From: Longimicrobiales bacterium | GTDB lineage: Bacteria; Gemmatimonadota; Gemmatimonadetes; Longimicrobiales; Gaopeijiaceae | DNA length: 64,000 nt | Assembly: GCA_965198065.1 (NCBI GenBank) | Contig: CBDAON010000003.1 | Location: forward strand, 63,984 to 127,983 | Reading direction: 5' to 3' | Shown here: in pieces, positions 1 to 64,000 of the stretch | Layout: each line of letters opens with the position of its first letter | How positions within the stretch are numbered: position 1 is the first letter of the stretch | The notes under the pieces: model-generated | The model's database searches: none | Seen by the model: the letters and a program-made list of their open reading frames with translations, nothing else | What the model was told of the DNA's origin: nothing | Position numbers and translations under genes: made by a program

Positions 1-215
1 GAATCTGGGGAAGAACCCTGCCTCCGTCTCTGGGGTGGTGGTGCATGCCCCCCTGTCTTCCAGTCAGTCGATTCGTCACCCGTGGTTTTGATTCTCGTCG
101 CGAGGCGGTCGGGAGCGCTAAGTTGCGCGAAATCTTCACAAACCAGGCCTGGCCGCGCAATGTTGTTTGAAGCTTCGGGTGTCCCTGGTTTTCGGCCTGG
201 AAAAAGAGCGAAAAA

Positions 216-468
216 GTGGTGGTCAGACTACGGATAGCCGTGAAGTTGGACCTGGGCGAACCCCGCCGGGTGACCCAGGAACTCGAACGCTTTGGCGTCG
301 AGCACGGATTTGCTCAGGATCTCAGCTTCCGTCTCCAATTGTGCATGGACGAATTGCTGATCAACATCATCTCCTATGGATACGAGGGCATCGCCGCCGA
401 TCCGATCATCACGGTGAACCTCCAGCTCGACGATTCTAAAATCAGAATCCTAATTCGGGACAATGCGG
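216..468 (+). pseudogene. N-terminal half of an RsbW/SpoIIAB-type anti-sigma factor (HATPase_c), truncated
   Basis: LQLCMDELLINIISYGY (N-box) ... IRILIRDNAG (D-box), then similarity stops and the sequence runs into a ParA fragment. Confidence 0.7.
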
Positions 469-550
469 GCGGTGGTCGAGGCGGATCACCTGCCGGGCTA
501 CTCCATAAGCTCAGGACCTTCTTCCGGTTTAGGAAGAGACCAGCATATCC

Positions 551-1027
551 GTGCGGCCTTCCTCAAAAGCAGGAAGCTACCGCGAGCTCCGGAAGTATCT
601 CACGGCCTTCGACTGGATCGTGGTCGATTGCCCGCCTTCGGCCGACTCCCCCATCTCGCGGAGTGCGTTGCTCGTCTCTGACCTGGCGCTCGTCCCCATG
701 ATCCCCTCCCCCCCCGACCTGTGGGCAGGCGTAGCGATCCGGCAAGTCCTGGATGACGTCATGGCAGTCAACGAAACCCTGGTGGCGCGGATCGTTGTGA
801 ACCAGCGTAAGCCACACACCCGCCTGGCTGCGCGTGGCGGAAAGCTTCCCGGTCGCCGATCTGCGTCGCCAGGACCGGAATGCCGTAGCGGGGGAGGAGG
901 TCCCGGGTCCGCGCCGGCCGCGGGGCTCACTGTCGCTGACCTTCCTCGAGCTCGGCCAGCAGCGGCCGAGATTGAGGCGTTCACCGACAAGGTTGTCGCG
1001 ATCATGAACGGAGATCGCGGAGCATGA
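551..1027 (+). pseudogene. parA: ParA/ParF-family ATPase fragment lacking Walker A, degenerate near the C-terminus
   Basis: FDWIVVDCPP (Walker B), ALLVSDLALVPMIPSPPDLW, IVVNQ, AAAEIEAF; no KGGxGKT upstream. Confidence 0.75.
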
Positions 1028-1416
1028 GCGCGGCCAAGGATCCGCTCGATGGGCTGGCCGACTCGCTGGACGCGGAGGAGGAGGCCGTGGGGCGGCGCTT
1101 CCGCGAGGCCGAGCGCTTCACCCAGGGGCTGCCCCCTGCGGGCGCGTCGGAGGAGACGGAGGCTCCGAGCCCGGCGCCGGTGGCGCGATCTGTGCAGAGC
1201 TCGGGCGTCGTCCGTACTCAGTTCAGCTTCCCGGTCGAGGATCACAAGCTCATCGAAACGCTCCAGACACGGGGTCTGCGTCAGGGCTTGAGGCTCACCC
1301 GAAGCCAGATCGTTCGGGCAGGCCTCCGAGCCCTCGACGCCATGACTCCAGGGGAGTTCGGCGAGACCGTGGAGCAGAGCGAGCCCTTGAAGCCAGGGCG
1401 GAAACCGAGCTCGTGA
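1024..1416 (+). CDS. small ParA partner, putative ribbon-helix-helix (ParG-like) DNA-binding protein
   Basis: ATGA overlap with parA; C-terminal VVRTQFSFPVEDHKLI...LTRSQIVRAGLRAL fits an RHH fold. Confidence 0.55.
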   Translation: MSAAKDPLDGLADSLDAEEEAVGRRFREAERFTQGLPPAGASEETEAPSPAPVARSVQSSGVVRTQFSFPVEDHKLIETLQTRGLRQGLRLTRSQIVRAGLRALDAMTPGEFGETVEQSEPLKPGRKPSS

Positions 1417-1687
1417 AGAGCTTCTCAGACGCCAGGTGCCGACGTGGCCAGACTAACCTCTTTCACTCGCGCGTCCCTTGGGGTCCCGCGTGATCTTTCG
1501 GGCCGCCATCGCTTGCCCCTTTCCGTTTCCGGTAACACTTCCATTTCCGCCCTGAACCTCCCGGAACGACCCAGAGAGAGTATGGCAGGAGGGAGACGGC
1601 CGTGGATGCCGCGACGCTAGCGATGCCGAGAAAACCAGCCCCACCAAGCAAGGTGATCCTTCCATCAGCCCTCCAACACTCGCCGGT

Positions 1688-2401
1688 ATGGTAGCCATGC
1701 GCCTCCTGCTCGCTCTTCTGGTATCTCTCGCTGCTGTTGTGCCCGAGTCGGCACGGGCTCAGGATCCAGAGACGGCCCCCCCCTTCGTCGCTGGCGGTCA
1801 CCTGCTCTTTGCAACTCCCACTGGGCCGTTTGCCGAGAATGTGGACTTCGGTTTCGGGCTGGGTGGACACGGACGCTACGTGGTGGATGACGGCGGGATC
1901 CTGAGCCTCCGGCTCGATCTAGGCTTCATCAACTACGGGAACGAGACGATCCGTATCTGTGTCATCCTACCCTGCCGGGTCACCGGGGACCTGACGACCG
2001 ATAACAACATCTTCCTTCTCGGAATCGGACCGGAGATCGGGGGAGGCTCAGATTCCATCCGGCTGTATGCCAACGCCTCCATCGGATTCGCCCATTTTTC
2101 CACGACTTCTTCCGTAAATGGGTCGAATGATGTCGGGAATCCCTTTGCATCGTCTACCAACTTCCAGGATGCCACATTCGCCTGGACGGCAGGGCCCGGC
2201 CTGCAGCTCCGGGTGTGGACAGACGAGCAGGCGTCGGTCTCACTCGATGTGTTCGCCCGATATAACGGGAACGGTGAAGCACGCTACCTCAGGAAGGGAG
2301 ACATCCAGGACCAGCCCGACGGGAGCGTCCTCCTGAATCCGCGGCAAAGCGAGACGAACTTCTGGACGATCGGGCTTGGAGTGTCCGCGAGATGGCGGTG
2401 A
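1688..2401 (+). CDS. outer-membrane beta-barrel protein (about 8 strands)
   Basis: Signal peptide (MRLLLALLVSLAAVVPESARAQ), amphipathic strands, C-terminal WTIGLGVSARWR; loop Cys pair CVILPC. Confidence 0.75.
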   Translation: MVAMRLLLALLVSLAAVVPESARAQDPETAPPFVAGGHLLFATPTGPFAENVDFGFGLGGHGRYVVDDGGILSLRLDLGFINYGNETIRICVILPCRVTGDLTTDNNIFLLGIGPEIGGGSDSIRLYANASIGFAHFSTTSSVNGSNDVGNPFASSTNFQDATFAWTAGPGLQLRVWTDEQASVSLDVFARYNGNGEARYLRKGDIQDQPDGSVLLNPRQSETNFWTIGLGVSARWR

Positions 2402-2532
2402 GGCATGGAACGAGAAACGACGCTTCGGTGTCCCAGCGTTTGCCGTCGAAGCGCCGATCCTGAGGAATAGCTAGGACACGTCAACTGGGATCGGGTAGAT
2501 ACAAGGGAGGTTCACCTGATCCCCCGTGCGGA

Positions 2533-3372
2533 GTGCAAGGCACCCGCCGAGGAGAGCGATCTGTGGAAAAGAACGTTCGGCCCACCTCTGGCCTGGGCTC
2601 TGCAAGGCATCAAATGTTTTTTGTATTATCGACCTTTCTCATGCTAGGCAGTGGCGGTCCCGCGAGCGCGTCACAGCAACGGCCCCGGAGCGCCCTTTTC
2701 GATCGGGCGGGGACTCACGCGAGCGTCTTCGTAGGCTACGCTCGGACAGGCAACCGGATCATTGATATCGACGGTTTTGCGAACTGGGGCAATTCCGGTT
2801 CGATTCTCGACTATGCGGATGCTGGACTTGTGGTAGGCACGCTGGTAGGGAAGAAGTTTGATTTTGGCGACGTACCTCTCAGGCTCGAGGTAGACGCTAC
2901 GTTCGGCAACTTGTCGGCCAATACGGACCGGCTCGATCCAGAGGGTCTGGACGAGACGGCAGAATCGGAGTTTCGAGGGATCACCACGGCCCGTGCAGGT
3001 GTCGAGCAAGCCATCGGTCCTGCAACGGCATTCGCAACCGTCGGTATTGCGGTCGCCGGGATCGCAAATTCTGTAACCGACATTGATTTCAGACAGGGCG
3101 AAATGCCGCGAGTCGACCCCGATGATAGCTTTCGTGACAGCGCTTTGAGCATCGGTGGGGTGATCGGGGTTGGTGTCGAAACCCCACTGGCCGATACCTG
3201 GACGTTGCGACTCGAAGGCTTATATCTGGATTTCGACGGGAAGACCCATTTCGTAAACAGATCCGGCGACAACAGATGTGGACCAAGGAGAAATCGAAGG
3301 CCTTGCTCCTACAATCTTGATAACACTCTCAGTACCGTGCGCTTGGCGATAATTCGTAGATTCGGCGGGTAG
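2533..3372 (+). CDS. Opa/OmpA-like outer-membrane beta-barrel protein (true start possibly ATG 2614)
   Basis: Signal-like FFVLSTFLMLGSGGPASA; LRLEVDATFG, GGVIGVGVETPLADTWTLRLEGLYLDF, terminal VRLAIIRRF; loop CGPRRNRRPC. Confidence 0.75.
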   Translation: MQGTRRGERSVEKNVRPTSGLGSARHQMFFVLSTFLMLGSGGPASASQQRPRSALFDRAGTHASVFVGYARTGNRIIDIDGFANWGNSGSILDYADAGLVVGTLVGKKFDFGDVPLRLEVDATFGNLSANTDRLDPEGLDETAESEFRGITTARAGVEQAIGPATAFATVGIAVAGIANSVTDIDFRQGEMPRVDPDDSFRDSALSIGGVIGVGVETPLADTWTLRLEGLYLDFDGKTHFVNRSGDNRCGPRRNRRPCSYNLDNTLSTVRLAIIRRFGG

Positions 3373-3511
3373 CGGATATCGTCCTGCTCAAGGAATTACG
3401 CCGTCGCAGTGAGAGACTTTCGGCGGGTGATTTCGTTAGTTAGGGGTTCCACATCTACTCCCCGATATTGTGCTCCTGCCCCCAGGACAACGGCTCAGGA
3501 CCGCGCCGTTC

Positions 3512-4839
3512 CCGAGACGCCGGAAGGCTCCTACGGTTCGGGTCTAGTCTAGAAATCAAGCTGGCTGATCATGCCCTGATGGGCCTTGCCCGAATGCCTA
3601 CAGGCGGTCCTCAGCGCCGCGAGGACCTGATGGAGCCTCCTAGCGGCCGTAGTAGCGAGCGACGGCGCCGCGGCCCGTGAGGCGTCCCCGATCCATCGGG
3701 CCGGAGCTCCACGTCTCCCCACGTGAGGGCGGCGGCTTCGATTCTCGCTATAGCATTCGCCAGTGGCGGCGCATACCCCGCGGTCAGGTCTGGCTGTAGC
3801 TAGAAATGATGCTTCATTCCAAGACTGACTCCCACAAAGGAAAAACCGTCGGTCGACATCGTACCGTCCACGGGCTCACTGCCATCGCGCCGCAGATTCG
3901 GCACATGGCTGCGCAACGGATCCCAGACCACGGTACCTGCAAATTCACCCAAGCTCATCCAGCGAGCCCTGAGTCCTACCGACACCGTTTCCGACACCGG
4001 GTAATCGAATCCAGCGAGAATCTGGTAACTGGTCTGTGTATCCCCCATGGTGGCCTGCGCCGAGCTGGACGTGCCGGCTAGATTGCGCGCGATTTGATCG
4101 GCGTTGGGCTGGTCTCGACCCGTGTCTATGGCCACCGGATCCGTGTTTCTGGACCACACGCTCGCGTAGTCTGCATTCGTTCTCCCAATCCCCATACCCA
4201 ACCCCACGAACGGCGTGAAGCCCCCGGCCACGCCAGGCAGGTCCAGGTACACGTTGCCCATCAGGCTCTTCGATTCGACGAGACCCAACCACTCCTGCGC
4301 CAAGAACAGTTCGTCGCTCAGCTTGTCGGCATTGACCCCCTGGGCGGCGAGCACCCCGGACCGCTGGGAGTAGTTGGAGCTCCTCATCACGTACTCTACC
4401 TCTGCCCGCACCATGCCGTGCAACCGGTATCCCATCACAGCGCTCATCGCAACGCCACCGGCTCTATCGAACGGCACACTCCAACTGTCTCCCACGCCAC
4501 GTGCCGCGTCGGTGCAGCCAGGTACGGACGCATATAGCGGGTTGATGAACTCATCGCAGATGCTGGCGCGATCATTGCTGTCACCCGTCATGGTCACCGC
4601 AGACGATAAGAGAGTTCCTAGTTCTGCGCCCACATAGAACCGTCGCTCGCCTTGTGCCAGAGCGGGCGTGGCCATGGGAAAGAGCACGGTACAAGTCACG
4701 ATGAGAGAATACAGACAGCGGCTTCGTATCATGATGTTTTAGTCCCCTGACAAGGTTGTGCTGAAAAACGAAAGTGTTGCAGTCCGTCCCTTCTCTCAGA
4801 CCCCCAACAACACGAGCCATTTGTCCAGATCGCAATTAG
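3512..4839. repeat. 1328-bp direct repeat, copy 1 (copy 2 at 15110-16437)
   Basis: Sequence matches 15110-16437 at offset 11598; all translated ORFs are identical. Confidence 0.95.
3800..4732 (-). CDS. Opa/P44-Msp2-like outer-membrane beta-barrel protein, copy 1
   Basis: Signal peptide, FYVGAELG, RAEVEY, LMGNVYLD, FTPFVGLGMG, YQILAGFDY, terminal VSLGMKHHF. Confidence 0.85.
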   Translation of the reverse strand: MIRSRCLYSLIVTCTVLFPMATPALAQGERRFYVGAELGTLLSSAVTMTGDSNDRASICDEFINPLYASVPGCTDAARGVGDSWSVPFDRAGGVAMSAVMGYRLHGMVRAEVEYVMRSSNYSQRSGVLAAQGVNADKLSDELFLAQEWLGLVESKSLMGNVYLDLPGVAGGFTPFVGLGMGIGRTNADYASVWSRNTDPVAIDTGRDQPNADQIARNLAGTSSSAQATMGDTQTSYQILAGFDYPVSETVSVGLRARWMSLGEFAGTVVWDPLRSHVPNLRRDGSEPVDGTMSTDGFSFVGVSLGMKHHF

Positions 4840-4996
4840 TTGGCGGCGAATTCAGTCCTCAGAATGTCGATATACTGTTGGCCGATCAAGTCCCGGAGCT
4901 CCTGTAAACACGACACGGAACAGGACGACTCATGCGACCTTCGTGTTCTTCGAGGACGCGCGTCTCGGTTTCGACGCGTTCCTGGGCCAGCTCTGG

Positions 4997-6264
4997 TGAC
5001 GTGACCCCCTGAAACGAGACCAGGGCGGATGTTAGGATCCGGGCACTTGGTCCCAGCTAGAGGGAGGTCAGCATGGGCAGGAGGAGGCATACCCCGGAGC
5101 AGATCATCACGGCACTTCGGGAGGCGGAAGTTGCACTAGCGAACGGGAAGACGGTGGGCGAGGTGGGGCGCCAGCTGGGGTCAGCGAGCAGACGTACTAC
5201 CGGTGGCGGAAGGAGTTCGGGGGGATGAAGGTGGACCAGGCACGCCACGTGAAAGAGCTCGAGCAGGAGAACGGGCGCCTGAAGCGAGCGGTGGCGAACC
5301 TGACGCTGGACAAGCTGATCCTGGAGGAAGCGGCGAAGGGAAACTTCTGAGCCCCGAGCGAAGACGCAGGGCGGTGGTGCATGTACGTCAGCAGCTCGGG
5401 GCGTCGGAGAGGAGAGCGTGCCGGGTGCTCGGGCAGCCACGCACGACCCAGCGCCGGGCGAGGAGAGTGGCGAGTGACGAGGGGGCGCTCCGAGGTGATA
5501 TCGTGCGACTCGCGAGTCGATTCGGCCGCTACGGCTAGCGACGCGTCACGGACACGCTCCGCATCGAGGGCTGGGGGGTGAAGCACAAGCGGGTGGAGCG
5601 GATCTGGAGGCAGGAGGGGCTGAAGGTCCCGGAGCGGCAGCCGAAGCGAGGTCGGCTGTGGCTCAACGACGGATCGTGCATCCGGCTGAGGCCGCTGTAT
5701 CGGGGCCACGTCTGGTCGTACGACTTCGTGGCCTCGAGGACGCACGACGGGCGTGCGCTGAAGCTGCTGACAGTGCTGGACGAGCACACGAGGGAGTGCC
5801 TGGCGATCGTGGTGGCTCGCAAGATCCGCTCGCACGACGTGCTCGAGGTGCTGGACGATCTGTTCGTCCGACACGGGCCCTCCCGAGTATCTGAGGTCGG
5901 ACAACGGACCGGAGTTCACCGCGAAGCCCGTGCGGCGGTGGTTGGGGCGCGTGGGCGTCGAGACGCTCTTTATCGAGCCGGGCAGCCCGTGGGAGAACGG
6001 CTACAACGAGAGCTTCAACGGCAAGCTCAGGGACGAGCTGTTGAACGGGGAGATCTTCTGCTCGTTGGCGGAGGCGGCCGTGCTGGTCGAGCAATGGAGG
6101 CGCGAGTACGATACCGTCCGACCCCACAGCGCCTGCGGCGGCTTTCCCCCGGCCCCTGAGGCGATTAAGCCGTCGCCCTGGTTCCTGAGGATGCCCGTCC
6201 TTCACCGCCCTCCACAGGTGCTGGGACTAACATAGGTTGTGGTACCGCTCTTCGGGGCAGGTCA
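4997..6264 (+). mobile_element. IS3-family insertion sequence (element A), inactivated
   Basis: Ends TGACGTGACCCCCTGAAACGAGACCA / TGGTACCGCTCTTCGGGGCAGGTCA; orfA MGRRRHTPEQII from 5073; AAGGGAAAC frameshift site; integrase WSYDF..PGSPWENGYNESFNG; frameshifts and an in-frame TAG at 5536. Confidence 0.92.
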
Positions 6265-6269
6265 AGACG

Positions 6270-6445
6270 CGGCGCGGTCTGCAGCTTCACCCGGCCGGGC
6301 CCAGTAAGCGCCGCCATCCACCCCAGCCCCGAGCGGCGGAGAGTTACGCCGCCTCCGCGGGCAAGGCGGAGCTCGTATTCGGCCGTCGCCTCGAAACACA
6401 CCACCGCGGCTACGGGTGTTTCCAGTTCCTCGCCGTCCGCGAGCT
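6270..6445 (-). pseudogene. C-terminal remnant of an AIM24/TIGR00266-family protein
   Basis: ELADGEEL..VVCFEATAEY....AALTGPGRVKLQT resembles the family's LTGPGxVxLQ terminus. Confidence 0.5.
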
Positions 6446-6989
6446 CGGGGTTCCGACAGTTATCGTAAGTAATCGGGGACCGGCAACCGACTGCCACCGG
6501 TCATGGACATCGAGCTGCTGTTTCTCGACGATCTGCGCTCCGAATTCGAACGGGTGCCCCCGGCCTTGGAGATCGAGCAGTTGCTGTCGGGTGGAGGGGA
6601 GGATGTGAACGGAGCGGAGCTGTTGGGTCGGCTCGCCCAGCGGGCCGCCCGGCATTTGATCCAGCAGGCGTTGTGCGCTGCCGCGCTCCCGGGAGCCACC
6701 GGAGAGCTTCGGGGACTTCGGCCTCGGGGACCTTCGGGGCAGGCGCGACCTTCGGCCCGAAAATGCGATAGGTGCCGGTGCGGGTCTGTTACCATCGACA
6801 GTTGCTCCGACGGTGCTACTTTCGACTTCGACATAGTGTGGGCTCCTCACCCTCGTGGGTGGGTCATCTTGCAAGGACGACCCAGGGTAGCCTGCGCCAT
6901 GTCGCGTTTACTGGAAAACTTTGGACATCGCCCCAGCGGCGATGCGGTGCTAGATCGTGGTCCGCTGTCCACTGAGTCGGGAAGGCTTT

Positions 6990-8921
6990 ATGCATCGTGC
7001 GAGACTGCTTGCTCCAGTGCTCTTGTTCGTCGCCGGGTGCGGCGACGGTGGAAGTCAGACGCCCACCAGCCCTCCCGCACCGCCCACGAACCGGGCGCCG
7101 ACAGCGTCGACCACGATTGCAGGCCAGAGCGTGGAGGAGGGAGCACAGGTGACGGTAGACATCTCCGGGGCGTTTTCCGATCCCGATGGGGACGCCCTCA
7201 GATACGGGGCCGCCTCGGACGCCTCGAGCGTTGCCACGGCGAGCGTCTCCGGAAGCGATCTCAAGGTGATCGGCGAGGCTCCGGGGAGCGCGACCATCAC
7301 GGTGACGGCGACCGATCCCGGCGGCCTCAGCGCCACCCAGACCTTCGAGGTCACCGTCAACAGCGCCAACCGGGCGCCTACGGTGTCGGGTGCGATTCCG
7401 GACCAGGTCTTGGTAGAGAACACGGAGGCACCGGTAGACATTTCCGGGGCCTTCTCCGATCCCGATGGGGACGCCCTCAGATACGGGGCCACGTCGGACG
7501 CCTCAAGCGTTGCCACGGCGAGCGTCTCCGGAAGCGATCTCAAGGTGATCGGCGAGGCTCCGGGGAGCGCGACCATCACGGTGACGGCGACCGATCCCGG
7601 CGGCCTCAGCGCCACCCAGACCTTCGAGGTCACCGTCAACAGCGCCAACCGGGCGCCTACGGTGTCGGGTGCGATTCCGGACCAGGTCTTGGTAGAGAAC
7701 ACGGAGGCACCGGTAGACATTTCCGGGGCCTTCTCCGATCCCGATGGGGACGCCCTCAGATACGGGGCCACGTCGGACGCCTCAAGCGTTGCCACGGCGA
7801 GCGTCTCCGGAAGCGATCTCAAGGTGATCGGCGAGGCTCCGGGGAGCGCGACCATCACGGTGACGGCGACCGATCCCGGCGGCCTCAGCGCCACCCAGAC
7901 CTTCGAGGTCACCGTAGAAGCGGGCAGCGGTGGAGCGGACCTCGACGCCCTTTTTGCCCCGCCCACGGCGGATGAGATCACACAGGTAAAGGAGGAATGG
8001 GATACCCGAACCCCCGAAGTCAGCGGGGTTCGCCCTGAACTGGACTCTGAGGTTCCCGCGGGATTGGGATCCGTCAGGGTCCGGATCCTTTCTCACACCG
8101 TTGGTGGGCTCAGGCATTACGGGGCCGTGGTGACTCCGGTGGGCGCGGAACCCGGCTCGCTTCCCGTTATCCTCTACGCCCACGGCGGGGACGGCGGCGT
8201 GGAGATCGAGGATACGTTCTTGCTGAATCAGATCCTTCAGCTCCAGGGTCTGAGTGCGGCCTTGGTAATACCGTCGTATCGGTCGGAGCCCCTCCGGCTC
8301 GGGGACCAGGTGTTCCTTTCCGAAGGTCCGCCTAGCCCCTGGGACCGGGACGTCGACGATACCATCTCACTCCTTTCCGTCGCACTCGAGCAGGCGCCGG
8401 AGCTCGACGAGGAGAGGGTGGCCATCGTGGGGTTCAGCCGGGGGGGCGGTGTGGGTCTCCTGACGGCTGCGCGCGATCCGAGGATCGACGCTGTTGTCGA
8501 GTTCTTCGGCCCGACGGACCTGTTCGATGAATATGCACGTGAGATCTTCGAGGAGGCCCTCGACGGCGAGCCGCGGGATCTCCCCGGTCTCGATTACCTC
8601 AATGAGATCCTCGTCTTGCCCTGGAAGATGGGTGTTCTCTCCGATGCAGAGGCTCGGCTCGAGCTCGTCCGCCGTTCCGGAGTGTACTTCGTGGATCGGC
8701 TCCCGCCGGTCCAACTACACCACGGGACAGAGGACACGGTCGTGGCCGTCAGCCAGGCCTACCGGTTGATCGAGGCGATGAAGGCGGCGGGAAAGACAGA
8801 TCAGGACTTTGAGCCGTACATCTATGCTGGTGCTGGCCATGACATCACCGCCCTTATAGGGGCAGGGGCTCACACGCGCGCGATCGAGTTCCTTCGTCCC
8901 TTCCTCTTCGAGCTCCCGTAG
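6990..8921 (+). CDS. lipoprotein with three Ig/cadherin-like repeats and a C-terminal alpha/beta serine hydrolase (S9-like)
   Basis: Lipobox LFVAGC; NRAP..FSDPDGD..TVTATDPGG repeats; YAHGG, GFSRGG nucleophile, HHGTED, GAGH triad. Confidence 0.85.
   Translation: MHRARLLAPVLLFVAGCGDGGSQTPTSPPAPPTNRAPTASTTIAGQSVEEGAQVTVDISGAFSDPDGDALRYGAASDASSVATASVSGSDLKVIGEAPGSATITVTATDPGGLSATQTFEVTVNSANRAPTVSGAIPDQVLVENTEAPVDISGAFSDPDGDALRYGATSDASSVATASVSGSDLKVIGEAPGSATITVTATDPGGLSATQTFEVTVNSANRAPTVSGAIPDQVLVENTEAPVDISGAFSDPDGDALRYGATSDASSVATASVSGSDLKVIGEAPGSATITVTATDPGGLSATQTFEVTVEAGSGGADLDALFAPPTADEITQVKEEWDTRTPEVSGVRPELDSEVPAGLGSVRVRILSHTVGGLRHYGAVVTPVGAEPGSLPVILYAHGGDGGVEIEDTFLLNQILQLQGLSAALVIPSYRSEPLRLGDQVFLSEGPPSPWDRDVDDTISLLSVALEQAPELDEERVAIVGFSRGGGVGLLTAARDPRIDAVVEFFGPTDLFDEYAREIFEEALDGEPRDLPGLDYLNEILVLPWKMGVLSDAEARLELVRRSGVYFVDRLPPVQLHHGTEDTVVAVSQAYRLIEAMKAAGKTDQDFEPYIYAGAGHDITALIGAGAHTRAIEFLRPFLFELP
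7089..7915 (+). repeat. three tandem 279-bp (93-aa) intragenic repeats
   Basis: AACCGGGCGCC starts at 7089, 7368 and 7647; units 2 and 3 appear identical, unit 1 differs mainly in its 5' part. Confidence 0.95.
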
Positions 8922-9066
8922 GCCGCATGGATGAGACCAGCAGCGGGTGGCGCCAAGCGCCACTGCTGCAGACGGGCTAGTGGTATCCTCACCCTGGCGC
9001 CAAGGTGCTGGCCGAGTCCACGACCCCGGACCATCGAACCTGAGAGCAGCGCGCCAGGAACACTAG

Positions 9067-9363
9067 TGAACGCCGGCGGCGTGACGATCAGCTACTACGA
9101 GTGGGTACAGAACAACGAGAACGAGCAGTGGGATGAAGACGAACTGAACGGCAAGCTCAAGCGGATCATGACCAGGGCCTTTCAACCACGTCATCGAAAA
9201 GCAGACCGAGATCAATGCCTCCTTGGTGGCATTGGAGACTGAGCGGCAGCGCCTGGGTCGTGGAGACGATCCATTGGACCCGGTCGATCTACGGACTGCA
9301 GCGTTAGTTGTGGCTGTCAAGAGGGTGGCGCGGGTGGTGCTCGATCGAGGGGTCTGGCCGTAG
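9067..9363 (+). pseudogene. gdh: C-terminal fragment of Glu/Leu/Phe/Val dehydrogenase
   Basis: NAGGVTISYYEWVQN..WDEDELNGKL, frameshift, then DLRTAALVVAVKRVARVVLDRGVWP*. Confidence 0.8.
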
Positions 9364-9787
9364 ACGATAGTCCGGAAGCACCAGGCTTTCCAGGTCACCG
9401 CTTCGACGCTCTGAAGGCGGTGAGCGGCGAGTGAGTCAGGAAGTCGTCCCAGTAGGGGGTCGTCCTGCGGACCTCCGGGACCGCCGTCCCTGGGCTATAC
9501 GGCCCCGACTATGGCCCGGTTACGCTCCCACAAGGCTGCTGTCCCGTGTGAGACGCTCCCGTAATGGCACTAATCATAAGCAACCTAGGACCGTCAACCG
9601 CTTGCTGTCGGTCATGGACATCGAACCGCTTGCGGCACGTCACCCGCAACATCGTGGAGCGGATCTCGGTCCAGGTCCGAATCGCCGATGGGCTCGTGGG
9701 CCGCTTCACTCGGGCGAGAGCTCTCAGAGATCCGGAGGGGGAGCCAGGATGTCGTCCACGGTCGCGACAGTCCTTGCCCCGTATTCA

Positions 9788-10411
9788 TCAGAAGCTGAAC
9801 ATCCCCGCGTCTGACTCTGTGAATTGAGCGCCACATGCCTGCCCGGTGAGGGTCGAAGTGAACCCGGATGGGCCGATCTCCGCCTCTATGTCCAGATCCA
9901 TCCGGCAGGATCCGCTCCGACCGTCGTCCGTGGCCCAGCGAACCGTACCATCCACCTCGCCGCTCAAGGCGAACCCAAGGTCGCCCATGATGGACAGTGC
10001 GAGACTTATGGCCAGGTTGGGCGCGCCGTTCAGGGTGAGCGCGAGCCCGGTATCCTCGGGCGTGACCACGCAGTCCGAGTGTATCATGGTCATCGACAGG
10101 GACACGGAAACGTCTTCGTCGCTGTCTGGATCTCCCATGAGCTCGGCCTGTAGGTTGTTCACAGTCACCGTTCCACCCATCAAGCAGGGCGCAGTGAACT
10201 CTTCCTGTCTGAGGCTCTCGGGGTCTAGGATCTCGCCCTCAAGATCCGAGTTCTCGTTGATGACTTCAAATCCCGGGCTCGTCGCCGCCTTCACGAGCGC
10301 GAGCGCCTCCTCCCGGGTCAGTGAGTCTTCGTCGGGCCCCGTCGAGTCGTCACCGCATGCGACCAGGCCGATCGCAGAGCCCAGAACCAACCCCGCCAAA
10401 ACAAGCCGCAT
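9788..10411 (-). CDS. hypothetical Cys-containing lipoprotein
   Basis: GAGGAGG RBS, MRLVLAGLVLGSAIGLVAC lipobox, DDSTGP linker, four further Cys. Confidence 0.75.
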   Translation of the reverse strand: MRLVLAGLVLGSAIGLVACGDDSTGPDEDSLTREEALALVKAATSPGFEVINENSDLEGEILDPESLRQEEFTAPCLMGGTVTVNNLQAELMGDPDSDEDVSVSLSMTMIHSDCVVTPEDTGLALTLNGAPNLAISLALSIMGDLGFALSGEVDGTVRWATDDGRSGSCRMDLDIEAEIGPSGFTSTLTGQACGAQFTESDAGMFSF

Positions 10412-10425
10412 GAAATGCCTCCTCT

Positions 10426-10514
10426 GGTCATATGCCCTTATGACCTTATAGGCAGCGTGCATATCGTCCCTATCATTCCTACCGTCCCTATCGTTCATAT
10501 CGTTTATACCGTTT
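10426..10514. promoter_or_regulatory. inverted repeat GGTCATA-N6-TATGACC plus six degenerate 9-bp tandem repeats upstream of the lipoprotein
   Basis: IR at 10426-10445; units atatcgtcc ctatcattc ctaccgtcc ctatcgttc atatcgttt ataccgttt at 10461-10514. Confidence 0.55.
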
Positions 10515-10581
10515 CCAGTCAATCCGTATGTGCTTACGAGTATTTTACTTAGGTGATCGGCCCGAGCTGTCGTCACGCTGA

Positions 10582-11647
10582 CCTGCCCCCAAAAGCGGTA
10601 CCACCTAGAGTGTTAGTCCAAGCACCTCCTTTTGGCTGGGGGGTGGTCCAAGAAGCAGAGGTAGGTTGAGCAGCTTTGGGTCTGGCCGGATCGCTTCGGG
10701 GGCCGGGGGTCGATAACCCAGAGAGCTGTGCGGTCGATGCGTGTTGTATTCGCGCCGCCACTGCTCGATCAGCACCTTCGCCTCCTCCAGCGAATGGAAG
10801 ATTTCGCGCTTCAGCAGCTCGTTTCGGAGCGTGCCGTTAAAGCTCTCATTGTAGCCGTTCTCCCACGGGCTGCCCGGCTCGATGAACAGCGTCTTCACGC
10901 CTAGCTCACCGAGCCACTGCCGAACCACTCGGGCCGTGAACTCCGGACCGTTGTCGGAGCGAAGATTCGCCGGTGGACCGTGCTCGGCAAACAGCTCGCT
11001 CAGCGTCTGCAGAACATCGTCCGCCTGAAGCCTGCGAGTCACCACGATCGCCAGGCACTCCCGGCTGTACTCATCCAGCACCGTCAGCATCTTGAGCGGC
11101 CGTCCATCATGCGTCCTGCCCCCAAAAGCGGTACCACCTAGAGTGTTAGTCCAAGCACCTCCTTTTGGCTGGGGGGTGGTCCAAGAAGCAGAGGTAGGTT
11201 GAGCAGCTTTGGGTCTGGCCGGATCGCTTCGGGGGCCGGGGGTCGATAACCCAGAGAGCTGTGCGGTCGATGCGTGTTGTATTCGCGCCGCCACTGCTCG
11301 ATCAGCACCTTCGCCTCCTCCAGCGAATGGAAGATTTCGCGCTTCAGCAGCTCGTTTCGGAGCGTGCCGTTAAAGCTCTCATTGTAGCCGTTCTCCCACG
11401 GGCTGCCCGGCTCGATGAACAGCGTCTTCACGCCTAGCTCACCGAGCCACTGCCGAACCACTCGGGCCGTGAACTCCGGACCGTTGTCGGAGCGAAGATT
11501 CGCCGGTGGACCGTGCTCGGCAAACAGCTCGCTCAGCGTCTGCAGAACATCGTCCGCCTGAAGCCTGCGAGTCACCACGATCGCCAGGCACTCCCGGCTG
11601 TACTCATCCAGCACCGTCAGCATCTTGAGCGGCCGTCCATCATGCGT
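10582..11647. repeat. 533-bp exact tandem duplication of the IS3 3' end
   Basis: 10582-11114 matches 11115-11647. Confidence 0.92.
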
Positions 11648-11987
11648 CCGGTCCGCCACGAAGTCATACGCCCATACATGGTGTCGGTACAGGGGCCGCA
11701 GTCGGATACAAGAACCGTCGGTCAGCCACAGCCTTCCCTCGTTTCGGCTGCTTACTTGGCACCTTGAGCCCCTCCTGTCTCCAGATCCGCTCCACCCGCT
11801 TGTGGTTCACGGCCCAGCCCTCCGTCCTCAGCATCCCCGTCACCATCCGGTACCCGTAGCGCCCGAACCTGCGAGCCACCTTCACCACGTCCTCTCTCAG
11901 CGCCTCCTCATCTTCGCTTCGCTTCGGTATCCGACGCTGCGTCGAGCGTGCCTGGCCCAACACCCGGCACGCCTTGCGCTCACTCAC

Positions 11988-12310
11988 GGCGCGTGGGCGT
12001 CGAGACGCTCTTTATCGAGCCGGGCAGCCCGTGGGAGAACGGCTACAACGAGAGCTTCAACGGCAAGCTCAGGGACGAGCTGTTGAACGGGGAGATCTTC
12101 TGCTCGTTGGCGGAGGCGGCCGTGCTGGTCGAGCAATGGAGGCGCGAGTACGATACCGTCCGACCCCACAGCGCCTGCGGCGGCTTTCCCCCGGCCCCTG
12201 AGGCGATTAAGCCGTCGCCCTGGTTCCTGAGGATGCCCGTCCTTCACCGCCCTCCACAGGTGCTGGGACTAACATAGGTTGTGGTACCGCTCTTCGGGGC
12301 AGGTCAAGAC
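11988..12310 (+). mobile_element. partial copy of IS3 element A 3' end
   Basis: Matches 5946-6268 at offset 6042, including the IRR and 4 flanking bases. Confidence 0.9.
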
Positions 12311-12659
12311 CTCCTCGCTGAAAAGCTTCGGACCAGGTCGATCCTAACATTGCACCTGGTCTCGTTTCAGGGGGTCAGGTCACTACCGCGGAAGGGATCG
12401 GTCACACCCGACGGAAGGCTGGGCGGCCTACATCGGGGGCGACGATGGCTGAGAGACGCCGTGTGGGCAGCTGCTTACGGTTGGTTGGCGAATGGCAAAT
12501 GCCGGAGGACCACAGGATGCTGGTGATGACGAGGGGTGGGGTGCGGAGAACAAGTTTCGACAACACCGGGTCTAAGCTTGGCCAAGCCGAAAAAGCACCC
12601 TCGTGGGATCCTCGGGATCTATGGGTCGTGCGATGTCGCGTATTGACCTGCCCCGAAAA

Positions 12660-13604
12660 TCAGAACGCGTATTTCATAACCAGAGTGACACCAATCGAGC
12701 TCAAGTCCTCGGTCTCAATGGTATAGACGACGGCGTTAGTTCCCGAGCCATTGTCAGAGCTATGACTGCGCAACTGATCCCATTCGTTACTGTCACTAAA
12801 CTTGGCGTGCTTGATCCAGCGTCCCTTGACTCCGATAGAAGCGTCGTCGGTCAGCATATAGTCCACTCCCACCATTGCTTGGTAGCCCAATATTGTATCG
12901 TGAAGCGTGTGACTGGCCGTTGTGGTCGTACCAGCGATTCTCTCATGCAGAGCCTGGCGGTCGACCGCTTCGTTGCCTCTGCCGTTGTAGGTAGCTTCGT
13001 CCGCCGTCTTGATGGCGTCAGGGTCTAGGTTTCGCGAAAAGAATCCGGCATAGTCTAGGCCGGCCATGCCGAGACCCACGCCGCCTCCGACATATGGACG
13101 GAGTTGTCCGGAAACCGGCAGGTCATAGTAGATGTTACCGACCAAACTGTTTATGTTGACACTTCCTATGCGTTCCTCCCCGCGGACAAGTTCCTGGTCC
13201 GATTTGTCCTGAACGTCCGCTCCTCCACCACCTAGCACTGAGGTCGCATTGTACTGCATGCCAGACCGAAAATATTCCACTTCAATTCTTGCCCCGATAT
13301 CGGTCTTAAAACCCAGAGCGACGCCGGAGATTATTCCGGTTGAACTACCGAAGCTGTTGATCCAAGTGGACGCTGCGGACGAGCATTCTCCGGGCTCAGT
13401 AATTCCCGGTGGCGAGAAGTGGTTGGCGGGATCCAGGTGCCTGTCGCAGAGAGTTGGAAAATCAGTATCGCTACCTAGAGTACCCAAGGAATTTCCGATC
13501 CCAAGGCCCGACTCAGTACTCACGTATAGCTGTTGGGCCTCCGATACACACGGAAGCATCAATGAGACCAAAAAGCACGAGACAACAGATATGAGCCGAT
13601 TCAT
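12660..13604 (-). CDS. Opa/P44-Msp2-like outer-membrane beta-barrel protein, paralog of 3800-4732
   Basis: Signal peptide, RIEVEY, GNIYYD, RPYVGGGVG, YQAMVGVDY, terminal MKYAF; shared loop motifs SRNxDP and WDxLRSH. Confidence 0.85.
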   Translation of the reverse strand: MNRLISVVSCFLVSLMLPCVSEAQQLYVSTESGLGIGNSLGTLGSDTDFPTLCDRHLDPANHFSPPGITEPGECSSAASTWINSFGSSTGIISGVALGFKTDIGARIEVEYFRSGMQYNATSVLGGGGADVQDKSDQELVRGEERIGSVNINSLVGNIYYDLPVSGQLRPYVGGGVGLGMAGLDYAGFFSRNLDPDAIKTADEATYNGRGNEAVDRQALHERIAGTTTTASHTLHDTILGYQAMVGVDYMLTDDASIGVKGRWIKHAKFSDSNEWDQLRSHSSDNGSGTNAVVYTIETEDLSSIGVTLVMKYAF

Positions 13605-13754
13605 GTCATGCTCCTCTTCTTAATGGACAACATAGAGTCCACACCGTCAAGGCTAGACTCTGACGATATATCCTGACTCTCTCCCTTGTTCTTCGATTGC
13701 CGAAACAGCTCCCCACACGCCCGTCGAGCTCACCTGGATTCCCTTGAGCAGCAA

Positions 13755-13915
13755 CTCGTTTCCCCAGCTCCTGAGCCAGACGTAGCAGGCTCAGCTTCCG
13801 ACGCGCCATCTTCTCCTTCTGGACGGTGGTCATCTTCCCCTCGTGGCTTGAGTGGACTTAGCAACTCTCAAGTAACCACGGCAAGGGCGGTTGGCCACCG
13901 TCCTCTTTCCCCGGC
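13755..13915 (-). mobile_element. IS481-family 5' remnant
   Basis: MTTVQKEKMARRKLSLLRLAQELG is typical of IS481-family transposase N-termini; truncated; boundaries approximate. Confidence 0.65.
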
Positions 13916-13928
13916 CAAACTGTCGCCT

Positions 13929-14141
13929 TCAGCGCCTTGGCGGCGATGTGAGGAGCACCCGCATGCCCGCGCTGCTGATGAAATCGAGACGGCTGAAGTC
14001 GACGACCACGCGCCGCTCTCCGCTGCTAACGTGGTCCATGACGACAGACTCGAACGAGCGCACGTTTCCGCTGTCGAGTCGTCCGACGGGCGACAGCACC
14101 AAGACCTCGTCGTTCCGCTCCTCCGCGACTTCGATATCCAT
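13929..14141 (-). pseudogene. STAS anti-anti-sigma factor, frameshifted and truncated
   Basis: LSPVGRLDS...VVVDFSRLDFISSAGMRVLL; continues as IAAKALKA in a shifted frame before the IS481 remnant. Confidence 0.8.
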
Positions 14142-14174
14142 TCGATGCACCCTCTCGTTGCTACGCCAGCCGCT

Positions 14175-14300
14175 TCACGCTGCGCCTGGTGTGAGATCGT
14201 GTTCCAGTGTCAACCGATTCTTGCCGTCTAGGTACTCGTACTTCATTCGGCCGGCAGACATCGCCGCCTTTCCCATGCAATGAGCCGGACAAGCCTCGGT
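14175..14300 (-). pseudogene. C-terminal remnant of an RsbW-type anti-sigma factor
   Basis: RMKYEYLDGKNRLTLE immediately upstream of the STAS gene. Confidence 0.55.
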
Positions 14301-14360
14301 GCTGCGGAGCGCGGGCGAGGTTCGGGCGCCGCTGCCATTCGAGCCGCCAGACCTCGGCCA

Positions 14361-15105
14361 GGTCAAGTCCCGAGTTGTGTGTAAAAGTGAGAGGAAGCTC
14401 CTCGATGCTTCGGTTAGGCTGCCTTGGCGACCTCCTTCCCTCTCTGCCAACTTAGGTGAGACACGGAACAAGTAAAGAATTAGAGTAGGGCGAAGGCAGA
14501 GAAACCGAGGATGCTGAGACACCGAGAGAGCATGGAAGAGAATAGAATCGCCCCACTAACCTGGGAGGGTAAGCGAAGCGCGGCAGCTGCTCCGGACGCG
14601 GAGGTGGTAGATAAGCCGACGCGCCGACGGTTTAGTCCGTCGTACAAGCTGCGGGTCGTCGAAGAAGCGGACCGGTGCACGGAGCCGGGAGAGGTAGGGC
14701 GACTCCTACGACGGGAGGGCTTGTACTCGTCGCACCTGACGACATGGCGCAAGGCGGTGCGGAGTGGGTCGCTGAGAGCGCTGTCGAAGAGACGAGGTCG
14801 AAAGCCGAGCGAACGGAATCCGCTGGAGGGGAAAGTGCGCAAGCTGGAGCGCGAGAACACTCGCCTGGAGAAGGAACTCGAGAAGGCGCGCCTGATCATC
14901 GACGTCCAGGGAAAAGTTGCAGGGCTGCTGGGATTGAGCCTCGAGGACGGGACGAACTCGTGAAGGCGGCCGAGGCGCTGGCCACGTACGTAGGGGTAAA
15001 GCCCGCGTGCGATGCGCTCAGGGTCGCCCGAGCCACGTTAAGCCCGTCTCAACCCAACAGCGGAAGAATGCCGCCTGATACGTTTACACACCTATTGACC
15101 CAACC
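14361..15105 (+). mobile_element. composite remnant: IS256-like terminal inverted repeats enclosing IS3-type orfA and the start of orfB
   Basis: Left GGTCAAGTCCCGAGTTGTGTGTAAAAG, right TTTACACACCTATTGACCCAACC; orfA 14511-14963 PTRRRFSPSYKLRVVEEAD..LLRREGLYSSHL. Confidence 0.65.
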
Positions 15106-15109
15106 TCCG

Positions 15110-16437
15110 CCGAGACGCCGGAAGGCTCCTACGGTTCGGGTCTAGTCTAGAAATCAAGCTGGCTGATCATGCCCTGATGGGCCTTGCCCGAATGCCTACA
15201 GGCGGTCCTCAGCGCCGCGAGGACCTGATGGAGCCTCCTAGCGGCCGTAGTAGCGAGCGACGGCGCCGCGGCCCGTGAGGCGTCCCCGATCCATCGGGCC
15301 GGAGCTCCACGTCTCCCCACGTGAGGGCGGCGGCTTCGATTCTCGCTATAGCATTCGCCAGTGGCGGCGCATACCCCGCGGTCAGGTCTGGCTGTAGCTA
15401 GAAATGATGCTTCATTCCAAGACTGACTCCCACAAAGGAAAAACCGTCGGTCGACATCGTACCGTCCACGGGCTCACTGCCATCGCGCCGCAGATTCGGC
15501 ACATGGCTGCGCAACGGATCCCAGACCACGGTACCTGCAAATTCACCCAAGCTCATCCAGCGAGCCCTGAGTCCTACCGACACCGTTTCCGACACCGGGT
15601 AATCGAATCCAGCGAGAATCTGGTAACTGGTCTGTGTATCCCCCATGGTGGCCTGCGCCGAGCTGGACGTGCCGGCTAGATTGCGCGCGATTTGATCGGC
15701 GTTGGGCTGGTCTCGACCCGTGTCTATGGCCACCGGATCCGTGTTTCTGGACCACACGCTCGCGTAGTCTGCATTCGTTCTCCCAATCCCCATACCCAAC
15801 CCCACGAACGGCGTGAAGCCCCCGGCCACGCCAGGCAGGTCCAGGTACACGTTGCCCATCAGGCTCTTCGATTCGACGAGACCCAACCACTCCTGCGCCA
15901 AGAACAGTTCGTCGCTCAGCTTGTCGGCATTGACCCCCTGGGCGGCGAGCACCCCGGACCGCTGGGAGTAGTTGGAGCTCCTCATCACGTACTCTACCTC
16001 TGCCCGCACCATGCCGTGCAACCGGTATCCCATCACAGCGCTCATCGCAACGCCACCGGCTCTATCGAACGGCACACTCCAACTGTCTCCCACGCCACGT
16101 GCCGCGTCGGTGCAGCCAGGTACGGACGCATATAGCGGGTTGATGAACTCATCGCAGATGCTGGCGCGATCATTGCTGTCACCCGTCATGGTCACCGCAG
16201 ACGATAAGAGAGTTCCTAGTTCTGCGCCCACATAGAACCGTCGCTCGCCTTGTGCCAGAGCGGGCGTGGCCATGGGAAAGAGCACGGTACAAGTCACGAT
16301 GAGAGAATACAGACAGCGGCTTCGTATCATGATGTTTTAGTCCCCTGACAAGGTTGTGCTGAAAAACGAAAGTGTTGCAGTCCGTCCCTTCTCTCAGACC
16401 CCCAACAACACGAGCCATTTGTCCAGATCGCAATTAG
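15110..16437. repeat. 1328-bp direct repeat, copy 2
   Basis: Matches 3512-4839. Confidence 0.95.
15398..16330 (-). CDS. Opa/P44-Msp2-like outer-membrane beta-barrel protein, copy 2 (identical to copy 1)
   Basis: Translation identical to 3800-4732. Confidence 0.85.
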   Translation of the reverse strand: MIRSRCLYSLIVTCTVLFPMATPALAQGERRFYVGAELGTLLSSAVTMTGDSNDRASICDEFINPLYASVPGCTDAARGVGDSWSVPFDRAGGVAMSAVMGYRLHGMVRAEVEYVMRSSNYSQRSGVLAAQGVNADKLSDELFLAQEWLGLVESKSLMGNVYLDLPGVAGGFTPFVGLGMGIGRTNADYASVWSRNTDPVAIDTGRDQPNADQIARNLAGTSSSAQATMGDTQTSYQILAGFDYPVSETVSVGLRARWMSLGEFAGTVVWDPLRSHVPNLRRDGSEPVDGTMSTDGFSFVGVSLGMKHHF

Positions 16438-16520
16438 GGCCTGTTAACACTATCTGAGAGCCTCGACGATGAGCGCAAAGTGGATGAAGGCCGTGAACAT
16501 CACGTCGAGCTTGTCGCAAG
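16437..16520 (-). mobile_element. IS5-family right-end remnant
   Basis: Minus strand reads DKLDVMFTAFIHFALIVEALR* then TGTTAACAGGCCC and a TAA/TTA target-like site. Confidence 0.7.
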
Positions 16521-16571
16521 GCTCACACGGCCAACCCGCTCGTCCCCCGGACGTTCCCGTTCGGCCCGAAG

Positions 16572-17210
16572 ATGGCGATCTTCCACGGTGTGAGGACCAA
16601 GACAGCAGTTCTGCTGGCCGGTGTGGTCGGGATCGCGGCCGGGGCCCTGGGCCTCGGACTCGCGCGCCTCGCCGTGCTTCCGCCTCAGGAGTACGTCCAC
16701 TTCCATGCGAACTGGGCCCTCTGGCTGAACGGGGAGCGGGTCGACTTCACGGGGGACGAGTACATGGAGGACGTCGGGCTCTGCATGTCCGCGGATGCGG
16801 AGATCACCGGGCCTGGAAGGGTGCACCTCCACGAGAACAACGCCGACGTCCTGCACGTCCATCACGACGGGGTCACCTGGGGGCATTTTCTCCAGAACCT
16901 CGGCTGGGCGATGGGTCCGGACTGGGTCATGACGGATCGCCAGGAGATTTACCGCGACGGGGAAGGCGCCCGTCTCACGTTCATCCTGAACGGCTTCAGC
17001 GTGCCACCGGTGAACGAGAGGCTGATCCGCCCCGGCGACCGCCTCCTCGCTTCCTTCGGGTCCGAGTCGGTTGAGGAGCTCGTCAGGTACCGGTTCCCGG
17101 AGGTCGCGTCGAACGCCCCGACCTACGACGAGACCTTCGACCCGGCTGGCTGCCAAGGGCAGGAGCCCGAGACCTTTTCCGATCGACTGAGGCGGGCGTT
17201 CTGGCTCTGA
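16572..17210 (+). CDS. membrane-anchored His-rich hypothetical protein
   Basis: N-terminal TM; HFHANWALWLNG, VHLHENNADVLHVHHDGVTWGHF, two Cys. Confidence 0.7.
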   Translation: MAIFHGVRTKTAVLLAGVVGIAAGALGLGLARLAVLPPQEYVHFHANWALWLNGERVDFTGDEYMEDVGLCMSADAEITGPGRVHLHENNADVLHVHHDGVTWGHFLQNLGWAMGPDWVMTDRQEIYRDGEGARLTFILNGFSVPPVNERLIRPGDRLLASFGSESVEELVRYRFPEVASNAPTYDETFDPAGCQGQEPETFSDRLRRAFWL

Positions 17211-17225
17211 GGCTCGGGTACGCCT

Positions 17226-18329
17226 TCAGTCCCCGAACGACATCCCCAATCGACGCGCGGTGATCAGCACGTCGCTGTCATCGGGCACGCTCTTCACGTT
17301 CGCAACCGCCTCCTCGAGCGGCACGGCCAGGATCTCCGGGGGATCGAGGGCGACCATGCACCCAAACTTCTCCCGGGCCACCAGGTCCACAGCCGCGGCC
17401 CCGAAGCGCAGCGCGAGGAGCCGGTCATAGGCTGTGGGCTGCCCGCCCCTCTGCAGGTGCCCAAGCACGAGGCTTCGGCTCTCGAAGCCCAGCCGCTTCG
17501 AGAGCTCGCTCGCGACCCGCTCCCCCATCCCGTGGTAGCACGTACCCCCTTCGGTGCGACCGGGACCACTCGAAACCACGGCCGCTTCCTCGCCCTCGGG
17601 CCGTGCCCCTTCCGCCACCACGACGAGCGCGTACGGAGGACCCCGTTCGTACTTGGCCCGGATGTCGTAGGCCAGCGAGTCCCAGCGAAACGGGATTTCG
17701 GGAATGAGGATGGCGTCCGCCGATCCCGACACTCCCGCGTAGAGCGCGATCCAGCCGGTATGTCGCCCCATCAGCTCGATGGCCATGATCCGTTCGTGGG
17801 ATCGCGCTGTCGAGTGGAGCTTGTCGATCGCGTCGGTCGCCGTCTGGACGGCCGTGTGGAAGCCGAACGTGACCTGGGTGGCGGCCAGGTCGTTGTCGAT
17901 CGTCTTCGGGACGCCCACGACGGGAAGCCCACGTCGAGAGAGATCCGCCGCGATCCGCAGGGATCCATCTCCCCCGATAGCTACGAGCGCGTCGAGCCCT
18001 GCCCCACGGAACGCCTCGAGGACGTCCTCGGAGCGATCCACGATCTCGACCGATCCATCTGGGAGCGCCCTGGGCCAAGCCAGCGGGTTACCCCTGTTCG
18101 TCGTCCCGAGGATCGTCCCCCCGAGATGGGCGATTCCCTGCACGGACTCCCGGTCCATGCGGACCACCCCGCTCGCGGTGAAAAGGCCCTCGTATCCGTG
18201 CTCAATCCCGAACACCTCCCAACCCTGATTGAGCGCGGACAGCACGACGGAACGGATCACCGCGTTGAGTCCCGGAGCGTCTCCGCCGCCGGTGTTCACG
18301 GCCAGTCGGAACGCCTGCGTAGGGGTCAC
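17226..18329 (-). CDS. pfkA: 6-phosphofructokinase (group III type)
   Basis: TGGGDAPGLN, GGTILGT, GGDGS, PKTIDND, ELMGRH, LGHLQRGG. Confidence 0.93.
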   Translation of the reverse strand: MTPTQAFRLAVNTGGGDAPGLNAVIRSVVLSALNQGWEVFGIEHGYEGLFTASGVVRMDRESVQGIAHLGGTILGTTNRGNPLAWPRALPDGSVEIVDRSEDVLEAFRGAGLDALVAIGGDGSLRIAADLSRRGLPVVGVPKTIDNDLAATQVTFGFHTAVQTATDAIDKLHSTARSHERIMAIELMGRHTGWIALYAGVSGSADAILIPEIPFRWDSLAYDIRAKYERGPPYALVVVAEGARPEGEEAAVVSSGPGRTEGGTCYHGMGERVASELSKRLGFESRSLVLGHLQRGGQPTAYDRLLALRFGAAAVDLVAREKFGCMVALDPPEILAVPLEEAVANVKSVPDDSDVLITARRLGMSFGD

Positions 18330-18381
18330 TGGAAGGGCTCCGGCATCGCGTCGGCGGATCGCCCCGGGGCAGTCTCGGGCC

Positions 18382-20337
18382 TCAGAAGCTCCGCCAGTCC
18401 TCCGTGAGGATCCGCTCGTAGACCCCTGACTCGACCAGTAGCTGGACGATGTCGGCGTCCAGCTGCCCACCCTTCGACTCCATCTCGAGAATCGAGATCG
18501 CCCGCTCCGACGTGAGCGCCTTCTTGTACGGACGGTCGGAGGCGGTGAGCGCGTCGAAGATGTCGGACACCGTCATCATGCGCGTCTGGATCGGGATCTC
18601 TGGGTCCGTCTTTCCCATGGGATACCCCGTCCCGTCCAGCTTCTCGTGGTGGCCGTGGGCGATGTCGGCCACCCGGGAGAGGTTCTCCGTCCAAGGGATC
18701 TGACGGAGGAACTGATAGGTCAGCGAGACGTGCGATTCGATCTGCTTCCGCTCGTCGGGGTCCAGGCTCCCCTTGGGTATCACGAGAAAGTGGAGCTCCT
18801 CCGGAGTCACATAGGGAACGAGCGTTCCGGAGAAGTTGGGGAACTGCATCGAAGCGATCTCCTTCAGGACGCCACTGGCATCTTCGGGAAGCACGTGGGG
18901 CTCGTTCGCCTCCCCAACCGCCTGCTGGTAGTGGTCCACGCGCGCGAGCTCCTCGTGGAACTTCTGCTTCAAGTGCTCCACCAGCCTCTTCGCTCCCTCC
19001 GGTCCGTGGGTCGTGACGAGGACGGCGCGCCGCTCCTGGTACCCCGCCTCGAGCGTCCGGCGGATCAAATCGAAGCGGGCCTCGATGCGCGCGAGCATCA
19101 CCGGCGGGAGCTTCTTCGCCTTGACGAGCACCTGTTCGCGGACTCCGACCTTCCCGAAATCGTGCAGGAGCCCGGCGTACCGAAGCTCCTTCATCTGCTC
19201 CCGCGTGAAGCGCACGCTGCTGAACACCCCGCCGCCGGCTCGATCGGCCGCTTCCGCGACGTCACAGGTCAGCGTCGCGACACGCACGGAATGGCCCGAC
19301 GTCGTCGGGTCCCGCTGATCGATGGCCGTGACCGCGGCCTTGATGAAGCCCTCGAACAGGTTCTCGATGTCCCGGTAGAGCTGACCGTTCTCGATCGAGA
19401 CCGCCGCCTGGCCCGCCAGCGACTGAACCAGCTCCACGTCGCTCTCGCCGAAGGCGACCACCGCCCGCCGCGCGTCCTCTTCCGTCCTCACGCTCGCGAC
19501 GGGATCGTGCTTCCGGTTGATTAGCTGGAGCACCCCTACCGTTCGATCCCGGTGGTCCTTCATGGGAACGACCAGCATGGACTTGGCCCGATACCCGAAG
19601 ACCTCGTCGAAGCTGCTCCGGTTGAACGTGTAGGGCACGTTGCCCGCGAGCTCATAGACGTCGTCGATGACGAGCGGCTCGCCCGTGCTCGCCGCGTATC
19701 CTGCGATGCTCTTCTCGTCGATCGGGAGGGTGAAGTCGGGCGCGGGCAGATCCGGGATGGAGTCGTTCTGAGCGAGCCGGAAGCGTAGCCGATCCATCTC
19801 CTCGCCACGGCCGGTCTCCACCAGGTAGAGGCTTCCCGCGTCGCTCGTGGTGAGGCGGCGGGCCTGGGTGAGGATCAGGTCGAGAAGGCGGTCGGGGTCC
19901 CGCTCGCTCATGAGCGCAATCCCGACCCGATTCAACTCGCGGAGCTCGTCACGCGTCCGCGCGAGCATCTCGCGCGCGACCGCCGCGCCGTGGAGAACCG
20001 CCGCGTGTCCGAGGGCGGCTCGAAGGATGCGGGCGGTCGCCTTCTCCTCGACGATCCCGGCCAGTGACGAGAAGTGTTTCCCGGCCGCTTCGGCCGCCCC
20101 GGCCGCCCGATCGTCCAGACTCACGATCGCCACACCCTCCGGGACAGCGGCGAGCGCCTCACTATCGACGCCCAGCACCTCGTCCAGGAGAAGGACACCG
20201 GGCAGGTCCCGCTCCTTGATCTCATGCACGGCCGAGATCTCCCGGATCCCCACACGATCTCCGAGCGCGCGCGCCGCCGCCGGGACGCGACCGGCCGTCA
20301 CAAACAGGGTCGCGAGCGGCGAATCGGGCGCGGTCAT
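18382..20337 (-). CDS. GAF plus HD-GYP cyclic di-nucleotide phosphodiesterase
   Basis: GAF (DAGSLYL, SMLVVPM, GVLQLIN); HSVRVA, LHDFGK, HHEKLDGTGYP, DIFDALTASDRPYK; start approximate. Confidence 0.92.
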   Translation of the reverse strand: MTAPDSPLATLFVTAGRVPAAARALGDRVGIREISAVHEIKERDLPGVLLLDEVLGVDSEALAAVPEGVAIVSLDDRAAGAAEAAGKHFSSLAGIVEEKATARILRAALGHAAVLHGAAVAREMLARTRDELRELNRVGIALMSERDPDRLLDLILTQARRLTTSDAGSLYLVETGRGEEMDRLRFRLAQNDSIPDLPAPDFTLPIDEKSIAGYAASTGEPLVIDDVYELAGNVPYTFNRSSFDEVFGYRAKSMLVVPMKDHRDRTVGVLQLINRKHDPVASVRTEEDARRAVVAFGESDVELVQSLAGQAAVSIENGQLYRDIENLFEGFIKAAVTAIDQRDPTTSGHSVRVATLTCDVAEAADRAGGGVFSSVRFTREQMKELRYAGLLHDFGKVGVREQVLVKAKKLPPVMLARIEARFDLIRRTLEAGYQERRAVLVTTHGPEGAKRLVEHLKQKFHEELARVDHYQQAVGEANEPHVLPEDASGVLKEIASMQFPNFSGTLVPYVTPEELHFLVIPKGSLDPDERKQIESHVSLTYQFLRQIPWTENLSRVADIAHGHHEKLDGTGYPMGKTDPEIPIQTRMMTVSDIFDALTASDRPYKKALTSERAISILEMESKGGQLDADIVQLLVESGVYERILTEDWRSF

Positions 20338-20347
20338 GGGAACAGCG

Positions 20348-21274
20348 TCACTCGGCATGGAGTCCGACGTCCACCCCCTCTCGGGCCGCCTCCACGCCGG
20401 GGCCACCCTCCCGCTCCGATCGTTCCGCAAACTGTTCGACTACGCGGGCGAGCTCGGCGTCGGTCCGTTCGGGCGCGTGATGAAAGAACAGTAGGCGCTT
20501 CGCTCCGCATTCCGCTGCGAGCTCGTACGCCTGATCGAAGGTGGAGTGACCCCACCCGTCGCGCGCCGCGTACTCCTCCTCCGTATACATGGCGTCGTGA
20601 ACCAGCACATCCGTGTCCCGGAGAAAGGCGTCCAGGTCCTTGCGCCAGGCGTCCCGTCCGACGGGATACGTCCCCCCCTCGAGCTCGTTGTCCGGCAGGT
20701 AACAGATAGACCGACCCGCCACCCGTATGCGGTACCCGACGGTGAAGGACGCATGGCGCATGCGGAACGGGGTCACCTCGAATCCATGGTCCTCCCAGGT
20801 ACCCTCATTCAGGTGGGTGAACGAGGTCCCCGCCGCCACGGCCGAGAACGGGATCGGGAAATAGACCGGTCCCATCTGCCCGGCAAACAGGGTGCGGATG
20901 TCGATCTCCTCCTGCTCCGGACCCACGATCGACAGCCGGGCGCGCGGGTCGTAGAGGGGGGCGAAAAAGGGGAAGCCCTGAATGTGATCCCAGTGGAAGT
21001 GCGTGAGGAACATCTGGGTCATCCCCGGCGCCTCCGCTCCCCGCATCACCTCGCCCAGAAGCCGCAGGCCCGTTCCCGCGTCAAAGATGAGCCGCCGGCC
21101 GTCCGCTCGGAGCTCTATGCACGGCGTGTTCCCGCCGAACTGACTCGTGCCCGGACCCGGGGCCGGAATGGACCCCCGGACGCCCCAGCACCGGAGGGTC
21201 ACAGACGGGGCGACATCGGCTTCCCTGCTTGACTCCACGGCAATCCTCCGGGGGGGGAGGGCCACACATGGCAC
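20348..21274 (-). CDS. MBL-fold metallohydrolase (RNase Z/cyclic-nucleotide PDE-like)
   Basis: WGVRGSIP, GGNTPC, DAGTG, THFHWDHIQG, GWGHS, FHHAP. Confidence 0.9.
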   Translation of the reverse strand: MPCVALPPRRIAVESSREADVAPSVTLRCWGVRGSIPAPGPGTSQFGGNTPCIELRADGRRLIFDAGTGLRLLGEVMRGAEAPGMTQMFLTHFHWDHIQGFPFFAPLYDPRARLSIVGPEQEEIDIRTLFAGQMGPVYFPIPFSAVAAGTSFTHLNEGTWEDHGFEVTPFRMRHASFTVGYRIRVAGRSICYLPDNELEGGTYPVGRDAWRKDLDAFLRDTDVLVHDAMYTEEEYAARDGWGHSTFDQAYELAAECGAKRLLFFHHAPERTDAELARVVEQFAERSEREGGPGVEAAREGVDVGLHAE

Positions 21275-21401
21275 GGTACGGTCGAGGCCCGCCGAATGTA
21301 CGGATTCGCGTGACGAGGGTCGAGAGGGGCCGCGGCTTTCCCGCCCCGACGGCTCGCCCGTACATTAGCTCCCCGCACGCAAGGCACCCGGGAGGGCCTG
21401 G

Positions 21402-21698
21402 ATGGCGACCGTAGACGAGATCATCCCACTGCTCAGGAAGGTCAGTCTCTTCGAGGGACTTCCCCGGGAGGACCTGGAGCGGCTCGCGGGCATCGGGGAA
21501 GAGCGGGTGCTCCCCGCGGGCGAGACGCTGTTCGAGGAGGGGGAGGAGGGAGACGCCTTTTTCGCCGTCGTCTCGGGAGCGGTCGAGATCCTCCGGCGCC
21601 GCGCCGCCGACGTGGTCTCGGCTCTTCACGGGGCTCTGGCACGCGCGCATCCCGTTGGAACCGAGATCACCGTCCTGATGGTTAGGCGTACCCAATGA
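21402..21698 (+). pseudogene. cNMP-binding domain N-half joined to a PP2C/SpoIIE-like C-terminal tail (probable internal deletion)
   Basis: LFEGL..LFEEGEEGDAFFAVVSGAVEI followed directly by AADVVSALH..EITVLMVRR. Confidence 0.6.
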
Positions 21699-21717
21699 CG
21701 AGACGCCGGAGCGGAAC

Positions 21718-22017
21718 ATGACCGTAACCGAAAAGAGCGTTCTGGACGCCCTGAAGACCGTTAAGGACCCGGAGCTGAACCTGAACCTCGTCGTGCTCGG
21801 CCTGGTCTACGACGTAGCGGTGGACGGCAGCCACGTGAACGCCAGGATCTCCCTCACTACACCCATGTGCCCAGTGGCCGAGGAGATCGTGCACATGGCG
21901 GAGCGAGCGATCCTCGGAGTGGAGGGCGTGGAGAGCGCGGACGTCCAGCTCACCTTCGATCCACCGTGGACCCCGGAGAGGATCTCTCCCCTGATCCGCT
22001 CGTCCCTCGGGCTATGA
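21718..22017 (+). CDS. DUF59/SufT (PaaD-like) Fe-S cluster assembly protein
   Basis: VKDPELNLNLVVLGLVY, LTTPMCP, TFDPPWTPERIS. Confidence 0.92.
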   Translation: MTVTEKSVLDALKTVKDPELNLNLVVLGLVYDVAVDGSHVNARISLTTPMCPVAEEIVHMAERAILGVEGVESADVQLTFDPPWTPERISPLIRSSLGL

Positions 22018-22594
22018 TTGGAGGTCGACGCCGTCCAGGAAGTCCCTCAGCGGGCTCGCCATCTCGACGGCTCGCGCGGTGAGCAGGCGCCCGACGGCGG
22101 CGGGCCGCTGCCTGCGCCCCTGGACGAGGTGGTCCAGCAGGGTTTTCCCCACGCTCTCGTCCGAGCTCTCGGCGGCCGGGTAGTAGGACGCGTAACGCGC
22201 CCCGACCCTCTGCTCGAACAGGGGGATGCGCGTCAGCTCGGTCCCGTTCGCCACCATGTCCTCGAATACGGCCCGGTGAAGGTGGTCCAGGACCTCGCGG
22301 AGCGTGCTCTCGGGGACGCGCTGGAAGAACGAGAGTTGCAGCGCGCGGGAGTGGACCCACATGTGGAAGATGAGAAGCTCCTCGGCGGCGGTCTCCGGGG
22401 GGAGCCCATCCTCCACCGGAATTCGTAGCCGGGAGAACATCTCCAGCGTTTCGGGGTCCGGTGAGGTAGTCCGAGAAGCTCTCCCAGACCAGCCGGGCGA
22501 GGTGCTCGCCCAACTGGCGAGCAGACCTGCGACCGGAAGGAAACGGGTCCTTCATCTCGGCGCGAACGCCGTCCAGGTCCAGGAAGCGGCTCAT
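22012..22594 (-). CDS. hypothetical protein, split by an apparent 1-bp insertion near 22460
   Basis: MSRFLD..WESFSDYLT joins DPETLEMFSRL.. if one base is removed. Confidence 0.6.
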
Positions 22595-22695
22595 TCGGCC
22601 TCGTCCGGGGAACTTCCGCTGGAACTCGGGACCTTATTACTTCATTACTTCACTGAAGCCCGCGGGGATCAAGAGCGAGCACGGAGGAACTGCGA

Positions 22696-23439
22696 ATGTC
22701 GGTGCGTGTGCAGGCTATCGTTGCGGGAGCACTCTTCGCCTCGGGGCTGACGGGGTGCGCGGCCCCGCTCCCGCCTCCTCAGACGCGCTCCGTCATCGTC
22801 TATACCGGAGAGCGCATCTTACCGTCCTCGGAGCGCATGGCCGAGGTCGAGGCGTGGCTCCAACCGGTCGTTGAGGACATAGACCTCAACCCCACCTTCC
22901 TGATTCGCGTGATCCAGGAGGATGTGACCCGGTACCCGTGGGACGCGCTGGACCTCGTGGCCGACACCGCAGACGTACGCGTGGCCGACGCGGCCCTGGA
23001 CGGCGAGACGCCCTACATGATCTACGCTTTTCTGCGACTCATGCAGGAACGCGACGCCGTCGACGAATGGATCCCCGAGGCGGAGGGCCTCGAGGGGTTC
23101 CAGGTCGAGGAGGCGATCGTGTCCCGTATCGCCGACGTGTGGCTCCTCGGGCGCTCCGTCTTCGACACGCAGCCGTTCGGCCCGATGGACGAGTTGCTCT
23201 ACGCGAAGGAGTTCGGGTACTTGACGGACTTCCTCCTTGCCACTCAGGGCGATCGCTTCACCGAGGCGGCGGATCAGTACCGCGAGGCGAATCCGGACAA
23301 GGCTGTCGAGTTCAGGGACTGGTTCCTCAGAACGTTCGAGCGCGACGGGCCCGGATACCTTCGGCCCGCGGAGGCCGATTCGACCACGGCCGCGCTCGCG
23401 CGGCCGGCGCGTCGCGGTGGGTCACGAGCTGGACTCTAG
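22696..23439 (+). CDS. hypothetical lipoprotein
   Basis: GGAGG RBS, lipobox LTGC, host-like codon usage. Confidence 0.75.
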   Translation: MSVRVQAIVAGALFASGLTGCAAPLPPPQTRSVIVYTGERILPSSERMAEVEAWLQPVVEDIDLNPTFLIRVIQEDVTRYPWDALDLVADTADVRVADAALDGETPYMIYAFLRLMQERDAVDEWIPEAEGLEGFQVEEAIVSRIADVWLLGRSVFDTQPFGPMDELLYAKEFGYLTDFLLATQGDRFTEAADQYREANPDKAVEFRDWFLRTFERDGPGYLRPAEADSTTAALARPARRGGSRAGL

Positions 23440-23478
23440 CAGGTCGCTGAAAGAGGGGGGCGCGGGCGCGCCGGAGAG

Positions 23479-23799
23479 TCACGTCGCGGGGATTCGGATC
23501 TCCCATCGGAGGCCGACCGGTACCCCGTCCGCCGCGGGCTTCACCAGGAGGTCCATACGTCGGGTCACGCGAACGCGTGAATCCGACGGCTTGCCACCGA
23601 AGACCGGGAACCCCACGACGCGCACGGCGCTCTCGACGCCCCTGGGCGAGACGGCCCTAAGAACCGATCCCTTCAGGGTGCGGATGGGCGGCGGCTCCCC
23701 CGCGGTCACGCGGACTCGCAGGATGCGGCCACCGTGGGGGTGGTCCAAGGCATCCACGACGAGGAGCGTCGTCTCGCTGGCCTCCTCCACGTTCGCCAT
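23479..23799 (-). CDS. small hypothetical beta-rich protein
   Basis: GGGAG RBS, MANVEEASETTLLVVDALDHPHGGRILR. Confidence 0.6.
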   Translation of the reverse strand: MANVEEASETTLLVVDALDHPHGGRILRVRVTAGEPPPIRTLKGSVLRAVSPRGVESAVRVVGFPVFGGKPSDSRVRVTRRMDLLVKPAADGVPVGLRWEIRIPAT

Positions 23800-23902
23800 G
23801 AAGCTCCCTGTTTTCTGGTGCTGGAGCACACCCGCCCTGAGCCACCCGGACCGACGCCGGCCCGTCCCGGCCGGCGGAGAACCTTAAGGGGCCGCCGTCG
23901 AG

Positions 23903-24760
23903 ATGGTCAACGGCATCGACCGGGAAGGGGGCTCGACCGACCGAGAGCGGCTGGAGACCACCCCCGACACGGATCCGCTCGGCCTCGCGAGCAAAGCGAA
24001 CCGGAGGCTCAGGGTCGCGATCGTCGCGACGGTCGGTGCCATCGTGCTCCTCTCCGTCACGACCTCCCTTTCGTTCTGGGACGTCATCGGGATTCCCGTG
24101 TTTTATCTCCTTCTCCCGGGGCTGGCCCTCGCCCAGCTCCCCCTCCTCCGGGTGACCCGCATCGAGCGGATCCCGATCTATGTGGGCTCAGCCGTCACCA
24201 TCCTTGCGATAGGCGGCCTCGCCCTCTGGCTCGTCGTCCGGCTCGAGGGGGGCCGACCTGCCTTCCTGGATCCGATCCCCGGTCGGGACCTACTGATGTG
24301 GAGCGCGCTTCTCACGGCTGTGGGGGTGGCCACTCTCGGATCGCTGACCCTGCTCGATCGACGGGTCATGGGAGGCGAGCCGAGCACGCTCTTGGAGCTG
24401 ATCCCACGGGACCGCCGGGAGCGGCTCGTGTTCGCGGGACTGTCGCTCTGCGCCGGGGTTGGCGAAGAGCTGGCCTATCGAGGCTACGCGCTGTCGGCAG
24501 TCCAGCTCGTAGGGGTCGGCCCCTGGGCGGCCGCGGGGATCTCGGCTGCGGCCTTCGGGCTCCTCCACTGCTACCAGGGGTGGCTCGGGACCGCGCGCAC
24601 CGCCGTCACCGGCTTTCTGCTCGCTCTCCCCCTGCTGGTGGCGGGGACGATCCTTCCTGCGATCCTGGCTCACGTCCTCGTCGATCTCGCGGGAGGGCTC
24701 GTGATCGGCCCCCGGCTGATCCGGTCCCCCGCCCTTGTTCCGGCCGAGGAGAGGGAATAG
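23903..24760 (+). CDS. CPBP/CAAX (Abi) intramembrane metalloprotease
   Basis: EELAYRG, FGLLHCYQG, ILAHVLVD; multiple TM segments. Confidence 0.88.
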   Translation: MVNGIDREGGSTDRERLETTPDTDPLGLASKANRRLRVAIVATVGAIVLLSVTTSLSFWDVIGIPVFYLLLPGLALAQLPLLRVTRIERIPIYVGSAVTILAIGGLALWLVVRLEGGRPAFLDPIPGRDLLMWSALLTAVGVATLGSLTLLDRRVMGGEPSTLLELIPRDRRERLVFAGLSLCAGVGEELAYRGYALSAVQLVGVGPWAAAGISAAAFGLLHCYQGWLGTARTAVTGFLLALPLLVAGTILPAILAHVLVDLAGGLVIGPRLIRSPALVPAEERE

Positions 24761-24769
24761 CGTCCCAAG

Positions 24770-25252
24770 ATGGAGCTCGACTTCGGCCTCCTCGCCGACG
24801 CAGCGACCGTGGACACGTCCGGAAAGCTCAGCGTGCTCGGGATCTTCGACCGGATCCAGGCCCGAGAGTTTCCGGCCCGGCACGGTCGCATCTCGCTCGT
24901 CCTCCGCTTTTCGGCGGCCGTGGGAGAAGTCGGGAGCCACCAAGTGGAGATCCGGCTTCGGGGACCAAGCGGTCAGGAGATCCTGAGGCTGGACGGGCGC
25001 ATGGATCTCGGAGCCGGCGCGCGCGCGGCGTCAGAGGGAATCAAGGTTCCTCACGTGCTGAACCTGGACGGAATCGCCTTCCCGGAACCCGGAATGTATG
25101 CGTTCGACATCAGCTCGGACGGGGAGAGCGTCATGTCGATCCCCCTCCGTCTCGAGGCCGTCGCGGGGATGAGCTCGCCCGGGCCGCGGACCGTGCTTCC
25201 GGGCCATCCTTCCGCGTTCGTCCCGGGCCGCGGAGGAATTGCCGAGGCGTGA
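24770..25252 (+). CDS. hypothetical protein (DUF6941-like)
   Basis: LLADAATVDTSGKLSVLGIFDRI...FPEPGMYAF. Confidence 0.7.
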   Translation: MELDFGLLADAATVDTSGKLSVLGIFDRIQAREFPARHGRISLVLRFSAAVGEVGSHQVEIRLRGPSGQEILRLDGRMDLGAGARAASEGIKVPHVLNLDGIAFPEPGMYAFDISSDGESVMSIPLRLEAVAGMSSPGPRTVLPGHPSAFVPGRGGIAEA

Positions 25253-25279
25253 CGCTCGGCTCGCCCGCCGGGCCTCGCC

Positions 25280-25308
25280 GAAACCTTTCCGGAACGGAAT
25301 AGGTATCT
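25280..25308 (+). promoter_or_regulatory. candidate ECF-sigma promoter GAAACC-N17-GTATCT
   Basis: AAC-containing -35 and GT-starting -10 upstream of the operon containing the ECF sigma gene. Confidence 0.35.
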
Positions 25309-25347
25309 TGTGAAAGGCGGGATGGCCCCCGAGCGCCCGAGGCCAGG

Positions 25348-25770
25348 ATGATCCTCACGTGTAACTTCGAGGAGGTGACGGCCCTCACCCATGGTGCTCG
25401 CGCCTTCTTGGGCGGGAGGGCCGAATCGAACTCACCCGTCGTCGCGCCCTGCGAGACCCGGGGCGCGGTGGAATCCCTGCTCTCCCAGCTTTCCGGAGAT
25501 CTCAGCGTTCGAACCCTGTTGGACCAGCGGCAGCTGTTCCTGGCGGTGGAGGCCGTCGTCGAGCTCCTCAGGGAAGAGATGGACTCCCGGGTCGTCGCCA
25601 CGCACGCCGCCTCCGAGGAGGCTGTGTCGGCGTACTTCGAATACGCGCACGCCCTGTCCGTCATGGGGCGGGTCCGCGAAATGGGCGAGGAGATGTCCGC
25701 CCTCGTGGAGCTCGTGACGGGCGCGCTCCCCGACGACGCCATGACCCGCACGTTCGTGTTCCCGGACTGA
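25348..25770 (+). CDS. hypothetical helical protein
   Basis: Intact ORF with host codon bias, directly upstream of the ECF sigma. Confidence 0.7.
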   Translation: MILTCNFEEVTALTHGARAFLGGRAESNSPVVAPCETRGAVESLLSQLSGDLSVRTLLDQRQLFLAVEAVVELLREEMDSRVVATHAASEEAVSAYFEYAHALSVMGRVREMGEEMSALVELVTGALPDDAMTRTFVFPD

Positions 25771-25791
25771 GTCGCCTCTTCCAACATCTCC

Positions 25792-26409
25792 GTGTCGGAA
25801 CGGGCCGAAAGGGACCGCACGTTCAGGGAGGAGGCACTCCCCGAGATGGACGCGGTCTACCGCTTCGCGCTGCGGCTCACTCGTGATCCCGATCGCGCCC
25901 AGGACCTCACGCAGGACACCTTCCTCCGCGCGTTCCAGAGCTGGGAGAGTTACGAGCTTGGAACTCGCGCCAGGAGTTGGCTGTTCACGATCTGCCGGAA
26001 CCTCTTCCTCAGAGGAGAGGAGCGTCGGCGCCGGCACCAGGAGATCCTCTCCGAGGTCGCCGACGAGGATCCGAGGCAATTGTCCCGCGAGGCCAGCGTC
26101 CTCATGGCCGTTGGCGACCGTGACCCCGAGGGCGCGTTCTGGGGGAACGTGGTGGACGACGAGATCCTCAAAGCCATCGAGGAGCTCCCTGCCCCGTTCC
26201 GGGAAGCGGTCGTGCTGTCGGATCTGGAAGATCTCTCCTATGACGAGATCGCGGGTGTCCTCGGTGTTCCGGTGGGGACGGTGAAGAGCCGTCTCTTTCG
26301 AGGACGGAGGATGCTCCAGCGGCGCCTCTACGAGTACGCGGTGTCCGAGGGCATCATTCCGGCCTCGGCCGCCATCTACACCAACCCCGACCCGGACACG
26401 GCGGAATGA
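25792..26409 (+). CDS. ECF sigma-70 factor (SigR/SigH-like)
   Basis: AQDLTQDTFLRA, SWLFTICRN, SYDEIAGVLGVPVGTVKSRLFRGR. Confidence 0.92.
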   Translation: MSERAERDRTFREEALPEMDAVYRFALRLTRDPDRAQDLTQDTFLRAFQSWESYELGTRARSWLFTICRNLFLRGEERRRRHQEILSEVADEDPRQLSREASVLMAVGDRDPEGAFWGNVVDDEILKAIEELPAPFREAVVLSDLEDLSYDEIAGVLGVPVGTVKSRLFRGRRMLQRRLYEYAVSEGIIPASAAIYTNPDPDTAE

Positions 26410-26608
26410 CCCGAGAGGCCGCGAGATGAGCTGGATGGACGGAGAGATAGACCCTCTCGAGCAGTTCCCTGTCGGCGAGCACCTCCTCCAGTGCGCGTGC
26501 TGTTATCCCCTGCTCCGGTTCGAGAGGGCGTTTCATGAGGCCCTCCCCCGGTTGCCGCAGGACTTCGAGCGGACCCCCTCCGCTCTTCATCCCAAGGAGC
26601 CTGGATGA
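26406..26608 (+). pseudogene. zinc-finger (ZAS) anti-sigma factor with a degenerate N-terminus
   Basis: WMDGE..EHLLQCACC contains HxxxCxxC; ATG 26406 overlapping the sigma stop is out of frame with it. Confidence 0.65.
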
Positions 26609-29163
26609 GCATTGCCCAGAACCGCGAACGGATCCTCTCCCGCCTGATCGAGGAGGAGATGACCGAGGCGTTCCTCGACTACTCGATGAGCGTGATCGTC
26701 CAGCGCGCGCTGCCCGACGTACGGGACGGGCTCAAGCCCGTTCACCGGAGGATCCTGTTCGCCATGCGCGAGCTCGGGCTCGCTCCGGACCGGCCGTACA
26801 AGAAGAGCGCCACCGTCGTGGGAGAGGTGCTGGGGAAATACCATCCCCACGGGGACGCGGCCGTCTACGACGCCCTCGTCCGCATGGTGCAGGACTTCTC
26901 GCTCCGATACCCGCTTGCCGACGGGCAGGGGAACTTCGGCTCGATCGACGGCGACTCCGCTGCCGCGTACCGGTACACTGAGGCCCGGCTCTCCGCGCCG
27001 TCCATGGAGCTCCTGGCCGACATCGAGAAGGAAACCGTCGACTGGTCACCGAACTTCGACGGCCGGCTCGAGGAGCCGTCCGTCCTCCCGGCCCGCCTCC
27101 CGAACCTGCTCGTGAACGGCTCGTCGGGGATCGCCGTCGGAATGTCGACGAACATCCCCCCGCACAACCTGCGCGAGGTGAGCGCCGCGCTCCGTCGGCT
27201 CATCAGCAAGCCGGGGTGTTCCGTGGCCGAGCTGATGCGGGACGTGCCCGGGCCCGACTTCCCCACCGGCGGCTTCGTCCTCGGCATAGAAGGGATTCGC
27301 GAGATGTACGAGACCGGGCGGGGCCGGATCGTGATGAGAGCGCGGATCGTTAGAGAATCCCTCCGAGGAGGGAAGGACCAGGTCGTCGTGACCGAGCTTC
27401 CCTACGGGGTCTCGAAGGCGAGGGTGATCGAGCAAGTGGTCGAGTTCTCTCGTAAGGGAAAGCTCGACGACGTGCAGGACGTGAGGGACGAGTCGGATCG
27501 CGACGGAATGCGGCTCGTCCTCCAGCTCAAGCGGGGCACAAGCGCGGCCGAGGCTCTCGCGGTCCTGTACCGGAGGACAAGCCTCCAGACGACCTTCGGC
27601 GCCATCCTGCTCGCTCTGGACGCGGGTGAGCCGCGAGAGCTCAACCTGAAGGAGCTCCTCGAGAGATACCGTGACCATCGGGTGGAGGTCGTCGTCCGAC
27701 GATCCCGGCACGACCTGGAGTGGGCCGAGACCGAGCGGCAAGTGCTGGACGGGCTCCTCGTTGCGCTGGATCACATCGACGAGGTCGTCTCCCTCATACG
27801 GAAGTCCCGCGCGCGCGACGCGGCCTCCGAGCGGTTACAGAAGCGCTTCGGGCTGTCCCAGGTGCAGGCCGAAGCGATCCTGGACCTGAGGCTCGCAAAG
27901 CTCACGTCGCTCGAGCGGGAGGGGCTCCGGCGGCGGCGGAAGAAGCTGGACACCATCATCCGTGACCTCCGCAAGGTTCTGGAGAGCCCGGACGAGCAGC
28001 TCCGCGTCGTTTGCGAGGAGCTGGACGAGGTGGATCAGGCGTTCGGAGACGCCCGCCGCACTACGATCCTCGAGTCCGCCGAGGACGGCGACTCACCGGT
28101 CGAGAGCACGCTGGCGGACGAGGACGTCGTGATCACGGTCAGCCGCGAAGGATTCCTGAAGCGGATCCCGGTCCACCTGTATCGGCGCCGCGTGACCTCG
28201 GGACGGCCGCTGGCCGGAATGGAAAACTACGAGAACGATTGGCTCGAGTGGGTCTTTACGGCCCGGACGGGGGGATGGCTCCTCGCCTTCACGGCGGGGG
28301 GGAGGGCCCACTTCCTCTCCGTTCTCGATGTTCCCGAGTCGGCTCGGGCGTCGCGAGGACAGTCCATCTACGCGCTGGTCGGTGCGGAGCGCGACGACCG
28401 GATCGTGGCACTCGTCCCTGTGGAAGAGCTGGACGCGGTAGGAAAGATTCTCCTCTTCGCCACCCGCAAGGGCACTGTAAAGCGTTGTCTACTGTCCGAG
28501 TTCGCAAATCCGCGAGCGGGCGGCGTCATCGCCTCCGGTGTGAGGGAAGGAGACTCGATCGTTGAGGTGGTGATCTCGGACGAGCGTGCCGAGGTGCTCC
28601 TGTTCTCGAAGGCGGGCCGCGCCATCCGATTCGCGGAGCGTGACGTCCCCGTCATGGGCCGCACGGCGCAGGGGGTGAAGGGGATCAACCTCCGAGAGGA
28701 TGACGAGGTCGTGGGCGTGGTTCTCGTGCGGCGGGACGCTGCAGTTCTCACGATGAGCGAGACCGGATGGGGAAAGCGAACGCCTCTCGGGGAGTTCCCC
28801 CTCCAGAAGCGGGGAGGCCTGGGCACGCTGGTCGTCACCGCCGGAGCTGAGGTGGACCCAGTGGTCGGGGCCCTGGAGGTCGTGCCCACCGACGAGGTCA
28901 CGATCGTGACGGCAGCCGGGGCCGCAAGCCGCACCTCCGCGTCGAAGCTCCCGGAGCAAGGCCGCCGCTCGCGGGGCGTCCAGGTCCCGTCCCTGGCCGA
29001 GGGAGACCGCATCGTCGAGGTCGCAAGGAGCATCGGGGAAGAGCGCGGCGCCGAGTTCACCGGCGCTACCGACGGGACGGACCTCGACGGCAGGGAACCG
29101 GAAGCCGACGGCGACATAGCGGAAGGGAGCGCCGACCCCGTCGGTCAGAACGAGCTCTTCTGA
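26605..29163 (+). CDS. parC: type IIA topoisomerase subunit A, ParC-like (no GyrA box)
   Basis: [28 protein letters not shown] catalytic Tyr, beta-pinwheel CTD; GyrA-box position reads RRRVTSGRP. Confidence 0.85.
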
Positions 29164-29196
29164 GCTCCCCCGGGCGCCGGCCTACCGGCCCCCCGC

Positions 29197-29823
29197 TCAC
29201 GGGACGTGCCCAATCAGCTCGACGAGGATCCGGTGCGTCAGGCCCCACACCACCCGGCCGTCCAGGTCGAACGCCGGAAAGGAGAGCCTGTCGGTTCCGG
29301 TCTCGATCACGTGCGTCGCTCTCGCGCCTTCGATCCGGAACCGCCAGAGCGGGACCCAGAACGACTCCGCCACCTCGGCCGACGCGGCCAGGACCGGCGT
29401 TTCCGCCGGAACCCGGTACACGAAGGGGGCCACCACGAGGGGAGGTGCCCGCCGGAGGCGAGGCGAGACCTCGGTAAGCCGTCCGAGCAACTCGCCGGCC
29501 TGAGCGAGGCCGATCCCAGTCTCCTCCCACGTCTCCCGCTCCGCGGTCTCGACGAGGGAGGTGTCCGCGGCGCTCCGGCGCCCTCCGGGAAATGCGATGT
29601 GGCCGGACCAGGGATCGGGGGGCGACTCCGCTCGGTGGATCAAGAGCAGCTCGGCCGAGTGAAGGCCCTGGGCGCGTGCCGCTTCAGGAGGAAGCTTCGC
29701 CGGGCGGAGGACCACCGCAACCGAGGCCAGGAAGCCGCCGGGGGGCCGCTCCGGATCGTCTTCCCTTCCGCGGTACGTCCGGAGTCTCTTGCTGAGCGCC
29801 TCGAGTTCGGCGTCGGACGTCAC
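29197..29823 (-). CDS. NUDIX hydrolase, CoA pyrophosphatase type
   Basis: WSGHIAFPGG, AERETWEETGI, VWGLT. Confidence 0.88.
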   Translation of the reverse strand: MTSDAELEALSKRLRTYRGREDDPERPPGGFLASVAVVLRPAKLPPEAARAQGLHSAELLLIHRAESPPDPWSGHIAFPGGRRSAADTSLVETAERETWEETGIGLAQAGELLGRLTEVSPRLRRAPPLVVAPFVYRVPAETPVLAASAEVAESFWVPLWRFRIEGARATHVIETGTDRLSFPAFDLDGRVVWGLTHRILVELIGHVP

Positions 29824-29827
29824 GCGC

Positions 29828-30544
29828 TCAGACTCCCCTCCGCGCCGGCCCCCAGATATGCTTGTGGAGCTGTGTCTGGAAGCGGACCGGAAGCCGGTCC
29901 TCCAGGATCCAGGCCGCGAGGGCCTCCAGCTCCGGTCCTTCCTCGCCCCACACGGGGGAGACCAGTAGGGCCCGCAGGGAACCCGCCTCGACGCGCTGGT
30001 CCAGCCCACGCTCCCGGATCACGTCCCGCGACCACTCGTAATCACGGCGATCCTTCACCACGAACTTGACCTCGTCCCGCGCATCCAGGTGGGCCAGGTT
30101 CTCCCATCGGTTTCGCTCCGACTCGCCCGAGCCCGGACACTTGAGGTCCATGACGACGTGCGCCTCGGGAGGGAGTCGAGAGATATCCTCCGAGCCCGAA
30201 GTCTCCACGAGGGTCGTGAACCCCTCCCGAACGAGTCGCTCGGCCAGGGCTAACGCGTTCGGATGGGCGAGCGGCTCGCCCCCCGTGATCTCCACGACCG
30301 GGCATCCGATCTCCCTCACGCGACGCAGGATCTCGTCCAACTCAATCCTCTCCCCGCCGTGGAACGCGTAGGCGGTGTCGCACCACACACAGCGGAGCGG
30401 ACATCCCGTGAGACGCACGAACGTGCAGGGGGTCCCAACCCACGTCGACTCCCCCTGGATCGAATAGAAGATCTCCGAGACCCGGAGAAACGGACCCGAC
30501 CCCGACGCCCGCGCCCGCTCCGCCTCGGCGTCGGAGTGGCTCAC
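29828..30544 (-). CDS. queE: 7-carboxy-7-deazaguanine synthase (radical SAM)
   Basis: EIFYSIQGE, GCPLRCVWCDT, TGGEP, QLHKHIW. Confidence 0.9.
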   Translation of the reverse strand: MSHSDAEAERARASGSGPFLRVSEIFYSIQGESTWVGTPCTFVRLTGCPLRCVWCDTAYAFHGGERIELDEILRRVREIGCPVVEITGGEPLAHPNALALAERLVREGFTTLVETSGSEDISRLPPEAHVVMDLKCPGSGESERNRWENLAHLDARDEVKFVVKDRRDYEWSRDVIRERGLDQRVEAGSLRALLVSPVWGEEGPELEALAAWILEDRLPVRFQTQLHKHIWGPARRGV

Positions 30545-31506
30545 GACTCCCCTCCCAGTCCCCGGGTTCCGGGAAACAGGGCCCCGAGCGGGGATTCCTT
30601 GATCATGCTCCCGGCCAGGAACAGCACGTTCTCCGGGCTCTCCGAGAGCCGTCTCATCAGGTACGGGTACCAGTTCACGCCAAACGGAATGTACACCCGG
30701 ACGCGATGCCCTCGCCGGACCAGCTCCTTCTGGAGGTCTCGCCGCACCCCGTAGAGCAACTGGAGCTCGAACCGGGCGGGTGCAATTCCGTTCGTTCGCG
30801 CGAAGTCCAGTCCGTCCCGAATCAGCGCCTCGTCGTGCGTGGCGATCGCGGGCTCGCGTCCCTCCCGGAGCAGCGTCGCCATGAGCTCGCAAAAGCTCTT
30901 CCGCACCCGCGCCCCTCCCCGGAACGCGATCTCGGGCGGCTCCACGTACGCGCCCTTGCAGAGGCGCACCGAGATGCCCATCCCGAGCAGATCCTCCAGG
31001 TCCCTGGCCGTGCGCCGGAGGCACGCCTGGAGCACCACCCCGATCCTCCGGTGTCCCTGATCCCAAAGCGTCCGGACGAGGTCCAGCGTGCGGTCCGTGT
31101 ACGCGGACGATTCCATGTCGAATCGAACGAACGCGGAGGCCTGCCGGGCCTTGGCGAGGAGAGCACCGACGTTCTGGAGGAGCACGCTCCCGGAGATGTC
31201 CATCCCCATCTGGCTGGGCTTCACCGACACGTTCACGTCCAGCCCCTCGTCCCCCAGCCGATCCAGTAGCCGTACGTACTCCCTCGCCGCCGCGCCGGCC
31301 CTCCCCGGATCCGCGACGGCCTCGCCCAGATAGTTCCCCGTGACGTCCAGTCCCTGGCCTCTCGCCTCCCTCGCCGCCCCAACGAAGTCGTCCAGGGACT
31401 CGCCGGCCACGAATCTCCGGCTCATCGTCCGCGTGATCGGGACGCGGGGAATCAGCTCCCGCGCGATCCCTGAATCCGCCAGCGCGCGAAGTCCCCAGCG
31501 AAGCAC
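30541..31506 (-). CDS. monofunctional proline dehydrogenase
   Basis: RRFVAGE, SVKPSQ, RFDME, VRLCKGAY, IATHD, YPYLMRRL. Confidence 0.92.
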   Translation of the reverse strand: MLRWGLRALADSGIARELIPRVPITRTMSRRFVAGESLDDFVGAAREARGQGLDVTGNYLGEAVADPGRAGAAAREYVRLLDRLGDEGLDVNVSVKPSQMGMDISGSVLLQNVGALLAKARQASAFVRFDMESSAYTDRTLDLVRTLWDQGHRRIGVVLQACLRRTARDLEDLLGMGISVRLCKGAYVEPPEIAFRGGARVRKSFCELMATLLREGREPAIATHDEALIRDGLDFARTNGIAPARFELQLLYGVRRDLQKELVRRGHRVRVYIPFGVNWYPYLMRRLSESPENVLFLAGSMIKESPLGALFPGTRGLGGES

Positions 31507-31515
31507 GAGCCCGTC

Positions 31516-31944
31516 CTACGTCCCTGGATCGGTAGTAGCCCGACGCCTCCGGATGGCCTCATCGAGGAGCTCCTTCACCCGATGGAGCGGAAGCTCTCCG
31601 AGCTCCTGGAACACGGCATCCCCCGTCTTGCCACGGCAAAGCACGGGCGTCTCTACGTGTCCCACGACGCCAAGCCCCTCAGACGCCCACCGCGGGAAGA
31701 CGAGGTATCCCTCGCGGGGAGCCGCCAGGTTTGGCGTCTTCTCGACCTCGAGCGACACCGTGTACGGCTCGCCGTCCGCACCCTCGAAGCCGGGCGGTCG
31801 GCCGTGCTCTCGGAGATATCCCCCGAGCGTCGCCTCGGGGGAGGATTCGATCTCGGGACGCGAGGGAACCACGCCCGAATCTAACAGGTTTCCCCCAGAC
31901 CCCGCGCGCGTCCCCAGGTCGATGGCGCCGGGCCTCGGGCCCAC
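31516..31944 (-). CDS. hypothetical protein (start uncertain)
   Basis: TLGGYLREHGRPPGFEGADG..YLVFPRW..GHVET looks like a conserved globular domain. Confidence 0.65.
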   Translation of the reverse strand: MGPRPGAIDLGTRAGSGGNLLDSGVVPSRPEIESSPEATLGGYLREHGRPPGFEGADGEPYTVSLEVEKTPNLAAPREGYLVFPRWASEGLGVVGHVETPVLCRGKTGDAVFQELGELPLHRVKELLDEAIRRRRATTDPGT

Positions 31945-32077
31945 TGCCCGACCGGTCCAGTCCGGCCAAGGGCCCGCGCCGGAACGCCGCCCGGGGATGG
32001 ACGATTAAGCGTTTTGCCCATACATATTGATACCGTATCCAGAGTGTGCATAGTTACTGTGCTAACATCGAGGTGCC

Positions 32078-33460
32078 ATGGCCGAGGCTAGAACGCGCCC
32101 GGGGGGGACGGAGGTTCTTGCCCTCCTTCCTGGCGTGCGCCATGACCGTGTGGAGGAGGTCCTGGGCCCGCGGGTTCGCTGGTGCCAAGGCACGGGAGAG
32201 TTTCTGGAGGCGCTCCAGGCGGCGGACTGGGAGCTGCTCCTCCTCTCGTTTGACCACGAGGCCGTGGACGAAGCACTGGCTCGTCGGATGCTGGAGGTCC
32301 GGGCGGACATCCCACTCTTCCTGACGTCGAGCGAGGCCTCGATCGATCGGGTGCTCTCCGCCGAGCGGGCCGGCGCCGTGTCGCTCCTCTCCCACCCGCC
32401 GTCGGAGGAGTCACTCCGGGCCGAAGTGCTGCCTCTCCTGGAGGAGGCCGGAGACATCCCGGTGCCTCCGCCGGTAACCGGGGAGGCGGGCCACGGAATC
32501 GTTGGAACGAGCCCCGCGCTCGTCGACGTCTTCAGGGTCGTGGCTCGCGTTGCCCCGAGCACAACCACGGTTCTGGTCACCGGAGAATCCGGAACCGGAA
32601 AGGAGCTCGTCGCAAGGGCCCTCCACCAATAGGGGTCCCGGGCCGATGCTCCGTTCGTGGCCGTGAACTGCGCCGCGATCCCCGACACCTTGCTCGAGGC
32701 CGAGCTGTTCGGTTACGAGAAGGGCGCCTTCACCGGAGCGGTCGCGCGGAGCGATGGCCGATTCGGGCGCGCGCACGGGGGCACCCTTTCCCTGGACGAG
32801 ATCGGGGAGATGAGCCTCTCGCTCCAAGCGAAGCTCCTCCGAGCCCTCGAGTCGGGGGAAGTGGAGCGCCTGGGTGGAAGGGAGGCGACGCGCGTGGACG
32901 CGAGGGTGGTCGCGGCCACCAATCGAGACCTCAGGGAGCGGGTCGCCGCGGAGACGTTCCGCGAAGATCTCCTGTACCGGCTCACCGTGGTCGAGGTCGA
33001 GCTTCCGCCTCTGAGGGATCGACCCGAAGACGTCCTTCCGCTGGCCCTGCATTTCGCCGCCCGCTGCTTCTCAGCCGCCCACGGGCGTCCTGTCCGTGCC
33101 CTGAGCCGCCGGGGGGGCGACGCCCTGCGTACCCATCCCTGGCCGGGAAACGTGCGGGAGCTGAGGAACGTCATCGATCGCGCGGTGCTCGTCGCCCGCG
33201 GAGGAGTGATCCGATCGGGCGACCTTCGGTTGGGACCCCAGGCCCCTCGAATGTCCCCACTCGATCCCGCCCGTGACGTCGGGTATTCCCCGACCCTGTC
33301 GCTGGCCGAGGTCGAGGCGATGCACCTTCGCTCGGTCCTCGAGCAAACGGGGGGTCACATGGGGGAGGCGTCGGAGATCCTCGGCATACACCGGAACACG
33401 ATGACGTCGAAGGTCCGGCAGTACGGGATTGACGTGGCCTCGATCTCGGAGCGGAGATGA
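32078..33460 (+). pseudogene. sigma54-dependent enhancer-binding protein (degenerate REC-AAA-Fis HTH) interrupted by an in-frame TAG at 32630
   Basis: [49 protein letters not shown]; both ORF halves are in the same frame. Confidence 0.85.
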
Positions 33461-33736
33461 TGCGCGGGTGCCGCCCGCTAGGGCTCACCCTGCCTCCTTT
33501 TTGTGCAGTGCCTCGCTTTCGGGAATCGCGGCCGGGGCGGGGGACGGGCCTCGCCGCCCGCGCCGAAGAGTGGATGGCCGGGCCCGCGAGGCTGGACGCA
33601 CGCGGTCTGTCGAGCCCTCGCGACGGCCGCCCCGCGCTGGAGAGTTCGAGACACGGGGGCGGCACGGCTCCTGCCGTGGAACGAGGCCGAGATAGCTCGT
33701 TCGCCTAATCCCGGCCCGGGAGGGTCGCCCTTCCGG

Positions 33737-35050
33737 GTGTCCGAGTTGGCGGATTTGGTTCCGCGCTTGTCCGAGCTGGCTCCCTTGCTGGACCTGGTCG
33801 TGTCCACGTCGCGGCCGGATCCGGAGCGGCGCTGGAGCGGATCGGGGGAGCTGGGATCGGTCGGGAACCGGATGGTGGACGCGACGGCCGTCGCGCGCGG
33901 TAGCGGGGAGGTCGCGGGCAGCGAGGCGATGCGCCTGGGTGACCTGTACGGCCGGGCAGCTCGCGTCATCGCGGCGGTGGCCCAGGGCCGATGGAGCGAC
34001 GCTGTGGAACTCCTGATCGAGCAGGGCCTGGACGACGAGCGGCGCGGAAGGGATCGAGAGGCGGAGGCGTGGTTCCTGGCCGCGCACCGGGCGGCGCGGG
34101 ATCGTGGGGAGCCGCGAGCGCTCGAGGCCCTAAGGCTCGCCGCACGCGCCGCCCGCCAACTGGGACGCCTGGACGACGCGGCTTGGCGCTACGAGGAGAC
34201 CTGGCGGTCCGCCGCCCAGCTGGAGATGGAGTCCGACATGATCGTGGCCGGTATCGGACGGGGGAACACAGCCGTGGACCAGGGACGGTGGGCAGAGGCC
34301 CGGGACTGGTACGACCGTGTCCTCGCCATTCTCGGCGAGGCGGGAGCCCCCCGGACGGAGCGCTGGCAGACGCTCCAGAACCTGGCAATCGTCCACCGGC
34401 GCTCGGGGAGCCTCGCCGAGGCGCAGCGGTTCTTGGAGCATGCCCAGGAGGAGGGATCCCGGCTGGGCGACCCCAACGCGCAGGTGGAGGTCGGGAACGG
34501 CTGGGGGCAGCTCGTGGCAGAGGGAGACCCCCGGGGTGCCGAGCTCCACTTCACCCGTGCTCTCGCGCTCGCAGGGGAGCCCCGTGCGAAGGTGACGATT
34601 GCCGTGAACCTCGGAGAGGCGCTCCTCGCGCAGGGGAAGACGCTCGAGGCCGGGGAGCGCGCCCGTGAAGCTGAGAGTGAGGCCCTTCGCGGCGGGATCG
34701 TCGGGAAGCTCCCGGAGATCTACCGGCTTCTCGCGGAGGTCGCGAGGTCACGGGGTGAACGAGAGGCCTTCGTGCTCCTCGAGCAAGCCCTGAATCTCAT
34801 CCGGGAGCGAGACCTCCCTCCGTTCGAGGAGGCCCTCACCCGGGAGGCGTACGGAGACCTGCGCATCGCAGAGGGAGACTTGGGGCGTGGCGTTTCGGAG
34901 CTTCGGGCCGCCGCGAGAATCTTCGACAGCCTCGGGATTCGCGAGTCGGTGGAGCGACTCTTGCAACGAGTCGCCGAGGTCGAGGACGAGCGGTCGCCGG
35001 GCCTTCGGGACGCTGGAGACAGCGAGCTGAACGACGGGGAGGTGCCATGA
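33737..35050 (+). CDS. tetratricopeptide-repeat protein (start uncertain)
   Basis: Repeated helical motifs GRGNTAVDQGRWAEARDWY, LQNLAIVHRRSGSLAEA, AVNLGEALLAQG. Confidence 0.8.
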   Translation: MSELADLVPRLSELAPLLDLVVSTSRPDPERRWSGSGELGSVGNRMVDATAVARGSGEVAGSEAMRLGDLYGRAARVIAAVAQGRWSDAVELLIEQGLDDERRGRDREAEAWFLAAHRAARDRGEPRALEALRLAARAARQLGRLDDAAWRYEETWRSAAQLEMESDMIVAGIGRGNTAVDQGRWAEARDWYDRVLAILGEAGAPRTERWQTLQNLAIVHRRSGSLAEAQRFLEHAQEEGSRLGDPNAQVEVGNGWGQLVAEGDPRGAELHFTRALALAGEPRAKVTIAVNLGEALLAQGKTLEAGERAREAESEALRGGIVGKLPEIYRLLAEVARSRGEREAFVLLEQALNLIRERDLPPFEEALTREAYGDLRIAEGDLGRGVSELRAAARIFDSLGIRESVERLLQRVAEVEDERSPGLRDAGDSELNDGEVP

Positions 35051-35715
35051 GGATCGGGCTGTGGACGAGACGGTGCGCCGTCGGGCGCCTTTCGCTCGCC
35101 CTGGCGGGCGCGGGGCCGGTCGCCGCGTGCGGCGACCTCACGTCAGGCGGATTCGGCGAGGTCGAGGTCAGCGTCACGGCCGACTCCCTGGCCCAGGCAT
35201 CCCTGGTCAGGGCAGCCTCCTTCGCCGTGGCCCCGGACGCTGGCGGTCGGCGAAGGGCGTCCGCGGTGGACGGTCTCGACTCGATCGAGGGAACCGTGAC
35301 AGTCGCCCTCCGCGTGTATGTGAGAAGGGGAGCCCGCGACTGGGTCGAGGTCACGGAGGGAGAACAGGTCGTGACGGTTCCGCTCCAGGGGGGCGAGGCT
35401 CAGATCGTAGCTCGCTCGGACGTCCCGACGGGGACCTACACCGAAGCCCGCGCACGATTATCCCGGGTCGTCGCGGACGTGGAGGGTGGCCTGATAGTGG
35501 ACGGGGAGCCCGTCACCGGTCGGGTCACGGTCATCGAGTCGGGGATCGAGGATCCGCTCGAGTTGGAGGTCGAGGAGGGCTCCCTGGTGTCGATCGTGGT
35601 GGAGCTCCGCTCGGGACTGTGGATTCGGCGTGTGGATCGCGACACGCGACGGGTGCCGCCAGCCGAGCTGGAGGAAGCCCTGCGCCTCCGGGGGGACGGC
35701 GCGACCCACCGCTGA
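35047..35715 (+). CDS. lipoprotein, DUF4382-like
   Basis: Lipobox VAAC; beta-rich with VPTGTYTEAR and ELEVEEG motifs. Confidence 0.6.
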   Translation: MRIGLWTRRCAVGRLSLALAGAGPVAACGDLTSGGFGEVEVSVTADSLAQASLVRAASFAVAPDAGGRRRASAVDGLDSIEGTVTVALRVYVRRGARDWVEVTEGEQVVTVPLQGGEAQIVARSDVPTGTYTEARARLSRVVADVEGGLIVDGEPVTGRVTVIESGIEDPLELEVEEGSLVSIVVELRSGLWIRRVDRDTRRVPPAELEEALRLRGDGATHR

Positions 35716-35900
35716 CGGCCCGCCCCCCGGAACGGCGTCCCGCAGCAGTCGGACGGATGGCCATCCGTCGGCTCTCCCTGTCGGCTTCCCACCACCTTTC
35801 CCGCGGCTTCCCCTCTTGCGGGCCGGAGAGGCCCCGGGCCACCTTGGTCCGTTCCTTCGGCTCTGATCGTACCGCTCGGACCCCAAAACTCGATCGCGCG

Positions 35901-36899
35901 TTGACCACACAAACCCAGACCGAGCAAACCCAGACTGAAGGGTTCAGGCTTCTCAGGGCGGTGTCGGACGCCATCCACCGTCGCGTCGTGGGACAGGACG
36001 ACACGGTACAGGGCCTGCTCATCGCGCTGCTCACCGGTGGCCACGTCCTCCTCGAGGGTCTGCCGGGACTCGCGAAGACCCTCTTGGTGCGATCTCTGGC
36101 CGACGCGCTGCACACCACTTTCCGCCGGATCCAGTTCACGCCGGACCTGCTTCCGGGGGACATCGTCGGCACGCCGGTCTTCCACCAGGGAACAGGAGAG
36201 TTCCACGTTCACAAGGGGCCGATCTTCGCGAACGTCATCTTGGCCGACGAGGTCAACCGGGCCCCTCCCAAGGTGCAGTCCGCGCTGCTGGAGGCCATGG
36301 AGGAGGACCAGGTCACGATCGAGGGTACGACGTACCCTCTGCCCATCCCGTTCCTCGTCCTGGCGACGCAGAACCCGATCGAGCAGCAGGGGACCTATCC
36401 CCTCGCGGAAGCGCAGCTCGATCGATTCATGATGAAGCTGAGGATCGGCTACCCGGACCGAGCCGAGGAAAAGGAGATCATCGAACGCGTGGCTCTGGGT
36501 GAGGTGGACGCCACTGCCCATCCTCTCGAGTCGCCGGCCACCGTGGAGGCGATCCTGGCCGCGCGGGGGGAGCTGGACACCGTGCGGGTGGATGACCGGA
36601 TCGTCGATTACGTCGTGGACCTCGTGTTCGCGACCCGTGAGCCCGAGTCCGCGGGGCTCGGCGAGCTCCGGACCCTCATGGAGTTCGGGATCTCTCCGCG
36701 GGCGACCATCTTCCTCACAAGGGCGTCGCGCGCGTACGCGTACCTCGACGGGCGCGACTTCGTCCTGCCCGACGACGTGAAGGCGGTCGTGGCCCCCGTG
36801 CTCCGGCATCGGCTCCGCACCACGTACGAGGCGGACGCGCGGGGGATCGACTCCGACCAGCTCGTCCAGCGGCTTTTGGACGGGGTAACGGCCCCCTGA
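35901..36899 (+). CDS. moxR: MoxR-family AAA+ ATPase
   Basis: HVLLEGLPGLAKT, RIQFTPDLLP, LADEVNRAPPKVQSALLEAM, ATQNPIE. Confidence 0.95.
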   Translation: MTTQTQTEQTQTEGFRLLRAVSDAIHRRVVGQDDTVQGLLIALLTGGHVLLEGLPGLAKTLLVRSLADALHTTFRRIQFTPDLLPGDIVGTPVFHQGTGEFHVHKGPIFANVILADEVNRAPPKVQSALLEAMEEDQVTIEGTTYPLPIPFLVLATQNPIEQQGTYPLAEAQLDRFMMKLRIGYPDRAEEKEIIERVALGEVDATAHPLESPATVEAILAARGELDTVRVDDRIVDYVVDLVFATREPESAGLGELRTLMEFGISPRATIFLTRASRAYAYLDGRDFVLPDDVKAVVAPVLRHRLRTTYEADARGIDSDQLVQRLLDGVTAP

Positions 36900-36950
36900 G
36901 GGGCGCGGGCGCCGTAGAGCGCGCCCGAGGAGGAGGGGGTGGCGGCGACC

Positions 36951-37895
36951 ATGAGGCTGCCGTGGAGGAGGGAGAGAGCCGAGGCGGAGCCGAACGTTGC
37001 GTTCCCGCCCTCGCCCGAGGTCCTTCGGGCCATCCTCCGGCTCGACCTGCACACCAGGAGGTTCGTCGAGTCGCTCTTCACGGGCGAGTACTCGTCGGTT
37101 TTTCACGGGCGCGGGTTCGAATTTTCCCACGTACGGGCGTACCAGCCCGGAGACGACGTCCGTTCCATCGACTGGAGGGTGACCGCCCGACGAGGGATCC
37201 CCTATGTGCGACAGTTCGTCGAGGAACGAGACCTCTTCGTCGTCCTGCTCGTGGACATCTCCGCCTCGGGACGCCTCGGCCCGGGGCAGAAGAGCGCGGC
37301 GGACATCGCCACGGAAATCGCTGCGGCGCTGGCGTTTGCTGCGGTGCGACGGAACGACCGTGTCGCCATGCTGCTCGTCACCGACCGCGTGGAGCAGACC
37401 GTGCGAGCCGGCTCGGGCCAGCGGCACGTCGTGCGGATGCTCTCCACGCTTCTGTCCTTCAGGCCGAGGGGTCGAGGTACTAATCTGGCAGTCGGGCTGG
37501 AGGCGATCGGCCGCTCCTTCAGCGGGCGATCTGCCGTGTTCGTGTTGAGCGACTTCATCGATGTCGGCCCCGAGGCCTCCTTCCGTCAGGTGATGGGCCG
37601 CGTGGCGCGGCGACACGATGTGATCGCCGTGCGCCTCCTCGGGCGCTCCACGGACGAGCTTCCCGACGCGGGGTGGGTAGAGATGACGGATCCGGAGACG
37701 GGGCGTCGGATCGTGCTCAATACGGGGAACCGAAGGGTGCGGGAGCGGTACCGCAGGGGCGTCCAGAGAGCGCACGCCGCCATGGCCAGCCTCCTGACCG
37801 AAGCGGGGGCCGAGCTCCTCGACATCGACACCGCGACCGACCCGCTCCTAGCCTTGACCGACTTCTTCCGCCGCCGGCAGCGCGCCCCCCGATGA
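36951..37895 (+). CDS. DUF58 (vWA-like) protein
   Basis: FHGRGFEF, YQPGDDVRSIDW, FVEER, VDISAS, LSDF. Confidence 0.92.
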   Translation: MRLPWRRERAEAEPNVAFPPSPEVLRAILRLDLHTRRFVESLFTGEYSSVFHGRGFEFSHVRAYQPGDDVRSIDWRVTARRGIPYVRQFVEERDLFVVLLVDISASGRLGPGQKSAADIATEIAAALAFAAVRRNDRVAMLLVTDRVEQTVRAGSGQRHVVRMLSTLLSFRPRGRGTNLAVGLEAIGRSFSGRSAVFVLSDFIDVGPEASFRQVMGRVARRHDVIAVRLLGRSTDELPDAGWVEMTDPETGRRIVLNTGNRRVRERYRRGVQRAHAAMASLLTEAGAELLDIDTATDPLLALTDFFRRRQRAPR

Positions 37896-38893
37896 GAAGG
37901 CTTCTCCCGGCTCTGGTCCTGTTGGGTCCCGCCTCAGGGCTCGCGCAGACCCCGGGCGCGGTCGAATCGCTCCCCGACGCCCGCGTGGTCCAGGTCCGTC
38001 ACGAGCCCGATCGTCCCGGGTTCGGGGAGGCCTTCCTGCTCGAAGTCACGCTTCGGGTCGGATCTCGGGTCGTGGCCTTCCTTCCGGACACGTTGATTCC
38101 GACGGAGACCGCGGAGAGCGCCGGGCTCGGAGGCTGGCGATCGATCGACGCCCCGGGGGATTCGATCGACGTCGTCGCCACGTATCCGGTGATCGGCTTC
38201 CGGGAAGGACTCGTGGAGTACCCGTGGATGGAGCTCGGTTTCGAGGCTCGGCCTGGAGAGGGGGCGCCACCGATCCGAGCTCTGGCCGAGTTCGGCGAGA
38301 GCGAGTTCGGACGTCCGCCGACGTGGCTCCTGAGGCTGGGCGGCCTGGACGTCGGTCCCTTGGAGCCGCTCGAGGCCGAGGGGTTTGGAGCTTCGCCGAG
38401 GCCTCCGGCGGACGTCTTGGGCAGCGCATGGAGCGTCTGGCGGGCGCTCGCGGTCGGGATCTTCTCGATGATGGGGGCGGTGGGACTCGGCCTCGCGGCG
38501 CGCTGGGCCTGGGTTCGGGCCAACCGTGTGGAGGAAGGCCCGAGGCTGTCGGCCAGGGACGAGGCCCTCCAGGAGCTCGAGCGCATCCGCACCCTGGGCA
38601 GACACAGGAACGGGCACTTGGACGAATTCTATGCCTCCACGGGCGACGCGCTCCGCCGATTCGTGGGCGCTCTGGAGCCCGACTGGGGGCTCCACCTCAC
38701 CAGCTCGGAGCTGATGGACGAGGTGGTCGAGCACTGGGGCACGTCGGGGGACGGGACGCTGGTGCCCGTGATTCAGGGAGGGGAACGAGTGAAGTTCGGT
38801 CGGGATCGGCCCGATCCGGAGCGGGCGGAACGGGACTGGGCGGCGGTCCGGGACTGGATTAGGGAACGCCCCGAGGGGGGCGAGCGTCCCTAG
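37892..38893 (+). CDS. membrane protein of the bat operon (BatD-like)
   Basis: Signal peptide, single TM, C-terminal LTSSEL..VKFG pattern; position between DUF58 and vWA. Confidence 0.65.
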   Translation: MRRLLPALVLLGPASGLAQTPGAVESLPDARVVQVRHEPDRPGFGEAFLLEVTLRVGSRVVAFLPDTLIPTETAESAGLGGWRSIDAPGDSIDVVATYPVIGFREGLVEYPWMELGFEARPGEGAPPIRALAEFGESEFGRPPTWLLRLGGLDVGPLEPLEAEGFGASPRPPADVLGSAWSVWRALAVGIFSMMGAVGLGLAARWAWVRANRVEEGPRLSARDEALQELERIRTLGRHRNGHLDEFYASTGDALRRFVGALEPDWGLHLTSSELMDEVVEHWGTSGDGTLVPVIQGGERVKFGRDRPDPERAERDWAAVRDWIRERPEGGERP

Positions 38894-38913
38894 GGATGCC
38901 CTAGATTGTGGGC

Positions 38914-39966
38914 ATGGAACCCGTCACCCCCGCGCTGGACGCGCTCGGCTCGAGCTTCCTCCCGGCCGTAGGCTCTCTGAGCTTCGGCCGGCCCGATGTC
39001 CTGTACCTCCTCCTGGTCCTCCCCGTTTGGTGGGTGATCGTCTGGCCGAGGGCGGGGAGGGGCGTCCTGTTCAGCCGCGGTGAATCCGCCAGGCGGACGG
39101 CGGGCTGGGGGCGCATTCCCCATGGAATTCTAGTGCTCATCCTTCCCCTCGTTCTCCGTTCCCTCGTGATGGGCTCCCTCGTGGTGGCGCTCGCGGATCC
39201 GCACCGAACGGAGCTGACCCCCGAGATCGCCACGCGAGGAAAGGGGATCGGCCTGGCCGTCGACCTCTCGAGCTCGATGCTGGCCAAGGACATGGAGGGC
39301 GGGCGCGATCGCATCACGGTCGCTCGGGAGGCCGCCGTCAGATTCGCGGAGGGGCGCCCGCTCGACGAGCTCAGCCTCATCGGCTTCTCCGGCCAGGCCG
39401 TCACGCGCGTCCCTCCCACCTCCGACTCGAGGTTGATCGTACAGGGCGTCGAATCTCTCCGCGTGCAGCTCGTTCGCGACGGGACCGACATCTCCGGGGC
39501 GCTCCTCACCGTGGTCTCGCGCATGCGGGAATCCGAGCGGGAGCCCCGCGTCGTCATCCTTCTCACCGACGGCGCCCACAACGGGGTCGGCGTGCCGCCG
39601 CTCGCGGCGGCACGAGCCGCGGCCGCACTGGGCGTTCGTGTTCACGCCATTAGCGTGCTGGGACCCGAGGCCGGAGCGCGGCTGCAGGCGACCGGCGCAG
39701 CCCGGGCAGGCTCGGGGGACGGGCAGAACATGCGCACCGTCCTCGAGGGCATCGCGGGCGTCACGGGTGGGCGGTACTTTCACGCATCGAGCGGCACGGC
39801 GCTCGACTCGATATACCGCGAGATTGACCGCATCGAGCAGCCGGTGGAAGAGGTCACGGAGGTCGGGACCACCCACCCGGTCCGCGCCTGGCCTCTCCTC
39901 GCCGGCCTGCTGTTCCTAGGCCTGGAAGGGGTGCTGAGGGGATCCCGCCTGGGAGTTGTCACGTGA
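38914..39966 (+). CDS. batA: vWA domain protein, BatA-like
   Basis: FGRP N-terminal TM, ALADP, MIDAS DLSSSM, GTDI, ILLTDG. Confidence 0.85.
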   Translation: MEPVTPALDALGSSFLPAVGSLSFGRPDVLYLLLVLPVWWVIVWPRAGRGVLFSRGESARRTAGWGRIPHGILVLILPLVLRSLVMGSLVVALADPHRTELTPEIATRGKGIGLAVDLSSSMLAKDMEGGRDRITVAREAAVRFAEGRPLDELSLIGFSGQAVTRVPPTSDSRLIVQGVESLRVQLVRDGTDISGALLTVVSRMRESEREPRVVILLTDGAHNGVGVPPLAAARAAAALGVRVHAISVLGPEAGARLQATGAARAGSGDGQNMRTVLEGIAGVTGGRYFHASSGTALDSIYREIDRIEQPVEEVTEVGTTHPVRAWPLLAGLLFLGLEGVLRGSRLGVVT

Positions 39967-41024
39967 TCCTGACGAGCTGGGCTCCTCTCGTGGTCGGCGT
40001 CGCCGTGGCCGTTCTCCTGGCCCTCGGCCAGAGGAGCCGCACTCGCAGACGCCGTCTTCTCGGCGACTCTCTCGGAGGTCGGAGGGCCGGACACCGTATC
40101 TCCGGCTCGAGCCTGTACCGGTTTCCGCTCGAGCGATCCGCCGTGATCACGATCGCGGCTCTGATCATCGGCGTCGCCGCGTCCGAGCCGCTCCTTCCCG
40201 GCGTGGAGTCCCAGACCCCGCCGCCGCCGATCGTGCGAAGCGTCATCCTGGCGCTCGACGTGTCGGCGTCGATGCAGGCCACGGATGCGGATCCGACACG
40301 GCTCGGGCAGGCCGTCCGCATCGCGAACGCGCTCGTCCAAACACTCGAGGAGGATCGCATCGGCCTGACCCTCTTCGCCGGCGAGGCCTATCCTCTAGCT
40401 CCCCCGACCCGCGACCATGCCGCGCTCCGATACCTCCTCGGCGGGGTGACACCTACCGTCGCGAGCGCGCACGATCCGGGGAGCCTCCTCTCGGTGGGGG
40501 TGGGAGACGCCGCCCGCCTCCTGACCGCACCGGGTGAGCCCGAGGGTGAGCGAACGATCGTCGTGATCGGCGATGGCGAGGCCGGAGAGATCGACTCGGC
40601 CGTCATCGATGCGGTAGCCGAGGCAGCGGCCCAGGGGATCACGATCCACGCGATCGGCGTCGGCACCCCAGACGGCGCCGGGTTCGTCATGCCTGAGGCC
40701 CCGTATCAGCTCGGTGGCCGCGTGGTGGACGGGCGCGGCGCGCCGGTGGTCTCGCGACTTCGAGAGACCACGCTCTCCCGCCTCGCTGCCGCGGGCGGGG
40801 GGCGGAACCTGAATGCGAGCGACGAGACGGCGGTCCAGGAGTTCCTGGCCAGCCTGGAAGCCCAGCCCTCGGACGTGGCGGGAGCCGAGCCGGATGCGCT
40901 CTGGGAGCGCTATGAGCCGACCGTATGGCTTATCGTCGGAAGTCTGCTCCTGCTCTTCGTGGACAGCCTGGTGGACGTCAGGCTGCCGAAGCCCCGGCCC
41001 GCGCTCGCTCAGGGCGAAGGGTGA
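39963..41024 (+). CDS. batB: vWA domain protein, BatB-like
   Basis: ALDVSASM..PTRL, DRIGLTLFAG, PPTRD, GDGE, IGVGT. Confidence 0.82.
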   Translation: MILTSWAPLVVGVAVAVLLALGQRSRTRRRRLLGDSLGGRRAGHRISGSSLYRFPLERSAVITIAALIIGVAASEPLLPGVESQTPPPPIVRSVILALDVSASMQATDADPTRLGQAVRIANALVQTLEEDRIGLTLFAGEAYPLAPPTRDHAALRYLLGGVTPTVASAHDPGSLLSVGVGDAARLLTAPGEPEGERTIVVIGDGEAGEIDSAVIDAVAEAAAQGITIHAIGVGTPDGAGFVMPEAPYQLGGRVVDGRGAPVVSRLRETTLSRLAAAGGGRNLNASDETAVQEFLASLEAQPSDVAGAEPDALWERYEPTVWLIVGSLLLLFVDSLVDVRLPKPRPALAQGEG

Positions 41025-41887
41025 GATCCGTCGGACGTGGGGTCGGGGACGCCGCGGGGGGCGAGGGGCTCGGCGGTCGGACCGCCGTTCGCGCGACCAT
41101 CGCGGGCTTCGTGACGGCCGCGCTGCTCGGGAGCGCGCTCCTCTGGCGGGACCATACCACGCTCCAGCACGCGAACCACCTCTACCGCTCGGGGGACACG
41201 GTCCAGGCCATCGAGGTCTATCGTGACCGTGCGCTCGCCGGCATCCCCCGAGAGATCGCCGCCTACAATCTGGGAACGGCGCTCGTGACCGTCGATCCGA
41301 CCGAGGCCGGAACGCACCTGCGAGGGGCCATCACGGGCGGAGACACCGCTGTTGTCCGCCGCGGCCTCTACAACCTGGGATACGGCCTGATCGCCAGCGT
41401 GCGCGAGCAGCTGCCCGCCGACTCCGCCATCACCCTCCTGGCCGAGGCCGTGCGGAGCAATCGGCTTGCCCTTCGCCTGGACGTGAGCGACGAGGACGCG
41501 CGCTGGAACCTCGCCCTCTCCCAGCGTCTCCTGGACTCCGTCTCGAACACGGGGCGGTACTCCGAGCAGCAGGCGGGCGCCGGCACGGACGAGACGCTCT
41601 TGGACCTTATCGCGATCGCTCGCTCGCCCTTGGGGGAGGGGGTTTCCGGGCTCGAGCCCGAGGGGGCCCGATCCTCCGAGAGCATCGGCCAGAGAACGGG
41701 CGCTACGGCGGGGGCGCGCGAGGCGTGGGCTTCGCAGGACCCGGGGCCGGTGAGCGACACCGACGCCCTCCAGCTGGTGGACGCGATCTACGACGGGCCC
41801 GAGCTGCTCGTCCGCGGCATCCTCTGGTCGAACCGACCCGACGTGGCATGGTGGGCGAGCCAGCCGTACCCAGGGGGGAACTGGTAG
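41021..41887 (+). CDS. TPR protein, BatC-like
   Basis: ANHLYRSG, AYNLGTAL, LYNLG, DARWNLAL. Confidence 0.7.
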   Translation: MRSVGRGVGDAAGGEGLGGRTAVRATIAGFVTAALLGSALLWRDHTTLQHANHLYRSGDTVQAIEVYRDRALAGIPREIAAYNLGTALVTVDPTEAGTHLRGAITGGDTAVVRRGLYNLGYGLIASVREQLPADSAITLLAEAVRSNRLALRLDVSDEDARWNLALSQRLLDSVSNTGRYSEQQAGAGTDETLLDLIAIARSPLGEGVSGLEPEGARSSESIGQRTGATAGAREAWASQDPGPVSDTDALQLVDAIYDGPELLVRGILWSNRPDVAWWASQPYPGGNW

Positions 41888-41928
41888 CCGCAGGCGCGGC
41901 GACCGTGAAGCCGAGCCGCGGAGCGGAC

Positions 41929-42246
41929 ATGGAGCTCCAGGAAGCCCAGCGACGCGTTGACGAGTGGATCTCCCAGTTCGAGGAGGGTTACTGGCCGCCG
42001 CTCGTGAACCTGGCCCGCCTGGTGGAGGAGGTGGGCGAGCTGTCGCGAGAGCTGAACCACCGCTACGGCGCGAAGACGAAGAGGGCCGAGGAGCCGGATC
42101 GGGATCTGTCGCTCGAGATGGCGGACGTCTTCTTCGTCCTCCTCGCGCTCGCGAACGAGCAGGGAGTGGACCTGGACCAGGCGTTCCTCAGGGTCCTGGA
42201 GAAGTACAGGGTCCGGGACGGGGGTCGTTGGACGAGGAAGGGATGA
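41929..42246 (+). CDS. MazG-like nucleotide pyrophosphohydrolase (YpjD type)
   Basis: [28 protein letters not shown]. Confidence 0.9.
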
Positions 42247-42953
42247 ACGGCGCGGTCGTCCTAGAGGGACGACAGCTCACCCGGATCTACCGCATGGGCG
42301 AGGTGGACGTTCACGCGCTCCGGGGCGTCGACTTCCAGCTGCTCGAGGGTGAGTTCCTCGCCCTGGTCGGGGCCTCCGGATCCGGAAAATCGACGTTGCT
42401 GAACATCCTGGGAGGCCTGGACCGCCCGACATCGGGCACCGTGGCGTTCCGGGGGCACGACCTCACCCGCGCGTCCGATCGCGAACTCACCGAGTACCGA
42501 CGCCGGCACGTCGGGTTCGTCTTCCAGTTCTACAACCTCATGCCCTCGCTCACGACTCAGGAGAACGTGGATCTCGTCACCGAGATCGCGGACGACCCGA
42601 TGCGTGCGGCGGACGCGCTGGCCCTCGTGGGGCTGGAGGAGCGCCGGAACCACTTTCCGTCGCAGCTCTCGGGAGGAGAGCAGCAGAGGGTTGCGGTGGC
42701 CCGAGCGGTGGCCAAACGGCCGCAGCTGTTGCTCTGTGACGAGCCTACGGGCGCGCTGGACTTCCGATCCGGGATCCTGGTGCTCGAAGCGATCGAGCGC
42801 GTGAATCGCGAGCTCGGCACGGCCACGGCGGTGATCACGCACAACGTTCCCATCGCCGAGATGGCCACGCGGATCGTGACGCTCCACGACGGGCGAGTCC
42901 AGGAGGAACGCCTGAGCGAGCACCCTCGGCCCGCCGCGGAGATCCGATGGTAG
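42243..42953 (+). CDS. ABC transporter ATP-binding protein (LolD/MacB type)
   Basis: [23 protein letters not shown]. Confidence 0.93.
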
Positions 42954-45454
42954 AGGGCCGTTCGCTCCGGGTCGGACGTCCCTCGCCGACGGCACTGCTC
43001 GAGCGTGCTCTCGATGCGCTCCTCTCACAGCTGTCGGCGCTGGATCGAAAGCTGGTCCGCGACTTGAAGGGGATGCTCGGCCAGGGCGTCACGATCTCTC
43101 TCGTGGTGGCCGCGGGCATCGCCGGTTTCCTCACCCTCCGCTCCACCTACGGATCCCTGATCCGGTCCCGGGATGCCTACTACACGCAGTACCGTTTCGG
43201 TGATGCGTTCGTCGGGCTCGACCGCGCCCCCGAATCGCTCGGCGCCCGTCTCGAGCGTGTCCCCGGGGTGTCCATCGCCTACACACGCGTGGTGGAGCCG
43301 ATACGGATCGACCCGCGCTCGCTCCCCGGGTCTCCGTCGGCGCGGACCGGAACCGTGGAATCGGGGGCCGGCCAGCAGGCCGTGCAGCCGCCGGTGGGCG
43401 TCGTGGTCTCGCTTCCCCCTGACGGGGTTCCGCCCCTGAACGGGGTTCTTCTTCGCGAGGGAGCCCTGCCGGGAAGGCAGAGGCAAGATGAGGCCCTCCT
43501 GCTCGACGCGTTCGCGGCGGGGTGGGGCGTCGCGCCGGGCGATACGGTCGGCGTCGTTGTGAACGGCGCGCTCCGCCGGATCCGCATCACAGGGCTCGCG
43601 GCATCGCCCGAGTTCGTGTACCCGATCCCGGCGGGTGGCTCGGTCATTCCGGACGAAACGCGATTCGCCGTGCTCTGGATGGATCGGGCGGGCTTGGCCC
43701 CCATCCTCGGCATGGAGGGAGCCTTCAACGACGTCGTGCTCCGATTACAGCGGGGTGCCTCGGAGCTCGCGCTCCTGTCCGACGTGGACCGGGTCCTCGA
43801 TCCGTACGGCGGGAGGGGAGCCGTGGCTCGGTCGGGGCAGGCGTCTCACGCGATCCTCGAGGGAGAGCTGTCGCAGCTCCGGCAGTTCGGAAACGTCGTT
43901 CCCATCATCTTCCTCGGGGTCGCGGCCTTCCTCCTGAACGTCGTTCTCACGCGGCTCCTGAACCTCCAGCGCACCCAGGTGGCGAGCCTGAAGGCCCTCG
44001 GATACCGGAACCGGGAGGTCGGCCTCCACTACCTGAAGATGATCTCCGGCGTCGTCCTCGTGGGGAGCGGGCTCGGCGTGGCGCTCGGCTGGTGGCTCGG
44101 CTCGGCCATGACTGACCTCTACGGGTCGTTCTTCGGCTTTCCCGTCCTCGAGTTCCGGATCGGGTGGGGGCCGCCGCTCGTGGGAGCGGGCAGCGCGCTC
44201 GCGGCGGGCGGGATCGGAGCCTTCGGCGCCCTCCGGAGGATCCTTCGGCTGTCGCCAGCCGAGGCGATGAGCCCGGAGCCTCCGGCCCGCTACCACCCCT
44301 CCCTGCCCGAGCGGCTGGGCCTGGGAGCGCTCGTGGGGCCCCCGGGTCGCATGGTGCTCCGCGAGGTGGGTCGGCGCCCCGTCCGCACGGCCCTCTCGGC
44401 CATCGGCATCGCGATGGCCGTCGGGATCCTCATCGTGAGTCGCTTCACGTCCGACGCGCTCGAGTTCCTGGTCGACCACCAGTTCTACCAGGCGTGGAGG
44501 GAGGACGTTACGGTCACCTTCTCGGGCCCGGTGCCCGAGCGGGCGGTGCGGGAGCTCCTGTCCGTTCCCGATGTGGAGCGCGCGGAAGGGCTTAGGCTCA
44601 CACCGGTGCGCATGCACGCCGGCCACCTTTGGCGCGACGTCGCCCTCCACGGCTACCCCGACGACGTGTCGCTTCGCCGGCTCGTCGATGCACGGGGGGA
44701 AGTGCTCCCAATGCCGGCCGCGGGCGTCGCCATCACGGGGAAGCTCGGGGAGGTGCTCGGTGTGGGCATCGGCGACACGGTCCAGGTCACGCTTCGGGAG
44801 GCCGGAAACCGGCAGTCCTCTCTGGTCGTCACGGGCCTCGTGGACGAGATGTTCGGTCTCCTGGGTCACATGCGCCTGGCGGACCTGAACGCGCTTCTGG
44901 GCGAGGGACCCACCGTCAGCCAGGCGCTCCTCATGACCGATCCCACGCGCTTCGCCGACCTCGAGGCGAGGCTCACGGGCGTTCCCGCGATCACCGACAT
45001 CGGGAGCCGTGCCGCCCTCCTCCAGGGGTTCCGGGAACAAAGCGCACGGTACCTCACAGTCATGGTGCTCATCATGACCGCGTTCGCCTCGGTGATAGCG
45101 GGCGGAGTCGTGTACAACAACGCGCGGGTGGCGGTAGCGGAGAGGGAGCGCGACCTCGCGTCGCTCAGGGTGCTCGGCTTCACCCGTCGAGAGATCTCGA
45201 CCGTCCTTCTGGGAGAGATGGCTATCCAGGTGCTGCTCGCGATTCCCGTCGGCATGTGGGTCGGGTACCAGTTGTGCGTGGGGATCGCCGCCGGGGTGGA
45301 CCCCGAGCAGTATCGTCTCCCGGTCGTGCTTACGGGCGAGACGTACGGCTTCGCGATCGCGGTCGTGCTCCTCGCCGCCACGGGGAGCTCCCTTCTCGTG
45401 AGACGGAGGCTGGACCGTCTCGACCTGATCGGGGTGCTCAAGACGAGAGAATGA
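42947..45454 (+). CDS. ABC transporter permease (duplicated FtsX/MacB type)
   Basis: LKALGY and LRVLGF FtsX motifs, two large periplasmic domains. Confidence 0.9.
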
Positions 45455-46674
45455 TGGACGACAGGAACGACGTGAAGACGCGGTGGGAGGCCCCTCGCTG
45501 GCTCCGGAGAGCGCTCCTGGTGGCCGTGGGAGGAGGGGTGCTCGCCGCCCTCGTGCTCGCGCTCGTCCCCGAGCCGCTGCCCGTCGAGGTCGTCACGCTG
45601 GATCGGGGTGGGGTGGAGGTTACCGTGGAAGAGGACGGGCGCACCCACGTGCGGGACCGCTACATCGTCACCGCTCCAGTCACCGGGGCACTTCTGCGTG
45701 TTGAGCTCCGCCCGGGGGACGAGGTGGCGGAGGGGCAGGTGCTGGCGGCGATCGGCGGGCCCGAGCCCGGGATCCCGGACGCCCGGACGACCGAGCAGCT
45801 TCGGTTCCGGGTGGACGCGGCCGAAGCAGCGGTCGAGAGGGCCCGCGCCCTCGCCCAGGCCGCGGAAGCCGGAGTGGTCGACGCCCGGGAGCAGGTGCGC
45901 CGGCTGGAGGTGCTCGCGCCGGTTGGAGGCGGAAGCGCGTCCGCGCTCGAGAGGGCCCGGGCCCTGGTGCGCGCCCGGGAAGCCGAGCTCCGCTCCGCCA
46001 CCTTCGGGATCCAGGTAGCTGAGAGCGAAGCCGCGGACCTAAGGGCGGCGCTCGAGAGACCCTTGAGCACCGCCAGGTCCGGGCTCGAGCTGCGCTCCCC
46101 GGCCGAGGGCGTCGTCCTCCGGGTGTATCGGGAAAGCGCCGGCGCCGTCGTCCCGGGAGAGCCGCTCCTCGAGGTGGGCGACCCCTCCGGTCTCGATGTC
46201 GTGGTGGACGTCCTCTCTTCGGATGCCGTGCGGATCCGCGCCGGCGCCGAAGCCTGGATCACCGGCTGGGGTGGGGAGGAAGAGCTCAAGGCTCGCGTGC
46301 GCATGGTCGAGCCCGCGGGGTTCACTCGGGTTTCTGCTCTGGGAATCGAGGAGCAGAGAGTGAACGTCGTGCTGGATCCCGACGACGCCAGCCCCGGTTG
46401 GGCGCGCCTTGGCGACGGGTTCCGGGTGGAGGCTCGAATCCTGGTGGACCGGGTCGAGGACGCGCTCCGGGTACCGACCGGAGCGCTCTTCCGGCGTGGG
46501 GACGGCTGGGCGGTGTTCCGGGTGGACGGGGGTCGAGCGGCAGAGGCCCCGATCGCGCTGGGACGAAGAAGCCAAGCTCTGGCGGAGGTCCTCTCCGGGG
46601 TCCAGGCAGGAGATCGAGTGATCGTCTATCCGAGCGACCGAGTCGTCGACGGGGTGCGGGTGAGCGAGCGGTGA
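45451..46674 (+). CDS. HlyD/RND periplasmic adaptor
   Basis: N-terminal TM, APVTG, LRSPAEGVV, KARVRMVEP..SALGIEEQRV. Confidence 0.9.
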   Translation: MMDDRNDVKTRWEAPRWLRRALLVAVGGGVLAALVLALVPEPLPVEVVTLDRGGVEVTVEEDGRTHVRDRYIVTAPVTGALLRVELRPGDEVAEGQVLAAIGGPEPGIPDARTTEQLRFRVDAAEAAVERARALAQAAEAGVVDAREQVRRLEVLAPVGGGSASALERARALVRAREAELRSATFGIQVAESEAADLRAALERPLSTARSGLELRSPAEGVVLRVYRESAGAVVPGEPLLEVGDPSGLDVVVDVLSSDAVRIRAGAEAWITGWGGEEELKARVRMVEPAGFTRVSALGIEEQRVNVVLDPDDASPGWARLGDGFRVEARILVDRVEDALRVPTGALFRRGDGWAVFRVDGGRAAEAPIALGRRSQALAEVLSGVQAGDRVIVYPSDRVVDGVRVSER

Positions 46675-47870
46675 CGACGGTCGGGTGGCTGCTCGTGGCG
46701 CTCCTCCCGTGGATCGCCGTCGGGGTCGTGGTGATGTTCGGGATTCGGGATCCGAGGCCGCTTCCCGAGAATCCGGACCTGGAGCCCGCGGACGGAGACA
46801 CCACCGCCCCGACTGTCACCGTGGTCGTTCCGGCCCGAAACGAGGCCCGGAACATTCAGGGGTGCCTGACCTCCCTGAGCGCGCAGGAGTACCTCTCGTT
46901 CTCGGTCGTCGTGGTGGACGACCGATCCACGGACGAAACGGGGGCGCTGGCGAGGGCGGTCCCACCCGAGCACGCTGGGATGATCCGGGTGATGGATGGC
47001 GAGCCCCTTCCGAACGGGTGGTTCGGAAAGCCCTGGGCCTGCTTTCAGGGGGCGCGAGACGCGACCACCGAGCTACTGCTCTTCACGGACGCGGACACCC
47101 GTCATCACGCGTCGCTCCTGCGGCGCAGCGTCCGGGCCCTCAGGGACGACGAGGCCGATGCCCTCTCGCTCATCGGCCGCCAGGAGCTCCGCACGTTTTG
47201 GGAGCGGCTCCTCCAGCCGCAGGTCTTTGCCCTCCTCGGCCTCCGCTTCCGGCGAATGGACCGCCCGCTCGGCCGCGAGAACTCGAGGGACGCGATCGCG
47301 AATGGACAGTACCTGTTGGTCCGTCGTGAAGCGTACGTGGCGGTCGCCGGTCACTCCGCGGTGGCAAGCGAGGTCGTGGAGGACCTGCGACTGGCCCAGA
47401 TTCTGACCGCCTCGGGCTTTCGCCTCACGCTCCGCGACGCGACGGAATTCCTCTCCACCCGCATGTACGAATCCCTCGCAGAGATCGTCGAGGGCTGGAC
47501 CAAGAACCTGGCGGTCGGAGCTCGCCAGGCGGCGGGGTGGTGGAGCGTCCTGGCACTGCCGGCCATCGTCGGCTTCCTGGTGCTCCTTTGGATGGTGCCT
47601 CCCACCGTCCTTGCGAGCGCGGGCGCCCGTGCGCTGGCCCAGGTCGAAACAGCCCGGCCGCTCGTCGTCTGGTCTGGGGCAGCGACGCTCGCCGGGTTCG
47701 CTCTCTGGGCGCGACTCTACGCGCGCTTCGAGGTCCCCTTTGGCTACGCCCTACTGTTCCCGTTCGGATCCGCGGTGGCAGCCTTCATCGTGCTCAGGAG
47801 CTGGGTGAGGGGGGAGCGGCGCATCGAGTGGAAGGGCCGGAGGTATGTAAGTGGCAAGCGAATCGGGTGA
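46671..47870 (+). CDS. GT2 glycosyltransferase (CrtQ/HpnB-like)
   Basis: VPARNE, DDRSTD, GKPWAC, FTDAD, ANGQ, VVEDL. Confidence 0.88.
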   Translation: MTTVGWLLVALLPWIAVGVVVMFGIRDPRPLPENPDLEPADGDTTAPTVTVVVPARNEARNIQGCLTSLSAQEYLSFSVVVVDDRSTDETGALARAVPPEHAGMIRVMDGEPLPNGWFGKPWACFQGARDATTELLLFTDADTRHHASLLRRSVRALRDDEADALSLIGRQELRTFWERLLQPQVFALLGLRFRRMDRPLGRENSRDAIANGQYLLVRREAYVAVAGHSAVASEVVEDLRLAQILTASGFRLTLRDATEFLSTRMYESLAEIVEGWTKNLAVGARQAAGWWSVLALPAIVGFLVLLWMVPPTVLASAGARALAQVETARPLVVWSGAATLAGFALWARLYARFEVPFGYALLFPFGSAVAAFIVLRSWVRGERRIEWKGRRYVSGKRIG

Positions 47871-49068
47871 TCGATCGCGCATCCTGAAGGACATCGCGCT
47901 GGACGAGGGGTTCGAGCTGGCGGGGATCGCCTCCCCGTCGACGTCCCCACACGTGGGCTTCCTGGAGCGCTGGATCGCCGAGGGGCGGCACGGCGACATG
48001 GGCTATCTCGCGAGACCGGATTCCCTCGGGCGACGCGCCGATCTGCGGCTGACGCTACCGGAAGTCCGGGCCATCCTGTGCGTCGCGGAGCCCTATCACC
48101 GATCCGATCCGCCGGGTATTCCCGACGACCGGTCGCGGGGCGTGATCGCTCGGTACGCCAGGGGTCGCGATTACCATCGAGTCGTCGACCGGCGGCTCCG
48201 TCGCGTGCACCGGAGATTTCAAGAGCGGATCGGCGAGCCGGTGCCGGCCCGTGCCTACGTTGACACGGGTCCCATCCTCGAGCGCGAGCTCGCGCGACGG
48301 GCTGGGGTGGGATGGTTCGGGCGGAACACGATGCTGATCCACCCCCGGAAGGGCTCGTACTTCTTTCTGGGGATCCTACTCGTCGGGATGGACCTGGAGC
48401 CGGACGAGCCGTTCGAGAAGGATCACTGTGGAAGCTGCCGCGCCTGTCTGGATGCGTGCCCGACCGGCGCTCTTCTCGGACGCGACTGCGACGGTGCTCC
48501 GGTCATGGACGCCACCCGGTGCATCTCCTACGTCACGATCGAGACTCGCGGACCCGTCGCGCGGGAGCTTCGGCCCCTGATCGGCAATCGGATCTTCGGG
48601 TGCGACATCTGCCAAGAGGTGTGCCCCTTCAACGATCGCTTCGAGGAGGGCGCCGCGGATCCGGCCTACGCGGCCCGAGGGCCCGGGGAAGCTCCGGCGG
48701 GGGTCGAGCCCGCGCGCATGGGCGAAGAGTCGCCAGGGCATCCCGGAACCGACGGTCCCCCGCTCGTTGAGCTGATCGCGATGGATAGAGCGACGTGGGA
48801 TTCCTTCTCCCGCGGTTCCGCGATCCGGCGTGCCGGCTACGCCGGCTTCCTCCGGAACGTGGCCGTGGCGCTCGGAAACTGGGGAGTGGCCGAAGCCGTG
48901 CCCGCGCTCGCAGGCGCGCTGGATCATCCCGAGGCGCTCGTCCGCGGGCACGCGGCGTGGGCGCTGGGACAGATCGGATCCGGGAAGTCGCGGGTCGCCC
49001 TCGGTGCAGCGCTGACGCGCGAGGCCGACACGGCGGTACTTGCGGAGATCGAGGACGCGCTCGTGTGA
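47851..49068 (+). CDS. queG: epoxyqueuosine reductase
   Basis: YARGRDYH, VDTGPILER, CGSCRACLDACP, GCDICQEVCP, C-terminal HEAT repeats. Confidence 0.93.
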   Translation: MASESGDRSRILKDIALDEGFELAGIASPSTSPHVGFLERWIAEGRHGDMGYLARPDSLGRRADLRLTLPEVRAILCVAEPYHRSDPPGIPDDRSRGVIARYARGRDYHRVVDRRLRRVHRRFQERIGEPVPARAYVDTGPILERELARRAGVGWFGRNTMLIHPRKGSYFFLGILLVGMDLEPDEPFEKDHCGSCRACLDACPTGALLGRDCDGAPVMDATRCISYVTIETRGPVARELRPLIGNRIFGCDICQEVCPFNDRFEEGAADPAYAARGPGEAPAGVEPARMGEESPGHPGTDGPPLVELIAMDRATWDSFSRGSAIRRAGYAGFLRNVAVALGNWGVAEAVPALAGALDHPEALVRGHAAWALGQIGSGKSRVALGAALTREADTAVLAEIEDALV

Positions 49069-49177
49069 GCGCGTGATCCCCTGAACGCACATTGCCGTTT
49101 CGGCTTGGCAGCGCTGGACTCTTGCGCTCGGTCATCGGCCGGGAAACCTTGCCGACTGCCCCCAGTCGGAAAGCCGT

Positions 49178-49744
49178 ATGGTTCCACTGTTAGATCTGTG
49201 GCTGCCCATTCTGTTGTCCCCAGTAGCGGTCTTCATCTTGAGTTTCCTCGTATGGACGGCGCTTCCTCACCACAAGTCCGACTTCAAGAAGCTTCCGAAC
49301 GAAGACGGCGTGATCAGCGTTATGCGAGAACAGCCTCCCGAGCCTGGCGCTTACATGTTGCCGCGTGCCTGGACCCACGCGGAGGTGAAGAACGCTGAAA
49401 TCGCACAAAAACTCACGCAAGGTCCGGTCGGGTTCATCAACATTGTGCCGTCCGGCATCCCTACCCTGGGAAAGATGGGGAAGAAGTGGGTGCAACTCTT
49501 CGTCTTCTACCTAGTGATGTCCGTACTGGTGGCGTACGTGACCGGGACTGCGTTCGCCGCTGGGCACCCAGGCATGGACGTGTTTCGGCTCTCGGCGATG
49601 GTGGCGGCAATGGGACACGGCGCGGGAGTCGTCACGGCCGCCGTGTATTTCGGAACTCCGTGGAGCAATACGTGGAAACACGTGATGGACGCCGTGCTCT
49701 ACGGGGTCGCTACGGGCGCGATTTTCGCGGGGCTGTGGCCCTGA
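49178..49744 (+). CDS. hypothetical 4-TM membrane protein
   Basis: LWLPILLS..LPHHKSDFKKLPNE..; lower GC than its neighbours. Confidence 0.75.
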   Translation: MVPLLDLWLPILLSPVAVFILSFLVWTALPHHKSDFKKLPNEDGVISVMREQPPEPGAYMLPRAWTHAEVKNAEIAQKLTQGPVGFINIVPSGIPTLGKMGKKWVQLFVFYLVMSVLVAYVTGTAFAAGHPGMDVFRLSAMVAAMGHGAGVVTAAVYFGTPWSNTWKHVMDAVLYGVATGAIFAGLWP

Positions 49745-49990
49745 CCTAACGGGGAGCGCCCCCCGGCATCAAGCTCCCGCTCCCTGCTTGTGACATCCGA
49801 CAGCGCGGTGCACGACGACCGGAACGTGGCGGCGCATGAGTGGAGCGATTTTACCGGCGCCTTTGACCTCATGACCGACTGGAGGTGAGCGTGCGCAACA
49901 GGCTAGCGCCAAGGGTCTTGGACGCCTGTCCCACCGTCCGAGCCCGCATACGGTGGCGCCCCTGGATACCGATCGCGACGGCAGCGACGC

Positions 49991-51232
49991 CTAGGAGCCG
50001 TCTCCCCCCGTCTTCCGCAGGATCAGCTTGTGCGCCCTCAGCCGGAGCCCGTTCAGCCGGATGAAGCCCCGCGCGTCCTCCTGATCGTAGCCGCCGGCCA
50101 CGTCCATGGACGAGAGCTCCTGGTCGTAGAGCGCGCTCGTGGACGTCCTCCCCATCGGCACGACGTTCCCCTTGAAGAGCTCGAGCCTTACGGTCCCGTC
50201 GATGAGGTGCTCCGCCTGGCGAAACGCCGCTCGGATGAAGTCCATCTCGGGCGAGAACCAGAACCCGTTGTAGATGATCTCCGCGAAGCGCGGCGAAAGC
50301 ATGTCGCGAAGCCGCAGGACCTCGCGATCCATCGCGAGCCCCTCGAGATCCCGTAGAGCCTGGTGGAGGACCGTGCCCCCGGGGGTTTCGTACACGCCTC
50401 TCGACTTGATCCCCACGAAGCGGTTCTCGACCATGTCCACGCGGCCCACACCGTGCCTCCCCCCCAGCTCGTTCAGGTAGGTGAAGAGCGCCACGGGATC
50501 CGTGTGCTCGGTCCCGTCCTGGAGGTTCTCCACCCGGACCGGCATCGCGTCCTTGAACTCGATGGCTATCAGCGCCGGCTCGTTCGGAGCATCCTCGAGC
50601 GAGCGCGTAAGCTTGAATATGTCCTCCTGGGGCGCGGTGTCTGGGTCCTCCAGCATTCCCGCCTCGTACGAGCGATGCATAAGGTTCTCGTCGCTCGAGT
50701 ACGGCTTCTCAACCGTGGCCTCGACGGGAATCGCGTTCTCCCTCGCGAAGGCGAGCAGGTCCGAGCGGCCCTTGAATCGGGCCAGGAACTCGCGGTCCTT
50801 CCACGGCGCGATGACCTCGAGGCTCGGGGCCAGCGCCGCGTACGCGAGCTCGAAGCGCACCTGGTCGTTTCCCTTCCCCGTGGCGCCGTGGGCGACCGCC
50901 TGGGCCCCTTCCTCGAGCGCGACCTCCACCTGTCTCCGAGCGATGACCGGACGGGCCAGCGACGTGCCCAAGAGGTAGCGATTCTCGTAGATCGCGTTTC
51001 CCGCAATCGCTGGGAAGATGAACTCGGTGACGAATTCCCGATTCAGGTCCTCCACGTACACGCTGCTCGCCCCCGAGCGGCGGGCCCGGTCGGCGACGTC
51101 CTCGAAGTCCTCTTGCTGCCCCACGTCCGCGACGAAAGCGATGACGTCGTAACCGCGCTGGATCAGCACCTTCAGAATGCATGCCGTGTCGAGGCCTCCG
51201 CTGTACGCGAGGACCACCTTCTTCTTCCCCAA
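49991..51232 (-). CDS. argG: argininosuccinate synthase
   Basis: [41 protein letters not shown]. Confidence 0.97.
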
Positions 51233-51480
51233 CTCGACCTCCGAATGGAATGTGGAGCGGGGGTGCGCGGGACCGCGCCCCCCCGGGACTCGATCGAGTC
51301 AGCTAACGTACAGAATCGTTTGACGCGTCGCACGGCGGCCGGGTATACGTGCCCGATCCCCGCCCCGCGCGCCTTCGTTCCGGAGCGACACATGGCCACC
51401 CCGCGCCTCCCGCACGACGCTCTCACCCGTCTCGTGCCGCGCCAGACTGAATCCGGTGCACGGTCTCCACGTCGTGGGAC

Positions 51481-51640
51481 GCCAGCGTTTTCATCCCGCT
51501 CACGTTCGTGGTCAGGGGCTACGGCATGAACTTCGAGAACATGCCCGAACTGGGCTGGACGTGGGGGTACCCGGGCGTGCTGCTCTTCATGGCCGTGGTC
51601 ACGCCTGGCATGCTTTGGTACTTCCGGCGCAAGCACAGAG
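51481..51640 (+). pseudogene. corA: C-terminal TM remnant of a CorA Mg2+ channel
   Basis: ASVFIPLTFVVRGYGMNFENMPELGWTWGY...WYFRRK; upstream in-frame TGA at 51448 and no cytoplasmic domain. Confidence 0.75.
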
Positions 51641-51678
51641 TTGCCGGCGTGGCGTCCGGGGGCCGAGGTTCTTCGCCT

Positions 51679-51939
51679 ATGAGCCGTTGGATGAGGTGCG
51701 CCTTCTCGGGTCCGGTCGTGCGTCGCGGGCTCAAGTGTGCCGTCGTCGTCGGGATCCTCCTCGTCGGGATCAACCACGGGGACGCGATCCTCGGGGGTTC
51801 CGTCACCGTCGGGCAGTGGGTCCGGATGGGTCTGACTATGGTCGTCCCCTACTGCGTTTCCGTTTTCTCGAGCGTCGGGGCGATGCGGGACGCCGATATC
51901 GTGGGCCCGCAGCACGCCGCGCGCGGAGACCTCCCGTGA
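51679..51939 (+). CDS. nrtS: NrtS-family small membrane protein
   Basis: LKCAVVVGILLVGINHGDAI..LTMVVPYCVSVFSSV matches the NrtS pattern VGTxLxxIN(Q/H)GD..LTYxVPYCVS. Confidence 0.75.
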   Translation: MSRWMRCAFSGPVVRRGLKCAVVVGILLVGINHGDAILGGSVTVGQWVRMGLTMVVPYCVSVFSSVGAMRDADIVGPQHAARGDLP

Positions 51940-53966
51940 ACGGAGGCTCACGAACGGAAGCGAACGAGGGCCGGTCCGTCCGCCTGCACCCCGACACCAA
52001 CCCGGGCCCAGTCCTTAGACTGCTCGAGGACGGCACGGTCACCTACATGAACGCGGCCGCCCGCCGAGTCTTCGGTGGCGAGGACCTCGTCGGCCGCTCC
52101 TGGCTCAAGCTGTGGAGCGACGAGATCGAGGAAGGTTGGGGCCCTCTGCTGGCGGAGGGCCGGTCGCTCCGGCACGAGGAGGAGATCGGCGACCTCGCGT
52201 TCTCGTTCCACGCTGGTGCACGAGCCCGGGGCTAGTGAGACGTTCGTCTTCGGAACCGACGTCACGGAGCTGAAGCGCGCCGAGCGAGAGCTGGCGGAGC
52301 AGGCCGCTGAGCTCAAGGAGAATGCGCTCTTTCCGGAGATGAACCCGGGCCCCGTGTGCCGGCTCGACCTGGGCGGCGTGGTACTCCGCGCGAACCGGGC
52401 CGCTCTGTCTAACCTCGGTCCGACTCTCATCGGGAGCTCGTTCGCGAAAGCGGTCCCCGCGCTTACCCGCGACACGTGGCGCCGGATCGTGGACGGGGGA
52501 GACCGGGTGTGGGTGGAGGCCGCGTCGGGCGACGTGCAGCTGGGGTTCACGATCGCGAGGGCCGCGGAGAGCGCCTACGTGTACGTGTTTGGGGCGGACA
52601 TCACAGCGCTCAAGGCCGCAGAGCGAGAGCTGCACGAGATGGCCCTCTTTCCGGAGATGAACCCGGGACCCGTGCTGAGGCTCGATAACCGCGGCGCCGT
52701 TCTTCTCGCGAATCGCGCGGCGCGTGAACTCTTCGTAGGTAAAGACCTGCTGGGCCAGAGCTGGACTGAGCTCTGCCTCGGGATCGGCGACGCCCTGATC
52801 GATCAGGTGCTACGGGACGGCGTCGTCGTGGGGCACGAATCCCAGATCGCGGGAAGGCATATCCTCTTCACCCACACACCCGGAATCAGCGGCGAGCAGG
52901 TCTTCGTGTACGGCGCGGATCTGACCGATCTCAAGGAGGCCGAGCAGGCCCTGCAGCAGTCGGAGAAGATGGCCACACTCGGAACTCTGGCGGCGGGGGT
53001 AGCGCACGAGCTGAACAACCCCGCAGCCGCGGCGGTCCGCGCCGCCGCGCATCTCACGGGCATCTTCGGGCTCCTCCAGGAGGCTCAGCTCCGCCTGAAC
53101 CGGCTCGCCCTCCACGAGGACGTGCTCACGGCGCTCGCGCGACTCGACCGGGAGGCCCGGGAAAGGGCCTCTTCGCCACCGGACTTCGATCCGGTCACGC
53201 GGAGCGATCGGGAGAACGACGTGGAGCTCTGGCTCGAGGACAACGAGATCGACGAGGGATGGGAGTTGGCCCCCGCGATCGTGTCCCTGGGATACGGGCC
53301 CGAGGAGCTGGACCGGCTCACCGACGCGATCCCGTCCGAGTACGTGCGCCCGGTCGTCGAGTGGATGGGCCGGACGTATCCCGTGTACGCGGTCCTCGAG
53401 GAAATCCGCCATGGAGCCGGCCGGATCTCTGAGATCGTCGGCGCGCTCAAGGCCTACTCGTACGTGGACCGGGCTCCCGTTCAAGCGGTGGACGTGAACG
53501 AGGGGATTCGCCACACCCTCATCATCCTCCAGAACAAGCTCAAGCGGGGCGTGACGGTCGAGTTGGAGCTCGATCCCGAGCTCCCCCGGATCGAGGCCTA
53601 CGGCGGAGATCTGAACCAGGTCTGGACCAACCTCATCGACAACGCGGTGGATGCGATGGGCGGAAGCGGCCGGCTGACGCTCCGCTCGAGCAGCCAGGAA
53701 GAGTGGATCCGGGTCGAGGTCGAGGACGACGGTCCGGGGATTCCACCGGAGATCCAAGGGCGCGTCTACGATCCCTTCTTCACGACCAAGGAGCCCGGCC
53801 GTGGGACCGGGTTAGGCCTGAACACGACGTTCAATATCGTAGTCAAGAAGCACGGGGGCGGATCGAGCTCAGGTCGAAGCCCGGCTCCACGTGCTTCGTG
53901 GTCCACCTCCCGTATGAGTTGGATCGCGCCGCCGCCGAGAGCGGCCAGAGCAACGAACCCGGCTGA
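51936..53966 (+). CDS. triple-PAS sensor histidine kinase with two apparent single-base frameshifts (~52209, ~53857)
   Basis: Three PxxNPGPV(L/C)RL PAS starts; AHELNNP H-box, NQVWTNLIDNA, DDGPG, FFTTK, GTGLGL; N- and C-termini lie in shifted frames. Confidence 0.82.
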
Positions 53967-53990
53967 GCCCCGAACCTGTCGGAGGAGCAG

Positions 53991-55643
53991 ATGTCGAAGG
54001 CTGTGATCATGACCGTGGACGACGAGCCAGAGGTTCTCGGCGCCGTCGAGCGAGACCTCCGACGACACTTCCGCTCCGAATACCGGGTCATGAAAGCTGT
54101 CTCGGGCGCCCAGGCCCTCGACGCCACGCGGGCCCTGAAGGAGCGGGATGCGCCCCTGGCCCTGTTCCTCGTCGACGAGCGCATGCCCCGGATGAGCGGG
54201 ACCGAGTTCCTCCGGGAGGCCCGCGAGCTCTTCCCGGACGCGCGCAAGGTTCTCCTGACCGCCTACGCCGACACGCGGGCCGCGATCATGGGCATCAACG
54301 AAGTCGGGCTCGACTACTATCTGATGAAGCCCTGGGACCCGCCGGAGGAGAACCTCTACCCCGTCCTGGAAGAGCTGCTGGCGGACTGGACGGCCTCGTA
54401 CCGCCCCGCGTTTCGGGGAATCCGAGTGGTGGGCACCTCGTGGTCTCCGGAGAGCCACGCCGTGCGGGATTTCCTCTCCCGTCACCAGATGCCGTACCAG
54501 TGGGTGGACCTGGAGGCGGAAAGCGAGCTCGAGGAGCAGGTCGCCCAGCTCACCAAGGAGCTTCGGGAGCTGCCCGTGGTCCTCTTTCCGGACGGCCCGC
54601 CGCTCGTGGGACCGACGACCCAGGAGCTCGGGGGGAGAATCGGGCTCCAGGTTCACGCGAGCCGTCCGTTCTACGACCTGGTCATCGCCGGGGGAGGCCC
54701 GAGCGGGCTGGCCTACGGAGCGTCGGAAGGGCTCCGCACGGTCCTGATCGAGCTGGACGCCCCCGGAGGCCAGGCTGGAACCAGCTCGATGATCGAGAAC
54801 TACCTGGGGTTCCCAGCCGGCATCGGGGGCGCGGACCTGGCGCGGAGAGCCGCCACCCAGGCCCAGCGCTTCGGAGCGGAGCTGGTGACGCCCCAGGGCG
54901 TCCGCTCCGTACGCATCGAGGATCCCTATCGGATCGTGACGCTCTCCGACGGAACGGAGATCAGCAGCTACGCGCTCCTCGTGGCCACGGGGATGACCGT
55001 GAAGCGGCTGGAGGTGCCCGGGCTCGACGAGTTCACGGGCGCCGGAGTCTACTACGGGGCAGCGCCGTCTGAAGCGCCCAGCTGTGGGGGCGAGGAGGTC
55101 GTCGTGGTCGGGGGAGCCAACTCCGCCGGCCAGGCCGCCATGCTCCTCGCCCGCCACGCCACCAAGGTGCTAATGGTCGTGCGAGGCCCGACACTGTCGT
55201 CCACGATGTCCCAATATCTCGTGGACCGCATCGAGGCCTCCGATTCGATTGAGGTCGCCACCCACTCACAGGTTACTTCGGCTGCCGGTTCCCGGAGGCT
55301 GGAGACCGTGACGATCACGGACGGGCGGTCCGGTCAGGAGCGGCAGGTGCAGACGTCGCACATGTTCATCTTCATCGGTTCCGTGCCGCGATCCGACTTC
55401 CTGGACGGTATCGTAGAGCTGGACGAGTGGGGGTTCATCCTCACCGGGCCGGACCTGATAGCGGATGGCGCCCGGCCGGCCGGATGGAAGCCCGCGCGCG
55501 ATCCGTTCCTCCTCGAGGCCAGCGTGTCCGGCGTGTTCGCGGTCGGCGATGTTCGGCGTGGGTCCACCAAACGGGTCGCATCGGCCGTCGGCGAGGGAGC
55601 GTCCGCGATCGGCATGGTACACAAGTACCTGGAGTCGGTCTGA
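53991..55643 (+). CDS. response-regulator receiver fused to thioredoxin-reductase-like FAD oxidoreductase
   Basis: VDDE, DERMP, LLTAYAD, KPW; GGGPSG, GGQA..IENYLGFP, ATG, GGANSAGQ, GVFAVGD, RVASAVGEG; no CxxC. Confidence 0.9.
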   Translation: MSKAVIMTVDDEPEVLGAVERDLRRHFRSEYRVMKAVSGAQALDATRALKERDAPLALFLVDERMPRMSGTEFLREARELFPDARKVLLTAYADTRAAIMGINEVGLDYYLMKPWDPPEENLYPVLEELLADWTASYRPAFRGIRVVGTSWSPESHAVRDFLSRHQMPYQWVDLEAESELEEQVAQLTKELRELPVVLFPDGPPLVGPTTQELGGRIGLQVHASRPFYDLVIAGGGPSGLAYGASEGLRTVLIELDAPGGQAGTSSMIENYLGFPAGIGGADLARRAATQAQRFGAELVTPQGVRSVRIEDPYRIVTLSDGTEISSYALLVATGMTVKRLEVPGLDEFTGAGVYYGAAPSEAPSCGGEEVVVVGGANSAGQAAMLLARHATKVLMVVRGPTLSSTMSQYLVDRIEASDSIEVATHSQVTSAAGSRRLETVTITDGRSGQERQVQTSHMFIFIGSVPRSDFLDGIVELDEWGFILTGPDLIADGARPAGWKPARDPFLLEASVSGVFAVGDVRRGSTKRVASAVGEGASAIGMVHKYLESV

Positions 55644-55655
55644 GGATTCGTGCCC

Positions 55656-56450
55656 TCACCCGCCGGCGAGCGCGAGCCACCCCAGGAACAGGATCCCGGC
55701 CCCCCAGCAGTACCAGCTGAAAGCAGGGAACGAGCGGTTCTCGAGCATCCGCACGAAGAGCCTGATCGCGAGCACGCCGGTCAGGGCCGCGAAGACGAAT
55801 CCGATCGCGAGCGAGGCGGTCCCGATCCCGGTCGCGGACGCCGCGAGGTCGGGCGCCTGGAGGAGGGCCGCACCCCCGATCGCCGGAATGGAGAGGAGGA
55901 AGGAGAACCCTGCCGCCTCCACGGGGCGGACCCCGAGCCAGAGCGCCATGGCGACCGTGGAGCCCGACCTCGAGATACCGGGAGCCAGAGCCACGCACTG
56001 GGCGATCCCGATGAGGAGCGCGGCACCGACGCCGACGTCGGCGGCCGCGGGACGCCGCAGCGCCCATCGGGTCGAGAAGAGGAGAGCGCCGGTCACGAGG
56101 AGCGCGACCCCGACGGCCGCCGGCTCCTCGAAGAGCGCCTCCACTCGGTCCCTGAACCCCAGCCCCACGATCGCAGCGGGGAGGGTCGCGAGAGCGAGAA
56201 GGCCGAGGTACCGCCAGGCGTCCCGGTCGCCTTTCACAAGCGCCCCCGTGACGAGCTCGAGGATCCGGCCGCGGTAGACCACGAAAACGGAAAGGAGCGT
56301 CGCCACGTGGAGGACGACCTCGAACGCGATCCCCGGAACGGATAGGCCCAGGAGCTCCTGGCCCATCACGAGGTGCCCCGACGAGGAAACCGGAAGGAAC
56401 TCCGTGGCCCCCTGCAGTACCCCGAGGATCAGCGCTTCCAGCTCGGACAA
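55656..56450 (-). CDS. uppP: undecaprenyl-diphosphate phosphatase
   Basis: QGATEFLPVSSSGH, PGISRSG, FSFLLSIP. Confidence 0.95.
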   Translation of the reverse strand: MSELEALILGVLQGATEFLPVSSSGHLVMGQELLGLSVPGIAFEVVLHVATLLSVFVVYRGRILELVTGALVKGDRDAWRYLGLLALATLPAAIVGLGFRDRVEALFEEPAAVGVALLVTGALLFSTRWALRRPAAADVGVGAALLIGIAQCVALAPGISRSGSTVAMALWLGVRPVEAAGFSFLLSIPAIGGAALLQAPDLAASATGIGTASLAIGFVFAALTGVLAIRLFVRMLENRSFPAFSWYCWGAGILFLGWLALAGG

Positions 56451-56640
56451 GCTTCCTCCGATTGATCACGTTCCCGCCGACCCGCCGTCCCCGCCCGTGC
56501 GAGTCGACAGGGGGAATGCAGGGGGCCGCCCCAAAGCGCCGCCGGAGGGCGCAGGGCAGTATCGAGAGGGCGGAGACGGCGTGCAAGCGCCGGAGGCCGT
56601 TGAGGTTCGGGGGCGACCCCTACATCTTCACGGGGTCATC

Positions 56641-58614
56641 ATGGAATCCGCCACCACCCCCGGCGCCGGACCGGACGCTCTCGCCCCTCCCGGCTCACAC
56701 TCCCGAGCGCCCTCCGCGGATTGGACGATCGAGGACGCTCGGCTTCTCTACAGTATCGAGGGGTGGGGCGTCGGATACTTCGACATCAACGACAAGGGGC
56801 ACATCACAGTCCATCCCACGAGGGACCCGAACCGGGGCCTCGATCTCTACGAGATCGCAGCGGACCTCCAGGCGCAGGGCCTCGGCCTCCCCATCCTCCT
56901 CCGCTTCCCCGACATCCTTCGCACCCGCATCGAGACGCTCGTGAGCCGCTTCGCGGCCTCCATGGAGGAGTACGGGTACGACGGTGGGTACACGCTCGTC
57001 TACCCGATCAAGGTGAACCAGCAGCGGCGCGTCCTCGAGGAGGTGGTCCGGGCCGGAGAGGGACACGGGGTCGGGCTCGAGGTGGGGAGCAAACCCGAGC
57101 TCCAGGCCGTCCTCGCGCTCATTGATCGCACCGATCATCTCATCATCTGCAATGGCTACAAGGACGAGGAGTACGTGTACCTCGCCTTGATGGGTCAGAG
57201 GCTCGGCCACCAGGTCATGATCGTGATCGAGAAGATCTCGGAGGTAGACCTCCTCCTCCGGCTTGGAGACGAGATGGGGGTCCAACCCACCGCGGGCGTT
57301 CGAGTCAAGCTCTCCGCGCAGGGCGCGGGACGGTGGTCCGACACGGCGGGCGAGAGGAGTAAGTTCGGGCTTTCTGCGTCGGAGCTCATGCGGGTAATCG
57401 AGAAGCTCAGGGCCGCCGGTCGCACGGACCTGCTCCGCATGGTCCACTTCCACATGGGGTCCCAGATCCCCGACGTGCGGTACGTCAAGGAGGCGATGAC
57501 CGAGGTGGCTCGCTACTACGTGGAGCTGCGGCGGCTCGGGATCGAGATCACGCACGTGGACGTGGGAGGCGGGCTGGGGGTGGACTACGACGGGACGCGC
57601 TCGACGCACCCGGCCAGCGTCAACTACTCGATCCAGGAGTATGCGAACGACATCGTCTACGTCCTCGCGGAGGCGTGCCGCGAGCACGAGATCCCTATGC
57701 CACACATCATCTCCGAGTCGGGGCGGGCCCTCACCGCGCACCACACGCTCCTGCTCGTGAACGTGATCGCGCTCGAGACCCAGATCGTCGAGGATCGGGA
57801 CGAAATCCCGGACGAGATGCACGCGGTCGTTCACGACCTCGCCGAGACGCTCCATGGTATGGATGAGCGCTCTCTCCGGGAGGTCTTCCACGACGCCTCT
57901 TTCTGGAGAGAGCGCATGCGCTCCCTCTACATCAGCGGCGTCCTGAGCCTCCAGGAGCGGGCGCTCGCGGAGCGGCTATACCTGGCGATCATGACGCGGG
58001 GCGCCGAGCTGGCGCGCCGGGATCCGGAGGAGTGGGAGGACATCCTCCCCGAAATCGAGTCCATCCTGACGGATCGTTACTTCTGCAACTTCTCCCTCTT
58101 CCAGTCGCTTCCAGACTCGTGGGCCGCGGACCAGCCCTTCCCCATCGTGCCGATCCATCGCCTAAACGAGCGGCCCAACCGACGCGGGACCCTCCAGGAC
58201 GTGACCTGCGACTCGGACGGGCGGATCGACCACTTCGTGGTAGGGCGGGACGGGGGCCGGTGCCTTGATCTCCACGCCTTCGACCCCGCGCGTCCGTACG
58301 TGCTCGGGATCTTCCTCACCGGCGCCTACCAGGAGATCCTGGGCGACCTCCACAACCTGTTCGGCGATACGAACGCCGTGCACATCCGCCTCACCCCCGA
58401 TGGAGGGTACGAGGTCGGGGAGCTCGTCCATGGGGACACCATCACCGACGTGCTCGCGTACGTGCAGTTCGACAGTGATCAGCTGATCGCCAACTTCCGA
58501 CGGAAGGTCGCCCAGGCGCCGGGCCTGCCACGTAGCGAGGCGAACGCGTTCATCGCGGACTACATCGCGGGGCTGGCCGGCTACACTTATCTGGAGGGTG
58601 GGGACGGAAAGTAG
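56641..58614 (+). CDS. speA: biosynthetic arginine decarboxylase
   Basis: YPIKVNQ, GSKPEL, HFHMGSQI, DVGGGLG, SESGRA, FQSLPDSW, TCDSDG. Confidence 0.95.
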   Translation: MESATTPGAGPDALAPPGSHSRAPSADWTIEDARLLYSIEGWGVGYFDINDKGHITVHPTRDPNRGLDLYEIAADLQAQGLGLPILLRFPDILRTRIETLVSRFAASMEEYGYDGGYTLVYPIKVNQQRRVLEEVVRAGEGHGVGLEVGSKPELQAVLALIDRTDHLIICNGYKDEEYVYLALMGQRLGHQVMIVIEKISEVDLLLRLGDEMGVQPTAGVRVKLSAQGAGRWSDTAGERSKFGLSASELMRVIEKLRAAGRTDLLRMVHFHMGSQIPDVRYVKEAMTEVARYYVELRRLGIEITHVDVGGGLGVDYDGTRSTHPASVNYSIQEYANDIVYVLAEACREHEIPMPHIISESGRALTAHHTLLLVNVIALETQIVEDRDEIPDEMHAVVHDLAETLHGMDERSLREVFHDASFWRERMRSLYISGVLSLQERALAERLYLAIMTRGAELARRDPEEWEDILPEIESILTDRYFCNFSLFQSLPDSWAADQPFPIVPIHRLNERPNRRGTLQDVTCDSDGRIDHFVVGRDGGRCLDLHAFDPARPYVLGIFLTGAYQEILGDLHNLFGDTNAVHIRLTPDGGYEVGELVHGDTITDVLAYVQFDSDQLIANFRRKVAQAPGLPRSEANAFIADYIAGLAGYTYLEGGDGK

Positions 58615-58680
58615 GGCCCGCCGGCGTTCGGCCACCTTGGCCGAGCGGAAGTCCGCGCGAGGCCGAATCTCGACGCGCGA

Positions 58681-59277
58681 TCACTGAACGCTGAGCCCGA
58701 TCGCGATAGCCTCCCGATCCCCGAGCGTTCCGCCGAAGCGCACCGACCAGGACGGGCTCAGGGAAATGTCCAAGCCCACGTCCAGCGCAAGCTGAAGGTC
58801 GAGCTCGTCCTCGGGCGTGTCGTCGCCCATCCAGGCGTCCACGACGACGCGTGGTGCGAAGTACGGGTTCAACCGAACGTCCTGGACGTCCACGACTCTC
58901 CCGAAGCTGAGGCCTAGCGGGAAGCTGAGGAGCACGGCGTCACCCAGTCCGAGCCCGGCTCCGACCAGCCACACCGCGTCCATGGGAAAGTCGTCCGAGG
59001 CGTCGAAGAGCCCCCCCGAGACGTCCACGCCCCCGAACCCGGCCAGGTCGTCGTCCCGCCCCTCCGCGAGCCCGATGCGGAACCCCTGCCTCCCCTGGCG
59101 CCAGGTTCCCAAGACGCCGATTCCATCTCCGGGCTCGGCATCCACGAGGTAAATCCCCCATCCCGCTGTCGTGCCCGGAGATACCATGATCGGAGCGTCC
59201 CAGGCCACCTGGGCACGAGCGGGAGCCGCGAGCCCTACGGCGACAACCGCGGTCAAGACGAGGCGGGTTGTTCGCAT
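58681..59277 (-). CDS. secreted/outer-membrane beta-barrel-like protein
   Basis: Signal peptide ..APARAQ, alternating hydrophobic strands. Confidence 0.65.
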   Translation of the reverse strand: MRTTRLVLTAVVAVGLAAPARAQVAWDAPIMVSPGTTAGWGIYLVDAEPGDGIGVLGTWRQGRQGFRIGLAEGRDDDLAGFGGVDVSGGLFDASDDFPMDAVWLVGAGLGLGDAVLLSFPLGLSFGRVVDVQDVRLNPYFAPRVVVDAWMGDDTPEDELDLQLALDVGLDISLSPSWSVRFGGTLGDREAIAIGLSVQ

Positions 59278-59330
59278 CGAGGAAAAGCCTCCCGTTGGAG
59301 GACGTCTAGTGGACGCGCCGTCTCGGTGCG

Positions 59331-60272
59331 TCAAGGGGGTGAGACAACCGGCAGTCCCGCTTCGATCGAGGCCCGGTTCCCCTCTTCCCAGGCTGGCAGC
59401 TTCAGCACTTCCCCCAGGGATTCGACGGGCTTGTCGATCGTGAAGCCGGGCCCAGCCGTCGCGATCTCGAGGAGCACGCCGCCCGGCTCGCGGAAATAGA
59501 TGGATCGGAAGTACTGCCGATCCTTCACCTCGGTGACGGGCCAGTCCCGGGCGAGCAGGGCCTCTTGAAACTCGAGCTGTTCCTCGGCCGTGGCCACGGA
59601 AAAGGCCACGTGGTGGACCGTGCCGAGCCCGTTCGTGGCGGACGGGGTGGCCCCGGCCGGCGCCAGGTCCACCAGCTGACCGGGTTCGGATCCGCCGGTG
59701 CCCACTCGGATGTGCGAGCCGTGCTCGGCCACGGTCCGGAAGCCCAGGAGGCTCGCGAGGAACTCGGCGGATCGCTCGGGCGCGCGCACAGTGAGCGTCA
59801 CGTGGTGCACGCCCCGGAGCGCCTCCTCGGCCGACCGCCCGTCTGCCACCCAGGCCGAGCGTAAGTCTCCCGGCACCTCCACGAGGGCAAGGCCGAGACC
59901 GGACGGATCCGAGAACGCGAGCCCTCCCTCCCCAAACGGAGTGGCCGTCTCATCGAGCTCGGCGCCCGAGTCGGTCAGCCGAGCCGCCCACGGCTGGAGT
60001 GAGCCCGGAGGCGTGGAGAAGGCGATCTCCGTGATCTGGCCGGCGCCCCTGGATCCTTCGGGCACGCCCCGTCCACGGTAGGGAAACGTCGTCATGATGG
60101 TCGATGGGGCGCCCCGCTCGTCCCCGTAATAGAAGTGGAAGACGTTCGGGTTGTCGAAGTTCACAGTGCGCTTGACCAGCCGGAGGCCGAGGATCCCGAC
60201 GTAGAAGTCCAGGTCCTCCTGGGCGTCCGCGACCGTAGCGGTCACGTGATGGATGCTCGTGATCCCGGCCAC
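59331..60272 (-). CDS. ring-cleaving dioxygenase/glyoxalase (MhqA/O-like)
   Basis: IHHVTA, LVKRTVNFD, HFYYG, VHHVAF, DRQYFRSIYFREPGG. Confidence 0.92.
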   Translation of the reverse strand: MAGITSIHHVTATVADAQEDLDFYVGILGLRLVKRTVNFDNPNVFHFYYGDERGAPSTIMTTFPYRGRGVPEGSRGAGQITEIAFSTPPGSLQPWAARLTDSGAELDETATPFGEGGLAFSDPSGLGLALVEVPGDLRSAWVADGRSAEEALRGVHHVTLTVRAPERSAEFLASLLGFRTVAEHGSHIRVGTGGSEPGQLVDLAPAGATPSATNGLGTVHHVAFSVATAEEQLEFQEALLARDWPVTEVKDRQYFRSIYFREPGGVLLEIATAGPGFTIDKPVESLGEVLKLPAWEEGNRASIEAGLPVVSPP

Positions 60273-60352
60273 GGTCGCAAGTACCCCGAACACCTGCACG
60301 GAGATCTCCGCAGACCGCTCTTCCCGGCTCGGGTCGCCCTCCGGGTCCGCAA

Positions 60353-61273
60353 TCACGGAGGCGGTAGCGTCGCCGTTCGCGGGAACCGGTTGGGATCGTT
60401 CGTGAAGAGGCCGTCCACCCCGAGCTCGTAGAGGTAGTAGGCCATCTCGGCAGTCACGTTCGCGAACGTGCCCGGCTCCGTCGCTCGGAAGGTCCAGGGA
60501 AAGACGCTGAGCCCGACGTCGTGCGCCAGGCGCACGACATCGGGACTCTCCGCGAGAAGCGCCTTCGCGGGCCCGATCCCGTTCGCGATCACGGCGCCTC
60601 CGACAAGGCCCTCCCGGGTGAGGCGCCCCTCGCGATCGGGGGCCTCGACGAGGAGGACTCTCTCCAGATCCGATCCCAACTCGGACCGAAGGATCTCGAG
60701 GCTCGCGGTGCTGAACGACTGGACCACGATAGGGGTCGCCGGTTCGGCCCCCCGCCGTGCGAGCCCATGGCTATCGATCTCCTCGACGAAGAGGTGCTCC
60801 ATCGAGAAGCCCTTCGACCCGTAGACATCGGGAGCCTTGGTCTCGGGAAACACCCCTGCCCTGCCCAGCGCCAGGTCGATCGCGTCGGCGAGAGTCGGGA
60901 CGCGCGCACCGCGGTAGCGCTCGTGGAACCACGCCCCCGCGTCCAGCCGCTGGATCTCCTCCAACGTGAAGTCGACGGCATGCCACCTTTGAACGCGCCG
61001 GCCTTCCTCCACCGCTTCCCGGAAGCGAGCCGGGAAGACCTCGCTCACGTCGGTGGTCCGCTCCAGGGTCGGGTCGTGGAGGCAGATCAAGACTCCGTCC
61101 CGGCTGATCTGGAGATCCGGCTCGATGAAGTCGGCCCCTTGCTCGATGGCGAGGCGATAGGCCTCGATCGTGTGCTCGGGCGCGGAGCCGGACGCGCCCC
61201 GGTGGGCGATCAGGAGCTTCGGCTCCGCCCCCGGAGGGCCCGTCTCACCCGGTGCCATATCCAGGGGGATCAC
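60353..61273 (-). CDS. glpQ: glycerophosphodiester phosphodiesterase
   Basis: IAHRGAS..PEHT, IEPDL, HDPTLERTT, ETK, QSF, DGLFTN. Confidence 0.92.
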   Translation of the reverse strand: MIPLDMAPGETGPPGAEPKLLIAHRGASGSAPEHTIEAYRLAIEQGADFIEPDLQISRDGVLICLHDPTLERTTDVSEVFPARFREAVEEGRRVQRWHAVDFTLEEIQRLDAGAWFHERYRGARVPTLADAIDLALGRAGVFPETKAPDVYGSKGFSMEHLFVEEIDSHGLARRGAEPATPIVVQSFSTASLEILRSELGSDLERVLLVEAPDREGRLTREGLVGGAVIANGIGPAKALLAESPDVVRLAHDVGLSVFPWTFRATEPGTFANVTAEMAYYLYELGVDGLFTNDPNRFPRTATLPPP

Positions 61274-61968
61274 GCCCCGGCCCGGTTCCGGAGATCGGAT
61301 TCCTGGAGCAGTTCCGTCACGAATCCTTCCTCGATCACGCGTCCCCGCCGCAGCCGCACCATCCAGCGAGCCAGTCTTCGCACCTCTTCCATGTCGTGGG
61401 TCACGAGAAGCATGGACACCCCGGTCCGCTCATGCATTCGCACGAGCTCTCCCAGGAGCCGCCACCGCATCTCGTCGTCCAGGCCCGAGAACGGCTCATC
61501 TAGGAGGAGCAGGCGGGGATCGGGGGCGAAGGCGCGGGCCAGCGCCACTCGCTGGCGCTCCCCACCCGAGAGCGCCGCCGGCCGCCTCTTCCCGAATCCC
61601 CCGAGCCCGACCAGCTCCAGGAGCTCGATCACGCGCTCGGTCCGTTCGCGCCGCGGAAGGCCACGGAGCCCGAACGCGACGTTCCGCTCCACGTCCAGAT
61701 GGGGGAAGAGCACGTGGTGCTGGAACACGTACCCGAGTTTCCGATCGCGCGGCGGCAGCTCGATCCCCGCCTCACGGTGGAAGAGCACGTCGTCACCGAG
61801 AGAGATCCGCCCGTCGGTCGGAGACTCCAGTCCAGCCACCGAGCGTAGGGTGAGCGTCTTTCCCGCTCCCGACGGGCCAAACAGAGCCGTGATCCCTCCT
61901 GGAGCCCGGAACGCCACGTCCAGATCGAAGTCGCCGAAGCGGGCACGGATCCGAACGTCGAGGCTCAC
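61270..61968 (-). CDS. modC: molybdate ABC ATPase (short, no TOBE domain)
   Basis: GPSGAGKT, LPPRDRKLGYVFQ, LSGGERQR, LLDEP. Confidence 0.88.
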   Translation of the reverse strand: MSLDVRIRARFGDFDLDVAFRAPGGITALFGPSGAGKTLTLRSVAGLESPTDGRISLGDDVLFHREAGIELPPRDRKLGYVFQHHVLFPHLDVERNVAFGLRGLPRRERTERVIELLELVGLGGFGKRRPAALSGGERQRVALARAFAPDPRLLLLDEPFSGLDDEMRWRLLGELVRMHERTGVSMLLVTHDMEEVRRLARWMVRLRRGRVIEEGFVTELLQESDLRNRAGA

Positions 61969-62621
61969 CAGCAGCTCCCCCGGCCCAGTCTCCCGATCAG
62001 GAAGAGGACCCCTCCCGCCATGAGCGAGAGGAGAAGGGCCAGGACGTGAGCCTCCCCCAGGCGACCTCCCTGGACCGCGTCGTAGATGGCCGTGCTGGCC
62101 GTCTGGGTGCGGCTGGGGATGTTGCCCGCGACCATGAGCGTCGCCCCGAACTCTCCGATGGCGCGAGCGAAGCCGAGGGCGAAGCCGGTGAGGATCCCCC
62201 GCCAGGCGAGAGGCACCGTGACCGCGAGGAAGATCCCGAGCTCCCCCCAACCCAGCGTTCGGGCGGCCTCCTCGTACGTGCGCTCCACCTGTTCGAAGCC
62301 CCCCTGCGCGGCGCGGATCACGAACGGTAGGGCGGCCACGAAGGCAGCCACGACCGCCCCAGTCGGTGTGAACACGATCCGCCCCAGGCCCGCGCCCTCC
62401 CAGAGTCGTCCGACCGGGCCACTCCGCCCAACGACCAGGAGCAGGTAGTAGCCCAGCACCGTCGGCGGAAGCACCATGGGGAGAAGCACCAGGACGCTCA
62501 GGAGGTCCTTCCCGAGAAAGGCCCGACGCGCCAGCACCCACGCGAGGGGAACTCCCGCGCCGAGGGCGAGGAGCGTCGCCACGGAAGCCACCCGAAGGGA
62601 AAGAAACAGGGCGTCCGACAC
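61965..62621 (-). CDS. modB: molybdate ABC permease
   Basis: LPMVLPPTVLGY, ARAIGEFGATLMVAGNIP. Confidence 0.93.
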   Translation of the reverse strand: MSDALFLSLRVASVATLLALGAGVPLAWVLARRAFLGKDLLSVLVLLPMVLPPTVLGYYLLLVVGRSGPVGRLWEGAGLGRIVFTPTGAVVAAFVAALPFVIRAAQGGFEQVERTYEEAARTLGWGELGIFLAVTVPLAWRGILTGFALGFARAIGEFGATLMVAGNIPSRTQTASTAIYDAVQGGRLGEAHVLALLLSLMAGGVLFLIGRLGRGSCW

Positions 62622-62632
62622 GGGGTCGATCC

Positions 62633-63445
62633 CTATTGCGCAGCCGGAGAGCCGAAGCCGAATCGGGACAAGACTCGGACCCCGTCGGGGGAGGTGATGA
62701 GGTCGAGGAACGCCCGGGCGCTCGCCGGCTGCTCGCTTCCGGCAATCACGGCGGCCGACTGAACGACGGGGGCGTGGAGAGCCTCGTCCACCAAACGATG
62801 CTCCCAGCCCTGGTGCTCGAGGATGACCGACAGGGCCAGGACTCCCGCGTCGGCGTTACCCGTGAGGACGAACTGAGCGGCCTGCGCGATGTTCTCGGCG
62901 AAGACGACCCGTGGGGCCAGCTCGTCCCACAGGCGCGCCGCCTCGAGCGCCTCCCTGGCCGCCAGGCCGTAGGGCGCGGTCTCGGGGTTCGCGAGGGCCA
63001 CGACCGTGTACTGCGGGCCGACGAGCTCCGCGAGAGCGAGCGGCAGGCGCCGACCGGCCGGGACCACGAGGGCGATCCTTCCCCTCGCGTAGTCGCGCCG
63101 GGTGCCGGGCGCGATCCAACCCCCGGCCTCCAGCCGGTCCACGAAGTCCCGGTCTGCCGAGAGGAGCAAGTCCGCGGGAGCCCCGTTTTCGATCTGGGCG
63201 ACCAGGTTCCCCGAGGAGCCCAGCACGATGTCTACGCCCACGCCGGCCCGGCGCTCGAACTCGGCGGCGATCTCCGGAAGGGCGAACTGGAGGCTCGAGG
63301 CGGCCAGAACGAGGAGCCGCTCGTCCTCCGCATCGTCCGACCCGGAACAGCCTGCCGCGCACGCGACCACCATGCAGACAAGCGGTCGGACCCAGCGCCC
63401 TAACCACGGCCATTCGGGCGCCCATCGCCGGACTCGGTCGCTCAT
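62633..63445 (-). CDS. modA: molybdate-binding lipoprotein
   Basis: Lipobox AAGC, AASSL, GSSG..QIENGAPAD, ANPETAPYG. Confidence 0.92.
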   Translation of the reverse strand: MSDRVRRWAPEWPWLGRWVRPLVCMVVACAAGCSGSDDAEDERLLVLAASSLQFALPEIAAEFERRAGVGVDIVLGSSGNLVAQIENGAPADLLLSADRDFVDRLEAGGWIAPGTRRDYARGRIALVVPAGRRLPLALAELVGPQYTVVALANPETAPYGLAAREALEAARLWDELAPRVVFAENIAQAAQFVLTGNADAGVLALSVILEHQGWEHRLVDEALHAPVVQSAAVIAGSEQPASARAFLDLITSPDGVRVLSRFGFGSPAAQ

Positions 63446-63457
63446 CGCGGGCGCATG

Positions 63458-64000
63458 TCAGGCGGGAAGGCCCATCGGCTCCACGTCGTAGCCGCCGAGG
63501 GCCTCGACCTGCGCACGGAGCCCCGGAGACTCGAGCAGGTCCAGGAGAGCGACGACCCCGGGCTCGTGAAGGAGGTGGTCAGGAATGACGAGGTCGTAGC
63601 GCTCCTCCTCCAGCGGCACCCAGGCGAGGCCGAAGGCGTCGGCCGCAGCCCGGACCCCGATGCCCGCGTCTGCCGCGCCAGACGCCACACCTTGCGCCAC
63701 CGCCCAGTGGCCCAACGCGGCGCTGTCGTAACCGGTGATCGCCGACGTGGGAACGCCCTCGCCTGCGAGCGCTCGATCCAGGAGCGCGCGACTCCCCGAG
63801 CCCGGCTCACGGTTGAGGAGCCTGACGTCCGGCCTGGCGAGATCCGCGACTCCCTCGATTCGGAGTGGATTACCGGAGCGGAGCATGAGCCCTGTTTCCC
63901 ACACCACGAACCCGACGACGGTGGCCCGGAACGGGAGCCGCCGGCTCGCTTCGGCGCGTGTCACCGTCGCCCCGTCCTCGTCCTGGAGGTGGAAGCCGGC
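63458..64000 (-). CDS. PBP-superfamily molybdate-binding domain protein (likely regulator), partial at the window edge
   Basis: GNPLRIEGVADL, NREPGSGSRALLD, VASGAADAGIG, EERYDL, GGYD. Confidence 0.85.
   Translation of the reverse strand, partial: AGFHLQDEDGATVTRAEASRRLPFRATVVGFVVWETGLMLRSGNPLRIEGVADLARPDVRLLNREPGSGSRALLDRALAGEGVPTSAITGYDSAALGHWAVAQGVASGAADAGIGVRAAADAFGLAWVPLEEERYDLVIPDHLLHEPGVVALLDLLESPGLRAQVEALGGYDVEPMGLPA

Follow-up and report, generated by a model that had tools for sequence, protein, structure and literature searches.

The stretch of DNA analysed here (the window, 64,000 nucleotides from a Longimicrobiales genome of 3.05 Mb that is 87.6% complete) contains near its left end an island in which five genes for predicted outer-membrane barrels, designated A, B, C, D and C2, lie among insertion sequences (IS) and gene remnants. 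Its features are as follows.

216–1027, + strand: remnants, an anti-sigma-type HATPase_c_2 N-terminal half fused to a ParA-like ATPase C-terminal part
1024–1416, + strand: small intact ORF behind parA
1688–2401, + strand: barrel A, 237 aa, C-x4-C, additional copy of a barrel that is nearly universal in Longimicrobiales
2563–3372, + strand: barrel B, about 269 aa, C-x8-C in loop 4, a separate family
3512–4839, no strand: 1328-bp exact direct duplication, copy 1 (= 15110–16437), contains gene C
3800–4732, − strand: barrel C, 310 aa, C59-x13-C73, reference member of the capped family
4997–6265, + strand: IS3-family element, frameshift near 5878, bounds an inverted block on its left
6990–8921, + strand: predicted lipoprotein E, 643 aa, intact, with lipobox, three Ig-like repeats and an S9-like alpha/beta hydrolase
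8931–9242, + strand: glutamate dehydrogenase remnant, PF00208 profile positions 164–217 alone
9788–10411, − strand: predicted lipoprotein F, 207 aa, intact, four further Cys, no Pfam match
10579–12400, no strand: IS3-family pieces, truncated and partly duplicated, right boundary of the inverted block
12660–13604, − strand: barrel D, 314 aa, C53-x20-C74, divergent C-family member, GC3 0.59
14438–15108, + strand: IS3 orfA remnant (14438–15039), then IS256-like element end (15040–15108)
15110–16437, no strand: duplication copy 2, flanked by two IS ends
15398–16330, − strand: barrel C2, the same sequence as C, x13 Cys spacing
16438–16515, − strand: IS5-family element end, right edge of the island (core genes start at 16572)

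In the leftmost remnant, PF13581 matches residues 14–86, and AAA_31 matches over profile positions 110–172 alone, below the Pfam cut-off; the ORF behind it has no match in Pfam or NCBIfam and may, judging by its position, encode a partition partner. The open frame of B runs from 2533 or 2563 to 3372, with the GTG at 2563 as the likely start. Being inside the 1328-bp duplication, C2 is 100% identical to C, and because no contig listed spans the left junction of the duplication, this second copy rests on the assembly; tblastn of C and D finds only three C-family copies, all full-length and of two sequences, in the genome. In relatives, the lipoprotein F gene and C stand back-to-back.

The island is mobile cargo. 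Within 13 kb upstream lie two integrase genes, a CagX/VirB9 gene and a sub-threshold TraG/VirB4 remnant, and GC content per kb is 55–67% in the island versus about 65–72% across most of the remaining window. The genome holds about 74 merged IS-like intervals. No tRNA gene was found in the window or in the 20 kb upstream, and Rfam, tRNA and promoter scans returned nothing exceeding chance. The IS elements of the cluster are frameshifted, truncated or present as ends only, in keeping with an earlier description of its IS and cytoplasmic genes as mostly broken, which had nevertheless missed both intact lipoprotein genes; the ORF at 1024–1416 is intact too.

Barrel families and their relationships

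All five barrel genes are intact, as previously noted from the letters alone, with open frames and N-termini that read by eye as signal peptides. Their clustering is equally real: four of the 12 PF13505 matches of the genome fall in the cluster, and a Poisson estimate puts the chance of four distinct barrel genes within 14.6 kb at about 1e-4 genome-wide, so that the clustering exceeds chance. Each mature chain contains exactly two Cys (x4, x8, x13, x20 and x13 apart); as a hallmark of the cluster, however, the Cys pair lacks specificity, since, in the stretch examined, four of the eight other PF13505 barrels of the genome also have exactly two Cys, as does the core paralog of A.

The earlier note had counted four types, but the genes comprise four sequences from three unrelated families (A; B; C, C2 and D). 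C and D share 33% identity (E 1e-43), while no match links A and B to C or to one another (hhalign probabilities of 3–16%). Likewise, the proposed resemblance to Opa and Msp2 is weak at the profile level, where C alone exceeds a Pfam cut-off: against the PF13505 cut-off of 28.7 bits the scores are 29.5 for C, 25.7 for D and 25.3 for B; against the PF01617 (Surface_Ag_2) cut-off of 22, D reaches 21.8 and C 13.9, both below it; both C and D are also under the Opacity (PF02462) cut-off, and A has no Pfam match.

A is a normal gene of its lineage that has ended up in the island. Its homologs occur, mostly as single copies, in 198 of 251 Longimicrobiales genomes, including both other families of the order, a distribution of the kind that the earlier note had itself named as refuting its proposal, and its core paralog at C4:281809 is 60% identical. 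B belongs to a second, independent family of transferred barrels, rare within the order and of low GC3 (0.60); B and D are in the lowest 1% for GC3. The C-termini of A (RWR) and B (RFGG) are less canonical than the terminal Phe of C and D, with which 98 of the 102 long frames of the family in the loci also end.

A single five-gene module is ruled out, as the genes belong to three families and do not occur together in relatives, where they move separately or in another cassette (E–F–C–symporter). The presence of the five genes together is probably explained as chance cargo of a decaying integrative element, and the cluster itself is ordinary island cargo that matters little. What stands of the surface or host-interaction role proposed for it applies to C/D and probably to B, both patchy in distribution, horizontally moved and under purifying selection.

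Fold, cap and selection in the C/D family

AlphaFold2 gives eight-stranded barrels for B and C, as the proposal of outer-membrane barrels had anticipated, and D is taken to be eight-stranded by virtue of its identity to C. The C model (pLDDT 92, pTM 0.83) has eight long strands, predicted to span some 20–24 residues and to rise well above the membrane, with short helices and the Cys-paired loop 1 on top. Its structural matches are Legionella Dot/Icm porin III (9nh2_A, Z 20.4), NspA (19.9), OmpA (17.8), OmpW (16.6), PagL (14.9), CarO (13.4), Opa60 (just 10.5) and pOmpT (9.1). By sequence, no solved relative was found in the PDB (best E 0.057, NspA), and a search of the ESM Atlas with homologues P0036 and P0244 returned generic barrel clusters only.

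Among 87 full-length sequences (mean identity 29%), seven positions are highly conserved: C59 (79), D60 (81), C73 (76), E141 (80), R195 (87), R274 (82) and H276 (80), all seven being retained in 63 of the 87. The conserved polar residues are outside the membrane part of C, and strand ends and residue parity suggest that D60, E141, R195, R274 and H276 share one pocket. Across the broad family, overall conservation is lower in loops (0.25) than in strands (0.39), and alignment A1, having been collected via shared short words, is biased toward conserved loops.

Contrary to a variation system, in 5/5 groups the cap is under stronger purifying selection (dN/dS 0.04–0.16) than the membrane strands (0.15–0.32), the cap and strand values being 0.16 vs 0.23, 0.046 vs 0.154, 0.044 vs 0.152, 0.056 vs 0.157 and 0.125 vs 0.321. 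Paralogs are stable subtypes: in genome G544, ten frames have a mean identity of 29% in loops vs 63% in strands, yet for most paralogs another genome has a counterpart whose loops match at 80–98%, and none of 70 within-genome paralog pairs is a mosaic. Up to 11 matches per genome occur in small Nitrospirales genomes, and 18 of 79 loci have two to four family matches within 6 kb either side (one of these being a split gene, in locus L008). Tandem arrays of complete paralogs are found in Nitrospirales, Gammaproteobacteria and Opitutales; in the window, C and D are not in tandem.

The OmpA transmembrane domain and NspA (PF13505 clan) share with C the predicted eight-stranded barrel, signal peptide, terminal Phe and the strand motifs R-x-E-x-E-Y and N-x-Y-x-D; C, however, is about twice as long (284 vs 137–155 residues), is 7–20% identical, has in addition an extended sheet and a cap that is helical and Cys-paired, and lacks a periplasmic peptidoglycan-binding domain. 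The Legionella porin (PDB 9NH2; rmsd 4.3 over 201 residues) likewise has an extended eight-stranded barrel, but at 14% identity it ties with NspA. The type IV secretion link hinted at by this match finds no support in the gene neighbourhoods, in which no type IV secretion genes are conserved across loci.

Transfer and habitat

GTDB yields 257 relatives, and the 79 loci listed are all from MAGs of seven phyla. Carriers are a minority of each order: 39 of 251 genomes in Longimicrobiales (38/106, 0/71 and 0/73 in families f1, f2 and f3), 38 of 201 in Nitrospirales, 23 of 151 in Rhodothermales and 9 of 151 in Opitutales; in the phylum of one carrier (G256), none of 250 other genomes has the family. 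JGI metagenomes yielded just 31 loci, out of nine assemblies, and plasmid and phage collections contained nothing matching C.

The family has likely moved between genera recently. C is 98–99% identical in five of five genomes whose gyrA is 67–70% identical, the D protein is identical in genome G252, and the one same-genus genome compared lacks the island DNA. In the tree C sits inside Rhodothermales sequences, and monophyly of those sequences is rejected (p-AU 1.5e-43, for a group chosen after viewing a quick tree). Searches with nine mobile-element queries found IS neighbours at just 14/79 family loci. Synteny is stable in Acidobacteriota, Gammaproteobacteria and Nitrospirales, and no partner gene is conserved across phyla in the 79 loci. 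Recent arrival explains part of the intactness that had been ascribed to selection, and at least five of 39 carrier genomes have an interrupted C-family copy; the existence of such copies indicates that C is dispensable in recent recipients.

The carriers are likely sponge symbionts, a habitat established for two records: a sponge-metagenome RNA contig matches C at its 3′ end with 99+% identity, and locus L011 belongs to an Aplysina aerophoba bin (PMC5649159). By extension, the family may be restricted to sponges. Bins may contain foreign contigs, and one match is labelled Bifidobacteriaceae. In runs X6, X16 and X18, C and D are covered and core genes are uncovered, a hint of other carrier genomes; runs X21–X24 contain almost none of the sequence words and carry no weight.

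Possible roles of the cap

How unrelated bacteria recognise sponge tissue and persist there is an open question, for which eukaryote-like repeats, cadherins and fibronectin domains have been the candidates so far. In the reading that we favour, at about even odds, the conserved C/C2/D cap, on its predicted eight-stranded barrel, serves as a receptor or adhesin of fixed specificity whose ligand belongs to the sponge niche, and does not vary to evade immunity. The low-GC, IS-shuffled island of surface-protein genes was likely acquired lately from sponge-microbiome neighbours. With its signal peptide and terminal Phe, the C/D barrel would reach the outer membrane through Sec export and BAM insertion, its membrane part presumably sealed, like those of OmpA and NspA, by a polar network (R109, E111, E113, N160, D164, Q237, R257). 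The distal mouth would be lined by D60, E141, R195, R274 and H276 together with aromatic Y189/W193 and may grip a host glycan, matrix protein or metabolite by a single anionic group, be it carboxylate, sulfate or phosphate, the variable rim giving each subtype its specificity. A genome would broaden its range by adding subtypes (here C and D), not by switching or recombination. Acidic residues outnumber basic ones in the extracellular part of C (24 D/E vs 12 K/R), whereas OpcA and Ail have basic heparin-binding surfaces, which counts against a receptor or adhesin.

The His/Asp/Glu/Arg set suits an enzyme just as well, and an outer-membrane enzyme, an eight-stranded analogue of omptins or PagL, is the main rival reading, though a less probable one. 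H276 would serve as acid/base together with D60 or E141, while R195/R274 would bind an anionic substrate at the distal mouth, for instance a peptide, a lipid head group or a host glycan that is sulfated or sialylated; the substrate would differ among paralogs. In omptins and PagL, likewise barrels of the outer membrane, His and acidic residues are part of a conserved extracellular site, and the near-invariant residues of C/D are catalytic in type and outside the membrane part. OmpT and Pla appear at Foldseek ranks 4–15, probably owing to the extended barrel, a feature that C shares with omptins. Parts of PMC8163846 report that sponge symbionts are enriched in sialic acid and glycosaminoglycan enzymes. 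Yet C has eight strands and omptins have ten, pOmpT scores well below the Z of 17–20 of the OmpA/NspA types, and C has no sequence match to these enzymes nor a sequence-related solved structure; no cross-phylum neighbour would use the products, and the candidate nucleophile at position 275 is not invariant (Ser 60/87, Gly 14/87). The five conserved polar residues could also form structural salt bridges. Rather unlikely, in turn, are substrate-specific uptake channels of the OprG, OmpW or CarO kind that feed amino or organic acids to inner-membrane transporters. The recent cassette has a Na+/dicarboxylate-amino-acid symporter after C in the same direction, C lies near glutamate dehydrogenase remnants, and OmpW and CarO are among its structural matches; but the symporter adjoins C in just 5/79 loci, all of one transferred cassette, in the source genome it is elsewhere (C4:1741108) and unlinked to C, and the strands bear the conserved polar set typical of OmpA-like barrels, which with such a set are in a closed state.

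About as unlikely is that the genes have no host ligand at all, being intact through recent arrival, with conserved residues that are only structural and products that stabilise the membrane or act as neutral phage receptors. The integrase and VirB4/VirB9-like remnants upstream, the many IS-like intervals, the 98–100% identity to other genomes, the broken copies, the ordinary nature of A and the commonness of Cys pairs all agree with chance cargo, which would, however, leave unexplained why only a minority of genomes in each of four orders carries the family, the stable synteny in three lineages, the long-kept subtypes and the stronger constraint on the cap vs the strands. A phase or antigenic variation system of the Opa or Msp2 type, as first proposed, is very improbable and largely refuted. 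The fold superfamily, the weak Opacity and Surface_Ag_2 scores and the tandem multi-copy arrays of other lineages are shared with such systems, and Neisseria Opa (PF02462) is alike in its eight strands, long loops, multi-copy full-length genes in some genomes and inferred adhesin-like role. Passages of PMC4534519 describe CTCTT repeats in the signal-peptide coding region and hypervariable loops of Opa; C/D lack both, as well as mosaicism. A C8 run in A is the sole simple repeat, B, C, D, C2 and the 300 bp upstream being free of 1–6-base repeats, CTCTT-like ones included; C and C2 do not differ, partial donor cassettes are absent by tblastn of C and D in the 87.6% complete genome, and the cap is under purifying selection. 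Opa has about 11 complete copies per genome versus three in the source genome, with 11 matches in some Nitrospirales. The Anaplasma Msp2/P44 and Ehrlichia families (PF01617) show weak profile similarity, and the tandem complete-paralog arrays are Ehrlichia-like; C/D, however, lack a single expression site with donor pseudogenes, and those families are confined to Anaplasmataceae, whereas C/D were transferred over seven phyla with invariant polar cap residues.

More tentatively than the fixed-specificity receptor or adhesin itself, we propose a pan-symbiont surface module of marine sponges, a single barrel scaffold whose invariant Asp/Glu/Arg/Arg/His site, spread over at least seven phyla and maintained as a fixed set of specificity subtypes, would recognise or cleave a conserved sponge matrix glycan. 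If true, the family would provide a molecular marker and a handle on the attachment or feeding of unrelated bacteria on one ancient host; it might even be a new class of outer-membrane enzyme. A single-chain 31-kDa barrel occurring across phyla, with five near-invariant polar residues and natural subtypes, opens the question to direct tests in E. coli. According to parts of PMC8163846, adhesion genes of sponge symbionts are enriched and laterally transferred, and the sponge-enriched cadherins, fibronectin III domains and eukaryote-like repeats resemble C/D in cross-phylum lateral spread; C/D differ in being an integral outer-membrane barrel, a term ('outer membrane') that occurs 0 times in the main text of that paper. 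The C/D family is apparently undescribed, no description having been found in literature consisting mostly of main texts outside subscription journals. Natural double-barrel fusions also exist.

Barrel genes in a decaying island

The window (G000:C3:63984-127983) belongs to a 3.05-Mb source genome in four contigs, 87.6% complete, whose nearest titled relatives are Longimicrobiales MAGs. GC is lower in bases 1 to ~16,500 than in the remainder, core genes begin at 16572, rightward of the low-GC stretch, and the upstream 20 kb holds two integrase genes with VirB9-like and VirB4-like remnants; the stretch thus forms the right-hand end of an island in decay. A presumably gyrA-like frame at 26605-29163 is one of the core genes. 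The barrel cluster is ordinary cargo.

1688-2401 (+), barrel gene A
2563-3372 (+), barrel gene B
3800-4732 (-), barrel gene C
6990-8921 (+), predicted lipoprotein E
9788-10411 (-), predicted lipoprotein F
12660-13604 (-), barrel gene D
15398-16330 (-), barrel gene C2

All five barrel frames described in an earlier note were confirmed, along with their Cys spacings (C-x4-C, C-x8-C, C-x13-C twice, C-x20-C), and the clustering of the frames exceeds chance. The four types counted there hold as four sequences, C2 being identical to C, but they make up three families only: C and D share 33% identity, and A and B have nothing beyond the fold in common with the other barrels. C2 is a 100% copy of C within a 1328-bp duplication that has an IS256-like end on one side and an IS5 end on the other; as none of the listed contigs bridges its left junction, this duplication rests on the assembly. 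Of 8 other PF13505 barrels in the source genome, 4 likewise have a Cys pair, as does the core paralog of A. The picture of intact barrels amid broken neighbours stands for the island's IS elements, anti-sigma/ParA pieces and dehydrogenase pieces, all broken, but not for E, F and one small ORF, which are intact too. The source genome carries ~74 merged IS-like intervals.

A is an ordinary gene: of 251 genomes in the order, 198 carry it, across all three families and mostly once. The source genome has a core copy distant from any IS; both Cys are conserved in 55 of 62 aligned relatives, and 42 of 120 listed relatives (counted by hand) come from JGI. B looks like a second transferred family: it has 476 relatives and a GC3 of 0.60, is rare in its own order (4/251 genomes), and occurs in 11 of 56 genomes within the order of the gammaproteobacterial genome G258. 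Its model is 8-stranded (pLDDT 85.9), with Asp-rich loops conserved about like the strands (0.67 vs 0.64).

E combines three near-identical Ig-like repeats with an S9-like hydrolase; because the repeat number differs among relatives (locus L004 has more), its sequence suggests that stalk length may vary through repeat expansion. F is a Cys-rich lipoprotein outside known families, with three paralogs in the source genome and weak relatives in 61/251 genomes of the order. Elsewhere in the island, the upstream part contains a truncated MmeI-type restriction-modification gene (L080:4618-5523), and an IS3 element includes an exact 535-bp tandem duplication at 10582-11649, either real or an assembly artefact. 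An IS3-family remnant at 14438-15039 is 98-99% identical to copies in genomes G251-G254, so IS elements too move between these genera.

Distribution and transfer of the C/D family

Five genomes whose gyrA is 67-70% identical carry C at 98-99% identity, four of them on contigs 0.6-1.7 Mb long. G252 has an identical D, and G254 one that is 82% identical. Genomes of the genera g5, g19 and g24 have F and C together, at 96-98% identity in protein, and the A-B-C DNA is missing from G711 (1.6 Mb), a genome of the same genus as the source genome. Because a genome may in some cases have been reached along two routes, these counts should not be summed. In a careful tree of 33 selected rows, C branches from within the Rhodothermales sequences, whose monophyly is rejected. 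Relatives show the gene order E-F-C-symporter; in the window, the E-F block is inverted and flanked by two IS3 elements, with the symporter elsewhere in the genome (98% identity). The latter, a Na+/dicarboxylate-amino-acid symporter gene belonging to the transferred cassette (G000:C4:1741108-1742400; loci L001-L004, L008, L124), is shared by distant Longimicrobiales with 98-100% identity in protein. That sponge symbionts pass adhesion genes to one another laterally is already known (PMC8163846).

A word-seeded search for the family returned 326 relatives, and 78 sequences were aligned (alignment A1); the C-family profile finds 218 clusters (50% identity level, E no higher than 1e-30). The best 79 of 257 GTDB loci are all MAGs, from Gemmatimonadota, Rhodothermota/Bacteroidota, Acidobacteriota, Nitrospirota, Pseudomonadota, Verrucomicrobiota and Binatota; one of the 79 bears a doubtful Bifidobacteriaceae label. 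Per order, the family is a minority trait (Longimicrobiales 39/251, Nitrospirales 38/201, Rhodothermales 23/151, Opitutales 9/151), and it was not found in 250 other genomes in the phylum of G256. JGI metagenomes contributed 31 loci from 9 assemblies; plasmid and phage collections gave no match to C.

Among the 79 loci, 78 have a full-length frame, and mobile-element neighbours appear at 14 (nine queries). The gene is syntenic in Acidobacteriota and Gammaproteobacteria; hence IS association marks recent recipients rather than the family. In G252, a further divergent barrel, whose short loop is Cys-paired (L081:11764-12696), lies 3 kb from D and adjoins integrase and reverse-transcriptase genes. 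A sulfatase-like gene (by eye) occurs within 6 kb of the barrel at six Rhodothermales loci and one Opitutales locus (L010, L011, L015, L073 and others).

The 1600-4900 stretch was found in 20 listed runs from 11 studies. An RNA contig of a sponge metagenome maps to the 3' terminus of C. Two studies have RNA runs whose contigs cover C and D, which is no proof of transcription. Apart from L011, other bin names among the listed loci presumably denote sponge projects, and the family is likely restricted to sponges. L011 itself is a bin from Aplysina aerophoba (PMC5649159), and host-associated Longimicrobiales have been described as symbionts of sponges and corals (PMC10581226; PMC11651109).

Variation, conserved cap and function

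The C/D family is a variant of a known fold: the AlphaFold2 model of C has eight long strands, each tipped distally by short helices, and its closest structural neighbours are 8-stranded barrels, with 9nh2_A and NspA tied. C and D were aligned with the 85 of 146 new profile hits that are full-length (270-345 aa); these 87 sequences have a mean identity of 29%, with strands overall less variable than loops. C59, D60, C73, E141, R195, R274 and H276 (numbering of C) are each kept in 76-87 of the 87, and an AGT motif at 219-221 accompanies them. The model places all seven residues at extracellular strand ends and predicts a common lumen-facing parity for Y189, W193 and R195 on strand 5; we infer that the conserved cap residues form one pocket.

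The earlier note likened the cluster to the Opa and Msp2 families, whose defining features we took from PMC4534519. Such a variation system was not borne out: no repeat switches were found at the barrel genes, no donor fragments of C/D in the source genome, and no mosaics among 70 within-genome C-family paralog pairs, while purifying selection (Nei-Gojobori) was stronger in the cap than in the membrane strands in all five groups, the first with very few changes. Loops diverge strongly among paralogs of one Nitrospirales genome, most Nitrospirales paralogs have close counterparts in other genomes, and C-family paralog loop identities are correlated (r 0.65-0.91). The C-family repertoire consists of stable subtypes, and we consider antigenic variation very improbable.

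A receptor or adhesin of fixed specificity ranks first, at roughly even chances. An outer-membrane enzyme, placed behind it, is a possible but distinctly weaker candidate; a channel appears unlikely, and neutral cargo, in which the conserved residues would be structural, marginally more so. Targeted literature searches turned up no description of these barrels as a family, though papers and supplements beyond their reach may mention it. The family offers a clear experimental handle.

For repertoire study, small Nitrospirales genomes are a better system than the window; tandem C-family arrays and up to 11 matches occur there (L115-L120 in G544, L116 in G602). Natural fusion proteins also exist (P0382, P0390; P0522, P0524; P0077, P0280, P0293): double barrels in the C family and, across the C and B families, barrels extended at the N-terminus by an ankyrin-like (below cut-off), a CarboxypepD_reg or a PEGA domain.
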